A DNA stretch of 59,735 nucleotides from a virus (IMGVR_UViG_3300024999_000115:1-59735); one strand, 5' to 3'. Counted from the first letter of the stretch, positions 1 to 59,735 are shown. The notes: generated by a model from the sequence alone, not told the origin. Made by a program: numbers and translations.

Positions 1-132
1 CAAGCGGGGCCACGGTTAAAGTATCTGCCGGGTTTACGCTGTTTGAACCTACTGCCATTATTTTACCCTCGCCAATACGATATGAGTTTATCGCAGGGAA
101 AACAGAAAACTCCCCGGACTGCGAAAACTGAA
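1..132. repeat. Terminal direct repeat, left copy (circular assembly overlap)
   Basis: 1..132 matches 59605..59735 except for one A (GCGAAAACTGAA vs GCGAAACTGAA). Confidence 0.97.
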
Positions 133-1687
133 TCCGGTTTTCTGAATTGTATTTTGCTGATATAATCGGCTGATTTACTGCTGTTGTTTCATCCGCAGTT
201 GAATAGTTGATGTAAATATTGTAATTCGATGATGATTTTACGTCTGTGCCAGAAACAACAAAAGTAACGTTGTCGAACCCTGCTCCATAAATATTAAAGG
301 CACACGCCATATTGTGCAATTCGTTTCTGCTGGTTTTATACAGGCTTATGGCTCCGTCTGCCGCCGCCGAACCTCCGACCATTGTAGCCCTTCCGTCAGG
401 ATAGCTTAAAATACCTCTTGATAGCGTTACTGCTCCGGGAAACCCCAATGCTTTGTCAATTGCATAAGCAATTCCACTTAGTTTTCCATCTTCCGTTTCG
501 ATTCTAAACCCTACATCCGAAGCTACGCTTTCAGTAGCCAGCGACCTTATATGTCCTGCTGATAAAACTGTCGTTGGCTTGTTTATTATTATTCTCCCGT
601 TATTCGAAGTGAGTTGTCCGTAAATGCTGTGATACGAGAAATTGTCAACAGGCATAATTTCACCTGCCGCCACTGTCTGAATGTCTATTTTCGAATACGT
701 GATAGAGGTAAATGTTATATCAATGTCCATCTGGTCAATTGTGAGCAGGATTTTTTCTGTACTTCCTGTTGACGTTGGCTTTTGTATTGATTTTATAAGG
801 TAAAAAGGCTCCTGTGATTTTATTGTCAGTTGACCAATTATCGTTTCAGTTGTTACTAATTCGGCAATATTGGTTTCTGCTGTATAATCAATTGTCAGAA
901 TGTTTTCATAATATGGCGTTGAAGCATAGATGTTTATTGCGCTGATTTCCTGTGCAAACAAGCTGTCGTCTGCATAAGCTAAATCCATGTTTACCAAAGT
1001 ATGAATATTCTGAATAATAGTCCCTTTTGTTATTGTTCCCTCTCCCCTGTTCAGTCCATACAATCCGAATGCGTAAATCGGGGAATGCAATACGATTTCG
1101 CCGCTTTTCAAAACTGCCGCAAACCTGATTAGAATTACCCCACACTGAGAAAAAACGCTTACGGGAAGCAAATCGGGGTCATTATTAAGGGCCGGCGCGA
1201 CCATTTCTATGTCTGCCTGAAAAGGATAAAAAGGAATCAGCGTTTTCCATAAGTACATATACTTTACCTGGTAGCTTGCCGAACTTTCATCAAACTGAAC
1301 CTTAAAATAATACTGTTCTGCCTCGCTGCTTCCGTCTCCCATGAAATAAAGAAGTCCGTTCAGAATGGTAAAACTCATTCCGGCTGTTTTTGTCAAAAGC
1401 AGTAAGCTGGGCGTAACCGATTCATAAACCCCATTAACAAGTTTGCCAAACCAGTACAATACATTTGAAGCATTGAACCCCAATACGTTTATCTGGTTTT
1501 CATCCGAAACTTTATGAAGAATGATATTTGAATAAACATTTGTCGGTATTGTGCTATTTAACCTTTCCGGGATAGGGCGAAAATCACCATCGCGCCACTG
1601 CATATTAATGCTCTCTCTCAGAAATCCATCCTGAACTTCATAATCATTCTCCTTAATATTTATCCCCAAAGGTTTAACGCTGTACAT
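1..1687 (-). CDS. N-terminal part of a large tail (nozzle/stabilisation-like) protein that continues across the circular join into 58658..59604 (about 877 aa in total)
   Basis: ATG at 1687 lies 1 nt after the portal stop; frame reads MYSVKPLGINIKEND...GEGKIMAVGSNSVNPADTLTVAPL open to base 1; joined length 2634 nt is divisible by 3; function inferred from position and beta-rich sequence. Confidence 0.75.
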   Translation of the reverse strand, partial: MYSVKPLGINIKENDYEVQDGFLRESINMQWRDGDFRPIPERLNSTIPTNVYSNIILHKVSDENQINVLGFNASNVLYWFGKLVNGVYESVTPSLLLLTKTAGMSFTILNGLLYFMGDGSSEAEQYYFKVQFDESSASYQVKYMYLWKTLIPFYPFQADIEMVAPALNNDPDLLPVSVFSQCGVILIRFAAVLKSGEIVLHSPIYAFGLYGLNRGEGTITKGTIIQNIHTLVNMDLAYADDSLFAQEISAINIYASTPYYENILTIDYTAETNIAELVTTETIIGQLTIKSQEPFYLIKSIQKPTSTGSTEKILLTIDQMDIDITFTSITYSKIDIQTVAAGEIMPVDNFSYHSIYGQLTSNNGRIIINKPTTVLSAGHIRSLATESVASDVGFRIETEDGKLSGIAYAIDKALGFPGAVTLSRGILSYPDGRATMVGGSAAADGAISLYKTSRNELHNMACAFNIYGAGFDNVTFVVSGTDVKSSSNYNIYINYSTADETTAVNQPIISAKYNSENRIQFSQSGEFSVFPAINSYRIGEGKIMAVGSNSVNPADTLTVAPL

Positions 1688-1688
1688 A

Positions 1689-3707
1689 TTACATCATTTG
1701 CGGTTGTTGTACTTGCTGTTGTGGCATCACTCCCCCGTTCTGTGCTATCATTTGCTGTTGTTGCATGGCCATTTTCTTTTCGTATTCATCCATCTTTTGC
1801 TTTACCTGAATCATCAATGGGTCTGTTGATACTTCCATAAATACCTTGTATGGTAACAGGTCGGCCATTACTTGCTCCAATAATCTTTTCTCAGATTCCA
1901 TCCTGTAAGCCGGAGAATTGGTTCCGTTTCCTTGCTGTATTGTAAATTCGTATTCGTCAAGTTCTGCCGGGTCAATTTCTTCACCGGTAATCCTTTGAAA
2001 ATCCTCTTTTGTGTACCCTTCAAGAATAAACTGTAATAACAATTCATCCCTTTTCCCCTGCAAAGAGAAATATCTTTCAATTATATCCCTGATATTTAAC
2101 CCCGCGTTCTGACTTTCAAGTGCGTACCCGCTGGCTGTTTTGTTTCCAGATTGTTTTCCCTGTGCTGCCGCGTAGTTCCCTGAAATTTCATCCATCAAAC
2201 CAGAATACAGTTGTATTAAGTTTTGAATACCATTGCTGACATTGGCGGAATTGGCGTAAAACTGTCTTGGGATAATATCTTCCATTCCATCCCGAACTTT
2301 GTAAATTACTGCACCGTCAGCACGTTTTAATTCCTGTAAGTATTGTTTGTGTGTGTGTGTGTCCGGTACTGCTGTATCAGGAACCAGCCAAACGCCTTTA
2401 CTTGCATTTTCATTTACCTGGTCAGCGTTCTGGATTTGTTTATCAAGTCCTTTCTGAGCGTTGATTACTTCCTCTACGATTCCCCACATTTCGCCGTTAA
2501 TGTCCGGTGGGGCAAAAACATAAGGAGACAATCCGCTTTTATACGGACTTTCCCGAACATCAAGAACCATTCCCCACGGTGTCATGTAAATCACGAAAAA
2601 CCGGCTTACAAATTCAGCATAAAACCTGATTCTGTATTCTTCTTCGGCTACTTCTCCGCCTGAATTTTCTTCCCGAACCCGGTTTATTTCTTCTACCTCT
2701 TTTTTAATCTTTTCTGGATTCATCCATTTGTGAACCTTTCGAACAGGCTCATTATATGCCAATGGGTCTTCGGTAATTGCTTCGTAAGAACTTATCAACG
2801 TCCACACTTCAAGGTATCTGTATGATGAATTTCCTACGCCCTGGGTATGAAAACTCCGGTTACGGCTTTCGCTGCCATCGAATGACTGTGAACTGTACGA
2901 ACTTTTAGAGGCCGGACTACCTGAATGCACTTCGTAAGCCCTTTTGATTTGCATTCCTCTTTCGTAATCACCGTTGGCGAAATTCATTATAATGTCATTC
3001 AACGTTACATCGTGAATTTCAAGTGATGTATGGAAATTATCAAGGTCGTAATCTGTTACTCCGGGATTTATGGTGAATTTATCTGTTGAAACAATTCTGA
3101 ACCTTGCATCGGTTTTGGTCATACCGTTTTTGCTTCCCCAAAAGACTTTAAAAACAGGTCTGCCCGAAATGAACATTTCTTTGGCGTTCATGGCATCCTT
3201 ATCTTTGGATTTCTCCTTGTTTTTAATCCTGTCGATACAACTGGTTAAGATTGTTGCAAGTTCTGTACCCCTGTCCTCTTTGCTGTCACATTTTACTATG
3301 TTTCCAGTGTCCATTTCCCTGAACTGCCCGGTTAAACTCCTGACCAACTTTGAAACCACATTGTAAGTCAGTGGCTCAATATTTCTCCTTCTGAGATATT
3401 CCCAATTGGTCATGTATCGCTTTGCATCCGGATCGTAAACCATTTCATTAAAATGGCGGCCACGGACGAACTCGATATTTCTTTGTCGTCTTGCCCGGAA
3501 ATTATCTTCAGCCGAATATTGCAATTGAAGTTGATTAATAAGTCCCTGTGGCGTTGTTCCCATCTGGTCAAAAACATACCATTCAAGATATTGCTTATAA
3601 TCATCCTGTTTTATTGCCACCGGTGCAAACGAACTCATCTGCCCCATGCGCTTGTTGCGCCTAATGGCCTCTTTAATGCCTTCTTTCGACTGAATCCAAT
3701 TGTTCAT
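1689..3707 (-). CDS. Portal protein (P22/podovirus-like)
   Basis: 672 aa; PLTYNVVSKLVRSLTG, ESPYK..SPYV, WGIVEEVINAQK, ISG..AAAQG..TASG motifs and a Q/M-rich C-terminus typical of podoviral portals. Confidence 0.85.
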   Translation of the reverse strand: MNNWIQSKEGIKEAIRRNKRMGQMSSFAPVAIKQDDYKQYLEWYVFDQMGTTPQGLINQLQLQYSAEDNFRARRQRNIEFVRGRHFNEMVYDPDAKRYMTNWEYLRRRNIEPLTYNVVSKLVRSLTGQFREMDTGNIVKCDSKEDRGTELATILTSCIDRIKNKEKSKDKDAMNAKEMFISGRPVFKVFWGSKNGMTKTDARFRIVSTDKFTINPGVTDYDLDNFHTSLEIHDVTLNDIIMNFANGDYERGMQIKRAYEVHSGSPASKSSYSSQSFDGSESRNRSFHTQGVGNSSYRYLEVWTLISSYEAITEDPLAYNEPVRKVHKWMNPEKIKKEVEEINRVREENSGGEVAEEEYRIRFYAEFVSRFFVIYMTPWGMVLDVRESPYKSGLSPYVFAPPDINGEMWGIVEEVINAQKGLDKQIQNADQVNENASKGVWLVPDTAVPDTHTHKQYLQELKRADGAVIYKVRDGMEDIIPRQFYANSANVSNGIQNLIQLYSGLMDEISGNYAAAQGKQSGNKTASGYALESQNAGLNIRDIIERYFSLQGKRDELLLQFILEGYTKEDFQRITGEEIDPAELDEYEFTIQQGNGTNSPAYRMESEKRLLEQVMADLLPYKVFMEVSTDPLMIQVKQKMDEYEKKMAMQQQQMIAQNGGVMPQQQVQQPQMM

Positions 3708-3713
3708 ATTGTT

Positions 3714-4325
3714 TTATCTTAATAAGCTGGTATCACTCTTTGCCCAAAACGCTACTTGCTGTCTGTTGTGTTCGTATGATTTAGTGTAGTCAACATACTT
3801 TTTATCGTACCCTATTGCCCTGTATAATTCCTTCAAAACGTAATCTTCCAGAGCATCTTGCAGATATTTTTTGACGTTTTCGGCGTTTTTAGGGTCGATT
3901 CGGTCGTCAAAATATGTCATTGATGTATAGTTTAGAACAAAATCCTCTGGTCTGCTGTCCATGTACTGCCACCGGTAAATAATCTTTCCATTTCCATCTG
4001 TGTCAAACTCAAATCGGGGTGCTGTTCCGGCTGTTGCTGCCACATCTGGAATCCATCTTTGTAATGGCTGAAATACAGGTAATATTTCTCTTGCCCCGTC
4101 TTCAAGTAACTCTTTTGTAAGCCTGTCGCCCTCTGGATGAAGTTCAGAAAAGAATTTTTGAGCGTTGGAGTGTTTACTGAAATATGGGTCGGCCAATACT
4201 GATAGCGCACTTTTTTTGGTAACTTTCTTGTAAACGTCAGTCATTACAATCTCAGTTTCAATAATTGGAACTCCATCAGGGTAAAGATGGTCAAGACCTG
4301 TATCTTCAATTATAAGATTAGCCAT
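3714..4325 (-). CDS. Putative head-tail ring/adaptor protein (distant paralogue of the next two genes)
   Basis: EDGAREILPVF and QDALEDYVLKELY resemble EAAKEVLKAY and KDAIIYYVLVSLY in the neighbouring genes. Confidence 0.5.
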   Translation of the reverse strand: MANLIIEDTGLDHLYPDGVPIIETEIVMTDVYKKVTKKSALSVLADPYFSKHSNAQKFFSELHPEGDRLTKELLEDGAREILPVFQPLQRWIPDVAATAGTAPRFEFDTDGNGKIIYRWQYMDSRPEDFVLNYTSMTYFDDRIDPKNAENVKKYLQDALEDYVLKELYRAIGYDKKYVDYTKSYEHNRQQVAFWAKSDTSLLR

Positions 4326-4336
4326 TCTCTAAAAGT

Positions 4337-5134
4337 TTAATCGTGTAAGCGGTACAAATCCCCGGAAAGTTCATCAATCAACGAAAGTGCTTTTGCCAAT
4401 AATTCTGCTTCTTTTTTCTGGTTCCCGTCGGTACGGTAAAGCGAAACAAGAACATAGTAAATAATGGCATCTTTGGTATTGTTGGTCAATCGGTTAATAA
4501 TTGCATTTGTCTGATTGGTACTCAGTGGAACTTCATTCTCTGAAAACCGGTAAGTGATATAACCATCAGAAGTTGATACACTGTTTGCTCTTAGTTTGGT
4601 TACAACCAAACTAACACTTCCAGAAGTCATTGATGTCGATATTGAATCAAACGCAACCCCCGCGATTCGTGCTTCAAATATGATTTTGTTCTCAGAAGAT
4701 GTAATCACAACACCTGCCGCAAGATAATCTGCTGCATGGCTGGTTACGAAAGCTGCGGTTACATCTGCCAAAACTGAATCATAGGCAACACTAACGCTTT
4801 TGTAAAGTCCTGCGCCACTAATCGAAAAACTACCTTCGCCTCCGATGATTTCTACTTGCTCTTGTTGTTTTACCGAAACGCCCATGCTGCCATACTCAAA
4901 GGCGGTTCCGGCTACATCGCCCTGCCGGGATAAATAAGCCTTCAGAACTTCTTTGGCGGCTTCTTTCACAAAGTCGTTGGTAATTCTGTCACCTTCGCCC
5001 TGAAGCTGTGAATATTGCTTTTCCTCGGTTGATTTACCCGCATAAAACGGGTCTGTTTCGGTTGCTACTGCTGACCTTCGCGCTACTTCGCGGAAAACTG
5101 TTTTTAACGGTATTGTAATTGTTATATCTCCCAT
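4337..5134 (-). CDS. Putative ring/adaptor protein with an inserted beta domain
   Basis: Likely start MGDITITIP at 5134; shares EAxxEVLKxxLSRQG and terminal LYxLHD with 5148..5612. Confidence 0.55.
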   Translation of the reverse strand: MGDITITIPLKTVFREVARRSAVATETDPFYAGKSTEEKQYSQLQGEGDRITNDFVKEAAKEVLKAYLSRQGDVAGTAFEYGSMGVSVKQQEQVEIIGGEGSFSISGAGLYKSVSVAYDSVLADVTAAFVTSHAADYLAAGVVITSSENKIIFEARIAGVAFDSISTSMTSGSVSLVVTKLRANSVSTSDGYITYRFSENEVPLSTNQTNAIINRLTNNTKDAIIYYVLVSLYRTDGNQKKEAELLAKALSLIDELSGDLYRLHD

Positions 5135-5147
5135 GACTTTTGTTTTT

Positions 5148-5612
5148 TTAGTCGTGTAATTTGTAAAGATGATTGTCAATATTCTGAGTAAGTTTCTGAT
5201 ACCTTTCAGCAACAAATTTTGCTTGTTCATCGTTCTTTTTAATTTTTAACCATAAGTAAGTCACATAAGTAAAAAGAGCATTTTTAACATCTTCCGTCAA
5301 GGAATCTTTTATTGCTGCCGCCTGTGGTAATGGAGGTTCTTCTTCGTTAAACCGGTATTTAGCATTGGTGGCTGTTTTTTCAAACGGTACACCAGTTAAA
5401 TTTCCCTGCCGGGATAAAAACACTTTTAATACTTCCCTTGAAGCCTCGTCAAAGAAGTTCGAAAAGGCATCTTCCTGATCCGGCCCTAATTCGTTATTTG
5501 AAATCAAGGGTGTTCCAGCTTCACTGGCTAATGCCGAAGCGATATAAGAAGTAGTAAGCCACGCTTTGTAGCTTACTAAACTTATCGTAATATCAACTGT
5601 TACATCTGCCAT
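5148..5612 (-). CDS. Putative ring/adaptor protein
   Basis: Likely start MADVTVDIT at 5612; clear paralogue of 4337..5134. Confidence 0.55.
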   Translation of the reverse strand: MADVTVDITISLVSYKAWLTTSYIASALASEAGTPLISNNELGPDQEDAFSNFFDEASREVLKVFLSRQGNLTGVPFEKTATNAKYRFNEEEPPLPQAAAIKDSLTEDVKNALFTYVTYLWLKIKKNDEQAKFVAERYQKLTQNIDNHLYKLHD

Positions 5613-5616
5613 GCAA

Positions 5617-6306
5617 TTATGCTCCAGGATAAACGTTGATGTAATACGGAACTCCTTCAATCAATATTTTTATTTTTTTGGCAGCACCGGCAGTCTCTGC
5701 GTTATCACTCACGTAGTTTAACGCAGGCCCACCAGCCGTATTTAAATGTATCAAGGCGTTTGCCTGTCCCGAAGCATACATAACTTGATCCAATTCAGCA
5801 GCACCGTTATTAGTCATATATAAAAGTTCGTGTTCTCCTGTAACGGCATTGGCCTGATGCGAATCTAACCATGCTGAACAAACGTGAGAAGCGGTAATTA
5901 CGCCACCTGCTTCAACTATACCATATAAAGCAGCAAGAAATCCGGCTCCGGCAACAGCCCCGTCATTGCGAACCTGACCATATACGCCATTTAAAGTTCC
6001 TCCTGTTACAGTTTTTTCGGCATCAACAACCGCAACACCCTGAACACCTCTTAATGATGCTGTTCCTGATGCAACAACGTGTGCCTCGTGGTCAAGACTT
6101 GATACAAGCCCCGAAGTGTTTCCTACGTTATGACGAATCTGAACAGCATAACTATTCGTGCCACCACCGGTAGGACGATAATCAAACTTTGTATAACCTG
6201 TTAATTTGTTATACCCTGTTTTTAATGCGTTTCCAATAGAAACAACTGCCCCATTGAACAGTTCTGTGATTTTGTTGGTTACCCAAGTTCTTGTAGCTAC
6301 TTCCAT
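5617..6306 (-). CDS. Virion structural protein (G/A/V-rich, fibre-like)
   Basis: 229 aa ORF in the structural operon; composition only. Confidence 0.45.
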   Translation of the reverse strand: MEVATRTWVTNKITELFNGAVVSIGNALKTGYNKLTGYTKFDYRPTGGGTNSYAVQIRHNVGNTSGLVSSLDHEAHVVASGTASLRGVQGVAVVDAEKTVTGGTLNGVYGQVRNDGAVAGAGFLAALYGIVEAGGVITASHVCSAWLDSHQANAVTGEHELLYMTNNGAAELDQVMYASGQANALIHLNTAGGPALNYVSDNAETAGAAKKIKILIEGVPYYINVYPGA

Positions 6307-6330
6307 GACATTTATTTTTAAAGTGAATAA

Positions 6331-7005
6331 TTATTTATGCTGCTCAATTATATTTTCAGTTTCCTTCTCTCTTATTGCCGATTCATCAATGCGCCCTTTA
6401 ATGGTGTTTAATTCCATTGCCAAAGCCTTTGTAATGTGGTCGAACAATTCATCCGGCCAAGTAACGCTAACATCGTCCGGAACGTTATCAAATGATACAT
6501 ACTGGAAGTTTTCAACGGTTTGAACATCGTCGCCGTGTACTGAAAAACATTCAATCCGGGAGGCTGAACCTGTCGAAGTATTGGAAATAGCCACTACCGG
6601 GTTTTGTTTTCCTGCCCTTGTAAATGGATTGTTTTGTTTTGCGTATTCAGGACCATCGATTAAGATGTATTCTGTAACAGGTTTGGCCCAAACGGTTAGT
6701 CTTAATGCTATCAGTTCCCAAAAATCTGTTGGTGCTGTAAACGATACTTTCTTTTTAGTATAAGTGGTTTGTACTTCTCCGTCTGCAAGCGTATCTTCTT
6801 CTAAAGCTGCCGGTGCTGATACGGCTAAATAGCTTTTCAATGAGTATGGCAACTCTTTAACCAGGTTCCGGGCAACAGTAGGAAGCAAGTCCAAGGCCAT
6901 AACACTCAATGACATTTCTGTTGTAGCTGCCTGAGCAAATGACGGTAGTTGTTCGTCAAGTAAGGTCAAAGCCCTCATTACTATTTGTGTTGCTGTTTTT
7001 GCCAT
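6331..7005 (-). CDS. Putative head-tail adaptor / tail tubular protein A-like
   Basis: N-terminal helices (TATQIVMRALTLLDE), central PTDFWELIALRL, helical C-terminus; position in the structural operon. Confidence 0.5.
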   Translation of the reverse strand: MAKTATQIVMRALTLLDEQLPSFAQAATTEMSLSVMALDLLPTVARNLVKELPYSLKSYLAVSAPAALEEDTLADGEVQTTYTKKKVSFTAPTDFWELIALRLTVWAKPVTEYILIDGPEYAKQNNPFTRAGKQNPVVAISNTSTGSASRIECFSVHGDDVQTVENFQYVSFDNVPDDVSVTWPDELFDHITKALAMELNTIKGRIDESAIREKETENIIEQHK

Positions 7006-7049
7006 AATTTTATTTCATTTTATTTCCCTCAAAAAGTTCCATTGTTGAA

Positions 7050-8612
7050 CTAAAACTCAATCGGCTTAAATAGCTTCAGCAACTTAAAGTAACTAACGCT
7101 TGTATTAAGTTTTTTGATTTTAATTTTATGGTTCTGATTTTTCAGTCCAATGATTTTCACGCTTGTTCCTGTGCTAAATGTATCCCGCCAATTCGATTTC
7201 ACATAGAACTCATACTCATCATCGACTATCCAATTTGAATAGGTTACTGAGTTAAATGAGTTACCCCTGCCATTGTATCCAGCAGGAAGTCTAAAATCTC
7301 CTATTGTTTCAGTCGTACCAACTGTGAACGTTCCAAGTGAAGTGCCTGCCGGATTAAACAATTCACATACAACAGTGTCAGGACTTTCACCTCCATCTGT
7401 TACGGTTTTTACTTTTATTTTATACTGCCCTGAAATTAAAGTTCCGTCAGGTAATATATTATTCAAAACTTCAACGTGCATAATAGGTCTTGTGGTTCGC
7501 CATAAATCAGCATTTGCGGCATAAGTAATAGACCTTACTTCTGTTGCGTATTGCAGCGGCTTTCCGTAATAGTCGTATGCTGACGGTGCTACATAAGCAT
7601 TTCCACCATCATCTGAAATCTCGATTGAATGAGTTGCACCGTTGTATGTATAGAATAATTCGAATCCAATCCCATCAAAATCAATTATCATCTCCTCGTT
7701 CAATGTAGAACAATAGATATACTGGTTATAGCTTTCACCAAGCCAGTTTGCGCGATTTAAAAAACTAACTTCCTTACAAGAACCTAAATGCGATTCCCAG
7801 ACAAAGTCTCTCACCAAGTGAATAGATTTTTCCAATTTGCTTAACACGTTTGGTTTGTTAAGCCTTTCAATAAACGTTGAATCTTGAAAATGTTTTAAAA
7901 CAACCGCATTAACTATATTATATCCAGCTTCTGTCATGTGTGGTGCATCCGTGTAAACCGAAGCAGGATTTCCCCCGTCAATTACCCACTGTATTAACGC
8001 CTGATTAAAGTCAAGTAATTCAGCGTTGTATTTGTAAGCTAATCCCCTGTAAAAATTCATCACCTTGTACTGTTCCATATCTGCTACCTGCGACCATGTA
8101 TAAGGTGTTCCAGAATTGTATATTGTTGTTAAATCTGAACTTCCCCAAGTGGTGATACACAAATCAGCAGTTGTTCTTTCCCTAATAAGCTGCATTGTTT
8201 GTTCAATTCGTTTAAGGCTTACATCGCCTGTTCCTGCACCTTCATTTTCTGCAAATACAATCAAATCAGGGTTTGGAAACAATAATATGTCGTCTATGAA
8301 TGGAACCATGTTTTCAATTCCATAACCGCCGTACCAATGAATTTCTATATTTTCTGCTGGGATTCCGTAGTTATTAATCAAAATGTTTTTAAGGTAATTG
8401 CTCCATGTATAGGCGTATAAATCTGACGTGATGCTATCGCCCAAAATAACTATCAATGGTGCTGTTGCTGCAAATTCGCTATTGCGGTAATCAATCGCTT
8501 TTTTAATGAAGTTCTGAATATTTGCACCATACCCTATTTTATTTATTTCCAGTTTTGCAGTGAGTGAATTTTTGTCTGCAAGCGGCATATTTGAAAATTT
8601 AATTAAAGCCAT
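7050..8612 (-). CDS. SGNH/GDSL hydrolase-domain virion protein (putative capsule esterase)
   Basis: ILGDSIT block I, PDLIVFAEN block III, DAPHMTEAGY block V, followed by beta-rich domains. Confidence 0.75.
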   Translation of the reverse strand: MALIKFSNMPLADKNSLTAKLEINKIGYGANIQNFIKKAIDYRNSEFAATAPLIVILGDSITSDLYAYTWSNYLKNILINNYGIPAENIEIHWYGGYGIENMVPFIDDILLFPNPDLIVFAENEGAGTGDVSLKRIEQTMQLIRERTTADLCITTWGSSDLTTIYNSGTPYTWSQVADMEQYKVMNFYRGLAYKYNAELLDFNQALIQWVIDGGNPASVYTDAPHMTEAGYNIVNAVVLKHFQDSTFIERLNKPNVLSKLEKSIHLVRDFVWESHLGSCKEVSFLNRANWLGESYNQYIYCSTLNEEMIIDFDGIGFELFYTYNGATHSIEISDDGGNAYVAPSAYDYYGKPLQYATEVRSITYAANADLWRTTRPIMHVEVLNNILPDGTLISGQYKIKVKTVTDGGESPDTVVCELFNPAGTSLGTFTVGTTETIGDFRLPAGYNGRGNSFNSVTYSNWIVDDEYEFYVKSNWRDTFSTGTSVKIIGLKNQNHKIKIKKLNTSVSYFKLLKLFKPIEF

Positions 8613-8613
8613 A

Positions 8614-9765
8614 TCAATATGTTTCTGTTATATAGTTATAAATTCCTGTCTCATCTGTATATAAATCACTTTCAGATTCACTATGTATTCCATATTCATT
8701 TATAATCTCAGTTGCTTCTAAAAAAAAAAACCTCAGCGACATTCCAGTTAACGGGCTGCCTATTGTGGCACTGCCTATTTGGGAAACCGCCAGACTATTA
8801 TAGTTTAGCACTGCATAATGACTGTTTGTAGATACATCCAATGAAGCAAAAAATGTCCTTGTAGTTAACCCAGCTTCATCGCCATTTGTTTTCTTGTACC
8901 CTGCTGGAAGAAACGTTAATCCGCTTGCATTATCTGCCAAATTGGTTGCAGCCCAATTAGTAGTACCAGCTTTTTTCATTTTGCCACCTGCGACTGTTAT
9001 CCCGCCGAGTGCAGTAATACAAGTAATCCAATTCGCCTGTGTTGGCACGTAATATTCAATTACATTACCAAGTGCCTTATATTTGTCAATGTCCTTTTGT
9101 AATAATGCAACAGCATACCAGTTGTATAGCAGCCCATAAGTTGCTTCAAACCCTGCATTAGCAGAATAACTATTGCACATTGCAGCGGCTTTAAGACCTT
9201 CGTAAATCTTTTCATCTTCTGTGCCAAATGCCGAATTATAGGCATTTGTGTATAATGTGGTAGCATTTGCCCAAGTTGCAGCATTTACATTTTTCTGAAT
9301 TGTATTACCCATTAGTGTCACGTTTGATGCGTAATTTTTAACAGCAATTACCTGTTCACCAACCGTTACCCTTTGAATTGTTGTTTCAGTTTGATTTTCA
9401 GTATAGGTAATTTTCAGTGAGTTGTCAACTTTTATTCTGAAATTATAAGTTAAATAACCCGTTAATCCTGTAACTGTGAAAGTAACCGTTCCTGTTGCTG
9501 AAATTTCGCCCTCTGTTGCGTTGACTGTCGACCCGTATGAAGTTGTAAGACCATACTCCAAAACCGGAGTTGCTTTGCCATACGGATTAACGGTTGCAGT
9601 AACAGTAAATCCATCGTTAAGAACTCCAGAAACAACCACATTGGTAATTTTTGGATAGTTCAACAATGACCCATTGAACCCCTTTGCCGGGCGCAAAAAT
9701 CCCTTTCCAATTAAAAATCCTTTCGGATATTGAATAAAACCTTTATTTCCTCCGAAGCCTTTCAT
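8614..9765 (-). CDS. FN3-like plus FISUMP (Fib_succ_major) domain receptor-binding/decoration protein
   Basis: LEYGLTTSYG...TYNFRIK FN3-like segment; YGLLYNWYAV, VPTQANW, AGGKMK, NASGLTFLPAG, GMSLRF FISUMP motifs. Confidence 0.8.
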   Translation of the reverse strand: MKGFGGNKGFIQYPKGFLIGKGFLRPAKGFNGSLLNYPKITNVVVSGVLNDGFTVTATVNPYGKATPVLEYGLTTSYGSTVNATEGEISATGTVTFTVTGLTGYLTYNFRIKVDNSLKITYTENQTETTIQRVTVGEQVIAVKNYASNVTLMGNTIQKNVNAATWANATTLYTNAYNSAFGTEDEKIYEGLKAAAMCNSYSANAGFEATYGLLYNWYAVALLQKDIDKYKALGNVIEYYVPTQANWITCITALGGITVAGGKMKKAGTTNWAATNLADNASGLTFLPAGYKKTNGDEAGLTTRTFFASLDVSTNSHYAVLNYNSLAVSQIGSATIGSPLTGMSLRFFFLEATEIINEYGIHSESESDLYTDETGIYNYITETY

Positions 9766-10052
9766 TACGAAATATCTCCGATTAACTCAACTGTTACATT
9801 AACTAATTCAATGGCCGTTACCGTCCCTGTTATTGCAATAAAATCAGGAAGCAAAACAAATCCATAGGCTCCCGCTGCGGTTATTGCAGCTTCTTCGGTT
9901 ATAAGCACCATGTCTGTTAAAGCAGTAGGTCTTGACTGGCTTCCGTAAACTGCTACATTTACAGTGGCTCCTTTTAAAATAAGACCTGCGTTACCACCTG
10001 TGTTTCCCTGATAATTAACCCTTTTTGTTCTGTATAATTTATTTGCTTCCAT
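9765..10052 (-). CDS. Small virion structural protein
   Basis: Likely start MEANKLY at 10052; beta-rich ORF in the structural operon. Confidence 0.5.
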   Translation of the reverse strand: MEANKLYRTKRVNYQGNTGGNAGLILKGATVNVAVYGSQSRPTALTDMVLITEEAAITAAGAYGFVLLPDFIAITGTVTAIELVNVTVELIGDIS

Positions 10053-10063
10053 AATTTTCAAAA

Positions 10064-10088
10064 AAGGCGGGAATCCCACCCGCCCTTT
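10064..10088 (-). terminator. Intrinsic terminator-like hairpin
   Basis: GGCGGG-n7-CCCGCC stem followed by a T run on the minus strand, just after the stop of 10095..10886. Confidence 0.6.
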
Positions 10089-10094
10089 ATATTT

Positions 10095-10886
10095 TTATTC
10101 GTTCAATTTTCCTTTTATCCAGGCAACATCGTTCTTTTTCATTACAGGAACGTTTTTGCCGAATTTTTTAAAGTACAGTTCGTGAATGCTTTCAGGTTTT
10201 CCTTCTGGTACTTCCTGTGCTTTCGGTGCTTCAGTCGCTTCAACTTTTGCAGGTTCAGCGAGTTTGCTCTGAATGTACTTTTCAGCATCAAATTCAGGAT
10301 TGCTCATGCCATCGAGAAAAGCTAAATCGTCATAAACAACTTCAGGAACTTTTTCGCCGTAATCTTCTTCGTATTTCTGCCTTGCGGCTTGTTTCAGTTC
10401 AGCAATCGATTGTCCTACATTTACAATCTGGTGAGGAATCGGGGCCGGTGGCGAGATTTGAGTTTTCGCACCCGATAATGCCTGAATATGCAAAGCGTAT
10501 TCCATTTCAAGCGTTTCAATCGGTTTGCTCACATCGAATTTTAAGCCTGATGCACCGAACAGATTTGCCAACGTAGCCTTTTTAATATCATCCGGGCTGA
10601 GTTTCAGCGATGCTTCTTTCAGTTTTCCTTCCGGGTCACCCTGTAACGTAAAATCTTTTCCGTAGGCACTGTCGGCCAGCAAAGCATGATACAACACCTC
10701 GTCTTTTGTCGTGAATTGCGCGGCAACAGTACGGGCGTTTGTGTTTCTTTCCATTTCGTTTACAAGATGTTCGGTAGTAAACTGACACAACCGGTCGGTT
10801 ACTTTTCCGTTTTGTCCTTTTACGAACACCCTGACACCTCTGCGGTAAGTACGTTTGTTTGTTAAGACGAATACTTTTAGTTCCAT
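10095..10886 (-). CDS. Hypothetical protein downstream of the capsid gene
   Basis: 263 aa ORF; C-terminal YFKKFGKNVP..KKNDVAWIK motif. Confidence 0.6.
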   Translation of the reverse strand: MELKVFVLTNKRTYRRGVRVFVKGQNGKVTDRLCQFTTEHLVNEMERNTNARTVAAQFTTKDEVLYHALLADSAYGKDFTLQGDPEGKLKEASLKLSPDDIKKATLANLFGASGLKFDVSKPIETLEMEYALHIQALSGAKTQISPPAPIPHQIVNVGQSIAELKQAARQKYEEDYGEKVPEVVYDDLAFLDGMSNPEFDAEKYIQSKLAEPAKVEATEAPKAQEVPEGKPESIHELYFKKFGKNVPVMKKNDVAWIKGKLNE

Positions 10887-10927
10887 TTTGATAATTTATT
10901 AATTAATACTCAAGAGAATTTTTTAAA

Positions 10928-10959
10928 GAAAAAGGGCAGACAGAAGCCCGTCTGCCCTT
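10928..10959 (-). terminator. Intrinsic terminator after the major capsid gene
   Basis: AAGGGCAGAC-n8-GTCTGCCCTT perfect stem plus a U tract on the minus strand. Confidence 0.75.
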
Positions 10960-10981
10960 AACCTACCTACTTCGTATTCAT

Positions 10982-12484
10982 CTACGATTTAACAACAAAC
11001 ACGAAATGGGTATCATTATTTCGGCAAACCAAACCGCAGGTTTCCATCATATCAATGGATTGTGCATCTGATTCACGAAGTTTCAAAAGGTCGGTAGTAG
11101 TTTCTTTGAAGGGCTGGAATACGAATTTGTCAATAAACTGCATATCCAGTAAGAAGCCACGGTCAATGTATTCTGTCTGATCCATAAGCGGAGCATACAT
11201 CACGTTAATAGTTCCAAAGAAGCTGTAAAGAACGGTAAATGACAGACCGTAAACAGTGTCATAATCTTTCTGTACAAACCTTGTGGCATCATTCATAACA
11301 CCTTTATTCAGCGAACTGATAAGGTTTGAACCTGCAAACAAGTATCTGGTATCACTTCCGTTATTACCTACCCTCATTTGTCTGGTAAAGTCAACAATAT
11401 TGGTTTCAGTGATAGTTGTGTCGCCTCCACCTGTGCCGTACTCAATGTTCTGGTCTAAGTAGTAGGTTAAACCACCAGTAGTCATTACTGTTTCTGTTCC
11501 ACCGCCGATAACGTTGGCTGTAAATTTCGAGCGATTACCAAACATAAAAGCAAATTCCTGTCCGTAACGGAAATCCTGTAAGGCAAGATTTGTTACCATC
11601 GAGAAGCTGTAGTTTGTAAACAGGTTGGTAAGCATCAGCCAGTTTGAGTAAACTACTGAAGTGATAAACTTCTGAGCGTAATTATAATCACTGGTGGGAC
11701 TTTGCATAACGGCAGTGTTCTTCACACCTAATTCCGGGAAAGCTGGCCCCATCCTTGTAATTCTGGTTTGGTCTGCAATAGCGGGGATATTTTCACCACC
11801 AGTTGCACCGCCGGTTGAACGTACTGTTAATGTGCTTGTGGCTACTGTTACTTCCTCAACGAACAATACTAAATCGTCACCATTTCCGTATGATGCACCC
11901 TGAACTTTCAATAAGCTGTGATGTGTCCACATTGCGATATTGGCAACAACCAATGAACCGCGAACAGCAACAGGAGCAACAAAATTTGCATTTACTTTAT
12001 CCTGGAAAGGAATTACAGCGATTTCGCCCCAATTCAGTTTGTAGTTTTTAATTTCGGCATCCCCAAACTGTTTGTAATTCTTCATGTTATCCTGATTTAC
12101 AGCGTATTTGGTGTTAAACCGTGATTCGCCTTTATCAGTTTTAATGAGAATATCGTCACCTGAACCGTTTGCCATCTGTGCCTTTGCTAATCCGCGTACA
12201 CCGTCCAATACTTTTTGTGTTAAGAATGTACTAATCGGGAAATTCGCCGGACTAACTAAAACGAGTATTTCCAGCCAAGCAGGGGCAACCATTTCAGAAG
12301 CGTTTGCTTCCATTGTTCCGAGTGTGCTTATGTCCTGAAAAATATCAGCAGCAGCAGCAGTACCCTGAGCAGGGTCAAGAGGGGCATTTACGCCAAAAGG
12401 AGATAAGCTGTTAGATACAGCTTGCGGAGTTGTGGCAAGTATTGAGAATACTACCATCAATAAAAGTCGAACAAGTGTTTTCAT
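10982..12484 (-). CDS. Major capsid protein (HK97 fold, SU10/DUF5309-like)
   Basis: 500 aa; YNYAQKF, QEFAFMFG, TTGGL, YGLSFT..SFFGTINVMYAPL motifs; follows the scaffold-like gene and ends at a strong terminator. Confidence 0.8.
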   Translation of the reverse strand: MKTLVRLLLMVVFSILATTPQAVSNSLSPFGVNAPLDPAQGTAAAADIFQDISTLGTMEANASEMVAPAWLEILVLVSPANFPISTFLTQKVLDGVRGLAKAQMANGSGDDILIKTDKGESRFNTKYAVNQDNMKNYKQFGDAEIKNYKLNWGEIAVIPFQDKVNANFVAPVAVRGSLVVANIAMWTHHSLLKVQGASYGNGDDLVLFVEEVTVATSTLTVRSTGGATGGENIPAIADQTRITRMGPAFPELGVKNTAVMQSPTSDYNYAQKFITSVVYSNWLMLTNLFTNYSFSMVTNLALQDFRYGQEFAFMFGNRSKFTANVIGGGTETVMTTGGLTYYLDQNIEYGTGGGDTTITETNIVDFTRQMRVGNNGSDTRYLFAGSNLISSLNKGVMNDATRFVQKDYDTVYGLSFTVLYSFFGTINVMYAPLMDQTEYIDRGFLLDMQFIDKFVFQPFKETTTDLLKLRESDAQSIDMMETCGLVCRNNDTHFVFVVKS

Positions 12485-12521
12485 AATTATTAATTTGTGT
12501 TTTTAATTTTTACTTTTTTTT

Positions 12522-13397
12522 TTACATCCCTGGTCTGCGTTTGCGTTTGCCGATTTCTGTAACATCGACACCGCCTTGCATCGCGGCCATGTTTTCCATC
12601 ATATTACGTGGTTGTGATTTTTGAACGGGAGCCGGGTTCATAGCTGCATCAATAGAGGCTTTGTCGGGCAACACTTCCTTTTTCGGGTTTTCAGGCAATT
12701 GTTTTTTCAAACCTGCAATGTCGTTGTCGTAATTGTTCATTTTGTCAACTTCTGCAAATTCTTTTTCGCTGATAAACCCGTCACCGAAGATTTTCATAAG
12801 CATCACTGTTTTCCCCCAAAGTGCCGATTTTGCTTCATCCGTCAGGCTGTTTTTCTGACAGTATGATTCAAATTCTGCTTTGGTTTTGTCGAATTTTGCG
12901 AACAATTCTTCTTCGGCCATTCCGTCCTCTTTTTCTTTGTCGAGTTTGCCTTTAACTGAATTTTGCACATCGGAGTAATTTTCATTATCTGCCAGTGCTT
13001 CAAGTTCATCCATAGGGACGTTCCGGGCAACTGCAACAAGGAATGAAGGTGTTTGTCCTTCTTCGCTCTGAAATACCATATCATCAAGAACCGATTTGAA
13101 TAGCGGATCTTCGAAATGGTTTTTAAGCGTAGCCATTTTCTCAATAAGGAACCGAACGATACCCAATAATTCGGGAGGAATGCTCTTAATTTCTCCACTG
13201 CCGCCTGTAACGGATTGAATTTCCTGCAAAATTTCAATAACATCCGAAATGTCATTTTCATCCACTGGTTCCGGTTGTTCTACTGATTCAGGCTTATCTG
13301 TTTCTGGTGCTGTTTCAGCAGGTTCAACCGGGGCGGTCTTACCTGATTCGGGTTTTTTAACTTGCTCCTGTGCTGTTTTATCCTTCTTGTCAACCAT
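12522..13397 (-). CDS. Putative capsid scaffolding protein
   Basis: Acidic, P/E-rich N-terminus, helical, directly upstream of the capsid gene. Confidence 0.6.
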   Translation of the reverse strand: MVDKKDKTAQEQVKKPESGKTAPVEPAETAPETDKPESVEQPEPVDENDISDVIEILQEIQSVTGGSGEIKSIPPELLGIVRFLIEKMATLKNHFEDPLFKSVLDDMVFQSEEGQTPSFLVAVARNVPMDELEALADNENYSDVQNSVKGKLDKEKEDGMAEEELFAKFDKTKAEFESYCQKNSLTDEAKSALWGKTVMLMKIFGDGFISEKEFAEVDKMNNYDNDIAGLKKQLPENPKKEVLPDKASIDAAMNPAPVQKSQPRNMMENMAAMQGGVDVTEIGKRKRRPGM

Positions 13398-13542
13398 GAT
13401 AATACGTTTTTGAGTTTTTTTTTAAACGTCAGGAAGCAAAGTAATAATACAATTTATTTACCGAGTACATATTTATTCAAGTAGATGTCCCTAATAGGGA
13501 TTCCTATTTGCTATTTCTATATGCTGATTTATCGGGTGATTT

Positions 13543-13550
13543 TACATTTG
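13543..13550 (+). promoter_or_regulatory. Bacteroidota -7 promoter element (TAnnTTTG) for the rightward ejection-protein/terL operon
   Basis: TACATTTG 16 nt upstream of ATG 13567 in a divergent intergenic region; palindrome TCCCTAATAGGGA nearby. Confidence 0.45.
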
Positions 13551-13566
13551 TACAAAAAGTCATACA

Positions 13567-14322
13567 ATGAAAATACTTAGAATCTTAGTTTCGGCTTTCA
13601 TTAATGCTTACAAGCCAAGCGCAGACCCCAACTTATTTGGTTCAAAAAAATTGGATAAAGTTGCAGGATTAGCCAGAGCCAGAGCCAACGAAACACAGGC
13701 TGACATTGATAAACTTGAATCGGAAAATCCTTTTGAGAGCGCAGGAGCAAAGGCAGCAATGGCAAAAGCAAGCCAGACTGCAAAACAAATGGAAGCCCGA
13801 TTACTCAATACAATGGGAGGAAACGCAAGCCCAGAGGCATTAATAGCAGCACAGGGAAACCTTAATCAAAGCATTGGTGGTGCAGCCGGAGAAATTGCAG
13901 CCGGAGCAGAACAGAACAAAACCAGAGAAACCATGATGCTTCGCGGTCTGAAAGAACAGCAAATGGGAGAGTACGGACAGCAGAAAAACGCTGCTAATAA
14001 TGCAAAAATGCAGGGTTGGCAAACGGTTTTTCAGGGTATTGATTCTTTGGGTAAAATAGTAAAAGGAGGCGGCGAGGCAGCAGGCGAATTAACAAAAGCG
14101 GTGGCAGCAGGCGGCAGCGACAGGCGCATTAAGGAAAACATCAAATTTATTGGTGAATTACAAGGACAGAGAATCTATAAATTCAATTTCATAGGCGACC
14201 CGGTAGTTTACCTCGGAGTTATCGCCCAGGAAGTAGAAGTCAACAATCCAGAAATGGTAATTGAAGATAACGGAATCAAAAAAGTACACTACGATTTATT
14301 GTTTTCGGAAATTAACGAGTAA
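13567..14322 (+). CDS. Internal virion (ejection/pilot-like) protein with C-terminal peptidase S74-like chaperone domain
   Basis: A/G/Q-rich helical body, then SDRRIKENIK...IYKFNF...GVIAQEVE...VHYDLL. Confidence 0.7.
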   Translation: MKILRILVSAFINAYKPSADPNLFGSKKLDKVAGLARARANETQADIDKLESENPFESAGAKAAMAKASQTAKQMEARLLNTMGGNASPEALIAAQGNLNQSIGGAAGEIAAGAEQNKTRETMMLRGLKEQQMGEYGQQKNAANNAKMQGWQTVFQGIDSLGKIVKGGGEAAGELTKAVAAGGSDRRIKENIKFIGELQGQRIYKFNFIGDPVVYLGVIAQEVEVNNPEMVIEDNGIKKVHYDLLFSEINE

Positions 14323-14327
14323 CGATT

Positions 14328-15587
14328 ATGGTTAAGAAAGACAATAAAGATTTAGAACTGGAGGAAGTTTTATCCAGAGGTAAAAATCAAAAGAAAACAG
14401 TCAAGCCGTCACTTTCTGCCTACAAAGAACCGGAGTTAATGCCTGTGCGCGAAAAAGAAGTGCTTTCACGTAAAGAACAAAAGGCAAAAGAATTACTCAA
14501 AAACGATGCAAAAAGACACGGAGTAAAACTTGATATTGGCGACAATCCAACATACAACTACGGAAAAACAATAAATCCGGCAACACCAAAAGAAAAACAG
14601 CCAGATAATATTGCACAATCAGCAAGAAACCTGCAATCTGACGACCCGGCGATTGCCGCCAAAGGATTTGTTGATTTAAAAGGAAAAGCCCCGCAACAGG
14701 AAGTCCCTAAACTGGATTCAGCGCAGTTAATGAAGGATGCAAAATTGCAACGTAAATTACGATGGTCAGATGCGCTTGTAGCATTTGGAACAGGATTGCA
14801 GGGGGGTACTTATGACCATCAAAATTCACGTTCAGCACAAATCCAGCGCAAACGCGACGAACAATTTCAGGAGTACAAAAATATTGCCGATAACAACAAA
14901 AAGGTAAAAGAGGTTTGGGATGCTAAAAACAGGGATGAATTGATTAATTTTCTTGAGACACAGAAAAAGAATCGGGAACTTACTGAAAGAGAAGAAACAA
15001 AACTTGCAGAAGCACGATTTTACAAAGAGCGTGATTTTGCATTAAAAGCAGCAACCGAGGCCGAAAAGATTAAAAGTGGCTATTACAATAAACGTACATC
15101 GGCCCAAAAAGCAAACCCGAAAGCAAATCTGCCATTTGAGAGCGAAGCCATTATTAACGAAATGAACGAGATTAGCGGAGGAGGAGCCGGTGTGCCATCA
15201 CGAAATCAGAAAAGATTGGAAGAATTAATCGCCAGGAATCCTGACGGATATAAAACTATGCTTGAGGTGGCCGGAAATTCTTCAAAACTCCGTAAACAGT
15301 TAACTGAAAAGAAAAAACTGTACAACGATGCAATCAAAGAAGGTAATTCAGTAACCGCACCGCAGTTACAAGCCGATATTGATGAACTTACTGCGCAGCT
15401 TGAAGAATACCAAAACAACATCAAATCAATTCTCAACGGGAAAGCCCCGGCAGCAAAACAGGACGCAAAACCACAAGCCGGAGATAAATATCCAGGTGCG
15501 CCATTAAAATTAGGCGAAAAACTACCTGAACAATCCAAAACACAGGCCCCTGAAACACAAAAGAAGTTAGACGATTTTTTTAATTAA
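14328..15587 (+). CDS. Putative internal virion (ejection) protein
   Basis: 419 aa, K/E/Q-rich coiled coil, between the pilot-like gene and the giant gene. Confidence 0.55.
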   Translation: MVKKDNKDLELEEVLSRGKNQKKTVKPSLSAYKEPELMPVREKEVLSRKEQKAKELLKNDAKRHGVKLDIGDNPTYNYGKTINPATPKEKQPDNIAQSARNLQSDDPAIAAKGFVDLKGKAPQQEVPKLDSAQLMKDAKLQRKLRWSDALVAFGTGLQGGTYDHQNSRSAQIQRKRDEQFQEYKNIADNNKKVKEVWDAKNRDELINFLETQKKNRELTEREETKLAEARFYKERDFALKAATEAEKIKSGYYNKRTSAQKANPKANLPFESEAIINEMNEISGGGAGVPSRNQKRLEELIARNPDGYKTMLEVAGNSSKLRKQLTEKKKLYNDAIKEGNSVTAPQLQADIDELTAQLEEYQNNIKSILNGKAPAAKQDAKPQAGDKYPGAPLKLGEKLPEQSKTQAPETQKKLDDFFN

Positions 15588-15629
15588 TACGTTCACAAGT
15601 CCTTATTAAAAGGCATAACACATATTCTA

Positions 15630-18600
15630 ATGGAAGAATTAACCGGAATAAAAGGCTTTCTTCAGAAAGCAGTCGAAAAAGAAGGTAAGACTTATGACGA
15701 CAACAAGGCAAATGAGTTATTAAAAGCGTACAATAACGATTACGACAAGTTAATTAGTGATATTGCTGTAAGGTCTGGATTTACCCCGGAAGAAGTCGAA
15801 CCATTCAAAAAACGCGCTTACGAAACGTTTAATATACAGCCCTATCAACCGGACACACCTGAACAAGCAGTCGATTACGGCCCGTTTGATAAAGCTACGG
15901 TTGAAAAATACCCACAAGCAAAACAAAACTTCGAGCGCTGGCAGAAAGAGAATACCCCGCCGAAAGCGTTAGTCTCAACCCCGGAACAGGAGTTTTTAGC
16001 CCCTGAAGCCAAAAAACCGGTTGAACAAACTTTCACTCAACCATATCTCAGTTTTGAGAAAGACAAACACCCATACGATTTACCAACAAAATCACTTCCC
16101 AAAAGTCAATTTGATGTTGACTACATGAATAGTCGGGATGATATTCAAAAAGGACTGACAAAAGAACAGCAAGCCAAAGTAATTTCAGAAAACATACCTA
16201 CTCAAACAAGAGTAGAGGAACCGGAAGATGTTGATTTTGCAAAATCAATGCTTACACAGATTGATGATTTAATCAAAGCTGTGAAAATACCAGAATCTTC
16301 ACCTCTCGATGTTTACGAAAAGAATTATGGTGTTTATGCCGGAGGTGTTGACTTAGGCGATAACCAAAGAAATATTGCATCAACAACAAAAGCAACCTTA
16401 GAAAAGGCAAAAGACTATTATGAAGCAGTAGCTAACGGTGATGCAAATGCAGCAAGCAAGTTTTGGGGCGGTTTAAAAACTATTGACCTTGAAAATACCT
16501 TAACATTAGGCATTAAGGGAATGGCCAATAATGTCGATATTTATCAGGCAGCAAAGAACTATACAGCAGGTAAAGCAACGCCAGAAGAAGAAAATTTGCT
16601 TATTGCAAAATCAATGCTTGATGAAATTCAAAGCATTGCACAAAAAGACCGCGCAATTTCAGTCGGAACAGGATTAGGAGAAATGGCTCCCTGGTTGGCT
16701 CAGTTTGCTGTTACAGGTGGATTAGGCACAGGAGTAGCAAAAGCAACAACAAGCGTTCTCGGTAAATCACTTGCATCAAAGGTAGCAGGTAGGTTGGTTG
16801 GTTCAGCAGCACAAACAGCCGCACAAGTTCCGATGATGGTTCAGGGAACAGCAGAAAGAATGACGGACAGATATGTAGTAGGAGAAGATGGTCAACTGGT
16901 TCAGGCATCCGAAGGTGAAGGATTCGGAGAAGCATTGTTGCGTACTTATGCAAATAACTACCTTGAAAACGTATCTGAAAGGTTAGTCGGGGATGCAGCA
17001 GACAAACTTGCACGAAAAGGGGTTGGATTATTCCTGAAATCAAAAACATTCGGGAAAACACCAGTTGCAGACCTTGTAAACTGGACACGGAAAAACCCGT
17101 ATATGAAACTCACAAACCGGACTTTGGGATTAAATACACCACTTTCTGAAAATATTGAGGAAGCATTTACCGGATTAACACAGCCATTTGTTACAGAAGA
17201 TAACTGGAAAGGCGTTAAGGAAGGAGTGGGCGAATATTTCACCGGAGAGAACCTTTACCGTACATTCCTCACTACCGCAGCAATGGGCGCAACAATGGGA
17301 GGCGCACAATTCCCGTTTCAGGTTTATAATGTTTCTCAGAGCGAACAGGGCCGGAAACTTGTTGAGGAAGGATTTGACGAAAAGGCACACGGATTGTTTT
17401 ACGGTGCGGCCACAGCCGAAACAGTTGAGGAACGTGAAAAATACTTTACTGATTTAGTAAAACTGACAGGATTGAATAAAAAAGAAATGAATCCTGTTAT
17501 GCACTACTATCAAACTGTACTTTCACAGATTGAAAACGGTATCGACCCGCGCAGACAACCGGAGATAATTCAGCCGGAAGTTTCACCGGAAACAGTTGTT
17601 GACCCTAAAATACGGGAAGAAAACAAGGTAAAGACTGAACGCCAGATACAAATTGACCAGAAAATAAAAGAAGTTCAGGACGATGAAGGAAATGTAACCA
17701 CAGTCGAAGTTGACGGCCAAAAATGGTACGTTAAGAACTCGCAGGACTTAGGTAAACCGGGATGGGTAATATTCATTAAAAACGGAACTGAAACCAAAGC
17801 TGTAAAAGCGGACAAACTCACTAACTGGACCAAACAAACCCCGGAAGAAGTAAAAACCGATATTGCAAATGAAGATGCTTTCCTTGAAGCCGAAAAACAA
17901 CGACATGAAGCCGAAATAGCAAAAGCAGCAAATAAAGGCATAGTTGTAGGCGCAGAGGTTGAAAACGAATTTGGAACCGGAGTAGTAACCGATATAAGTA
18001 AAGAGGGTGTAATTACAGCACAGGATGAAGAAGGTAAAATTTCCACATCTACCCTCGATGAAACCGCACCTGTAATTGAAAAACCCGAAACCGAACCCGG
18101 AGCAGTAAACATTGACGAACTTTCATCAGAAGATGCTTTCCTCGAATTAAGCAAAACCGACCCAAAAAAGGCTGAACTTGTACTTCGTGACGACATTGAT
18201 GAAGCAAAAGCCACAATTGCTGAACTCAATAAATCCAAAAAAGGAAAAGGCAGGGAAGAAAGAGCAACTATCCTTGAATCCATCTCTAAAATTCAAACCG
18301 AAATTGACTATCTGGAAAACAAATACTTTAACAATGAAAAATCAACTACGACAACTGGAAAGACTAAACAGGCAGGAGGAAGTACAACCTCACAGGGAGA
18401 AAATCAAGCACAAACCAAAACAGAAGTTGCAAAAGAACAGGTTTTAACGCCGGAAGTTCCCGAAATTGTAAACAATTATAAAAATAATCCTGAAAAGTTA
18501 ACCGAAAATTTAGGAGCGCCGTCTGTAAATCAACAGATTATAAATTCAGAAAATGACGAAAGTTTACAAAAATTGTCAACTTCTGTAAACGAAAACGAAA

Positions 18601-21600
18601 AAAGTTTACCAAAACTCAGTGAACAATCAGCCGAAAAAATATTCGACAGATTATTAAAAGACGAAGCCGGAACAGACGATTACGGCATTCATGGGTTAAT
18701 ATTTGATTGGAACGGTTCAAGATATGACGAAGAAAATGACGAAATAGTTTTTGATGAAACAAGGTCTGGAACCGGAACAGAAACATCGAGCAAAAAAGAG
18801 TTTATTGATTACATCATAAGCGGACAGGCTGAAAAAGAAATACCGTCAGCAAAAGATTACATCAAACAGCTTAAAGCAATTATTACCGAAGATACTCCGG
18901 CCCCTGTTACCACTCCTGAACTAACAGAGGAACAGAAACCAGAAGTCGCAAAATCAATAAACCCCAATCAACCCGCCATAGACAAACTGAAAGCCGAAAT
19001 TACCGGATTACAGGGCGACATTAAGCGAAAAGAAAAAGAAATCAACGACAGAAACGGATTATTTGGTGATGTGGCCAGTACCCCAACTGATTTATTCGGA
19101 CAGCAAGGGTTTGATACAGCCAACGCCAAAAAAGTTATCGAAGGTTACAAAGCCGAAATTTCACGTAAACAGTCAGAGATTGACAAGTTAACTGCCGCAG
19201 GAGAAACAGCAGCGAAAGAAGTTCAGGGACAAAAAGAATTGGTGATACCGGAAACGCCCGACCAACTTCCTGACACCGGGGAAAAGGTAGAACCAGAATT
19301 GTATTCCATAAAACTTATGAGCAAAAACAATAAGCAAACTGGAATCTATCTGTATTCAACAATCATTAAAATTGGAGATAAATATCATTTTGGAGAATCG
19401 GTAAAAACAAGTAATCCAATAACAAAATCAGACGTAAACGTAAATGATTTAAAAATAGGCAGAGAAATTTCAGAGGAATTTTACGAAGCCAATGGAATAA
19501 AAAAAGTTGAAAAACCTGTTAGTGAAGATAAGAAAGAGGAAACACCGGGCGAAGTTCAATCACCAGAGAAAGTAGAGGAACAGCAGATTGAAAACCCCGT
19601 TGAAGAAATAACCACAGAAAATGAACTTGAAGTTATTGATAAAATCGAATCAGAACAAACAGTCGAAACCGAACAGGAAGAAGATGTTTTGGATGATAAC
19701 GAAAGTGGTGAAACACTTGAAAAACTACAAGACTTCGGTGAAAAGATAGGTGCAGCAAGGAAAGACTTAGCCCAACGCGGTTACAAAATGACACCAAACA
19801 GCATTCCGGGATGGGCCAGAAAATTCAATATCGGTCAGTTTCACGGTGAAAATACGTGGACTATTACCGTACCACAAGGAACGTATTTTAAAACATTAGG
19901 AAAAGGATTTAAAACCAAAGAAGAAGCCCATGAAGCACTTCCGTTGATTGCAGTTTCGTTGAATCACCGTGTTTACATGAACAAAGACGGGAAATGGTCA
20001 ATTTTCAGGAAATGGAGCAGCGGTAAACAATGGGAAATCAAAGGCGGTTTTGAAACAAGGGATGATGCAATGAAGTACATGGCTGAAAATGCCGTTGATA
20101 TTATCACTAAGCGTTCACCGGTAATTGAAAGACCTCACCTTGACAGAATCAAAAGGAACAGGAAAGATTGGAGAGGTGGTAAAAACGTAACACCGGAACA
20201 ATTCCTTGAAAAATTCGGTTTCCGTGGTGGAGAATTTGGAAACTGGCTTGCTTCAGACGAAAGACAATCGGTTTTAAATATGGCTTATGATGCTTTTATG
20301 GATATGTCTGAAATATTAGGCATTTCGCCAAGAGCATTAAGTATGAAAGGAGAGTTATCAATCGGTTTTGGTAGCCGTGGACACGGATTACAAGGAGCAG
20401 CAGCACACTACGAAAAGGAAAGAGCAGTAATTAACCTTACCAGAATAAACGGGGCCGGAAGTTTGGCGCACGAATGGTTTCACGCGCTTGATAATTATTT
20501 GGCAAAACTTGATGGTAAATCTTCATCGACACGACAAGAAGATGGTACGTTCAAGCAAGAGGAAAGGAAATTTGCTTATTTCAGTCACGGAGAAAGCACG
20601 TACCCGAAAACTAAAGTGAGAAATGAATTGCTTGCAGTGTTCAAAGAAATAATGAACGAAATCAATACAAGGGAAGTCGTGAAGGATTATGACATTCCGA
20701 GAATTGAAAAGCAAATTCAGTCTGCAAAAGAAGATTTTGATGGAAGAATTGCAGAAATCAGGGATAAAGGTTACAGGGCAATAACCAGAACAAGAGATTA
20801 CGGACAAAAGAAAAAACCTGCAACACCTGAACAATTAAAGAAATTCGACGAATTAGTTGAAAAAATCAGGAACGGAGAAATCGGTGAGGATAAATGGCAT
20901 CCATCGGCAAAATCGAGAATGAAAGGCAAATGGATGTACGATACCGAAAAAGAAATATCAGACCTTGTTACTCAAATTACAGGAGCAGCACCAAATTTAG
21001 GATATGGAGGAAATGACAATACCGGATTCCTTTATAGCGCAATCAACCGGATTAAGCGTTCTGAACTTGAATTAAGCAAAGCCAAAGCCGAAGGACAGTA
21101 TCAGACAAGGATAAAATCATTATTCAAGTCAGAATCGGAATCAATTGATGTATCGAGGTCTGGTTCATATTGGGCCAGCCCTCACGAAATGGCAGCGAGA
21201 GCATTTGAAGCATTTTTGGAAGATGAAACACTCAGGACAGGAGAAAGCCAATATCTTGTTTACGGGGCCAGAAACATTTTCTATGCTATGATGGGAGTTA
21301 AGCCATATCCAGAAGGACAGGAAAGAGTAAATATCGACAATGCTTTCAGAAAATTGTTTGACACCATTCAGGAAAAAGAAGAAGATGGAAAGGCTGTTTT
21401 GTTCAGATTGGCCGAAGAAGAAAAAGACAATTCTGAAACAAAATCACAAAACATTCGTTTAAGCGAGTATGAAAAATATGAAAATAACATATCCGAAGCA
21501 TCTGAAACCAAACCATACAACAATAGACTTAACAGAAGAAGTGCAGTACAACAAGAAGTTGGCAATTGGGACGAAACAAGACGAAAAGAGTTCCCAAGAT

Positions 21601-24600
21601 ATGAATCAAAGGTAAAACAACTATTAAGTAAATACTTCAATGATAAACAATATCTGACGGCAGAAGAAGTTGACGATATTGCTTTTATTTATTGGGAATT
21701 TTCGTCATTGTCATATCAAGGAAGCGAATCATTTAGAGAGTACGACGTAACCGCTATGAGGTCGGTTATAAATCAATTTAATAAATTCAATAAAAATTAT
21801 CCTGATTTATCATTAACACACAATGATTTAAAAAAGAATGGATATTATCCAATCAATTCAGATCCCCGTTTCCGCATTCTCGGAGAAACCGGAGCAGCAA
21901 ATCTTGACAAAGCAGAAAGAGAAGAAAGACTAAAAAATGCTAATATTGAAGGTAAAAACTCTGATATGAAACCTGACCCAAGAGGCGGTGTTTATAATTC
22001 ACCTGAATATAGGCTTGCAAATAAAGTTCAATCAATACTTTCAGAAAGAGGTATTAATAAGAATTTTACGATAAGCGAAACCGATTTTGGTAATTCAATG
22101 TACTTCACTGTTTACGGTGAAAACACGAATGAGCCAAAATCAAAAATCAGAATTTCAGACCACAGTGTTTCAAATAAAGACAGAATATTTGGAGAACAAC
22201 ACGAATCTTCAAATTCAGACCCAAATAGAATTGCTGACGATATTGAACTATCAATGCACCCTGAACGATACGATAAAATAAAAACGGGAGTTAGGTATTA
22301 TTCAAAATGGAACAATCAATGGATAACAGAACCTGTTGAGAACGGTTACGCATGGGTTAAATCGAGAGATACACAAGCTACCGAATCAATGTTAAATGGG
22401 TTAAATCCTGAAACTGCAAGAGTTGTAAGCAAAACATTTTTAAGGGAAAGTAAATCAGGAAATAAAATTTATGATGCTGTAATTGAAAGACGTACAGAAG
22501 TAGGAGAAGAACCTATTTACAAATATGAAAGAAAAGCAGAATACGCTACTACACCCAAAGCAGAAGAAGCCACTACCCGATTGGATAATTTGGCTATTGC
22601 TCGTGAAATGGAAACTGATGGCAAAGATGAAAAGTCGATTAAACTCGCTACAGGATGGGAACGCGGAGCCAAAGACAACAAATGGAAATACGAAGTACCT
22701 GATATTGAATTAAATTTTACCTTTGATGAAGCTGTTAAAAACTTACTTAATGAAACATTAACACTATCAGATGTCGTAAACGATACTGAATTATTCAAAG
22801 CATATCCTGAATTAAAGAATACTAAAATTCAATTCTATGAGCGCAAAGCATTTGGAAGCACAGGGGGGACTGCCAATAGTGCTGAAAACACTATCAGAAT
22901 TGTACTTGAAACAAGGGAGCGAGAGATACCTGAATTGGGAGGTGGAAGAAGATATATTGCGATATTCCCTTATGATGACGCTTCTCTCAAATCGGTATTA
23001 TCGCACGAAATACAACATCTCATTCAAGGATTTGAAGGATTTGCAAGAGGAGGAAATAGAGAAACTGTACTTGATTCCATTATCAAAGATAGGATTCGTG
23101 AACTTCAAAAGGCTTTGGAAGTGGAAAACCTTACCCAAGAGCAAAAAGAAGATGTTGAAAAAAAGGTATATCGACAGTATCCAGAGCGATATAGAGCGTA
23201 TCAACAAATATCAGGTGAAGTCGAAGCAAGAAACGTTCAAAGAAGAATTGCACTTACACCAGAACAGCGCAGAGAAAGTCTGTTAGCCGAAACTCAGGAC
23301 GTTGCTACCAAAGACCAGATATTCCTTAGTGATGGATTAAACGCAAGTCTGGAAGCAGAACTAGAAGTCAAAACAGACCCAAAACTCGACATTTCCGACA
23401 AAGCACAACCCGATGTTAAAGACAGGAAGAACGCTTTAAATTCTTTGGAAGCCCTTGTTAAGCAATTTGGAGTACCAATATCAGTAATTCATTCCTCAGA
23501 GATTGGAGATGAAATAGGACTGGCTGCAAAACGCAAGAAAGGCACACCAGTTGCATTTTATTACAACGGTACAGCTTATATCATTTCTGACAAGGTTACT
23601 TCTGTATCTGACGTAAAACAGTCTTATTTGCACGAAGCAATACTTCACAAAGGATTGGATTTACTTTTCGAAGCTGGTCCGGTTACGGTCTTAGGAAAGG
23701 CATATAATACCAAAAATGAACTACTCGATGAAGTTTACAACCGATTGTCACCTGAATTGATAAGCGAAATTGCCAAAGAATACGTTGAAGATTACAAAGC
23801 AGGTCAGGAATTTACACCAAAACAGCAACGAGAAATAGCTGAAGAAGCATTGGCAAAACTGAACGAACTTGAAATTGTCCCATCCAGATTAGAGGTTTTC
23901 ATGGATTCACTTTGGAAATTCATCAAAAAACTGGTCGGATTTTCAAGTAAACAGTTTACCCGGACTGAATTACACAAAATGTTGGCAGACCACCGGAAAC
24001 AGGTTCAGAAGATTGCAAGAGGTGGAATAAGCGTTTCATCAGATAAGAAATTGAATGGTGCGCTTGATTTCTTTGCTGACCCTAATTTCCGCTTCCGTTC
24101 ACGCAACCCCGAAACTAACAGGTTTCTGGATGAATGGGAAGCCAAAAAGAAACTGAAAGCTGAAAAGAAAGTACAAACTCCACCTGTAACACCACCAAAA
24201 CCACCTGTTAAAAAGGATGCAACACCGGAGCCGGAACAGAAAGGCGGTAAAATAGTCGATAAAACAATTGTCACAAAACGTACTTATGAAGGCGACTTCG
24301 GGGATGCAATTGACCGTGAGTTGGAAAAAAAAGGACTTACCAGGGAAACACAGAACCAAAAAGAAGCCGAACAGATAGGACTTACCATTATTGAAATGGA
24401 AGGACTGGAAGGTGCATTGAACAGAGTGCGCTCAGGAGAGATTGGCGGCGCACCTGCCGGGGCAATCTGGCATGAAAAGCTTAAAGACATCGATAGCAAG
24501 ATGAATGCTGAAACAAACCCTGAAATGTATGACCTTTTAGCCAAAGAATACGCCGACATTACTGAGGAAATGGGTAATGTAGCGACATTGGCCGGTCAAT

Positions 24601-27554
24601 TCAGCGCATTTTTCAATTACATATACCAAACTTCTGATTTGGGATTCAATGCCGAAAAACTCATTCGTGACTATAAATTAATCAATAACGGTGAAATTAC
24701 GCCTGAATTAGAGGAAAAGTTTAAGAAACTTGCAAATGATTTTAAAGAAGTTCAGGAAAAACTGGCAGCCGAACAACTGAAGGTTAAAGAACTGGAAGAA
24801 CAGGCCGCCGTTGATGCTATTCGAAACTCAATTGAACGTCAGAACAGAAAGAAAGCAAAGGCTTCAGACAAAATCAGGGAAAAAACTGATAAGCTGGTTG
24901 CATTAATTGATTTAGGTAAACTCAACCGGCCCGGAATATTCTCAGCGGCTACTCCCGGTTCACTTGCTTGGGATTTGGGCCTTGAAACAGTAAAAACAGC
25001 GGTAAAAGCTACCGGAAGGACTATTGAAGCAATTGCGAAAGGTTGGGAGGCAATCAAATCAACCGATTGGTATAAAGAATTGGATGCACCAAAACAAAGA
25101 CAGGCCCGAAATGCTTATTTTGACTTCTTCACATCGCAGGATGACAAAAAAGACAAGAAAGAAAAGGAAATACCTACTTATCAATTAACCAAAAACGGGC
25201 TTAAAATTCCTCACGCTGTTATCCGCGACTTAGTAGAGCAAGGAATGGGAAATATTGACGACTTGACACAGGCCGTTTATGACATTATTGTTGAAGATTT
25301 CCCCGAAATAACCATGAGAGAGGTCAGGGATGCTATCACTGGTTATGGTTCAACAATGCAACAGAATCAGGAAGAAATTGAGAAGGAAATTCGCAAGATG
25401 AAATTTTTTGGACGGGTTCTTTCAGGTCTTGAAGATGTGGCCGAAGGTGAACGACCAAAGAAATCAGGGTTACAACGCGACAAACCAGACCCCGACCAAA
25501 GAGCAGCAAATAAACAATTAAGAGAAGCAATGAAACTTCTCCCTGTTGATGAACAGCGCAGGTTGGACCAGCAGAAAACACAACTTGACACGGCAAAACA
25601 GCGATTAATCAATCAGATCGAAGATTTGCAACGCGAAATTGACAAAGGCGAACTTACGCCAAAGAATGCCCGGACAATGCAGGAAGATGATGAACTTCGC
25701 CAACTCAGGGCCGCCAGAGATGCAAAAAAGGCTGAACACGCAGCATTATTTAATGATGAGGAATTTCTTAATAAGAAACGGATAGAACTTTCAAAAAAAG
25801 CAGTAAACAGGCGTATTGCTGAACTTGAAAAACGTATTGCCGATGGTGATTTTGCACCGAAAAAGCGAAAAGAGGTAATTGCTGACACCGAACTTATCCG
25901 GTTACGTGCAGAGAAACTTCGCATTCAGGAAGAATACAAAAAGGAAATGTTCAAAGCCAAACTCAGAAACCGGACACAGGCCGAAAAGGTTAAAGATGGT
26001 ATTTGGGATGCTTGGGGAATTACCAGGGCTTTACGTGCAACCGGTGAATTTTCATTTGTTGGCATTCAGGGATTGATTAATACAATTGCTCACCCGATTC
26101 AGGCTAAACAGGCTTTTAAAAACTCAATGAGATTCTTAACAAGCCAACGCAAAGCAGATGAATGGATGAACACCTTGAAATCACAGGACTATTATCAGAT
26201 GCTAAAAGAATCAAAACTTGCAATCACAGAACCAAACGCTGAACTTACTGCAAGGGAAGAACTCTTTTACTCAGGATGGACTGATATGATTTGGAATAAT
26301 GTTGGGAAGGTTTTAGGAAAAGATGCCGATTCGTGGATGGATTACAACCCACTCAGGGCCATTGAACGCGCAGCCGTTGGTTATCTCGATACTCAAAGGG
26401 TATTAAGATACATGGACGGTGTTGAAATGCTTAAAGAGAAAGGAATTGAGTTTACTCAGGCTAACAAACAGGCTTATGTTGAGATGGCCGACGTTATCAA
26501 TACATTCACCGGCAGGGGTTCAATCGGCAGATTAGACCCTGAACTTTTGACTAAAATATTCTTTTCACCCCGGAACTGGGCTTCTGTGATTAAAACAGCC
26601 ACACCATACGCATTTTATCACTTTGGAAAGAAAAGAGCAGGAGCCGAAGCATGGAAACCGTCTGTTGCTCAGAAAATGGCACTTGCTGACTTCTCTAAGT
26701 TTGTTGCACTCACAGCAAGTCTTGTTGCACTGGCCGCAATTGCTTTGAATGGTGACGATGATGATGAAAATAAGGTAGAACTTGACCCGAGAAGTACAGA
26801 TTTCGGCAAAATAAAGATTGGTGACACGAGAATTGACCCGTGGGGCGGCAGGATTCAGCAAATTGTTCTGATTTCACGCCTGTTAAGTGGTGACGTTAAA
26901 AACTCTTACGGTGAAGTAACTCCGATTGGAACTCCTTATAAGTCGCCAACCGGTGCAGAATTATTGCTTCAGATGGCAACAAATAAGCTGGCCCCGTCTG
27001 CTTCGATACTTTACAAGCACTTATCAGCCAAAGTTGATGCTGATGGTAATAAAGTTGACACATTTGGAGAGCCTTATTCGCTTCCGGGAACGCTCAAAGA
27101 GAATTTGTACCCTATCTATTGGGAAACTCTCTCGGAACTTGCCAAAGACGATATTACGGTGCTTGACGGGGTTCTCGCGGTATACGCTTTCTTTGGTGGA
27201 GGTGTGAATGTTTACGACCAGACACCGGAGAAAATGACTGACAGGAAACTGAAAGAGCAAACGCTTATCAAAACTCAGTTCAATGAGAAGATTTCAACCG
27301 GTTACAAGCTGACAAAAGAGGAAGAAGCGAAATACAATACAGCAATTGTTTCATCCAGATTAAAACAGCAATATGTAGTCTTGAAAACTCGCGCTACCCG
27401 TTACGAAAAAGAAGGAAACGAGAAAGCAGCGGAAAGATTGCGCCAACTGGTTGAAGAATCCAAACTCAAACTGAATGAAGCCGATAATGACTACAACACA
27501 ATGCAAAAAGAAAGTGACAGGCTGAAACAAATCATTAAACCGGATGAAGATTAA
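15630..27554 (+). CDS. Giant internal virion / large polyvalent protein (LPD1- and LPD23-like domains, zincin-like motifs)
   Basis: 3974 aa; FGFRGGEFGNW...AHEWFHALD...YWASPHEMAARAFE; ATGWERG..KWKYE; HEIQHLIQ...GEVEARNVQRR; HEAILHKG; hydrophobic segments near both ends. Confidence 0.75.
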   Translation: MEELTGIKGFLQKAVEKEGKTYDDNKANELLKAYNNDYDKLISDIAVRSGFTPEEVEPFKKRAYETFNIQPYQPDTPEQAVDYGPFDKATVEKYPQAKQNFERWQKENTPPKALVSTPEQEFLAPEAKKPVEQTFTQPYLSFEKDKHPYDLPTKSLPKSQFDVDYMNSRDDIQKGLTKEQQAKVISENIPTQTRVEEPEDVDFAKSMLTQIDDLIKAVKIPESSPLDVYEKNYGVYAGGVDLGDNQRNIASTTKATLEKAKDYYEAVANGDANAASKFWGGLKTIDLENTLTLGIKGMANNVDIYQAAKNYTAGKATPEEENLLIAKSMLDEIQSIAQKDRAISVGTGLGEMAPWLAQFAVTGGLGTGVAKATTSVLGKSLASKVAGRLVGSAAQTAAQVPMMVQGTAERMTDRYVVGEDGQLVQASEGEGFGEALLRTYANNYLENVSERLVGDAADKLARKGVGLFLKSKTFGKTPVADLVNWTRKNPYMKLTNRTLGLNTPLSENIEEAFTGLTQPFVTEDNWKGVKEGVGEYFTGENLYRTFLTTAAMGATMGGAQFPFQVYNVSQSEQGRKLVEEGFDEKAHGLFYGAATAETVEEREKYFTDLVKLTGLNKKEMNPVMHYYQTVLSQIENGIDPRRQPEIIQPEVSPETVVDPKIREENKVKTERQIQIDQKIKEVQDDEGNVTTVEVDGQKWYVKNSQDLGKPGWVIFIKNGTETKAVKADKLTNWTKQTPEEVKTDIANEDAFLEAEKQRHEAEIAKAANKGIVVGAEVENEFGTGVVTDISKEGVITAQDEEGKISTSTLDETAPVIEKPETEPGAVNIDELSSEDAFLELSKTDPKKAELVLRDDIDEAKATIAELNKSKKGKGREERATILESISKIQTEIDYLENKYFNNEKSTTTTGKTKQAGGSTTSQGENQAQTKTEVAKEQVLTPEVPEIVNNYKNNPEKLTENLGAPSVNQQIINSENDESLQKLSTSVNENEKSLPKLSEQSAEKIFDRLLKDEAGTDDYGIHGLIFDWNGSRYDEENDEIVFDETRSGTGTETSSKKEFIDYIISGQAEKEIPSAKDYIKQLKAIITEDTPAPVTTPELTEEQKPEVAKSINPNQPAIDKLKAEITGLQGDIKRKEKEINDRNGLFGDVASTPTDLFGQQGFDTANAKKVIEGYKAEISRKQSEIDKLTAAGETAAKEVQGQKELVIPETPDQLPDTGEKVEPELYSIKLMSKNNKQTGIYLYSTIIKIGDKYHFGESVKTSNPITKSDVNVNDLKIGREISEEFYEANGIKKVEKPVSEDKKEETPGEVQSPEKVEEQQIENPVEEITTENELEVIDKIESEQTVETEQEEDVLDDNESGETLEKLQDFGEKIGAARKDLAQRGYKMTPNSIPGWARKFNIGQFHGENTWTITVPQGTYFKTLGKGFKTKEEAHEALPLIAVSLNHRVYMNKDGKWSIFRKWSSGKQWEIKGGFETRDDAMKYMAENAVDIITKRSPVIERPHLDRIKRNRKDWRGGKNVTPEQFLEKFGFRGGEFGNWLASDERQSVLNMAYDAFMDMSEILGISPRALSMKGELSIGFGSRGHGLQGAAAHYEKERAVINLTRINGAGSLAHEWFHALDNYLAKLDGKSSSTRQEDGTFKQEERKFAYFSHGESTYPKTKVRNELLAVFKEIMNEINTREVVKDYDIPRIEKQIQSAKEDFDGRIAEIRDKGYRAITRTRDYGQKKKPATPEQLKKFDELVEKIRNGEIGEDKWHPSAKSRMKGKWMYDTEKEISDLVTQITGAAPNLGYGGNDNTGFLYSAINRIKRSELELSKAKAEGQYQTRIKSLFKSESESIDVSRSGSYWASPHEMAARAFEAFLEDETLRTGESQYLVYGARNIFYAMMGVKPYPEGQERVNIDNAFRKLFDTIQEKEEDGKAVLFRLAEEEKDNSETKSQNIRLSEYEKYENNISEASETKPYNNRLNRRSAVQQEVGNWDETRRKEFPRYESKVKQLLSKYFNDKQYLTAEEVDDIAFIYWEFSSLSYQGSESFREYDVTAMRSVINQFNKFNKNYPDLSLTHNDLKKNGYYPINSDPRFRILGETGAANLDKAEREERLKNANIEGKNSDMKPDPRGGVYNSPEYRLANKVQSILSERGINKNFTISETDFGNSMYFTVYGENTNEPKSKIRISDHSVSNKDRIFGEQHESSNSDPNRIADDIELSMHPERYDKIKTGVRYYSKWNNQWITEPVENGYAWVKSRDTQATESMLNGLNPETARVVSKTFLRESKSGNKIYDAVIERRTEVGEEPIYKYERKAEYATTPKAEEATTRLDNLAIAREMETDGKDEKSIKLATGWERGAKDNKWKYEVPDIELNFTFDEAVKNLLNETLTLSDVVNDTELFKAYPELKNTKIQFYERKAFGSTGGTANSAENTIRIVLETREREIPELGGGRRYIAIFPYDDASLKSVLSHEIQHLIQGFEGFARGGNRETVLDSIIKDRIRELQKALEVENLTQEQKEDVEKKVYRQYPERYRAYQQISGEVEARNVQRRIALTPEQRRESLLAETQDVATKDQIFLSDGLNASLEAELEVKTDPKLDISDKAQPDVKDRKNALNSLEALVKQFGVPISVIHSSEIGDEIGLAAKRKKGTPVAFYYNGTAYIISDKVTSVSDVKQSYLHEAILHKGLDLLFEAGPVTVLGKAYNTKNELLDEVYNRLSPELISEIAKEYVEDYKAGQEFTPKQQREIAEEALAKLNELEIVPSRLEVFMDSLWKFIKKLVGFSSKQFTRTELHKMLADHRKQVQKIARGGISVSSDKKLNGALDFFADPNFRFRSRNPETNRFLDEWEAKKKLKAEKKVQTPPVTPPKPPVKKDATPEPEQKGGKIVDKTIVTKRTYEGDFGDAIDRELEKKGLTRETQNQKEAEQIGLTIIEMEGLEGALNRVRSGEIGGAPAGAIWHEKLKDIDSKMNAETNPEMYDLLAKEYADITEEMGNVATLAGQFSAFFNYIYQTSDLGFNAEKLIRDYKLINNGEITPELEEKFKKLANDFKEVQEKLAAEQLKVKELEEQAAVDAIRNSIERQNRKKAKASDKIREKTDKLVALIDLGKLNRPGIFSAATPGSLAWDLGLETVKTAVKATGRTIEAIAKGWEAIKSTDWYKELDAPKQRQARNAYFDFFTSQDDKKDKKEKEIPTYQLTKNGLKIPHAVIRDLVEQGMGNIDDLTQAVYDIIVEDFPEITMREVRDAITGYGSTMQQNQEEIEKEIRKMKFFGRVLSGLEDVAEGERPKKSGLQRDKPDPDQRAANKQLREAMKLLPVDEQRRLDQQKTQLDTAKQRLINQIEDLQREIDKGELTPKNARTMQEDDELRQLRAARDAKKAEHAALFNDEEFLNKKRIELSKKAVNRRIAELEKRIADGDFAPKKRKEVIADTELIRLRAEKLRIQEEYKKEMFKAKLRNRTQAEKVKDGIWDAWGITRALRATGEFSFVGIQGLINTIAHPIQAKQAFKNSMRFLTSQRKADEWMNTLKSQDYYQMLKESKLAITEPNAELTAREELFYSGWTDMIWNNVGKVLGKDADSWMDYNPLRAIERAAVGYLDTQRVLRYMDGVEMLKEKGIEFTQANKQAYVEMADVINTFTGRGSIGRLDPELLTKIFFSPRNWASVIKTATPYAFYHFGKKRAGAEAWKPSVAQKMALADFSKFVALTASLVALAAIALNGDDDDENKVELDPRSTDFGKIKIGDTRIDPWGGRIQQIVLISRLLSGDVKNSYGEVTPIGTPYKSPTGAELLLQMATNKLAPSASILYKHLSAKVDADGNKVDTFGEPYSLPGTLKENLYPIYWETLSELAKDDITVLDGVLAVYAFFGGGVNVYDQTPEKMTDRKLKEQTLIKTQFNEKISTGYKLTKEEEAKYNTAIVSSRLKQQYVVLKTRATRYEKEGNEKAAERLRQLVEESKLKLNEADNDYNTMQKESDRLKQIIKPDED

Positions 27555-27556
27555 GC

Positions 27557-29773
27557 ATGGAACTCGACAAAAAGGCTTTAGACCGTCTTGCAGCGGAAAA
27601 GGGTAAAAAGTGCATCGATTCTTTTTACTTCTTTTTCCGAACTTTCTGGCCAGAAATGTCCGGGGACAAGTTTATTGATGCACCTCACATAAAATATATC
27701 TGTGATACTATTCAGTTTCACGCGATGAGGGTAATTCGCCGTGAATTGTGCATGGAAACACTGATAATTAACGTGCCGCCGGGTTCCAGTAAGTCAACCA
27801 TTGCAACAATCGCATTCCCTATGTGGGTTTGGCTTCATTCTCCGAACTTAACAAGTACAAACGTTTCCTATTCTGCCCGATTGTCTGAACGCCACGCAAA
27901 GAAAGCAAGGGCAATTACAGCAAGTGAAAAGTGGCATATCCTGTTTGACAACATTTTCATCGTTAAATTCGGCAAGCCGCTTGAAATTACTACCGAGAAC
28001 CAGAACAGCATTGAAAACAACTTTAAGGGTGAACGATTCAACACATCAGTTGATGGTACAATAACAGGGATGCACGCTGATTTCATCATAAAAGACGATA
28101 TGCAGGACCCGAAACAGGCCAAATCTGACACAATGCGCGACCACGCGAATGAATGGGACGAAGAAACATTGACCCATCGACATAAAGATGCTTCCTGCTT
28201 CCTTGATATTATCATTGCCCAAAGGTTACACGAAAACGATTTAACCGGTTACACGCTCAACAAACCGATTTCAACCACTCTTGTCAGTTTACCGGCAGAA
28301 ATTACCGAGGCTTCAACTGCTATCCCAAAATCAGCGTTAGAATTGTACACAAACGGGGTACTTGACCCGAACAGACGGCCAAAGGTTGTACTTGAAAACC
28401 TGAAAGCTGCTTCCGGGGCCGCTACTTACACCTGCCAATACTTACAAGTACCATTCAATCTGGAAGAACAAGCCATCAGGCCGTCAATGTTTGAGATTGT
28501 ACCAGAAAGACACGATATAACCTTTGATTTATGGATTGACGGAGCCTACACCGAGAAAACAGACAACGACCCATCGGGAATAATGGTTGCAGGATTCAAA
28601 GACAATACGTTATTCGTGAAACAAGTGTACAATGTCTGGAAAACACTACCTGATTTGCTCAAATTCATCGTACAATTAGGCGAGAATGGAGTATTTGACC
28701 CACAACAAGGCAGGATATTCATTGAACCAAAGGCTTCAGGATATTCGCTGGCCCAATACATCGAAAGTGATACCAATTACAATTTCGTGCTGATTGGCCA
28801 GAACACCAGCAAGGATGAAAAGAATATCGTACAGCAGGGAAAGACTGCCCGGCACAACATTATCCAACCAAAGGCAGAAAGTGGCAGAATTAAGCTATTT
28901 AAGGGCAATTGGAATGATGATTACCTCACTCAGCTTTGCGGATTCCCACGCGCAGCACATGACGAACAAGTTGATAACACCGGTTATGCCGTTCATCACT
29001 ATTTTATGAATCAAAATACATTTATTGCTCAATACACCCTCAATCGATTGGAGAAATCAGTAACCGATTCTGTTCCGGTTGAAATCACTTCTCAGATTGA
29101 CAAATTCACAATCTCAGCAGATTACAGGGAAACACCAAAAGGCGACACCCAATTGTTCGACTATCCGACCAAATTGCTGAAATATCGCTATGTCGTTAGC
29201 CTGGTTCTCACCTCGGAAGGCGAACGGGCCGGAAAGACGGTTATTGTGGCTCTGGATAGAACAAACAACTCTGTGCCGGCAATGTTCTTGTCTGAATCTA
29301 TCGACCCGAAAAAGGCCGGAATTAAGGCGCTGGAACTGGCAGCGATATTTGACAATGCTAAATTGATTATTGGGGTTAAAAGAGAAGTTTCGACCACTCA
29401 AAACGAAGAAAACGACCTTTCACATATCGCAATCGCTGAAATACGCAAAACCAGGTACGATAACATCTTTTCCCGGCTGGTCCAGAACAACATCAAAAAG
29501 GTCAGGGAAAAAGAATACGGGTTTGAAATCAACCGAAGCAGCACAAGAGAGGTGTTTTACCACCTGAAAGATTCAGTTGAATCAAACAAGGTTAGTTCTG
29601 TACCTTTGGAAGTGTTCTCTGAAATGAAACTACTGGAACGCAAGAAAGAAACCGGGGAAATCGGTTCACATGAAGGTTATCAGGCTAATGCTGTTTTGGC
29701 TTATGCTGTTGCTTTGAAAGTGAGTGACGAAATGTATGATAAGGTGACTGTTAAAAGAAATGAGAATTGGTGA
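27557..29773 (+). CDS. terL: Terminase large subunit with extra C-terminal domain
   Basis: NVPPGSSKS Walker A, FIIKDD Walker B, AQRLHENDL, WIDGAY / IEPKASG / HDEQVD nuclease motifs. Confidence 0.92.
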   Translation: MELDKKALDRLAAEKGKKCIDSFYFFFRTFWPEMSGDKFIDAPHIKYICDTIQFHAMRVIRRELCMETLIINVPPGSSKSTIATIAFPMWVWLHSPNLTSTNVSYSARLSERHAKKARAITASEKWHILFDNIFIVKFGKPLEITTENQNSIENNFKGERFNTSVDGTITGMHADFIIKDDMQDPKQAKSDTMRDHANEWDEETLTHRHKDASCFLDIIIAQRLHENDLTGYTLNKPISTTLVSLPAEITEASTAIPKSALELYTNGVLDPNRRPKVVLENLKAASGAATYTCQYLQVPFNLEEQAIRPSMFEIVPERHDITFDLWIDGAYTEKTDNDPSGIMVAGFKDNTLFVKQVYNVWKTLPDLLKFIVQLGENGVFDPQQGRIFIEPKASGYSLAQYIESDTNYNFVLIGQNTSKDEKNIVQQGKTARHNIIQPKAESGRIKLFKGNWNDDYLTQLCGFPRAAHDEQVDNTGYAVHHYFMNQNTFIAQYTLNRLEKSVTDSVPVEITSQIDKFTISADYRETPKGDTQLFDYPTKLLKYRYVVSLVLTSEGERAGKTVIVALDRTNNSVPAMFLSESIDPKKAGIKALELAAIFDNAKLIIGVKREVSTTQNEENDLSHIAIAEIRKTRYDNIFSRLVQNNIKKVREKEYGFEINRSSTREVFYHLKDSVESNKVSSVPLEVFSEMKLLERKKETGEIGSHEGYQANAVLAYAVALKVSDEMYDKVTVKRNENW

Positions 29774-29820
29774 TTATTCTTCGTACCAATAAGCTATTAA
29801 AAATATCATATCAATTCGTT

Positions 29821-30060
29821 TTAACATTCATCTTCAGTTGCTTCCCTAAAATTCCAAATATGATAAAGTCCAATGATTTTACCTGTTCTAAAATCATGTA
29901 AAATACAATGTTCTGTATTATTGGGTATTTCTCCTAAAAAAACAAACAATTCCCCTTTAGGAAATGTGTTCTTGAAGTATTGTTCGTAATCTTCTTTGGA
30001 GCAAGAATTTTCATCAAATACAACCAAAGCGTTTTGTCTTATTTTTTTTCTACGTCCCAT
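29821..30060 (-). CDS. Hypothetical protein
   Basis: 79 aa ORF following the HTH gene. Confidence 0.6.
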   Translation of the reverse strand: MGRRKKIRQNALVVFDENSCSKEDYEQYFKNTFPKGELFVFLGEIPNNTEHCILHDFRTGKIIGLYHIWNFREATEDEC

Positions 30061-30064
30061 GTTT

Positions 30065-30256
30065 CTACTTTTTTATTAGTCTTATTTCATATCCTAAATA
30101 CTCAGCATACTTAACAAGTACATCGTAGGGCATTTTTCGCCTTCCAGATTCATACCTGCTTAATGTAGTGGAATTGATTCCGAGGGTTCCGGTTAAATCA
30201 TCCTGACTAACCTTTTTTTCTTTCCTGATTTGTATTAAACTGCTTAATATATCCAT
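30065..30256 (-). CDS. XRE-family HTH protein
   Basis: IRKEKKVSQDDL...TTLSRYESGRR; likely start MDILSSL. Confidence 0.85.
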   Translation of the reverse strand: MDILSSLIQIRKEKKVSQDDLTGTLGINSTTLSRYESGRRKMPYDVLVKYAEYLGYEIRLIKK

Positions 30257-30314
30257 TAGTACATTATTTACCCGCGTTTCTTGTACAAATGTATAATTAT
30301 TATTCAGAATATAA

Positions 30315-30503
30315 CTATGAACTGTCAATAATTAACTCAATCAGCCTCCCATTCACATAAATCCTGCTCCTGATTTTGCCCTCATCCTTCAATCGGTTCA
30401 GTTCATCCCGGCCAGCTTCGCCAAACCGGTTTAAAAGTTCAACCAGCGTAAAATAAGGGAACTTTGTACGGGAATATTTCTCCGTGAGATATTGTTCAAC
30501 CAT
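30315..30503 (-). CDS. Small winged-helix-like protein
   Basis: TLVELLNRF..GRDELNRLKDEGKIRSR pattern. Confidence 0.5.
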   Translation of the reverse strand: MVEQYLTEKYSRTKFPYFTLVELLNRFGEAGRDELNRLKDEGKIRSRIYVNGRLIELIIDSS

Positions 30504-30537
30504 TTTACACCTGTTTTGTACCTATTTTATGCACCTA
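30503..30537 (-). repeat. Three tandem integrase arm-type-like repeats (second cluster)
   Basis: Minus strand TAGGTGCATA, TAGGTACAAAA, CAGGTGTAAAA match the repeats flanking attP at 52783-53019. Confidence 0.6.
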
Positions 30538-30617
30538 TCCGGTTTTTAATATCTCTCATAAACGTTGATTTTACTGCTATTTCAGCGGTTTTTAATGTAG
30601 TCCTGTAAGGATTAATG

Positions 30618-31160
30618 TTAATCAATGCTCTCTAAAATGTCCTTGATGTGAGACAGGGATTCAGTGTCAAACTTGTGGTTGTGGTTCTCGATGTAAGCAC
30701 CCATTCTCCTGAGTTGTTTATCAATCACGCCTAACTTGTCAACCAACTTTACTTTCTTTAGAACTCCTATTTGCCCTCTGTCCTCACCTCTGCCGCCCCA
30801 AATTTCTTCAACCTGATAATCCTGTATGCAAGCTGCTTCCTGATCTGTCATTTCGTGAATCTGTTTCATCGTACCATCTTCATTGAAGATAGTTTTTAGG
30901 TTGAAATTTAGCAGTTCAGCGAGTTTTTCAAGAACATGAATAAGTGTAACTTCTGCTTTTTTTGACGCAACTTCCTGTATTTCAGTAATCCTTTGTAATA
31001 CATTAGTATTTGTCATTAATTTACATGATTCCACCCATACCGATTCATCTTTCCATTTTTGTGACTTTGGATAAGCAATTCTGTAAGCATCAGACTGAGT
31101 TTTACCTGAAGCAACTGAATTTGCAAATATGGTTTGCTGCGGTGTTAATTCTGTTTTCAT
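30618..31160 (-). CDS. terS: Terminase small subunit
   Basis: LTPQQTIFA...QSDAYRIAY HTH, VLQRITEIQ, KKVKLVDKLGVID..GAY. Confidence 0.88.
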   Translation of the reverse strand: MKTELTPQQTIFANSVASGKTQSDAYRIAYPKSQKWKDESVWVESCKLMTNTNVLQRITEIQEVASKKAEVTLIHVLEKLAELLNFNLKTIFNEDGTMKQIHEMTDQEAACIQDYQVEEIWGGRGEDRGQIGVLKKVKLVDKLGVIDKQLRRMGAYIENHNHKFDTESLSHIKDILESID

Positions 31161-31335
31161 TTTCGCTTATTTTTCGATTAAACTACAATCCTTTGCATAC
31201 ACGGGCCAGTTGATACCCTCCAGTATAATTACATACTCAAGTGTAATCGGTTCCCGGTATATTTCTTAAACTACCTGAACTTGCAGGTTTCCGTCAAGTA
31301 TTTCGTCTCCAATGGCGAGTTTTGCGGCTTTTACG

Positions 31336-31716
31336 TCAATCATTTTCGGTTGTTTTGATTGTTAATTCTTCGCCGGTGAGCGCAAAATACAGGTTTTGCA
31401 ATTGGTGAACGTATTCAATATTAAAAATATTCCACACCAAAATCATTCCTATTGCAAATTCAATCTGCCATTTTTCTTCGGTAATCATACCAACTTGAAA
31501 TTGACATCTTTCAGTTGATTTTGTAGCAAATCCACTGACTATTTCAAACCCAAATTTCACCAGCCATTCTTCGGTAAGCGGAATAGGTTTGTATTCAGAA
31601 ATTTCTCTGTGTGCTATTTCTGATTGATACAAGTTTAGTATGTCACACGGTTTGCATTCGTGTCGCAATTCTCCAAACATGATTAAGTTTTTAAGGCGAA
31701 GTTCATTTGCTTTCAT
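31336..31716 (-). CDS. Conserved Bacteroidota phage protein
   Basis: MKANELRL..N, PIPLTEEWLVKFGF, YVHQLQNLYFALTGEEL motifs. Confidence 0.7.
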   Translation of the reverse strand: MKANELRLKNLIMFGELRHECKPCDILNLYQSEIAHREISEYKPIPLTEEWLVKFGFEIVSGFATKSTERCQFQVGMITEEKWQIEFAIGMILVWNIFNIEYVHQLQNLYFALTGEELTIKTTEND

Positions 31717-31815
31717 AATTCCATTCTGTTAAAAATTCAATCAACGGTATCACATCGCATTTTACAAATGCTATTATCAGGAGCCAAAGTGCTGTTATCT
31801 GCAAAAATGCTTCCA

Positions 31816-32046
31816 TTATTTTTTAAGTTTTAAGATTGACTCCTTATCTACCCATACTTTAGCCATACCCGACCATTCAGCTTTTGCACTTTCAGCAGCA
31901 GCTTCAATAGCTTCATTCCATGCCTCTTTTTGAATTTGTTCAATCATATCCAAATCTCCATCAGGCGATTTATTGACCAAAAAAGCATTATACCATTCTT
32001 CGGGTGCTTTCATTTCATACTCTTTTTGGTCCCCGAAATACTCCAT
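31816..32046 (-). CDS. Hypothetical phage protein
   Basis: AIEAAAESAK...VDKESILKLK motif; the true start may be the later MKAPEEW. Confidence 0.55.
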   Translation of the reverse strand: MEYFGDQKEYEMKAPEEWYNAFLVNKSPDGDLDMIEQIQKEAWNEAIEAAAESAKAEWSGMAKVWVDKESILKLKK

Positions 32047-32097
32047 GCAAGCGCAAGCACGATAACAACTATCAATGTATAAAACAGTACTTCCATT

Positions 32098-32409
32098 TCA
32101 GTTTACCCCCAAGTTTGTTTTTATTGCCAAAATTCCCCCGAAAAACTCTTTTTCGTGCTCCGGGTTCTGAGATAAGTAACTTCCTATTGTGGCGAAGATG
32201 AAGCGGCGAAACTCCTCATTTGCCTGAATGTGGTGCTGAATTGTGTTTGCAAGTAGTCTGGCATCGCCGTGAATAGAAAAGGCCGCGTTTTGATGCTCAT
32301 TGTCGCCGTGGACGTACATTGTTGCATCGGTTGTGCTTCCAGTTGGTGAGAGTATTCCCATCAGTTCATTAATCCGGGCGTTGATGTTTCTTTTTTCTTC
32401 AGCGTTCAT
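32098..32409 (-). CDS. Hypothetical protein
   Basis: 103 aa ORF in a closely packed operon. Confidence 0.6.
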   Translation of the reverse strand: MNAEEKRNINARINELMGILSPTGSTTDATMYVHGDNEHQNAAFSIHGDARLLANTIQHHIQANEEFRRFIFATIGSYLSQNPEHEKEFFGGILAIKTNLGVN

Positions 32410-32422
32410 TTTAATTGCATTT

Positions 32423-32743
32423 TTAACAAGTTACATTCTTCCTCAAAATATAGTTGATGATTAACCGGCTTTCCCTTTCACAAACCGAGAATGTTGTTGA
32501 AAATATCTCAACTTTCGTCTGGTGTTCGGTATGCAAGTTTTCAACCAGGTGTATCATGTTATCGTCAATTACTTGCCTGTAATGCCTCCTCACAATGTTT
32601 CCGGCCTGTTTCCCTGATAGAAAACAATGCTTTCCGGCTTCTTCATACATTGAGTTGGTGTCTAAGTCCTTGCCGCTTCTGAGTTGTTTCTGAAATTCGC
32701 GGATAACCTTTCGCTCTCGAATCAATGTAGTTCTTCGCTTCAT
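32423..32743 (-). CDS. Hypothetical, possibly DNA-binding protein
   Basis: 106 aa basic ORF; two weak HTH-like segments. Confidence 0.5.
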   Translation of the reverse strand: MKRRTTLIRERKVIREFQKQLRSGKDLDTNSMYEEAGKHCFLSGKQAGNIVRRHYRQVIDDNMIHLVENLHTEHQTKVEIFSTTFSVCERESRLIINYILRKNVTC

Positions 32744-33225
32744 TTAATCTCAACTTCTTTTCGTGCCATCATTTCATTAGCGTATTTATTTGCATTTTTC
32801 TCATACCTTTTTTCAATTTCTGCCATCAGGAGGGCGGCCCCGATGTACGATACAAGGAAAGCCGCCCAATGCAACAAAATCAAAAGTGGTAAAGTAGAGA
32901 ATGCAAATCGTTGAAGTAGTATGTTCCTTTTATGTTTGTGCTGCAAATGATAAAGTTCATGGTAGAATATATACAGCAGTAACTTTGGTTTCTTGAATAG
33001 ATTTTCATTTAAGTAGATTGTCTTAAACCAAGCAAAGCCGAAATGATTGGTATTTTTCTGAAACGTTCTGATTGTAACGTGGTATTTCGTCCTTAGCAGC
33101 GAAATTAACTTGTTGTCGTTGTTGTGAATCATGCCGATTCTCTGGAAGTCAGACCATACCTGTGAATACAAGTAGTAAACCAAATGAATAATTGAAAGTG
33201 ATATGACTAATTCTAATTTTGACAT
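32740..33225 (-). CDS. Membrane HExxH metallopeptidase-like protein (M48/M56-like)
   Basis: YIFYHELYH, hydrophobic helices, downstream EKNANKYA; likely start MSKLELV. Confidence 0.65.
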   Translation of the reverse strand: MSKLELVISLSIIHLVYYLYSQVWSDFQRIGMIHNNDNKLISLLRTKYHVTIRTFQKNTNHFGFAWFKTIYLNENLFKKPKLLLYIFYHELYHLQHKHKRNILLQRFAFSTLPLLILLHWAAFLVSYIGAALLMAEIEKRYEKNANKYANEMMARKEVEIK

Positions 33226-33902
33226 AGCTTTTCTTTTTCGATTGCTCCAGTTGCTATTTTCATTCTCCGGTTGTAATCTTCCTGATACTCTTTCTTCCGG
33301 CATCTGTCAATTTCCCTTCTCAGGTCGAATTTTGCCATGTTTTCATCGGTGAGTTCAAGAATGTCGCGGACTTCATCATCGAGAACATGAATGTTTTTGT
33401 GTGCGTAAATAAGAGCATTGACAAGTATTGCCTGATTGATACCATCTTTAACCTGTTGAGGAAGTATTCTGACTTTGTACTTGTACTGCCGTTTTTCCTG
33501 CTTTGTCAATTCGATTCCTGATTGTACCTTCTGGCTTAATTTAAGCCATGTTTCGTTGCGGATTGACTTCCGGGGTAAATACACCCACTTAACTATTTTG
33601 TCTTTGTGTATGTGGCCAAAATGAGTGCTGTCGCCTAAATAAAGCATCAACCTGCCCTGTTGAACGTCTTTGATGTACAGCCAGAACATTTTGTAATTCT
33701 TTACCGCGAATATTCCGATGAACCAAACGAGAAGTAAGGCGATTGGAAGCGGCGTGTACCAGACTGGAAGATTAATTTCTGTAAAGAATGACAACAGTAC
33801 ACTTGCGGTTGCATAGACGAACATTGCGATTCCTCCAATAATGAAATACAAGTACAGGAATCGGGCCTTTGTTATGCTGCGATTTTTGATTTTCTTTCTC
33901 AT
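33213..33902 (-). CDS. Membrane protein (two N-terminal TM helices)
   Basis: FLYLYFIIGGIAMFVYATASVLL and PIALLLVWFIGIFAV; likely start MRKKIKN. Confidence 0.65.
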   Translation of the reverse strand: MRKKIKNRSITKARFLYLYFIIGGIAMFVYATASVLLSFFTEINLPVWYTPLPIALLLVWFIGIFAVKNYKMFWLYIKDVQQGRLMLYLGDSTHFGHIHKDKIVKWVYLPRKSIRNETWLKLSQKVQSGIELTKQEKRQYKYKVRILPQQVKDGINQAILVNALIYAHKNIHVLDDEVRDILELTDENMAKFDLRREIDRCRKKEYQEDYNRRMKIATGAIEKEKLCQN

Positions 33903-33906
33903 GTCT

Positions 33907-34224
33907 TTATGCTTTGTTCGCCCAATCCACAAGATACTTCGCCATTACCCGTAATTTCAAACCAATTGCCCACTTGCTGATGATTGGCTTAATTTCATCC
34001 TTTTTAATGAAGTCTGACTTCTGGCAAACAGCATAAATCTGTAATTGCCAATTCCGGCCCCGGTTGTCTTTCAATCCTCCTGCCGGAAGTCGATAACCCC
34101 GGAAGTCGTCTGTAACTTCACCTGTGTTGTGAATGTAGGTTGATATTGCTTTGATTGCAGGATTTAACTTTCGTTCTGCTTCCCTGGCATAAAGTCTTGT
34201 TGTTGAAATCGTTTTTGTTGCCAT
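33907..34224 (-). CDS. Hypothetical protein
   Basis: 105 aa, first gene after the promoter-like region. Confidence 0.6.
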   Translation of the reverse strand: MATKTISTTRLYAREAERKLNPAIKAISTYIHNTGEVTDDFRGYRLPAGGLKDNRGRNWQLQIYAVCQKSDFIKKDEIKPIISKWAIGLKLRVMAKYLVDWANKA

Positions 34225-34248
34225 TATCTTTTATAAAATTGATAATAG

Positions 34249-34282
34249 CAAATCTATGTAAAAAACAAATACAATCTATGTA
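34249..34282 (-). promoter_or_regulatory. -7 promoter element with operator-like direct repeats
   Basis: TAGATTTG on the minus strand (34249-34256); AATCTATGTA at 34251 and 34273 (22-bp spacing). Confidence 0.5.
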
Positions 34283-34540
34283 CTTTGTGAAGCAATTATT
34301 AACAATAGATAGGAAATGTCATACTCTTATCCCGCTTGCCGGTGATTTAATCCGGCTTATTAGCGAATCGTGGGAGTAAGTATATTTTACGTAAGTTATT
34401 TTTTATTTTGGCTAAATACAAGTTTATAGAATAATTTCAATGCTATTATATCAAAGTTTTACCTTTTATTGCCGTCATAAGTTAATAGTTTTATAATTAA
34501 ATAATTACAGCGGCTTAATACATATAACCGTTAAGGGCAA

Positions 34541-34843
34541 TTATAGATGACGCTCCCAAAAATGAAGCCTACGCACCCAAAATGCAGAACACGAATCACC
34601 ATTAGTAAATTCTACATTTTCGCCTTTGATAATGTATTTTTCAAACTGCATCGGTTCTAATCCGTCCTTAATAGCTGTATCAATCATTATTTTGGCTTTC
34701 CAATTGTATTTTAGCCACTCCCCACGCTTGAATTTGTTATGGTTTTCAAACATCCCATTGTTGATTTGGAACTGAATAACTGCCCTTAACAACGCATAAA
34801 AAATATGCCTTTCGTGTGGGAAAATTGAAGTTTTGTTTTTCAT
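34541..34843 (-). CDS. Cassette 1 hypothetical protein
   Basis: Likely start MKNKTSIF inside the loop of attC-1; bracketed by GTTAAGGGCA / TGCCCTTAAC. Confidence 0.6.
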   Translation of the reverse strand: MKNKTSIFPHERHIFYALLRAVIQFQINNGMFENHNKFKRGEWLKYNWKAKIMIDTAIKDGLEPMQFEKYIIKGENVEFTNGDSCSAFWVRRLHFWERHL

Positions 34844-34914
34844 ATCTAATTCTATTTTAAGTTGATAATGTTGTATTTCAAATACGGCACATTTCTTATG
34901 CGCAGCCGTTACCA
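34784..34914 (+). repeat. attC-like site 1 (131 bp)
   Basis: CCTTAAC AA CGCATAAAAAATATGCC ... GGCACATTTCTTATGCG CAGCC GTTACCA. Confidence 0.8.
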
Positions 34915-34926
34915 ACGAGCACTACT

Positions 34927-35331
34927 TTAGTACTTCTTACCGTGCTTATGTGGTCTTAGAGCGTTGTATCTCATTTTGGCTTTTATATGCTTCTCTAAGT
35001 TTACGCCCTTGAATGCTGCTAAGTCCATTACTCGAATCATAATATCTGCAAGTTCATCCTCAAAAGTGTCTTTAACCCTATTTTCAAATTGCTCTTTGAA
35101 AAAATTGTCATCATTAAAAGTATGTCCGTAATTCGGGTCTGCCATACCATCAATAAACCATTTCTGTTCTTCAACGCAATTAGAATAGTATTTGTCTTTT
35201 CTATCGCATTCAAGAGCTTCGCTTACTTCACTATGTACAAGCGCAAGCATTTCACCAATGTTTTTTTCAGAATCATAAAAGCCTTTAGCTTTGTTGTTCT
35301 CGTGTATCTGTTTTGAAAGTTCGTTTATCAT
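34927..35331 (-). CDS. Cassette 2: MazG-like NTP pyrophosphohydrolase
   Basis: LALVHSEVSEALE...EDELADIMIRVMD...KMRYNALR..KHGKKY. Confidence 0.85.
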   Translation of the reverse strand: MINELSKQIHENNKAKGFYDSEKNIGEMLALVHSEVSEALECDRKDKYYSNCVEEQKWFIDGMADPNYGHTFNDDNFFKEQFENRVKDTFEDELADIMIRVMDLAAFKGVNLEKHIKAKMRYNALRPHKHGKKY

Positions 35332-35374
35332 TATTTCTATTTATTAAAGTTTCTACTAAATTGCCCGTGCCAGT

Positions 35375-35428
35375 TGGTAACACGGGCTAAAACCGCATTA
35401 AAACGACGGTTTAGCCCCATCGTTACCG
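35375..35428 (+). repeat. attC-like site 2 (54 bp)
   Basis: TGGTAAC AC GGGCTAAAACCG ... CGGTTTAGCCC CATC GTTACCG; left arm has one extra base, as expected for an extrahelical base. Confidence 0.85.
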
Positions 35429-35584
35429 TGCATTTAAAACCTCAGAAAGTGTTTAAGATTCTGAAGTTTTTGCATCGGTTTTAAACGTCCGCTTCGCCAC
35501 GGTAACATGGTACATAGCGCATTTTGTCGGAGCATTTAATGAACGTCAGAGCTTAATAAGTAAAAACAAAAAAAGCCCTCCCGC

Positions 35585-35755
35585 TTACAACTTTATCAAG
35601 TTGTTAATGAAATCGCATAGCGGTTGTTCCCATTTCTTAGGCAGCTTTTGAACACCTGTAACAGCTTTAATTAAAGTCGAATCAGGCATTCCAAGTTGCT
35701 TTTCTATTCCACGAATGGAAAGAAAATCTTTGTTTTTGCGTAACCAGTCAATCAT
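35585..35755 (-). CDS. Small HTH protein (last gene of the operon inside attC-3)
   Basis: 56 aa, below the track cut-off: MIDWLRKNKDFLSIRGIEKQLGMPDSTLIKAVTGVQKLPKKW...; ATG overlaps the upstream TGA. Confidence 0.7.
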   Translation of the reverse strand: MIDWLRKNKDFLSIRGIEKQLGMPDSTLIKAVTGVQKLPKKWEQPLCDFINNLIKL

Positions 35756-35946
35756 AACAAATTTTCATCTATTCTTCTAAACACATTAATTGCCTGCTCT
35801 TTTGTGATAAAATCAAAAGAATGACAATTGCCTTTTTTTGGTTTTTTCCATTCTTTTGATGAATACAGATATACTCCCCCAATTTCATTAAATACAACGA
35901 TTGATGAATCTTTTAAAACTGCTGTTTTATCGTCAATAAATGTCAT
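35752..35946 (-). CDS. Small hypothetical protein inside attC-3
   Basis: 64 aa, ATGA-coupled to both neighbours. Confidence 0.65.
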   Translation of the reverse strand: MTFIDDKTAVLKDSSIVVFNEIGGVYLYSSKEWKKPKKGNCHSFDFITKEQAINVFRRIDENLL

Positions 35947-36134
35947 TGTTCTGTTAAATTAAGTTTTGATAAAGCAGTGAATTTCTTAATAAAGTTATTT
36001 CTTGTTGCATCTATTGAATTACCATTATGCGCGCCTGTTTCATTAATTGAATCGCTAACTAATTTAGTAAATGATTCTGTCCCTTTTTCTCGAAGGAATT
36101 TTGATAGTTGTTCTTTTAGTTCTATTGCTTTCAT
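35943..36134 (-). CDS. Small hypothetical protein inside attC-3
   Basis: 63 aa, ATGA-coupled. Confidence 0.65.
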   Translation of the reverse strand: MKAIELKEQLSKFLREKGTESFTKLVSDSINETGAHNGNSIDATRNNFIKKFTALSKLNLTEQ

Positions 36135-36301
36135 AATTCAGTTTTTATTATTTCGTTAAAGCTAATCTTAACTTCTTTCCCGTAACATTTCTGAACGTGT
36201 GATTTTGCTGCTCTTTCGCTTACTGCGTAAGTCACAATAGTTCTTTCTTTTTCTGAACCTTCAATTTTGTAACTCAACCAAAAATGATACTGTGTTTTCA
36301 T
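36131..36301 (-). CDS. Small hypothetical protein inside attC-3
   Basis: Likely start MKTQYHFWL at 36301, just downstream of a consensus promoter. Confidence 0.65.
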   Translation of the reverse strand: MKTQYHFWLSYKIEGSEKERTIVTYAVSERAAKSHVQKCYGKEVKISFNEIIKTEL

Positions 36302-36312
36302 TGTTTTAAATT

Positions 36313-36351
36313 TATATCCAAATTTACGTATAATAAATAATATATCCAAAT
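36313..36351 (-). promoter_or_regulatory. Consensus Bacteroidota housekeeping promoter with overlapping direct repeats
   Basis: Minus strand TTTG-N20-TAAATTTG; TATATCCAAAT at 36313-36323 and 36341-36351 overlaps both elements. Confidence 0.75.
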
Positions 36352-36458
36352 ATTAAGATAAAATAATTTAAACCCCTCCCTCTTTTTTTTGTTTTTAGTC
36401 AGTGCAACTAATCGAAGTCAGCATTAAACGCGCCATGTACCCGGTCGTTAACAAGCAT

Positions 36459-36815
36459 TTAAGAAAGGAACTCAACACTATCAACTTTTAACGAGAAACA
36501 TTTGTCGGTTTGCTCATAAACATAGCCGATAAATTGACAAGCTCCTGATTTTCCGTTGCGTGGTTTATATGCTTGGCACATTTTGCCGCAACCACCTTCT
36601 GATTTTTCGCCAACCTCGTTAAAATGTTTGCAGAAAAAATAACCGCTATCAGTTTCACGTTTTGCCAAAAATATGTCCATTTCTTCAATATGGTTTTCAA
36701 TCATGTATTGCAAATGATTTTCAATAGTGTAACAAGTATCATCATCTTGACGAAAATAAAAACACTTGTTAACACTATGTTTATGCAATTGGGGGTTTTG
36801 TGCTAATTCGTTCAT
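36459..36815 (-). CDS. Cassette 4: Cys-rich hypothetical protein
   Basis: FFCKHF..CGKMC..Y.PRNGKSGAC; starts inside attC-4. Confidence 0.7.
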   Translation of the reverse strand: MNELAQNPQLHKHSVNKCFYFRQDDDTCYTIENHLQYMIENHIEEMDIFLAKRETDSGYFFCKHFNEVGEKSEGGCGKMCQAYKPRNGKSGACQFIGYVYEQTDKCFSLKVDSVEFLS

Positions 36816-36896
36816 AATCTATATTTATTAAGTTTTTACTATTTTGATGGTGCAGTTGTTTCTAATCCCCAACTGCACAAACATTTACCGTTATGT
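36767..36896 (+). repeat. attC-like site 4 (130 bp)
   Basis: TGTTAAC ACT ATGTTTATGCAATTGGGG ... CCCCAACTGCACAAACAT TTACC GTTATGT. Confidence 0.85.
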
Positions 36897-36902
36897 GTAA
36901 TG

Positions 36903-37211
36903 TTAAGAACGCCACACGACAGCCGCCAAACTTGGGCTTGATTGTTCGACAAATAATTTAAATGCGTCATATTTTACCGTTCCTTCTGTTTTAAAAGGTT
37001 CGGTTTCGTTTACAAGGCGAATAAATGAATGTGATTTAATTTCTATTTCCTTAAAAATAGCCACTAATGCAGTATCTGATTTTGCACTTCGCATTTTTGC
37101 GATTTGTTCAACTTCTAAAACCATTTGTCGAAAAGCATTTACTAAACGCCATTCAATTACTTTATCTTGGTTTTCATTTAAAAACTGATTAAAATACTCT
37201 TTTGCTTTCAT
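36903..37211 (-). CDS. Cassette 5 hypothetical protein
   Basis: 102 aa; bracketed by GTTATGTGTA / TACACATAAC. Confidence 0.7.
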   Translation of the reverse strand: MKAKEYFNQFLNENQDKVIEWRLVNAFRQMVLEVEQIAKMRSAKSDTALVAIFKEIEIKSHSFIRLVNETEPFKTEGTVKYDAFKLFVEQSSPSLAAVVWRS

Positions 37212-37248
37212 ATTATTGATTATTAATTTGTTGAAAATAAAACACTAC

Positions 37249-37324
37249 ACATAACACAGCTCTAATCGCAATACTACAACGCACAAATCAACGCTTCGTA
37301 CTGCGTTTAGTGCTGTCGTTCATG
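37249..37324 (+). repeat. attC-like site 5 (76 bp)
   Basis: ACATAAC ACAGCTCTAATCGCAATAC ... GTACTGCGTTTAGTGCTGT C GTTCATG. Confidence 0.75.
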
Positions 37325-37618
37325 CTAAAAATACTCAACAGCATCGGGATTAAAATCAACCATTATTTTTTCATCAGTATATATTTCTTCAAATACATCT
37401 TTCATATCAGGGTCATTTTCATTATAGCACATTGCAATACTTCCGATTAACTGTTTCAAATCATCCATTTCTCTTTGAATTTCATCGCAATCAATCATTA
37501 ATGTTCATTTTTCGGAATACTCTTTTTCATATTCCTTAATAGCATTGTTTAACTTGTTTGCTAATCTATCGTAAGCATAGCAAGTCTTTTTCCGTAGGCT
37601 ATTAAAATTTACTTCCAT
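37325..37618 (-). pseudogene. Cassette 6 gene interrupted by one in-frame TGA
   Basis: MEVNFNSLRKKTC...YSEK(TGA 37505-37507)TLMIDCDEIQ...AVEYF-TAG, all in one frame. Confidence 0.55.
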
Positions 37619-37664
37619 TTTGATTATATTTTTAGTTTAACAATCTGATTAATAAAGCACGAAA

Positions 37665-37759
37665 CCATAACATTTGCTATATGTAACACGGCTCGAAAGT
37701 CCGTACTACTTTGAAAATGTCTGCTATGCCGTGCTACACATAGCAAAGTACCGGTAAGC
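37665..37759 (+). repeat. attC-like site 6 (95 bp; right core degenerate, GGT)
   Basis: CCATAAC A TTTGCTATATGTAACACGGC ... GCCGTGCTACACATAGCAAA GTACC GGTAAGC. Confidence 0.75.
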
Positions 37760-37767
37760 AATAAAAA

Positions 37768-38049
37768 TTACTTAGCTATTGGTTTATAATTGTGAAATTC
37801 CGCTATGTTCGGATATTTCAGTTGTAATCGTTCTAATGTTGAATTGTAAGCGGGTATAGCTTTCTTCTTTAAAAACTCCTCGTTACAAGGCACTAATTTA
37901 GTTCTTGTGCTTAATTCCGATAAGTAGTGTAAATCATTCCACATTCTAAGGAGTTTTTCAACGTGGCTATTTCTGTAAACCCGCTTACTTGCTCCGTAGT
38001 ATTGTTTTAGTCCTTTTGTTTTAAATTCGTGAATGGATATTCGTTCCAT
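37768..38049 (-). CDS. Cassette 7 hypothetical protein
   Basis: 93 aa; bracketed by TAAGCAATAAAAATTAC / GTAATTTTTACAGCTTATAAC. Confidence 0.7.
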   Translation of the reverse strand: MERISIHEFKTKGLKQYYGASKRVYRNSHVEKLLRMWNDLHYLSELSTRTKLVPCNEEFLKKKAIPAYNSTLERLQLKYPNIAEFHNYKPIAK

Positions 38050-38068
38050 AAGTCGTAATTTTTACAGC

Positions 38069-38166
38069 TTATAACAGCACCTAACAAAAATGGCTGCTAC
38101 AAGCATTTGTTTTTAATTTAGAAGTTCTTACAAGCAACCACTTCTGTTAGTTGCAAAACGTTATAA
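38069..38166 (+). repeat. attC-like site 7 (98 bp)
   Basis: TTATAAC A GCACCTAACAAAAATGGCTGC ... GCAACCACTTCTGTTAGTTGC AAAAC GTTATAA. Confidence 0.8.
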
Positions 38167-38178
38167 AACAGTTTGCGA

Positions 38179-38415
38179 TTAAGGCAGACTGTCATAACAT
38201 TCTTTACATAAATTATCGGATTGCAGTTCTTTTTCTTCATTGCACATTTCGCAAACCGATTTTACAACAGCAGGTTTAATGCAGTTGCTCTGCTCGTCGG
38301 TAGTTTCTTTGCCCTCGCACTGTTTTATCAAAATATACATCCCAATCCTCGATTTTGGTATATACCCTTTATCGAAACTTTCATTATTCCATTCAATAAA
38401 ATCACGTAATATCAT
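38179..38415 (-). CDS. Hypothetical protein with a C-terminal CxxC..CxxC finger; reads through a half attC site
   Basis: SNCIKPAVVKSVC is encoded by the left arm of half-site 8 (TTACAAC 38262-38268). Confidence 0.6.
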   Translation of the reverse strand: MILRDFIEWNNESFDKGYIPKSRIGMYILIKQCEGKETTDEQSNCIKPAVVKSVCEMCNEEKELQSDNLCKECYDSLP

Positions 38416-38464
38416 TTATAATTCCATCGCACTGTATTTATAATTTTTACTTCAAACACACGAA

Positions 38465-38707
38465 TTACCTCCCTTCGTGTCCCCACTGGCGATGATTCCA
38501 GGTAGAGTTGTTTTTTACTGGTTTATTTTTCAAAACGGGGTATTCTCCCTGCCGATTGGTCGTGGCGAATGGCAAGGCACTCTTTGTGGTACTGCACGAA
38601 CTCAGCGCAAACGCCAGTGAAATCATTGATATCACCACTGAAATAAAAGTGATTTTCTCATTTCTCTTAATCTGTGCCGGTCTGCGGCCTTGTGTTAAAT
38701 TTTCCAT
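38465..38707 (-). CDS. Small lipoprotein/membrane protein
   Basis: Hydrophobic stretch ending in LSSC. Confidence 0.55.
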   Translation of the reverse strand: MENLTQGRRPAQIKRNEKITFISVVISMISLAFALSSCSTTKSALPFATTNRQGEYPVLKNKPVKNNSTWNHRQWGHEGR

Positions 38708-38769
38708 AATTGTTTTTTTCTATAAATATAGAAAATATTTACAAAGTAAATTTATTGAGTGTACTTTTT

Positions 38770-39309
38770 TTAAGCTGTGATTTGCTTTTGTTCTTCTGAT
38801 GGTAATTTAGCCAGTTCCGTTCCTCTGGTTTGGCGATACTCCCTTGCAGCTATACAAATCATCATTCCATCGAAACGCCCGTATAATGGCCCGTAAATGC
38901 CTCTCCTGAGTTTACTAAAGAAAAGAGTTAGTTCAGCTATGTTAAGCATGAATATCTCTTTGTAAAGTTCTCTGGCGATCTCCTGAATCAGTTTTTTGTC
39001 AACTTCAATCCTCACGTACATCGAAAGAGAAAGCAACCATGCTGATATTAAATCTTCTGCGGTTCCCGGAGTGTATGCCTGATTTATTTCTGACAACTTT
39101 ACAACGCCGGCCCGTAGTGCTTTTATTTCCGTATTGTGTTCCAGATACCGATTCGCACAGAAATCATGGTTCAAGATCTTCAAAAGCTGTTCCGGATCTT
39201 TGATTTTGCTCAACAAAGTTTCTGCTCTTTTCGGCAATTTCTGCGGCAAGTTCGGCTGCTGCCTGACGGTTGGAAGCAAGTTTGTCGTGATGGTTGATAG
39301 TTTTTGCAT
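38770..39309 (-). CDS. Replication accessory protein (initiator partner)
   Basis: LNIAELTLFFSKLRRGIYGPLYGRFDG motif; directly downstream of the initiator-like gene. Confidence 0.55.
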   Translation of the reverse strand: MQKLSTITTNLLPTVRQQPNLPQKLPKRAETLLSKIKDPEQLLKILNHDFCANRYLEHNTEIKALRAGVVKLSEINQAYTPGTAEDLISAWLLSLSMYVRIEVDKKLIQEIARELYKEIFMLNIAELTLFFSKLRRGIYGPLYGRFDGMMICIAAREYRQTRGTELAKLPSEEQKQITA

Positions 39310-40012
39310 TGATGTCTGATTTGATTATTTCGTCATTCCAACTTTTGTTGTTCAGGTATGTATCTGGATTTTTTCTATACTTTTTGTCTGGTTGTGATTC
39401 TTTGTATTTCGGGATGTGTGCAAATATCTCCGCCTGTTCTCTTGCTGATATTTTAAAAAACTTTGCCTTAATCTTTTCCTTGTCACCTACTTTTTTGTCG
39501 TATTCGTTCCAGAAATATTCAAAAGTTGCATTTTGTTGTAATTCAAAATCATCAAAATATTCATTTTCACTTTCACTTTCATATTCAGATTTTGCTTTAC
39601 TTTTTGCTTTAGCAAATTTTTTGTTTTTAGATTGAGTTTTTTTACCTCCGTTACTTCCTGATAAAGAGCGTTTTTCGCTTATATTATTATCTTTTACCAT
39701 TCGCTTCTGATAAAGAAAATCACCATCAATCAATAATACTTTTTCGTCTAAAAGTTCTGTTATTGCATTTTTAATTTCACGCAAATCGAATGGCAAAAGT
39801 TTAGCAAACTTCAAAGCAAAATTCAAGCAAATGTTTTCGTTTTGCTTGTCTTTTTGCTTTAGCAAAATTCCTCCGTACGTTTCTGATTTGTGGAAAATGC
39901 ACATGATTTTAATGTATATTCCCTGAGTTGATGCAGTACACATATTTAACTTTTCGTCAGTTAAATAATCCTGTACATATAGCGGTAAATATGGTTGATC
40001 TCTTAGTGCCAT
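39164..40012 (-). CDS. Phage replication initiator (DUF1376/YdaU-like N-terminus)
   Basis: PYLPLYVQDYL...GIYIKIMC; KRSLSGSNGG linker; FEYFWNEY..K and PDTYLNNKSWND C-domain. Confidence 0.75.
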   Translation of the reverse strand: MALRDQPYLPLYVQDYLTDEKLNMCTASTQGIYIKIMCIFHKSETYGGILLKQKDKQNENICLNFALKFAKLLPFDLREIKNAITELLDEKVLLIDGDFLYQKRMVKDNNISEKRSLSGSNGGKKTQSKNKKFAKAKSKAKSEYESESENEYFDDFELQQNATFEYFWNEYDKKVGDKEKIKAKFFKISAREQAEIFAHIPKYKESQPDKKYRKNPDTYLNNKSWNDEIIKSDINAKTINHHDKLASNRQAAAELAAEIAEKSRNFVEQNQRSGTAFEDLEP

Positions 40013-40055
40013 GATATTTGTAAGTTTTTAATTACTGGAACATTAATAGGATTTA

Positions 40056-40799
40056 TTAACAAACTGAAGCACGTTTCCACGGATTTTCAATGCCGCGTTC
40101 TTTAAGAAGTTCGCGTACTTTCCCCCTGTACTTTTTAGCTATTTCAGAGTAGAATATCCGGTTATCTTCTCCTTCTTTCTGTGCTAATTGTTTAAGTTCG
40201 TTTACTTTTTCTGCTCCGATTTCCCGGATTAGTTTCATTTCGAATTTTTCAGGCTCACCGCTTCTTCGGTAGTTGCATTTATTGCACTGTGGCCTTGCGT
40301 TATTTTCGTGGAATCGGGTTGTTTTAAACCCCCTGCGCTGCCAGTGTCCACATTCAGCCTCTTTAATTGGCTTAATATTACCACAAGTATAACAAGTACA
40401 AACCTGTCCGGCTGTTGTTTCAAAAGAATGGAATAACCGAATGTATCTTGAAAAATACTGGTCGGCTCTCTGCATTGCCTGAGATTTTGTTCCGAGAACT
40501 ATTCTAACCTGCTTATCGTGCGTAATGGGAATTTTAATGTGCTTTTCCCGTTTCTCTTTTTTAGCGTAAAATCCGGCGTTTTTAAGCACTTTTTTGTTTT
40601 CCGCTATCTTGTGTGCTGAATCTTGTTTTCGTTGAAAGTCGGCAAGGTTCTGGCAGCGTGGGCAGCGTTTTGGCTTTATTGTCGAATTAGGAACCCACCG
40701 GAAGTCATTTTTGCAGTCCAAGCAGGTTATTTTTATTCCCTCAATGATTGGCGGCTTCGTTGTCATGTTCGGTTTCTTTTTGTTTTTCTCTTTCGACAA
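40056..40799 (-). CDS. ninG: NinG/Rap-family endonuclease with N-terminal Zn finger
   Basis: FSRYIRL, CYTCG, ECGHW.RR...TRFHENNARPQCNKCN. Confidence 0.8.
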   Translation of the reverse strand: MSKEKNKKKPNMTTKPPIIEGIKITCLDCKNDFRWVPNSTIKPKRCPRCQNLADFQRKQDSAHKIAENKKVLKNAGFYAKKEKREKHIKIPITHDKQVRIVLGTKSQAMQRADQYFSRYIRLFHSFETTAGQVCTCYTCGNIKPIKEAECGHWQRRGFKTTRFHENNARPQCNKCNYRRSGEPEKFEMKLIREIGAEKVNELKQLAQKEGEDNRIFYSEIAKKYRGKVRELLKERGIENPWKRASVC

Positions 40800-40919
40800 C
40801 TATTCTGGTAGCTTCGTGTAAAATACCAATCATTTCTATTTTTCTGAATCCGTCAGAAACAATATCGTATTTCATTCTGTTTTCGCCAGTTTCTTCGGTG
40901 ACTGTAAGCGTAAATATTC

Positions 40920-41162
40920 TCATAACACTTCCTCTTTTTCCATTTCTTTCAGCCGATTTTGCTTTTTGAGTTCGATTAAAATATCACTAATAGTTGCCCT
41001 TTCGTTTTCTTCAAAGTTGATATACTCACCTCCGAATTTTAAGAAGTGCCAAAAGCGTTTAATTACAAATGAATTGTGAGCAATAAACAAAATGGCAAAT
41101 ATTAAAGGCGATACAATCAGCCTCATTCCAAAACTTTGTTTGTTGAATTTTGTGTTTTTCAT
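40920..41162 (-). CDS. Hypothetical membrane-associated protein
   Basis: 80 aa with one hydrophobic segment. Confidence 0.55.
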   Translation of the reverse strand: MKNTKFNKQSFGMRLIVSPLIFAILFIAHNSFVIKRFWHFLKFGGEYINFEENERATISDILIELKKQNRLKEMEKEEVL

Positions 41163-41168
41163 AGCTGT

Positions 41169-41453
41169 TTATTTTAATTCGATTGGTCGCCAATGAGTAA
41201 CCTGTTGGTGTGATATACCAACAAAATCACACCTAAAAATTCCTTTTGTAAAAAATGCTGTTGACGGTTTTTTGGGATTTGTTGACCTTACTAAAACTAT
41301 TCCACCATCTTCCGGCAATTCTTCTTCAACCGGAATCCACCGTTGTGCAAATTCAACACCTGCCTTAAAATCTGTTTTTGTTATATGATTTGAAAGCCTT
41401 GTTTTTTTGTTTTTTTCAGCATATTCTATTGCAGCTTCTTCAATTGTTTTCAT
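41169..41453 (-). CDS. DUF551-like phage protein
   Basis: WIPVEEELPE...VTHWRPI. Confidence 0.8.
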   Translation of the reverse strand: MKTIEEAAIEYAEKNKKTRLSNHITKTDFKAGVEFAQRWIPVEEELPEDGGIVLVRSTNPKKPSTAFFTKGIFRCDFVGISHQQVTHWRPIELK

Positions 41454-41734
41454 AACATCACTTTATTAATAAATTTCTTCCAAAACGTCGGATAATCTCT
41501 TTCAGACAACTCAGTAAATTCAAACTTTTTCAGCTTGCAGTAGTTTTTTGCAACCTCAAATCCCAAAGTGCATTGCACAATGAATACTTGCCTGATGCAA
41601 AGCGGTAGATTAGTTGGTTTATTTTTCGGGAGAATAAATGTTTTGTCGTTATCCCATCTTTCAAAACCTTCTCCATCGGAGTTGGTAAGGCGAAATCCTT
41701 GCTTTTTCATTTGAGATTTTTTAGTAGTTCCCAT
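41450..41734 (-). CDS. Hypothetical protein
   Basis: 94 aa ORF overlapping both neighbours. Confidence 0.55.
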   Translation of the reverse strand: MGTTKKSQMKKQGFRLTNSDGEGFERWDNDKTFILPKNKPTNLPLCIRQVFIVQCTLGFEVAKNYCKLKKFEFTELSERDYPTFWKKFINKVML

Positions 41735-42188
41735 AAACAGGGAAAGTTATTCCCTTAAATAAATCTCCGTACTTTTCTTTAAAATCCCTGTCGGTTTCCA
41801 TCAGGTTTTTAACTGTTTTTACCGAATGTATCGTCGTGGAGTGATCCTTCGAAAAATATCCGGCTGCATAAGTCAACGACCTTTTGTTTTTCAACAATAA
41901 AAGGCTCATTGTAATCTGCCTGATTAAGACATATTCTCGTTTCCGGCACGTATTGTATTTGATTACGTCTTTTGGTTTGTGTCCTGAAATATCACAAACA
42001 TTAGTAAACAAGGCGTAGTCACTTTTTTTAGTGTCGTTTCTGTTGCTTAGAAGTTTCTTTTTAATTCGTCGTTCTCTCAGGGCAATTATAACCCAATATC
42101 GAAGTTTTAGTAAATTAACTGTTTCACCATTTTTGTTGCTTGTTTTTTGTTCAATGCACCCTGGGGCTGCGTATGGATTTACGTTCAT
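41721..42188 (-). CDS. DnaA C-terminal (domain IV)-like HTH protein
   Basis: RKREYVLIRQITM...SLTYAAGYFSKDHSTTIHSVK. Confidence 0.8.
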   Translation of the reverse strand: MNVNPYAAPGCIEQKTSNKNGETVNLLKLRYWVIIALRERRIKKKLLSNRNDTKKSDYALFTNVCDISGHKPKDVIKYNTCRKREYVLIRQITMSLLLLKNKRSLTYAAGYFSKDHSTTIHSVKTVKNLMETDRDFKEKYGDLFKGITFPVYGNY

Positions 42189-42192
42189 AGTT

Positions 42193-42375
42193 TTAAAATA
42201 AAGTTGGATGATTAAATTCTGGTTTTTTCTCTTGTTTGTTCGGGGTTAATTCCTCGTCAATTTCTCTTTCGAGTGCTTTTGATTTTCTCAAAGCGTCGTG
42301 ATCTCTTGTTTTGAAATATTCTTTTTGGGCGGTTCTCATTTCGAGAACCTTTGCCCTGAATTGTTCTTCTGTCAT
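42193..42375 (-). CDS. Conserved small Bacteroidota phage protein
   Basis: MRTAQKEYFKTR...SKALEREID. Confidence 0.7.
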   Translation of the reverse strand: MTEEQFRAKVLEMRTAQKEYFKTRDHDALRKSKALEREIDEELTPNKQEKKPEFNHPTLF

Positions 42376-42683
42376 AACTCAATGATTTTGATTTTGAAAC
42401 TTTCTGCAATTGCTCTTTCAATTGCCACCCCGTCACTGTCCGGTTCGTTTGAGAAGAACCAAACACAATCACTTGAAGCAAGAAGTGGAATATCCAGCTT
42501 CATGTAGTCAATCCAGTTGGCTTTCCATCCGAGCGCGGTAACACCTTCGACAAGCGGGTTTATAACATCATATCCGGCGTTTTTTGCCTGACTTTCGGCT
42601 ACCATGAATTGATAAGTGACTTCTGATTGTACTTTACCGGAAACAGGGGCAGACAAGTACACTTTTAATTTTCTTCTGCTCAT
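42372..42683 (-). CDS. DUF4406 / nucleoside deoxyribosyltransferase-like protein
   Basis: KVYLSAPVSG, VINP, W.DYM..DI..L, SDGVAIE. Confidence 0.8.
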   Translation of the reverse strand: MSRRKLKVYLSAPVSGKVQSEVTYQFMVAESQAKNAGYDVINPLVEGVTALGWKANWIDYMKLDIPLLASSDCVWFFSNEPDSDGVAIERAIAESFKIKIIEL

Positions 42684-42685
42684 GA

Positions 42686-43273
42686 TTAGGAAATGAAATG
42701 ATTAAACAACATTGTTTCCCGGTTTAATTCCAGTTTTTCAGGAACTCCATCAACCATAACTGGCATTATTATGCCGTATGATTTAATTTCAGGGTCATTT
42801 GCTAAAACGGTAATTGCTTTACATGGGTCGATTATCGATAAAACTACCTGGCGTTTATTGAAAGGAAGCGCCATAGAAAGTTTCAATAGTGGTTCAGGAT
42901 TTAATCCTACTAAAGATTGTTTTTGAATTTTATCGTGATTAGGTATAACTGCTTTCCAGTTGGGATATTTCCAAGTTTCGTCAGTTGAAAAATTTACCGA
43001 GAAGAACTCAGCCGGACAATCAAACCCCTTTTCGGTAGGTGTTACCTCTTTGTTCCAGATTTTTAAAAATGCTGTTCTGTGAAGCAATTTACCTTTCAAT
43101 GATTTTAAAACTTCTTTTTCCTCGTCTGAAGCACCCAGGTCGTTGATATTGATAACTGCCAAAATGTGCGCATCACTGGCAATAATAAAATCTCCATCAA
43201 AAAGGATGTGTTTCATTACTATCCTTAAATCATCAAGCGCACAACAGTTGTGAATTTTTAAGTTGAATTTCAT
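42686..43273 (-). CDS. Sliding-clamp (DNA Pol III beta)-like fragment protein
   Basis: IIASDAHIL, KYPNWKAVIP, GIIMPV motifs. Confidence 0.65.
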   Translation of the reverse strand: MKFNLKIHNCCALDDLRIVMKHILFDGDFIIASDAHILAVININDLGASDEEKEVLKSLKGKLLHRTAFLKIWNKEVTPTEKGFDCPAEFFSVNFSTDETWKYPNWKAVIPNHDKIQKQSLVGLNPEPLLKLSMALPFNKRQVVLSIIDPCKAITVLANDPEIKSYGIIMPVMVDGVPEKLELNRETMLFNHFIS

Positions 43274-43478
43274 GTTGTTAAGTTTTTAAATGTAGTTTTG
43301 GCTTTGATGAAGCCTGATTAATTTTGAATTTTCGTTTTTGTTTGCGTAGTAGAAAGCTGCTGGATTGCCTTTATTGATTCAGAAATAGCTTCGTCCTGAA
43401 CTTGCTTTACTAAATCTTCGAGGTACATTATTTTGTTTTGATAAAATAATACACACCATTCTTCAGGTGATTTCATGG

Positions 43479-45575
43479 TTACTTTTTGTAAAATGCCTGA
43501 AACCTAATGACATCTGGATATTCAGGAGATTTCAGCAATCCATCCCCTTTACCTTGTAGTGCTTCTGCTCCACTTTCGTCGATTACTACTTTTGAATCTA
43601 CTTCTTTTGGAACCCTGAAACACAACTGAACAGGGAAGTTTACTTTCGCATCCCCGGTAATTACCTTTGTAGAGGCCCGTTGTGTGGCGGCAATAATTCT
43701 GAACCCCGATGAACGGCCTTTCTGAAGCAATATCTTCAAGTTTTCTTCCAGGCTTTTATCAACAGAAGTTACCTCACGTTTTGTTTTGGCAAGTCCGTTT
43801 TTATAGGCTCCAACTATTACATTCTGGTAGTTTTTCAGTTCGTTTCCACTTCTTGCCTGAGAAGTGGCATCGGCAAATTCATCGAAGATTACAAGCGTTT
43901 TTCGTGTCTGTCCCGATTTTGCCAGCTTGTTCATTTCCTCCACCAGCAAAGCCATTTCAAATTCAATTTCTTCAATGTCGTTGAATACCGAAATATTACC
44001 GTGTTTGGAATATCCTGAAAATTCAAACTTCGGGTCGAAAATCACAATATTTTCAACTCCGGCTAATATTGCGTATTCGATTGTAGAAATAATTGAAACA
44101 GATTTCCCGGAACCAGTGGCCCCACAAATAAGCATATGAGGTGTTGATTGATTGTTTAAATCCCAAACAACCGGACGCTGGAAGTTATCAAGCCCCAAAG
44201 GAATACGAAGCCCTGAAAGATATTTTTCATCCCAAAACAAATCAGCATCCCTTTTTCGTGCGCTTTCGACCGCCAAATATGATTTTCCTTCATAAACAAA
44301 AAGGTCTTTCATTATCCTGATACTTGAAACATCGAGCGCGTTCGCAATATCAAGTTTGTGCCTATGAAGTGTTGCCAGCGGGATTCCGGCTGTTACTTCA
44401 ATTAAAAACGTGGTACTTGAATAACCATTGAAAATATGCTGTACCTTAACGTTAATTCCAAATGTTCTTAAAACGTGTTCGATTTTTTCCTCATTGTTCA
44501 TGTCTTTATTGCTTAGGTCGTATTGGATAAATTCCGATGCGTGTTTTCTAAATTTCTTAATTACCGATGGGCTAATTGCTGATAACGATGAATCTTTTAC
44601 CTTACGAAGCCGGTTTTTAATCAGTTCTTTTTTGTTTTCAGGAACGTTGATAAAATCATCAACTTCGGCAATCATGGTTTGCGCCCAAAACTCATGTATT
44701 TCTGCTGTGTCCGTTAGGTTGTCACTTTCGTTAATCAGGTAGATGTAATCCGGGTTACTTACTGCTTCAATAACCCTTTTCGTGGGTTCATAAAGCATGG
44801 CTTCATATAACCTTCTGACATCTTCGTTTAGTTCGATTTTAGAACAAGAAAGCTGTGGTGTTTTGTCCCTGTTTTGTGAAAACTTGTTTTCGATAAACCA
44901 GACTTCATCGACTTTTTCTCCGGTTGCTGTTTCGTAGCCCAAAACATAAGTTATTGCCTGTTTTCCAGATGAAAACGCAAGTTCTTTTTCATCTGTAAAT
45001 GACCGTTTTGATTTATGATCGACGATCACGAGTTTGCCTTCACTGGTTCTCCCAATTAAGTCAATTCTCATGTGAAAAGGAAGCGGAATATCAACGCCGT
45101 TTACATTAAGCCATTCATCGAGATAAAGTTCAATCGAAACTATTTCGACAATATCCGAAGTGTAAACAGAAATTTCAGATAGAAAATTCAACAATAACAT
45201 CGAAGTTGTTTTGCAAGCAACACTTATTGATTCTTCAACCGTGGGCGTTGTTTTCTGTAACTTCCACGTATTTGCCGGAACTTCCTCTATAACCTGGAAT
45301 GCTCTTGTTTCAAGTGCTGCAATATCAAGCGTAATGCCATCTTTAAGGCATTCAAAATACAACTGAAGTGCCGCGTGATATGCCTGTCCCGCGATTGTGG
45401 TGGCCGACATTTTCCCCGGCATACAATAAACGTATCTCATTTCAAATTCCTTCTCGTTGCGGCAAAAGGACATTATTTTTGAGTACGAAAGGCTGTCAAT
45501 GATGTAATTACTGAGTAATTCTTCAATCTGGTCGCGGCCTTGATCCCTGAATTTATGGTAAGGTTTCTGGTACAT
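43479..45575 (-). CDS. PD-(D/E)XK nuclease fused to FtsK-like ATPase
   Basis: LSYSKI..C, RIDLIG..IVDHKS; PHMLICGATGSGKS, IFDEFAD, GRSSG..IIAATQR, GAEALQGKGDGL. Confidence 0.85.
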   Translation of the reverse strand: MYQKPYHKFRDQGRDQIEELLSNYIIDSLSYSKIMSFCRNEKEFEMRYVYCMPGKMSATTIAGQAYHAALQLYFECLKDGITLDIAALETRAFQVIEEVPANTWKLQKTTPTVEESISVACKTTSMLLLNFLSEISVYTSDIVEIVSIELYLDEWLNVNGVDIPLPFHMRIDLIGRTSEGKLVIVDHKSKRSFTDEKELAFSSGKQAITYVLGYETATGEKVDEVWFIENKFSQNRDKTPQLSCSKIELNEDVRRLYEAMLYEPTKRVIEAVSNPDYIYLINESDNLTDTAEIHEFWAQTMIAEVDDFINVPENKKELIKNRLRKVKDSSLSAISPSVIKKFRKHASEFIQYDLSNKDMNNEEKIEHVLRTFGINVKVQHIFNGYSSTTFLIEVTAGIPLATLHRHKLDIANALDVSSIRIMKDLFVYEGKSYLAVESARKRDADLFWDEKYLSGLRIPLGLDNFQRPVVWDLNNQSTPHMLICGATGSGKSVSIISTIEYAILAGVENIVIFDPKFEFSGYSKHGNISVFNDIEEIEFEMALLVEEMNKLAKSGQTRKTLVIFDEFADATSQARSGNELKNYQNVIVGAYKNGLAKTKREVTSVDKSLEENLKILLQKGRSSGFRIIAATQRASTKVITGDAKVNFPVQLCFRVPKEVDSKVVIDESGAEALQGKGDGLLKSPEYPDVIRFQAFYKK

Positions 45576-45576
45576 A

Positions 45577-46566
45577 TTACATAAGTGTTGGAGATTGATT
45601 ATTGCCTCTTAAATTCTCTTTCTTTTGTTCTGTTTCAGATACTTTAACCGAAGAAACTCCGGCAATTATCAGGTCAAATCCTTTTTCCTTTGCCAGCGAA
45701 AACAGCTTTTTCCCTTCAACGGCCTGTGGAATGATTCCCTGGTCGTTAATAAAGAATCCCCTTGCTTCATCTTCAGTTCTGAATTTAAGAGGCTGAAATT
45801 GTTGTTCTGGTTTTTGTTCTCCTTTTTTAACATTCTTTCTGAACGCCGTTTCAATATCGGTGTCGCCGTCTTTAATTGCGGTTCCTATTCCGATTAAAAC
45901 CACTAAATCATCAGAAGTAAGGTGATCAATCGATGCTTTTCCTACTGCTCCGATTATTTCGGCCTCAGTCAATGAATAGGTGTCTTTTAGACCGTCAATT
46001 ACCTGTTTCCTTCTTGCAAGAAGTTTTGTTTTGTCGGAAACATCTCCGGTTATCTTTGCCTTTGCTTCGCCGTAAACCTTGTCAACAATAGCTTTTGGAA
46101 TTACAGAAAGAACAGCGTTACGAAGTGCAATTGAATTACCGGCATTCCCTGTTACGGTAATCATATCGTCATTCATCCTGCCGTTTTTTGTCATAATCGA
46201 CCTTTTCACTTCTACTTTAATTGCAAGGTTGTTTTCAAGGTCAAAACAAACCGCCTGACTTGTTATCTGTCTTGCATCAATACCAACTACTTTTGCTTCA
46301 ATTCTGAGGTTCCCCCAATTCTGAGCAAGTATTTTAGCAAGGTGAACCGATGGTCCAGTTATTGCTTTTCCGGCTCTCGGAACGGCATAAGTACAAGTTG
46401 CTGCCGTTTCTTTATCCATTGTCACTATTGCAATTGAATTGTCAATCGCTCTTTTAATATTCCTCGGATATGCTTTGGCTGTGCTGATTTGAATGTCAAT
46501 TGCAGCCCTGTCTTGTTGGTAAATTACTTCTGCACCAACTTCTTCAATTTTTACTAAATCTTCCAT
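45577..46566 (-). CDS. Putative single-strand annealing/recombination protein
   Basis: DIQISTAKAYPR, ITGPSVHLA..LAQNWGN, SIALRNA motifs; adjacent to the nuclease gene. Confidence 0.6.
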   Translation of the reverse strand: MEDLVKIEEVGAEVIYQQDRAAIDIQISTAKAYPRNIKRAIDNSIAIVTMDKETAATCTYAVPRAGKAITGPSVHLAKILAQNWGNLRIEAKVVGIDARQITSQAVCFDLENNLAIKVEVKRSIMTKNGRMNDDMITVTGNAGNSIALRNAVLSVIPKAIVDKVYGEAKAKITGDVSDKTKLLARRKQVIDGLKDTYSLTEAEIIGAVGKASIDHLTSDDLVVLIGIGTAIKDGDTDIETAFRKNVKKGEQKPEQQFQPLKFRTEDEARGFFINDQGIIPQAVEGKKLFSLAKEKGFDLIIAGVSSVKVSETEQKKENLRGNNQSPTLM

Positions 46567-46597
46567 GATTTTTTTTATTTGTTGTTAAGTATTAGAA

Positions 46598-46795
46598 TTA
46601 TAAATTGTATTCTGATGTGTATTCTCCACAATCAAGGCAGATGTATAATTCTGCCAGCGTATTACTGTCTATGTAGTCAAACATTATATCGGTGCTTCCA
46701 CAATGCTGACATTTGGATTGTTCGGCATTGCTAACGTGGTTAGAATAGCTATCTGACGGGTCTGCTGATGTTGAATAAATCATATCATCGGTCAT
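46598..46795 (-). CDS. Small Zn-ribbon protein
   Basis: CQHCGS...YICLDCG. Confidence 0.6.
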   Translation of the reverse strand: MTDDMIYSTSADPSDSYSNHVSNAEQSKCQHCGSTDIMFDYIDSNTLAELYICLDCGEYTSEYNL

Positions 46796-47016
46796 TTCAT
46801 GTGTTTAAATACCGTCAACCGGCTTATTTTACCACTCCCGTTTACCTCAATCAATCCCTGTTCAATCCGCTTATTCAGCGTTGGTCGAGAAATACTAAGC
46901 CTTTTTGCTGCTTCTGATTTCGACATTTCGGCAGGGGTATCTACAAGAATCTCAAATGACTTCCTGATTTCATCCCTGATAATTGAAGCAAACTGTTCAA
47001 TTTCCTGTGGTTTCAT
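46792..47016 (-). CDS. Excisionase-like HTH protein
   Basis: MSKSEAAKRLSISRPTLNKRIEQGLI. Confidence 0.7.
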   Translation of the reverse strand: MKPQEIEQFASIIRDEIRKSFEILVDTPAEMSKSEAAKRLSISRPTLNKRIEQGLIEVNGSGKISRLTVFKHMK

Positions 47017-47124
47017 AACATCAAAATTGAATAGACAATTATTGTCCCGATTAAAACCACAAATCCAATCATCGAGTTAAATAGACTGTCCTCGTTCTGC
47101 TGTGGGCGTTTGCCCTGCGATAAA

Positions 47125-48057
47125 TTAGTTGTCATAAGTATTTTGTTTAAAATGTTCGATTGATTTGAAAATTTGATATACTACCTGTGGAACTATTGCG
47201 TTTCCAAAGGCTTTTATGCTTTCGTTTCTCCACTTAGGAAAGGTAATTCCGTCCAATCGGTTGGAAAACCCATCATTTCCGCTACAAATTGGGGATTGAG
47301 TTGGGAATTGCTCGAAGTTTGAACCCCTATAAAGTTCGCTAATTGCCCTTGATGCGCTCTTTCTCCTGTTGCAATCTTGTCTTTCATTTTCTGAATATCG
47401 TTCGTCCCCTTGTAGTCTCTTGTTGCAGGTGTCGGTAACAGCTTCACTAAGCGAGCCAATCCCACACTCCCGTCCGTTCCGTTCTGGTTTATTTTCCGTG
47501 GCAATCCGGCAGTCTGTTTGAATGTGTCGTTCTTCCCTATTATCGCTCCGGTTGTTGCATCGCTTGTTACCGGAGTAGGCCACAAACCAAACTCGTTCTC
47601 GTCTGTGAGGGGCGTTGACGCTGCAAGCTGGAAGTAAAAACGGGATTGTTTCGTAGCCTTCAGCTTCCATTTCAGCTTGCACTTCGTCGAATACCAGTCC
47701 ATCGTTCCAATTAATAATGCCGGAAACGTTTTCGCCAACAATCCAGGTCGGTTGAATCTCTCGAATTGCTCTAAGCATTTCCGGCCAGAGGTGGCGTTCA
47801 TCCTCTTTGCCAAGTCGTTTTCCGGCTTGTGAGTATGGCTGACATGGAAATCCTCCCGTAAGGATGTCAATGTTTCCTCTGTGAATAGTGAAGTCTGTTT
47901 GTGTAATATCTCCATAACTTATAGCATTTGGCCAATAATAATTCAGTACTTTTTGCCCGAATGGGTTCCACTCACAATGAAAAATATTATTCCACCCCAT
48001 CCACTCGGCTGCTAAGTCAAATCCTCCAATACCGGAGAATAAACTACCATGATTCAT
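47125..48057 (-). CDS. C5 cytosine DNA methyltransferase (main subunit)
   Basis: SLFSGIGG (I), GGFPCQPYS (IV), ENV (VI), PHRRERVW (VIII), KAFGNAIVPQV (X). Confidence 0.92.
   Translation of the reverse strand: MNHGSLFSGIGGFDLAAEWMGWNNIFHCEWNPFGQKVLNYYWPNAISYGDITQTDFTIHRGNIDILTGGFPCQPYSQAGKRLGKEDERHLWPEMLRAIREIQPTWIVGENVSGIINWNDGLVFDEVQAEMEAEGYETIPFLLPACSVNAPHRRERVWFVAYSGNKRCNNRSDNREERHIQTDCRIATENKPERNGRECGIGSLSEAVTDTCNKRLQGDERYSENERQDCNRRKSASRAISELYRGSNFEQFPTQSPICSGNDGFSNRLDGITFPKWRNESIKAFGNAIVPQVVYQIFKSIEHFKQNTYDN
47214..47915 (-). CDS. Nested alternative-frame ORF; probable second methyltransferase subunit (TRD plus motif IX)
   Basis: 233 aa wholly inside the MTase gene; LWPTP/LLPTP repeats and QLNPQFVAEMMGFPTDWT. 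Confidence 0.65.
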   Translation of the reverse strand: MEILHKQTSLFTEETLTSLREDFHVSHTHKPENDLAKRMNATSGRKCLEQFERFNRPGLLAKTFPALLIGTMDWYSTKCKLKWKLKATKQSRFYFQLAASTPLTDENEFGLWPTPVTSDATTGAIIGKNDTFKQTAGLPRKINQNGTDGSVGLARLVKLLPTPATRDYKGTNDIQKMKDKIATGERAHQGQLANFIGVQTSSNSQLNPQFVAEMMGFPTDWTELPFLSGETKA

Positions 48058-48210
48058 ATCTTAATTTTTGTGTGTTTGCTTTGAAAAAAGGGCGGGTATA
48101 ATGCAATGAATGTGCGCACTAAGTTTGTGGAATCCCGCCCTGAACCAAAAAATAAACCTGAACCTAAACCCAATATAGATTGAAAGACCAGTTCAATAAC
48201 TGGTAATTCG

Positions 48211-48293
48211 TGAAGCGGGTAGGATTTGAACCTACGCACGTAAAACCATTTTATTGGATGAACTACCAATTGTCCATTATATAAACCGCTTCA
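48211..48293 (-). tRNA. tRNA-like element with abnormal D and anticodon arms (pseudo-tRNA)
   Basis: TGAAGCGG/CCGCTTCA acceptor stem, GTAGG-TTCAAAT-CCTAC T arm, ATTGG-TAGTTCAT-CCAAT stem-loop, short variable hairpin. Confidence 0.55.
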
Positions 48294-48296
48294 GTT

Positions 48297-48426
48297 TGCC
48301 CCGTATCGTGGGGCCGACGGCTTACGCTGCAAGTCTTACCTGCGGTGTAAACATTGAAATTGATTTGCCTTTTATGGCTGAACTTCTCCGCTACCCTACC
48401 TCTGCCTGTCAAAACCAAACACCCCC
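48297..48426 (-). ncRNA. ssrA: tmRNA coding piece of a permuted two-piece gene
   Basis: Starts GGGGGTGTTTGGTTTTGAC; ATAAAA then tag GKSISMFTPQVRLAA-TAA (48369-48322); GCCCC/GGGGC hairpin after the stop; 3' end approximate. Confidence 0.85.
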
Positions 48427-48537
48427 GAATTATAAACCTTGCACACTAACCACCGTGGGTTACATAGTTGATTCAGTAGGTTTATAAACAACCGTACTAA
48501 CGCGACGGGTTAGCGACAACCGGCGATTGTTTCTTTA

Positions 48538-48713
48538 AAAGCAACACTCTCCTTTGTTCCTATTGCACACCCCGCCCCGAAATGCTGTTTCCGTCCCCTG
48601 TCAGTGGGTATCTCTATTAATCTGTCCTGACTGTCAAGCGTTCGCCGTTCCGCTTTGCTACTTCGGTCGTTTTTTAAGTGAACAAAAATTGCAATATCAA
48701 CAAGTGTTGCTTT
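48538..48713 (-). ncRNA. Unidentified rod-like structured RNA inside the tmRNA intervening segment
   Basis: Nested stems AAAGCAACACT/AGTGTTGCTTT, TATTGCA/TGCAATA, CCGAAGT/ATTTCGG, GTCAG/CTGAC. Confidence 0.5.
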
Positions 48714-48734
48714 CCCTTCCTTCCTTTGTGGATG

Positions 48735-48795
48735 TGGAGGTGGCGGGGATCGAACCCGCGTCCAAACAGTTTCAAATAGTTTCAACGAAATTCGT
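48735..48795 (-). ncRNA. ssrA: tmRNA acceptor piece of the permuted gene
   Basis: ...CTATTTGAAACTGTTTGGAC GCGGG TTCGATC CCCGC CACCTCC A; pairs with the coding piece giving G3-U70; CCA not encoded; 5' end approximate. Confidence 0.85.
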
Positions 48796-48932
48796 GGTAT
48801 GAAAGCAGTCCCCAGCCGTCATACCGTTTTTCTGTTCCCCGTCTGTGTTCTTCACAATCGTTATGAATCCTTTTCACTTCGATTGCCGCAACTGCCTTTA
48901 TGTATTTAATTGTACAATGCGCGAGAAACTCT

Positions 48933-48981
48933 TGAACCCGGTGCAAGATTCGGACTTGCGATACTTCTGTTATTACCGGGC
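48933..48981 (-). ncRNA. Minimal tRNA-like element (acceptor stem and T arm only)
   Basis: GCCCGGT-n15-GCAAG TCCGAAT CTTGC-ACCGGGT TCA. Confidence 0.45.
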
Positions 48982-48997
48982 TAACCAATCAATTCAA

Positions 48998-49660
48998 TCA
49001 AGCGATGGAATACCTCATGTGATACAATCTTCTCATCTCGTTAATTAATTCATCGAATGTCTTGATGTAACCCATGTCACAGGCAAATGCAAGTTTCTTT
49101 TGTACTTCAACCAATTGTTTCAACTGGTCTTGTGACGCTTTGTTTCTTATGCCGGATTCGTGATTGTTAAACACAATCCAGTTTAAGCCTTTTGCTAATT
49201 GAGGATAATTTATGTCCCTGAATCTTTGAACCGCAGAGGTAAGCCCGTTGTAATTGTCGCCGGCTTCGTGTCGGTATTCAATTAACTGGTCGGCAACAAA
49301 TTTAATAACCTGTAATTCAAACCTCGGATTTAACCACATTGCAAACTTGATAAACAGGTAAGGATGATACCAAACTACATCTGCTGTTTTTCCGTTTTTT
49401 GTGTTACGACCTTTGATTATTGTAACTGCCTGAATTTCACCATTGGGAGAAAAATCCCTTTGGCTTTCTATTTCGGATTGCAGTTCATCAATAAATTCCT
49501 GTGTTTGTGATAGCTTTGCAAAATCCTTAATACGTTTTTCTGATTTATTGGCCGAGTTCCATGCTTCCATTAAAGCAGTTGCATTGAACATACCGTCTTG
49601 TGTCCTCTGAATAACATCAAAGCGGCCCATTTTGCGAATCATGTTCACATTAGTTTTCAT
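48998..49660 (-). CDS. KilA-N domain protein (antirepressor-like)
   Basis: QRTQDGMFNATAL...WYHPYLFIKFAMWLNPRFELQV. Confidence 0.88.
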   Translation of the reverse strand: MKTNVNMIRKMGRFDVIQRTQDGMFNATALMEAWNSANKSEKRIKDFAKLSQTQEFIDELQSEIESQRDFSPNGEIQAVTIIKGRNTKNGKTADVVWYHPYLFIKFAMWLNPRFELQVIKFVADQLIEYRHEAGDNYNGLTSAVQRFRDINYPQLAKGLNWIVFNNHESGIRNKASQDQLKQLVEVQKKLAFACDMGYIKTFDELINEMRRLYHMRYSIA

Positions 49661-49672
49661 TCTGTATTTGCT

Positions 49673-49864
49673 TTAAGCGGTTCTAATAACTTCAAGGGTT
49701 GAATTTTCTTTGTTTTTTTTCTGTGTAAATCGAGACTTTGAAATGGTCTGTAACCTCTGGATAGTGGCGTTTACAGTCGTGTACTGCGTTAAAGAGAAGA
49801 TTGCTTTTTCAAAAACCGGAAGGCTTTTTAATGTAGGCGCAACGCCTATTTGATTTTTTTTCAT
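49673..49864 (-). CDS. Small Cro-position protein
   Basis: 63 aa basic ORF, first gene of the leftward early operon, divergent from a CI-like gene. Confidence 0.55.
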   Translation of the reverse strand: MKKNQIGVAPTLKSLPVFEKAIFSLTQYTTVNATIQRLQTISKSRFTQKKNKENSTLEVIRTA

Positions 49865-50007
49865 ACTTTTGTTTGTTTGTTTGCTTTATATTTCGTAAAC
49901 TTTGTTCTGATAATTGATGTACAATGAATGTTTATATGCTTTACAAATTTAAAGCAATGTTTTAAATTTGCAAATTTTTTAAAGCATTTTTTTAAAATAT
50001 TTTTTAA

Positions 50008-50406
50008 ATGTCTGTAAAAGAGAGAATTATGGCTTTTGTAAAATCCCAAAGAATATCAAATTCGGAGTTTTGCCGGACTATTGGGGTGTCAAACGCCTTT
50101 ATTAGTTCAATGCGGGTGTCGCTTCAGCCAGACAAAATAGAAAGCATTGCCTTAAATTACCCCCAATTAAATGTCGATTGGCTCTTGACCGGAGAAGGCC
50201 AAATGTTAAAATCAGAATCAACCAATCCAACAATAAACGTAATGGAAAACCAAACCTTAGTTGAAGAACTTCGGGACAGAATTACAAGTCTCGAAAAACA
50301 ATTGAATGAGAAACAGCAGTTTTGCGAGTTTCTTATGAAGCAGATTAACGAATTGCAGTTGTTAACTACCAGCAACCATGAAATCAAAAAGAAAGAAGCT
50401 GTGTGA
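50008..50406 (+). CDS. CI-like HTH repressor 1
   Basis: ERIMAFVK...EFCRTIGVSNAFIS...LNVDWLLTGEGQM plus coiled coil. Confidence 0.8.
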   Translation: MSVKERIMAFVKSQRISNSEFCRTIGVSNAFISSMRVSLQPDKIESIALNYPQLNVDWLLTGEGQMLKSESTNPTINVMENQTLVEELRDRITSLEKQLNEKQQFCEFLMKQINELQLLTTSNHEIKKKEAV

Positions 50407-50501
50407 GAGTTGTACGCATGAGTTTATCGTCCGGCAAAATTGGCGATACCGGATAAAAGTGAGTTCCTAAATAAAATTCCTGCTTTGATATTGTAAATAA
50501 A

Positions 50502-50969
50502 ATGAATATAAAAATGAAAAACAAGATATTTATCACAGTAATATTTATGGTGTTGTTATCATATAAATCAACGTGCCAGACATATGATTTTATACAACAT
50601 CAATCAACGCAATATCCATCAGGCGGTAAATATGAAATTGTTTCGAGTAGCATAACAAGGGCCAATACATTTAAAATCAATAAATACACAGGAGAGGTAT
50701 TTCAATTTGTTGTTTTTGATGTAGAGAAAAACGAATGTGGCTGGCAGTCTATGTATATTGGAAAACACCCACAGAGCATCACTGAGTTAAATTCATACAA
50801 CGCGCCGGTGTATCAGTTGTTTTTATCAGGAAGAACAAACAAGGATATTTTTTTATTAGATACAAAAACCGGGTTTACATGGAATTTAGTAGAAGATACA
50901 GCGAGCCTTGAAAATTGGTTTTTGCCATTAGTGACAGCAGAATTTTATAGTGAAGAAAAAGATAATTAA
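50502..50969 (+). CDS. Exported protein in the immunity region
   Basis: Signal-peptide-like N-terminus; internal repeat FKINKYTGEVFQ / FLLDTKTGFTWN. Confidence 0.6.
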   Translation: MNIKMKNKIFITVIFMVLLSYKSTCQTYDFIQHQSTQYPSGGKYEIVSSSITRANTFKINKYTGEVFQFVVFDVEKNECGWQSMYIGKHPQSITELNSYNAPVYQLFLSGRTNKDIFLLDTKTGFTWNLVEDTASLENWFLPLVTAEFYSEEKDN

Positions 50970-51184
50970 AGAATGGGGAAAAGTTCATTGGCTTTAATGC
51001 CCACAACTTGAGCAATAATTTCCCGCGTTGGCTTCTTTGGGTTCCTGGTTCCGTTCATCCAGTTCCAAACGCCAGAGTGGGAATAGCCGGTTTTTGCTTC
51101 GAGTTCTTTTCTCAGGTTCAATCGGGTGCGATAGTCAAGCGACTGACGGTAATTTTTGAAAACAGACATATCGACGTTGTTCAT
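50966..51184 (-). CDS. Cro-like HTH protein 2
   Basis: ELEAKTGYSHSGVWNWMNGTRNP; likely start MNNVDMS. Confidence 0.75.
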   Translation of the reverse strand: MNNVDMSVFKNYRQSLDYRTRLNLRKELEAKTGYSHSGVWNWMNGTRNPKKPTREIIAQVVGIKANELFPIL

Positions 51185-51198
51185 ATTTTTTTGGCTTA

Positions 51199-51239
51199 AA
51201 AGTACATAAATAAAGATTACAAAGTAAATAAATAAAGAT
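51199..51239. promoter_or_regulatory. Operator-like 19-bp direct repeat between divergent HTH genes
   Basis: AAAGTACATAAATAAAGAT (51199-51217) and AAAGTAAATAAATAAAGAT (51221-51239). Confidence 0.6.
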
Positions 51240-51597
51240 GGAAACGACAAAGAATGAACGAGTAAAAAGAGTGATTGAGTTTAAGAATATCACACAGGTA
51301 GAACTTGCTAACGTACTTGGGATAAAAAAACAACTGGTTCAAAACTGGATAAGCAACTCTCAGCCGGTTCCCGACAAGTATATTTTACTCCTCATAGAGA
51401 AATATACCGACATAGATGCCCGTTGGCTGGCTACCGGGGCCGGAAGTATCGACGGTAGTATTGCATCCACCCAGGAGCAAATAAACCGCATTAAGAAGCC
51501 TCTGTTGGATATTATCGAAATGAAAGACCTAATAATAGCCGATAAAGAAAGAATGTTAGTAATGAAGGACGATATTATAAAGCTGATGAAAAAATGA
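51238..51597 (+). CDS. CI-like HTH repressor 2
   Basis: ITQVELANVLGIKKQLVQNWI...IDARWLATGAG; stop overlaps the integrase start. Confidence 0.8.
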   Translation: METTKNERVKRVIEFKNITQVELANVLGIKKQLVQNWISNSQPVPDKYILLLIEKYTDIDARWLATGAGSIDGSIASTQEQINRIKKPLLDIIEMKDLIIADKERMLVMKDDIIKLMKK

Positions 51598-52781
51598 AGT
51601 TCGAATTATTTGATTCAAGCAAACTTTCCCCTGTTGTTGGCATAATCAGAATGAGCAGAAAGAACCACAAGATTTTCCTGAAGTATTACTGTGGTTTCTC
51701 CGTCCGGCCCGACCAGTGGAACGAAAAGACTGAACGGGTGCGCGAAGTTTACGGCATACCTTTTAAAGACTACAACAATATAATAGATAAAATAGAAGCT
51801 GCGGTAAAACTTGAATTTAAAAACCGGGATTACTTTTCGATCACATCCGATTCACTCAGGCAGTTAATTGATGCAGCATTAAAAAGAAAAGTATCGTCCG
51901 GGGCCGGAAACAATACGGGTTTCATGGACTACCTGCAAAATTATATTGATACCTCTGGCGTTAAATCAGCAAAATCATTTAAAACCACAAAGGGCAAACT
52001 TCCGGCAAACATATCCTGGTATGACTTCGATTATTCGTGGTATCTGAAATTTGTTGATAAAATGGAAGCAAAAGGTCATGCTAAAAACTACATCGGGCGG
52101 CAAATAAACAACATCAAAATCATTTTAACCCGCGCATTTAAAGAAGGAAAACACCAAAACACCGAATATCTGAAATTCGCTGTACTCCGTGAAGATGTTT
52201 ATAATATCTACCTGTCGGAAGCTGAACTGATAAAAATGTACAATCTTCCTCTGGATGGATACAACGCCCATGTCCGCGATTTATTCATGCTTGGAGCATG
52301 GACGGGAATGAGAGTAAGCAATTACCTCAATATTGATTCTGATTTGAATGTTGACCTTGAAAAGAACATTATCACCGCCATTGTAAACAAAAACGGGCCA
52401 CGGGTACGGATTCCTATTCACTGGATTATTCGGGAGATTATCGAAAAGAACGGCGGCAAACTTCCAAAATCCATCAGCGAACAGAAATTGAACAAACAGA
52501 TTAAGGTTGTCGGGCGGCTGGCTGGTATTACCGAGAAAGTAATAACCGTTAAAACCATCGGCGGGAAGCGAACCGAAATAGTGAAAGACAAGTGCGATAT
52601 GATTTCTTCACACACCTGCCGCCGGAGCCTTGCTACTAACCTTTATTTAAAAGATGTTCCGCTGAAGTATATAATGAGTATCACAGGTCACAAAACGGAA
52701 GCACAAGCCCTGAAATACATCAAATCCGGCCTTGACGAAATTTACGATAAAGTTGCTGAGTTGGATTTCTGGAAGAAGTAA
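51594..52781 (+). CDS. int: Tyrosine recombinase (phage integrase, Bacteroidota type)
   Basis: TGMRVS (R), HTCRRS (HxxR), ITGH (H), LKYIK (Y); N-terminal arm-binding and SAM-like regions. Confidence 0.92.
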   Translation: MKFELFDSSKLSPVVGIIRMSRKNHKIFLKYYCGFSVRPDQWNEKTERVREVYGIPFKDYNNIIDKIEAAVKLEFKNRDYFSITSDSLRQLIDAALKRKVSSGAGNNTGFMDYLQNYIDTSGVKSAKSFKTTKGKLPANISWYDFDYSWYLKFVDKMEAKGHAKNYIGRQINNIKIILTRAFKEGKHQNTEYLKFAVLREDVYNIYLSEAELIKMYNLPLDGYNAHVRDLFMLGAWTGMRVSNYLNIDSDLNVDLEKNIITAIVNKNGPRVRIPIHWIIREIIEKNGGKLPKSISEQKLNKQIKVVGRLAGITEKVITVKTIGGKRTEIVKDKCDMISSHTCRRSLATNLYLKDVPLKYIMSITGHKTEAQALKYIKSGLDEIYDKVAELDFWKK

Positions 52782-52782
52782 A

Positions 52783-53019
52783 TAGGTGCAAAATTTAGGT
52801 GCAAATCACCTTTACAAAACTTCGCATCGAATTGTAAAGAAATCAGCTACACGCCGCACCGCGTTTACAAAACACCGTAAATTGTTGTAAACAGAAAAAT
52901 ACTGCGGTACTCCCGGTAGGGTCAATAAATGTAAATAGTTAAACGTCTGTAAATCAAAACTTACAGGCGTTTTTCATTTTTAAAAAGGTGTTAAAAATAG
53001 GTGTAAAGCGGTGTAAAAA
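52783..53019 (+). other. Putative attP: arm repeats flanking a core that resembles a tRNA 3' end
   Basis: TAGGTGCAAA x2 (52783, 52796); core-like CTCCCGGTAGGGTCA (52910-52924); hairpin AAACGTCTGTAA/TTACAGGCGTTT; three GGTGT(T)AAA repeats at 52986-53019. Confidence 0.65.
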
Positions 53020-53098
53020 AGGGGCTGCCTGTGCAACCCCTCGTATTAACCTAAACCTAAACTTATGAAACAAAACTGGAGCAGAAGCCCCTGAGTGT

Positions 53099-53635
53099 TT
53101 ATTTTGATATTAAACTCTTTATCCAACCACCTTTAAACTTGTAAACAATGAATCCGGCCCCGGCAAGTACAACCAGAATGAAAAACCACAAGGTAAATTT
53201 GTAAAACTTCGGGACGTACTTCTCTGGCGGCAAAACAACTGTATTATCAGTAGTGGTATTTGTCACGGCCCTTTCAAGGTAAATAGTATCGTGAATAGGA
53301 ACCTGAACAATATTATTGACATATCCCGCCCTTAAATCCAAAACAGAACTATCGACCTTTGCGCTGGCCCAAATATTACCAAAAGTCTTTCGGGTGTAAT
53401 CCATGAAACACTTGTTGTCCTTAATGTACACATTTTTTGTAAGGTAAACCGTGTCATTGGGTAGCTTAACTTCAATTATCCGGTCTTTGTAAATTGTAGT
53501 ATCTCGATACTCAATTTTTACTACCGATTCAGTTACGCAAACTTTGGCGAATTTGTTACAGTTACGTTCAATTCGTTCTACTGTCAGGCATGATGTCAAT
53601 GATAACACCATGACCGCTAAAATTATCTTTCTCAT
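53099..53635 (-). CDS. Spanin-like lipoprotein with C-terminal TM helix
   Basis: Lipobox SLTSC and C-terminal FTLWFFILVVLAGAGFIVY; last gene of the lysis module. Confidence 0.65.
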   Translation of the reverse strand: MRKIILAVMVLSLTSCLTVERIERNCNKFAKVCVTESVVKIEYRDTTIYKDRIIEVKLPNDTVYLTKNVYIKDNKCFMDYTRKTFGNIWASAKVDSSVLDLRAGYVNNIVQVPIHDTIYLERAVTNTTTDNTVVLPPEKYVPKFYKFTLWFFILVVLAGAGFIVYKFKGGWIKSLISK

Positions 53636-53847
53636 TTCTTTGGTATTTGTGATGAAACCCTGCTCAAATCAAACATATATCCAAGCATTACTGTTCCAAA
53701 AAAAGCAATGCCGCCCGTTAAATCAACCTGAGTAAAGAAATCGACTGCTGATGCAATCAACCATGCTGCAATCAGCGCTAAATTCACCTTGCTCCTGAAC
53801 ACATTTTTAACCCACGGTGTTATCGGGTTTGCTACTTTGATTTTCAT
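53632..53847 (-). CDS. Holin-like membrane protein
   Basis: 71 aa, two hydrophobic helices, lysis module. Confidence 0.55.
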   Translation of the reverse strand: MKIKVANPITPWVKNVFRSKVNLALIAAWLIASAVDFFTQVDLTGGIAFFGTVMLGYMFDLSRVSSQIPKK

Positions 53848-54076
53848 TTTTTTCCTGTTTTATTTCCTGTGATTTTTGTGCGAATAAGAAAGCCATTGCC
53901 GAACCTGCAATAGTTACAAAGAGCGTTCCTGCTGCTATTGCTGCCTGAACTATGTCGTCTTTTCCGAGATACAACACAACGCAATTTTCAACCAGCGCAA
54001 ACAGGATAATTATAAACCCGATCAGCCTGGATGATGAATTATTGCCCGATATAGACTGGAAAAATCCGTTTTTCAT
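53807..54076 (-). CDS. Holin-like membrane protein
   Basis: GNNSSSRLIG followed by two TM helices. Confidence 0.6.
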   Translation of the reverse strand: MKNGFFQSISGNNSSSRLIGFIIILFALVENCVVLYLGKDDIVQAAIAAGTLFVTIAGSAMAFLFAQKSQEIKQEKNENQSSKPDNTVG

Positions 54077-54489
54077 ACTAACCTCCTATATCCTAATAAA
54101 TTTTCTTTACTGTAAGCTGAAATTTTAACTGTATCGCTCTGGTTTCCTCCCAGAACATTAATAAACCCATCCAGTTCGTTAATGTAAAAAGCAACATGCC
54201 CCTGCCATGCCGAATTACCACGTTTAAAAACCGCCACATCCCCTAATTGCGGTTCAGTTACTTCGGTTCCTACTTTCAGCCAACTACGGGCATCAGCTTT
54301 GTTGCTTCGTGGCAATCCGGCTTTCAGCGCAACCCAATTGGCAAAAATGCTACACCACGGAGTTTCATCATCATTCACCCACTTGAAGCCAGATTCGTTG
54401 GCATAATCAACAATCGTGCGGTTGTTTGCTTTGCCTGATATTTCCTTTGTTCCGTACTGGCTCAGTGCTATTTCTATCAGTGTTTTCAT
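54073..54489 (-). CDS. Endolysin, TIGR02594-type CHAP/NlpC-P60-like cysteine amidase
   Basis: DDETPWCSIFANW, ARSW, GHVAFY, LGGNQSDTV; likely start MKTLIEIA. Confidence 0.85.
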   Translation of the reverse strand: MKTLIEIALSQYGTKEISGKANNRTIVDYANESGFKWVNDDETPWCSIFANWVALKAGLPRSNKADARSWLKVGTEVTEPQLGDVAVFKRGNSAWQGHVAFYINELDGFINVLGGNQSDTVKISAYSKENLLGYRRLV

Positions 54490-54959
54490 AGCTTGAAAAT
54501 TAGTTGTAAAATCAAAAGCAAACCGGCCCCAACAGAAGAAGCAACAAGCCACTGCTGCCATGCAAATTTCCTTACTGCTTGTTTTTTTGTTTCTACATCT
54601 TCCAGTGTTTTTATCCTCGTACTGTACGGGCAGTTGGTTTCATGGTTTAAATCAGCGATTTTAAGGTCTGAAACTTGTTTTTCGAGGTCTGTTACCCGTC
54701 CATTTGTTTTTTCGGTCGTCAACAACAGCACTTCAGTTTCAAGTTTATTAACCCGTCCGTTTGTTAATTTTGCCTGGTCTTTTGTTTCAGTGGCTATGCT
54801 TTCAACCCTCGCAACATTAGCATTAAGAACATTAAGTCTGCCAATTATCTCAGAAATATGCCCCGATAATACGTCGGTAAGCATCTGTCGTACTTCTTCT
54901 CTGTCTTCAGTCTTCATTCTGAATACTCTTTTTGATTCAACAATCTTTTTATCTTCCAT
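54486..54959 (-). CDS. Coiled-coil protein with C-terminal TM helix (lysis module)
   Basis: TNGRV..LE repeated twice; terminal hydrophobic helix. Confidence 0.6.
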   Translation of the reverse strand: MEDKKIVESKRVFRMKTEDREEVRQMLTDVLSGHISEIIGRLNVLNANVARVESIATETKDQAKLTNGRVNKLETEVLLLTTEKTNGRVTDLEKQVSDLKIADLNHETNCPYSTRIKTLEDVETKKQAVRKFAWQQWLVASSVGAGLLLILQLIFKL

Positions 54960-55029
54960 TTTTCTTTTTTCATTGCGGGAAATTTAATTAGGTTGTAAAA
55001 TTGATTCTATTTCCTTCAATTACATTTCG

Positions 55030-55704
55030 TCAAAGACTTATCGTATCCCCCTCAAACACCGGCAACTCCACAACCCCGCCAATCGGCACTGTATCGGTTG
55101 CAATTTGCAGGTAGTAGTATTTTCCCTGTTCCGCCTCGATGGGTGCAAAATTACCGTTGTAACTCGCTGTGTAATCCCACGGAGCAGTCACATAAACAAA
55201 GTCATTCGCGCCCCTGCCCGTCCACAAAATAGCATCAAGCCCCGCTGCTGTGATGTCAATCGGTACTTCAGCATCCTTTACGATTAATGCCGGGGTATTT
55301 TCCAACTCAAACCTGATAACATCAGTTTGTTCTGTTACCTGAATTACCGTGTCTTTTATGCTCCAAACGAAATACGAAAAAGCATTACCGCCCTGTTTCC
55401 ATCCTCCACCGGTAACAGTGCACGTATATTCGCCAAAAGGTAAGTGCATTGGCTCAGTGCCGTGTTTGAAAAACTGAAACGAATTTGAAGCAAAAGTGGT
55501 GTATGTAACCCCCGTTTGCCCCGTTAATTCTACTGTAACCTCGTAAGGCCAGTAGTAATGCCGCCAGTCGTTTATGTCGAAACTCTTTAAGTTGCCCGAA
55601 TTAACGGTGAGGTAATTTGTACTGAACACAACCTGTTTTTCTGTTGGTTCCTGAGTGCATCCAAAAAGGATGGCTGCGATTGCGATGATGATTAATTTTT
55701 TCAT
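55030..55704 (-). CDS. Lipoprotein between the tail and lysis genes
   Basis: MKKLIIIAIAAILFGC lipobox. Confidence 0.7.
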   Translation of the reverse strand: MKKLIIIAIAAILFGCTQEPTEKQVVFSTNYLTVNSGNLKSFDINDWRHYYWPYEVTVELTGQTGVTYTTFASNSFQFFKHGTEPMHLPFGEYTCTVTGGGWKQGGNAFSYFVWSIKDTVIQVTEQTDVIRFELENTPALIVKDAEVPIDITAAGLDAILWTGRGANDFVYVTAPWDYTASYNGNFAPIEAEQGKYYYLQIATDTVPIGGVVELPVFEGDTISL

Positions 55705-55725
55705 GTTCCTTGTTTTTATTGTTCA

Positions 55726-56448
55726 TTAAGTTGGAAAACTAAATCCGGGACCTACATTCGAAAGCGTATTGTTGTAAGCGCAACAGCCTGCCGTGGTAAG
55801 TGCTGCCCATTCTGCGTTTGTAAAATAATTGGCAGGGTCGGCTCCGTACCACGGAATGATTGAGCCATCTCGGAAGCGGGTTTCACAAAGGTTATCGGCA
55901 AGCCATTCTTGTGTGCCAATGCAAATAGTACGGTAAACCTTTCCGTCATTTCCGGTATAAGTTCCTGATTGTCCGTTAGAAAGAGGAGTAGAATCTTTTA
56001 ATAAGCGAATCGGATGACCTTCTTTTTCATAAGAATGGCTATTAACATTAAAGTCATTATTAGCAGAAGTTAATCTTCCAGAATAGTAAGCAATCGAAGC
56101 GGCATCTGTTTGAGTGGCCAAATAACTATCAGTATTTATACTTGAAAAATTATAAACACTATAAGCTCTTTTACCAGAACCTCTTACATTTAATTTAGCT
56201 GAATTAGTAGAGCCTGGGTCAGCATCCCAATATGTAGTTCCAATTTCTTTAACTTTAGCACCTGAACCAGTTACACCACCCAAATAAGTAACCAGTGTAT
56301 TCATCTCCGTTAGTGTTGGGACATGCCAGCCGCTATTGGAAATTTCTCTTACATCTTTAATTGCATACCAATTGTACAGCAACCCATACTCAGGGTAATA
56401 AATTGCGGGTGGTGCTGATGCTGCCGCTATGTAAATATGATTTCCCAT
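55726..56448 (-). CDS. FISUMP-domain protein with circularly permuted domain order
   Basis: YGLLYNWYAI..GWHVPT..GHPIRLLKD precedes DGKVYRTICIGTQEWLADNL. Confidence 0.8.
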   Translation of the reverse strand: MGNHIYIAAASAPPAIYYPEYGLLYNWYAIKDVREISNSGWHVPTLTEMNTLVTYLGGVTGSGAKVKEIGTTYWDADPGSTNSAKLNVRGSGKRAYSVYNFSSINTDSYLATQTDAASIAYYSGRLTSANNDFNVNSHSYEKEGHPIRLLKDSTPLSNGQSGTYTGNDGKVYRTICIGTQEWLADNLCETRFRDGSIIPWYGADPANYFTNAEWAALTTAGCCAYNNTLSNVGPGFSFPT

Positions 56449-58661
56449 TACGTTTTGTGATAATTTAGTTGAATCTCAATCATCGTAGGAGTTCCGGTGT
56501 ATCCGGTACTGGTAACAAAGGTTACTCTATCGCCAGCGGCAGTCGTATTTGCCCCTGTGGCATTGGTTTCGGCCTGCGTTGTGCCAACTGACAAACTGCT
56601 CAATCCGGTTACAGCTGTACTGCCTATTTTTACAGCGCACCCTGTTAATGTACCGTTGTCGGTTTTATACACAAGCGAATCAATGGTCAACCCTTCGCGG
56701 CATTTTGGTATCAGCGGATATTCCTGAGCGGTTCCGGGTGTGATGTCTTTTGCCGTGAGGCTCTGGAATGGAAGGTCGGCTGTTGCAGGTATTGTCGGCT
56801 TATCCGTTAAGCTGTTGTAGCTGCCACTATAAGCCACTGCTGCCAATCCCGTAACGGCAATTTTTAATTTATTTTCATCAGCACCGGTTCCTTCCGATAT
56901 TGCAATATTAGCCCCGGGCACCACCTTTGCGCTCAAATAACCGGCAGTCGGGTCAGCAGCATCAAACTTTACCTTTTCGTCGGTCACTGCCGGATTAACC
57001 ACCAGATGAATCTCTTTCTTTGTACTATCCAACGGATCAACACTTGTTTCAACATCAATTCCTTCCCCGGTAATTTCTACTGTATCGCCGTTGTCAATGG
57101 TAAATGCCGTTTGCAAAATCGCAGCGGTGTTTTCTGTTGGTGGCGCACCTGCTGTCATTACTCCGGGAACCAGTTCGAGGTAATCAATATTATCGGTTGC
57201 GGTGTCAATATAATACCAGACAGACGAAATATTTTTATAAATACGATAACCTGTTGCGTTGGCATCTTCTATCCATGTAATAAGTGCATCGGTGGTATCA
57301 GTTAAAATATCGAAAGCCGAATTGTAAGCTGGCGTTGTTTCTCCTTGTGCATTTAACGCGGTTACAGCCAAAGTATCAATAGGCACAGTGTAATCAACCG
57401 ACCCACTGCCGTTAACTGCAATATTCAACCCAACCGGCGTTCCAACGTAGCCCATAATCTGTTCAGGACTGTGTAAATTCCAGTTGTAGCCAATTGGTAT
57501 ATTCGCGCTCATCGCTGGTAACCCGTTATTTCTCTCAATGGTTAAAATACGGGTTACAGTATCGAATGAAACACCGGTTGAATAGCTATCTTCAGACACT
57601 GGTAAATCAATCCCTTTCTGCAGGCGCACATTGTCTATTTTTATGCTGGGATAAGTCGCCCCGCTCATGTTATTCCAACGCAACACAAAGCCATTAAAAA
57701 GAGCGTTTCGTACTGCAAAATCAGATATAACAAAAACAACCGTTTGCCAGTTGGTATTAAACCGGTTGTAGGTAGCATACACCAAACTACTGCGGGGCTT
57801 TCCGTCTTTTTCAAAATATGCCTCAATAAAGTTTCCGAATGAGTTGCTATTTGGCAATTGTATGTCCATTATAAGCGTTGACCAATCGGTATCAGTATAA
57901 TCTACATCGTCGGTAAAAACAATTCTATCTCCATTTGAAAGTTCGCCAATAGCCGCACAAATACTTCCCGTACTTGGCGCAACTGTACTGTCAAAATCGG
58001 CTGTGGTTCCTTCAATAGATGGTGTCCATTCTGCCCCTGTGTGTTCGTTATAAATTACAACCTCGTTTACGTTAGGAATAGTTGTTGCTGCTGCCGGAAT
58101 AGTTACAGAAGTTAATTCTACTTGTGTAAGCGGGTCAATTGATGGCTTTAGTAGTACGCCGGGCGTACTTTCCAATACACCATATGAGCCGGTGTTATCC
58201 ATGTAAAACACAACCACTTTATCTAACGTGGCGTGTGCTGTAAGAGTGATACTGTCGGCTTCAGCTTCGTAAAATTTACCATTGATTACCCGGCCCCCTT
58301 TGCTAATATCAAAAATTAGCCCGGTTCGTAGAGTTACAATTCCGCCGTAAGGCGTTAATATCTTCGGGGTTATAATGGTGCGACCGGTCACTAAATCGGT
58401 TTCAGCTTCAAAATAATCGGTACTAAGGTATCCCGGCGTGTTTGCGATTTCAAATTCAGGAGTAACAAAACCAACTTTTTCGTCGCTCAAGTCTGGTTTG
58501 CCGATTATATATGTCGGAGAGTTAATATTTGTTTCATTCCAGTCGCTTTGACTTCTCCCCGGCCAAAGTGTTTCCACAAGATCAATAATCGCAATAGGAG
58601 ATATTCCCTTAAAATACTTTAGAAGAATCTTGATTAAATGGTCTTGTCTTTCGTATTTCAT
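56448..58661 (-). CDS. Tail fibre-like protein
   Basis: 737 aa, T-rich; QSDWNE..YIIGKP and VAYSGSYNSLTDKP fibre motifs; carbohydrate-binding-like central domain. Confidence 0.7.
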   Translation of the reverse strand: MKYERQDHLIKILLKYFKGISPIAIIDLVETLWPGRSQSDWNETNINSPTYIIGKPDLSDEKVGFVTPEFEIANTPGYLSTDYFEAETDLVTGRTIITPKILTPYGGIVTLRTGLIFDISKGGRVINGKFYEAEADSITLTAHATLDKVVVFYMDNTGSYGVLESTPGVLLKPSIDPLTQVELTSVTIPAAATTIPNVNEVVIYNEHTGAEWTPSIEGTTADFDSTVAPSTGSICAAIGELSNGDRIVFTDDVDYTDTDWSTLIMDIQLPNSNSFGNFIEAYFEKDGKPRSSLVYATYNRFNTNWQTVVFVISDFAVRNALFNGFVLRWNNMSGATYPSIKIDNVRLQKGIDLPVSEDSYSTGVSFDTVTRILTIERNNGLPAMSANIPIGYNWNLHSPEQIMGYVGTPVGLNIAVNGSGSVDYTVPIDTLAVTALNAQGETTPAYNSAFDILTDTTDALITWIEDANATGYRIYKNISSVWYYIDTATDNIDYLELVPGVMTAGAPPTENTAAILQTAFTIDNGDTVEITGEGIDVETSVDPLDSTKKEIHLVVNPAVTDEKVKFDAADPTAGYLSAKVVPGANIAISEGTGADENKLKIAVTGLAAVAYSGSYNSLTDKPTIPATADLPFQSLTAKDITPGTAQEYPLIPKCREGLTIDSLVYKTDNGTLTGCAVKIGSTAVTGLSSLSVGTTQAETNATGANTTAAGDRVTFVTSTGYTGTPTMIEIQLNYHKT

Positions 58662-59735
58662 CGCAGTTGTTTTTTATCGACCAAATACGCTTCAATATCA
58701 AATCGGCTGATATTGCTGTTAGGCAATGCCAGTCCTCCCTGTAAAATGGTTACAAACTTGTATTTCCCTTTTTGGCTTCCTATTGGAATATCCTGCCGCA
58801 CGTTATCAGGAAAATTTGCATCGCTAATGTCAGAAATTGCCATAAGAGGAATGTTCACCTTGTTTTTGTTGGCATCCTGTTTCCCCCAAAGGCCAAAGGT
58901 GAAATACCCGGTTTTCGTTGTTGTATTGTTTCTAAAATACTCGCACCTCGATATAATCTTTCCGATTTTCTTATAGCTATCGGGGTTTTGCATTTTTAAC
59001 GGTCTTGTCAGGATATGGAAGAATACTTCCGTCGTTAAATCCTCAGAACTAAGTACAGCAAGGTAGCCAACGCCCGGTTTTTGAACCAAATACCGACTGT
59101 AAACACTGTTCCCAGATAAGGTAATTGAACTAAACAACTCAATTCTTTCCGAAAATACGAAAGTACTCATCCCCCAAAGCCTTGTTTTAAGGCCGTATAT
59201 CAGCGAATAGGTTTTATTCGGGTTACTGCACCAAATTGTTTCCCTTCGTGAATCGTAAGCCAATAAAGCACCCTTCAGGTAATCTACAATATCATCCAGA
59301 CTATAAGGGTTTCCTGTTCCTCCGAAATACCTTGTTGTAATTGTGTTGTAATTAGGTAAAATCGTATCGTTTGCAGGGAAACTTCCGTTTCCATTATCGG
59401 GGAAATATGGGTCAGTCAACGATACCGGTTCTCCGCCATTAAAAGCCATTAATCCCTTGTCACTGATAAATAACAACTGGTCGTCAATCTGCAAAGTTTC
59501 CTTTGAGATATATGGAATACTCGCTACTTTAGTAATCGAAGCAACAAGGTTGTTTCCCGATGGGTCGAGGTTTATCGTGTAAATTCCGTCAGAAGTTCCG
59601 ACAACAAGCGGGGCCACGGTTAAAGTATCTGCCGGGTTTACGCTGTTTGAACCTACTGCCATTATTTTACCCTCGCCAATACGATATGAGTTTATCGCAG
59701 GGAAAACAGAAAACTCCCCGGACTGCGAAACTGAA
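58658..59735 (-). CDS. C-terminal part of the tail protein that begins at 1687
   Basis: Same frame as 1..1687 across the terminal overlap. Confidence 0.75.
   Translation of the reverse strand, partial: SVSQSGEFSVFPAINSYRIGEGKIMAVGSNSVNPADTLTVAPLVVGTSDGIYTINLDPSGNNLVASITKVASIPYISKETLQIDDQLLFISDKGLMAFNGGEPVSLTDPYFPDNGNGSFPANDTILPNYNTITTRYFGGTGNPYSLDDIVDYLKGALLAYDSRRETIWCSNPNKTYSLIYGLKTRLWGMSTFVFSERIELFSSITLSGNSVYSRYLVQKPGVGYLAVLSSEDLTTEVFFHILTRPLKMQNPDSYKKIGKIISRCEYFRNNTTTKTGYFTFGLWGKQDANKNKVNIPLMAISDISDANFPDNVRQDIPIGSQKGKYKFVTILQGGLALPNSNISRFDIEAYLVDKKQLR
59605..59735. repeat. Terminal direct repeat, right copy
   Basis: Matches 1..132 with a single 1-nt indel. Confidence 0.97.

Follow-up and report, generated by a model that had tools for sequence, protein, structure and literature searches.

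A phage-borne array of attC-like hairpins, probably part of a poorly described integron-like system of Bacteroidota

What are the imperfect palindromes that separate the small genes of a phage accessory region, and which enzyme might move the genes between them? The window, a 59,735-nucleotide stretch of viral DNA analyzed at its full length (IMGVR_UViG_3300024999_000115), raises this question at 34.5–38.3 kb, where an earlier note had described a cassette array lacking an integron integrase and had proposed that it is shuffled in trans by a host IntI or by the phage's own Int. Our analysis supports that interpretation in part. The reading that we favor, with a probability of roughly 0.7, is that the array is a phage-borne cluster of attC-like sites lacking an integrase (CALIN), that it comes from an integron-like system of Bacteroidota so far little described, and that a host enzyme recombines it in trans.

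The seven AAC...GTT palindromes (sites B–H) and two half sites of the earlier note were all found, as were the twelve junction words that it quoted, each at its place (Table 1). Apart from the split site D, whose loop encloses four overlapping small ORFs (35585–36349; the ORF at 35752–35946 has a relative in G001), the sites are 46–123 nt long. Every site carries an asymmetric internal loop, with 0–3 nt on one side and ~3–6 nt on the other; beyond triplets and architecture, the sites of the window are dissimilar to each other. The array ends on the right in a half site that lies inside an ORF. GTTA occurs in six of the eight right-hand boxes and the bases beyond do not follow RRRY, in agreement with the earlier remark that the full GTTRRRY is not conserved; the right end of site G reads GGT in the window and GTT in a relative. 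When all 3140 AAC..GTT pairs in the window were scored by an anchored stem scan, the top four fell within the array. The R1 covariance model, built from 39 sites, located five sites in 3.4 kb, and with filters off the sole window matches at E<0.1 were five array sites on the − strand and an echo of site E on the + strand; site F was not recovered by the R1 search of the window. An Rfam search returned no relevant match, either above the gathering threshold or with E<=5.

Table 1. Features of the array and the phage recombinase. AAC starts and GTT ends in the remarks refer to the + strand; the hairpins fold on the − strand. Bit scores refer to the R1 model.
Feature	Position	Strand	Remarks
Left half site	34530..34544		GTT at 34530-32; 12-nt flank complementary to 34776-34787; 15 nt, 93% (I21)
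ORF, 100 aa	34541..34843	-	No family; ATG in site B loop; frame crosses hairpin arm and GTT
Site B	34787..34911	-	AAC 34788, GTT end 34910; 124-nt class attC-like hairpin; 85.8 bits
ORF, 134 aa	34927..35331	-	MazG-like nucleotide pyrophosphatase; phrog_3301 at 1e-33
Site C	35378..35425	-	AAC 35379, GTT end 35424; short class; 21.2 bits; 94% identity in G001
Empty cassette	35426..35503		78 nt; complementary flanks at both ends
Site D, split	35504..36449	-	Arms 35504-35520 and 36430-36449, pairing with one G.T on the - strand
ORF, 118 aa	36459..36815	-	Start in site E loop; conserved leader MN..QNPQLHKHSV
Site E	36770..36893	-	AAC 36771, GTT end 36892; 124-nt class; 118.5 bits
ORF, 102 aa	36903..37211	-	No family
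Site F	37253..37320	-	Hairpin, 27-nt stem alignment
Two small ORFs, 57 and 37 aa	37325..37618	-	Between F and G; cassette without flank complementarity
Site G	37668..37756	-	AAC 37670, end 37755; 38.2 bits
ORF, 93 aa	37768..38049	-	Complementary flanks, 17 nt (I8)
Site H	38072..38163	-	AAC 38073, GTT end 38162; 42.1 bits; inner nested AAC..GTT at 38083-38148
Last unit and right half site	38160..38268		GTT and 16 nt, 70-nt interior, complementary 17 nt, AAC 38266-68
ORF, 78 aa	38179..38415	-	Spans right half site; N-terminal part from phage backbone
Tyrosine recombinase (Int)	51594..52781	+	13 kb from array

The flanks of the sites follow the offset pattern that the earlier note had described: at seven of the eight window junctions, the bases after GTT are complementary, over 6–16 nt, to those preceding the next AAC, while the two flanks of one and the same site are not complementary. 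The F–G junction lacks complementarity and the G–H junction shows a 2-nt register shift. At other phage loci, at least 9 of 12 flank bases were complementary in 17 of 41 consecutive site pairs, compared with 0.9% of random pairings and 1 of 59 same-site flank pairs.

Folding is strand-biased. The − strand folded better at every site tested (−33.3 vs −24.6 kcal/mol for site B, −37.9 vs −27.1 kcal/mol for site G), in keeping with the earlier claim that A-C mismatches become G-T pairs on the folded bottom strand. Among 39 aligned sites, AAC and GTT were invariant in all 39, and 91.4% of cells were paired as against 38–46% with slid partners, although these sites were initially chosen by stem score, a choice that favors pairing. 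Covariation of the stem is strong: cells in which both partners had changed numbered 192, compared with 41–63 in the slid controls, and this value was reached in none of 500 shuffles. G.U pairs occupied two fixed columns in 35 and 26 of the 39 sites.

Comparison with relatives, which the earlier note had proposed as a check, placed the breakpoints at the AAC and GTT triplets and bore out its description of a cassette array with an exchange signature. Fourteen or more additional phage records, some of them phages of 429–462 kb, contain the hairpin families at 90–96% identity, and the flanks diverge at AAC and GTT. The site E element recurs in 12 other IMG/VR phage contigs and in three Bacteroidota genomes; among the 12 IMG/VR contigs with an arm, the whole element is bounded at (T)AAC in 10 or 11 and breaks at GTT in all 12, the exceptions being L017, which has the right arm only, and L021, whose left arm has diverged. 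Its copies have unrelated flanks on both sides and adjoin many different genes, a multiplicity that a single crossover point would explain only if many cassettes carried near-identical sites, as many cassettes of Vibrio arrays do. Three other phages, one of 66 kb and two of 429–462 kb, carry site G at 93–96% identity, with differing flanking genes. Contigs of four other metagenome runs depart from the window at 34906, 35378 (three runs), 35425/35429 and 36770, and further departures lie at 36885/36895, 37672 (five contigs), 38082 and 38269; these are assembled contigs, which are unable to show circles or rare junctions. Whole units are shared as well. The records G004 and L016 match at 90.6% identity over a span that opens with the TAAC of a hairpin and closes at the following AAC; beyond it they are unrelated. 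A wastewater contig matches the window at 99% identity over 34906–35420, a segment that takes in the second cassette and the greater part of site C; the contig's first 24 letters differ, and on the other side the match stops where the contig ends. Segment 37755–38082 is 99% identical in a wastewater contig. Two other metagenomes lack the interior of the last unit (joints 38176>38251 and 38180>38249, with a loose end at 38269).

The distribution of the sites points to Bacteroidota. The R1 model matched in 78 of 151 sampled Bacteroidota genomes and in 1 of 151 Pseudomonadota, in which integrons are common. Together with the three site E genomes, this suggests that the phage infects a member of the Bacteroidota. 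Bacterial copies of the sites are laid out as classical cassette arrays, adjoining a distinct XerA/IntI-like tyrosine recombinase. The genes next to these recombinases are varied cargo, and host array cargo includes Type ISP and Type I restriction, Hachiman (HamA and helicase), reverse transcriptases and efflux genes. An Xer/IntI-like recombinase lies within 12 kb of a hairpin in at least 15 genomes, in at least 11 of them within 5 kb, where by our own arithmetic about one would be expected by chance. Sites resembling attC are common in bacteria believed to be nearly devoid of integrons: the IntegronFinder 2.0 report credits Bacteroidetes with only lone integrases and one complete integron (10.1101/2022.02.28.482270), and a later study names Bacteroidota among clades earlier found without integrons (10.1101/2024.07.02.601686).

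Could the array be an ordinary integron cassette cluster, with canonical attC sites recombined by a classical host IntI bearing the extra domain? With its AAC/GTT cores, its offset flank complementarity and a bottom strand that folds better, the array shows what textbooks give as the signature of attC. Clusters of attC without integrase have, moreover, been published in phages that include Polaribacter phage P12002L; IntI1 reportedly recombined five of six tested sites, and the P12002L sites were found by attC prediction tools, with one recombined by IntI1 (Qi 2023, PMC9892861). The earlier note had not taken account of this publication. Short sites of P12002L are homologous to site C, whose loop recurs unchanged in two sites of that phage's methylase region, but the IntI1-tested site may differ from these homologs. 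Extrahelical bases are essential for canonical attC recognition; the short class (site C, P12002L) has one unpaired stem base, and none was seen in the 124-nt class of the 39-site alignment, which has fixed G.T pairs instead.

The recombinases also speak against a classical IntI. All ten array-linked recombinases tested scored 217–248 bits against NF040815 and 196–221 bits against the IntI model, below its cut-off of 265, and the IntI-model match ended before the IntI-specific domain. The array-linked enzymes fall outside a clade, supported at 98/99, that holds 12 other Xer paralogs. The three Bacteroidota genomes with site E contain no protein above the IntI cut-off, and the scarcity of R1 matches in Pseudomonadota and of reported Bacteroidetes integrons points the same way. 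We therefore consider a canonical integron cluster improbable. Of the earlier proposal that a host IntI shuffles the cassettes in trans, the trans component is supported and the canonical IntI is not; since the array-linked enzymes lack the IntI-specific domain, the integron analogy may fail in mechanism.

The orientation of the genes, which the earlier note had not remarked on, departs from the integron rule. In an integron cassette, the ORF has no promoter, lies on the top strand and precedes its attC; in the phage arrays the arrangement is reversed, with 93 of 99 neighboring ORFs on the folding strand, often starting in the hairpin loop. The host arrays keep to the rule, with 70 of 83 neighboring ORFs opposite the folding strand. 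Because ORF orientation is opposite in phage and host arrays, which strand folds depends on the site and not on the mRNA. At 26 of 41 phage sites the gene starts at a loop ATG; the loops hold a conserved A-rich motif together with the start codon, and for most phage sites of the 124-nt class the start codon and ~15 leader codons fall within the hairpin. At site G conservation continues past the hairpin as far as the following gene's start codon.

These features would also suit regulatory RNA or DNA hairpins (terminators, processing sites or PeSL-like elements), with the mosaic arising by homologous recombination between phages at conserved modules. The strand that folds is, in phages, also the mRNA strand, RNA typically contains G.U pairs, the loop motifs and the site G block lead into genes, and PeSL shuffling in T4-type phages provides a precedent. 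In host arrays, however, the sites are antisense to the genes, and transcripts would therefore carry the mismatched strand. The sites of one array are too dissimilar for homologous exchange, which is moreover unable to make flanks complementary across a cassette; breakpoints fall at hairpin edges and not within, and the phage's ordinary terminators, such as the one near 10927–10965, look different in that they combine a GC stem with a T run. We judge this explanation to be unlikely, slightly more so than the canonical integron cluster. That the phage's own Int, or another phage enzyme, shuffles the cassettes is the least plausible alternative, although Int is the sole tyrosine recombinase of a genome that is 99% complete: 12 of 13 array-bearing phage records lack a tyrosine recombinase, Int lies extremely far from the array-linked family (branch length 7.75), and apart from DNA methylases (7/9) and the YopX family (4/9) no protein family occurs in more than three of nine phage genomes.

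The earlier note's suggestion of Int as a general agent is thus not borne out, whereas its statement that the array lacks an integron integrase holds. The best NCBIfam matches of Int are Xer-type (16–30 bits), the IntI model is absent among its matches listed at E<=0.01, and no IntI carrying the extra domain near patch III lies next to the array. Int probably serves prophage integration. Among the recombinase-less array-bearing phages, two are 100% complete, two 92% and one 96%.

For the array as a phage-borne CALIN recombined by a host enzyme, the following model can be proposed. Each site is a hairpin on one strand, the − strand in the window. (T)AAC/GTT(A) forms its base, and it has a small internal loop that is asymmetric, a ~17–20-bp stem in which G.T pairs are fixed, and a loop that varies. 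One hairpin and the gene adjoining it make up the mobile unit. Recombination would likely proceed through a single-stranded DNA intermediate, with each successive site predicted to be cut at the identical triplet, G/TT on the + strand and AA/C on the folding strand. As a consequence of this cut, the bases after each GTT would belong to the neighboring cassette and pair with those preceding that cassette's own AAC. As the phage carries no dedicated XerA/IntI-like enzyme, a host recombinase most likely acts, excising, inserting and exchanging cassettes in the infected cell; no reading other than action in trans fits the 12 of 13 records without a tyrosine recombinase. Phage cassette genes are inverted relative to the host arrays and read from the folding strand. 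Where the start codon and leader codons lie inside it, the hairpin also supplies the translation start, and possibly a promoter.

Among known systems, PeSL of T4-type phages are promoter and stem-loop cassettes whose similar repeats recombine by homology, and modular shuffling has been proposed for them. The window resembles them in its small accessory genes, set in a plastic phage region and each bracketed by a stem-loop with expression signals. Its sites differ in being diverse, bounded by fixed triplets, covarying and leaving offset complementary flanks; PeSL-type mutual similarity of intergenic repeats was not seen among them. Xer-dependent elements include the CTX phage, with its folded single-strand attP, and the pdif modules of Acinetobacter plasmids. 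The likeness lies in a host housekeeping-type tyrosine recombinase acting in trans on the site of a mobile element and, for CTX, in a recombination site formed by a folded single strand. No 28-bp dif-like core was seen here, and the array-linked recombinases group apart from the presumed housekeeping Xer paralogs.

The likeness to attC sites and CALINs comprises the imperfect AAC...GTT hairpins, one strand folding better, complementary flanks offset by one site, arrays without integrase, methylases in the cargo, and the site C homologs in P12002L. Set against this, flank complementarity extends over 6–16 nt where attC has a 7-nt R box, the 124-nt class has fixed G.T pairs in place of extrahelical bases, genes sit on the strand that folds and often have their start codon in the loop, the family is restricted to Bacteroidota bacteria and their phages (151 genomes sampled, against 151 Pseudomonadota), and the enzyme that likely acts has no IntI domain. 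Work on sedentary chromosomal integrons that stock anti-phage defense cassettes concerns Vibrio and canonical IntI (10.1101/2024.07.02.601686); the host arrays described here likewise hold defense cargo between their sites.

The phage record is an entire IMG/VR virus entry, 59,735 bases long and with an estimated completeness of 99%, from a groundwater assembly; it encodes a terminase, among other genes, and every plausible gene in the array region lies on its minus strand. At seven of the eight junctions in the array, the 6–16 bases that follow a GTT are complementary to those that precede the next AAC, and no complementarity was seen between the flanks of a single site in the window. The earlier note, whose quoted junction words were all found in the window, had described this offset pattern, which fails only from site F to site G. 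An anchored stem score computed for all 3140 AAC..GTT pairs of the window placed the top four stems inside the array. A covariance model run over the whole window with filters off returned, under E 0.1, only five array sites (minus strand) and a reverse echo of site E, and the minus strand folded better at every site. Scanning every AAC..GTT pair by minimum free energy failed to set the array apart from background, and the anchored stem score was used instead; the word TGCCCTTAAC at 10953 falls in an ordinary terminator and was dismissed as chance. An Rfam search yielded nothing relevant to the array. Junctions, stem scan and covariance-model hits establish the cassette-array observation as real, and the cassette reading of the window array is well supported and very probably correct.

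Array sites, in plus-strand coordinates, and other features of the window
Feature	Position	Strand	Remark
Half site GTT	34530-32		
Site B	34788-34910		
Site C	35379-35424		
Site D	35504-35520 + 36430-36449		split arms, mutually paired around four small ORFs
Site E	36771-36892		
Site F	37253-37320		
Site G	37670-37755		ends GGT in window, GTT in a relative
Site H	38073-38162		
Half site AAC	38266-68		
3974-aa ORF	15630-27554	+	single ORF between a 419-aa ORF and a terminase-like gene; this ORF is conserved at ~76% DNA identity in related phage G003
NinG-like gene	40056-40799		
698-aa protein	43479-45575	-	PD-(D/E)XK nuclease domain joined to FtsK/HerA-type ATPase
C5 DNA methylase	47125-48057		
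Permuted tmRNA match (Rfam RF04321)	48322-48787	-	54.8 bits (gathering score 47); spans 466 nt against a 213-position model, odd in a phage; ARAGORN found no tmRNA
Tyrosine integrase	51594-52781		the only one in the window

Individual sites are shared between phages with otherwise different gene neighborhoods. Three other phages, of 66, 429 and 462 kb, carry site G at 93–96% identity with different genes on both sides, and site G was the single match when 33–40 kb of the window was compared with the phage collection by blastn; site C recurs at 94% identity in the 66-kb phage. A 21-mer of site E matched 12 more IMG/VR contigs. The whole 122-nt element is kept from (T)AAC in 10 or 11 of these (one has the right arm alone and in one the left arm has diverged); in all 12, similarity stops at GTT and the flanks are unrelated. 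Contigs from four other metagenome runs depart from the window at 34906, 35378 (three runs), 35425/35429, 36770, 36885/36895, 37672 (five contigs), 38082 and 38269, each within a few bases of AAC or GTT; as assembled contigs, these show presence and boundaries, not events. Phage and metagenome homology alike thus ends at the conserved triplets, where the earlier note had expected relatives to break. Parts of the stretch free of contigs in runs X5, X6 and X11 were left out of the interpretation, and a 34166>39317 joint in run X11, resting on a 21-letter side, was discarded.

A related-loci search through the flanking DUF6633 protein found no relatives. Synteny with G003, the one related phage, ends at window position 34194 (47404 in G003), ~340 nt before the left half site; the G003 accessory region differs from that of the window, and its two sites lie at the contig start. 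The 462-kb phage LR756500 (2715-5705 of locus L001) and the 429-kb phage (locus L005) carry at least eight family sites in 3 kb on a single strand. In the 66-kb phage (locus L010, 7550-9570), a ~35-nt motif occurs three times beside sites in the array and a 17-nt direct repeat surrounds the gene at 7662-7877; both are outside what a simple cassette model accounts for.

Two shared segments delimit the mobile unit. Two phage records, G004 and L016, share at 90.6% identity a segment that begins at the TAAC of a site E copy, takes in the hairpin and a 100-aa gene with its stop codon, and ends at the next AAC; the records are unrelated on both sides of it. A wastewater contig is 99% identical to 34906-35420, that is, the MazG-like cassette plus site C, with its first 24 letters unlike the window and its other end being the end of the contig. 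These segments indicate that a unit consists of one hairpin and its adjoining gene, bounded by the same triplet of successive sites. With the window plus strand as top, the unit would read TT...gene...AAC-hairpin-G, and the G|TT crossover proposed in the earlier note fits both the shared units and the offset flanks; cutting at the same triplet of successive sites would alone explain the offset complementarity. In other phage arrays, at least 9 of 12 flank bases are complementary in 17 of 41 consecutive site pairs, a floor because some pairs skip undetected sites; the same level is attained by 0.9% of pairings made at random and, for flanks of one site, by 1 of 59.

To describe the hairpin, 39 sites of the ~124-nt class were aligned, drawn from 11 records of phages and three loci in bacteria. 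The sites were chosen through the stem score, which biases them toward pairing; the column-wise covariation and fixed wobble pairs exceed what this selection explains. RNAalifold returned a 17-pair stem with compensatory changes at 16 of the pairs. Once the AAC/GTT pairs are included, pairing covers 91.4% of cells, versus 38–46% with partners slid, and double-change cells number 192 versus 41–63 in the slid controls; none of 500 shuffles reached the observed values. G.U pairs occupy two fixed columns, in 35 and 26 of the 39 sequences respectively, and on the other strand would be C.A mismatches, bearing out the strand asymmetry of mismatches noticed earlier. The layout, (T)AAC, ~3–5 unpaired bases, stem, ~70-nt loop, stem, ~1–3 unpaired bases and GTT(A), agrees with the plan of attC sites: R box, unpaired spacer, stem, variable loop. 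The bottom-strand folding that had been proposed as a check favored the minus strand; as for extrahelical bases, none was seen in the 39 aligned sites, and the short class, represented by site C, has one unpaired base.

A covariance model built from these 39 sites (R1) matched, at E<=0.001, 78 of the 151 Bacteroidota genomes in an even sample, many of them with 5–23 copies, and one of 151 Pseudomonadota genomes. In that genome all six matches lie on one contig (G231:C8), which may be mis-binned or reflect transfer. Site E itself, with both arms, was found in three bacterial genomes (Alkaliflexus, Mongoliitalea and a Bacteroidetes MAG); a degenerate 18-mer search of genome contigs was too loose, its 120 rows being nearly all chance, and only three rows with both arms were kept. 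In the bacterial loci, sites directly follow genes, on the strand opposite to them, and complementary cassette ends are seen again. Host cargo includes a Type ISP enzyme, HamA with a helicase, reverse transcriptases, a Type I methylase, a cation-efflux protein and a LinB-like nucleotidyltransferase. The last, a lincosamide nucleotidyltransferase (L185, 231-1001, genome G020), is the first cassette after an array-linked recombinase; the first cassette of G035 encodes a cation-efflux/HMA protein, likewise resistance-type cargo in an environmental Bacteroidota array. In Alkaliflexus imshenetskii (L181, 6743-9036), a tyrosine recombinase of 304 aa and an IS91-family Y2 transposase form a multi-copy unit that starts directly after the GTTG of a hairpin, as it does in host loci L182 and L184; the flank expected for that hairpin's cassette recurs 2460 nt on in L181, which would fit insertion of the unit at the crossover point.

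Phage cassettes are inverted relative to those of hosts: 93 of 99 neighboring ORFs in phage arrays lie on the folding strand, versus 70 of 83 on the opposite strand in host arrays. Frames that open at an ATG in the loop, pass the 3' arm and GTT and extend 40 codons or more into the cassette occur at 26 of 41 sites in phages and at 4 of 31 in hosts. Of the 13 copies in the site E family, 12 have a loop ATG opening an ORF, each into a different protein, and 10 of the 12 share the leader MN..(Q/L)(N/D/K)PQLHKH(S/I)V. The G.T pairs keep a fixed strand, sense in phages and antisense in hosts, and are therefore tied to the site and not to a message, which is the main argument that the hairpin acts as DNA.

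Linkage of hairpins to Xer/IntI-like genes was assessed among the matches listed (150 of 415 and 150 of 389). Among these, such a gene lies no more than 12 kb from a hairpin in at least 15 genomes, and no more than 5 kb away in 11 of the 15, where by our own arithmetic chance would give near 1. The gene points into the array in 10 of the 15, and in the other arrangement, seen in 5 of the 15, the hairpin lies upstream on the same strand at <1 kb to 6.6 kb. Ten recombinases scored uniformly: 217–248 bits with the NF040815 profile, 186–204 with XerD and 196–221 with IntI, below its cut-off of 265 and with the match ending near position 179. NF040815 was rejected as a marker of array recombinases because other Xer paralogs score too (143 of 151 genomes), and position and a tree were used. 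The tree unites 12 other Xer paralogs from the same genomes in one clade (support 98/99), with the nine array-linked proteins outside it and the window Int very distant. The array-linked tails are KSPFDDL-like, those of the other paralogs HPR(G/A/T), and the extra insertion is absent from the array-linked group in sequence comparison; for one member tested, the top solved relatives are archaeal XerA proteins, then VchIntIA. Taken together, scores, tree and tail mark a distinct group that is IntI-like in score and tail and lacks the IntI domain. From its position we infer that it may recombine these sites. A ~250-aa gene just after host recombinases, considered as a conserved partner, turned out to be varied cargo.

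Clusters of attC sites in phages are already known. Qi et al. 2023 (PMC9892861) report 17 clusters without an integrase in 10,705 phage genomes and recombination by IntI1 of five of six tested phage sites; Polaribacter phage P12002L, with a Bacteroidota host and methylase cassettes, is among those phages. Between its methylase genes we found two short AAC...GTT sites with an 11-nt loop identical to that of site C and stems differing by compensatory change; these are likely the sites that were assayed. A canonical IntI, which the earlier note had proposed to act from the host, is possible for the short class and poorly supported for the phylum: the linked enzymes score below the IntI cut-off, R1 reaches just the one Pseudomonadota genome, and Bacteroidota are nearly integron-free according to two reports (10.1101/2022.02.28.482270; 10.1101/2024.07.02.601686). 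What stands of that proposal is action in trans by a cell enzyme. No tyrosine recombinase was found in 12 of 13 array-bearing phage records, among them two complete genomes that carry terminal repeats and three records at 92–96% completeness, and across nine phage genomes compared, methylases occur in seven, the YopX family in four and no other family in more than three, suggesting that the enzyme comes from the cell. A host XerA/IntI-like recombinase acting in trans is our best guess for the enzyme, at slightly better than even odds. The phage's own Int, offered earlier as an alternative, is excluded as the general agent by those 12 records and by the distance of the window Int. Purely regulatory, PeSL-like hairpins combined with homologous exchange would leave the complementary cassette ends, the edge-precise breakpoints and the antisense placement in hosts unexplained.

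A wider reading, to which we give a probability of roughly 45%, is that Bacteroidota and their phages share a previously unrecognized integron-like cassette system with its own site class and recombinase family, traded by both sides. Its site would be the ~124-nt hairpin, marked by fixed G.T pairs and by cassette ends with long complementarity, and its recombinase the XerA/IntI-like family without an IntI domain. Bacteria would stock defence and resistance cargo, and phages of 35 kb to 460 kb would insert inverted, self-expressing cassettes in trans, shuffling accessory and counter-defence genes; with both on the same machinery, the sides of an arms race would trade through one recombination system. 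Should the sites be what they seem, about half of the sampled Bacteroidota genomes hold an integron-like system, using a different integrase, that current detectors miss, and phages of Bacteroidota build hypervariable accessory regions with the same sites. This would give a handle on the origin of phage mosaicism in the phylum, new structure-specific recombination sites and enzymes, and a catalogue of small phage genes with precise boundaries, counter-defence genes likely among them. Our search of literature outside subscription journals found no paper on such arrays in Bacteroidota or on attC loops that contain start codons; the site class, its spread in Bacteroidota and phages, the non-IntI partner and the inverted site-started cassettes appear undescribed in the literature searched.

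Integrons are the textbook example of a system that captures and reshuffles adaptive genes, and the host arrays share with classical integrons the placement of sites after genes and on the opposite strand. If the phage sites are as they appear, a start codon within the site means that cassette exchange yields in-frame protein fusions, which have no counterpart in classical integrons.
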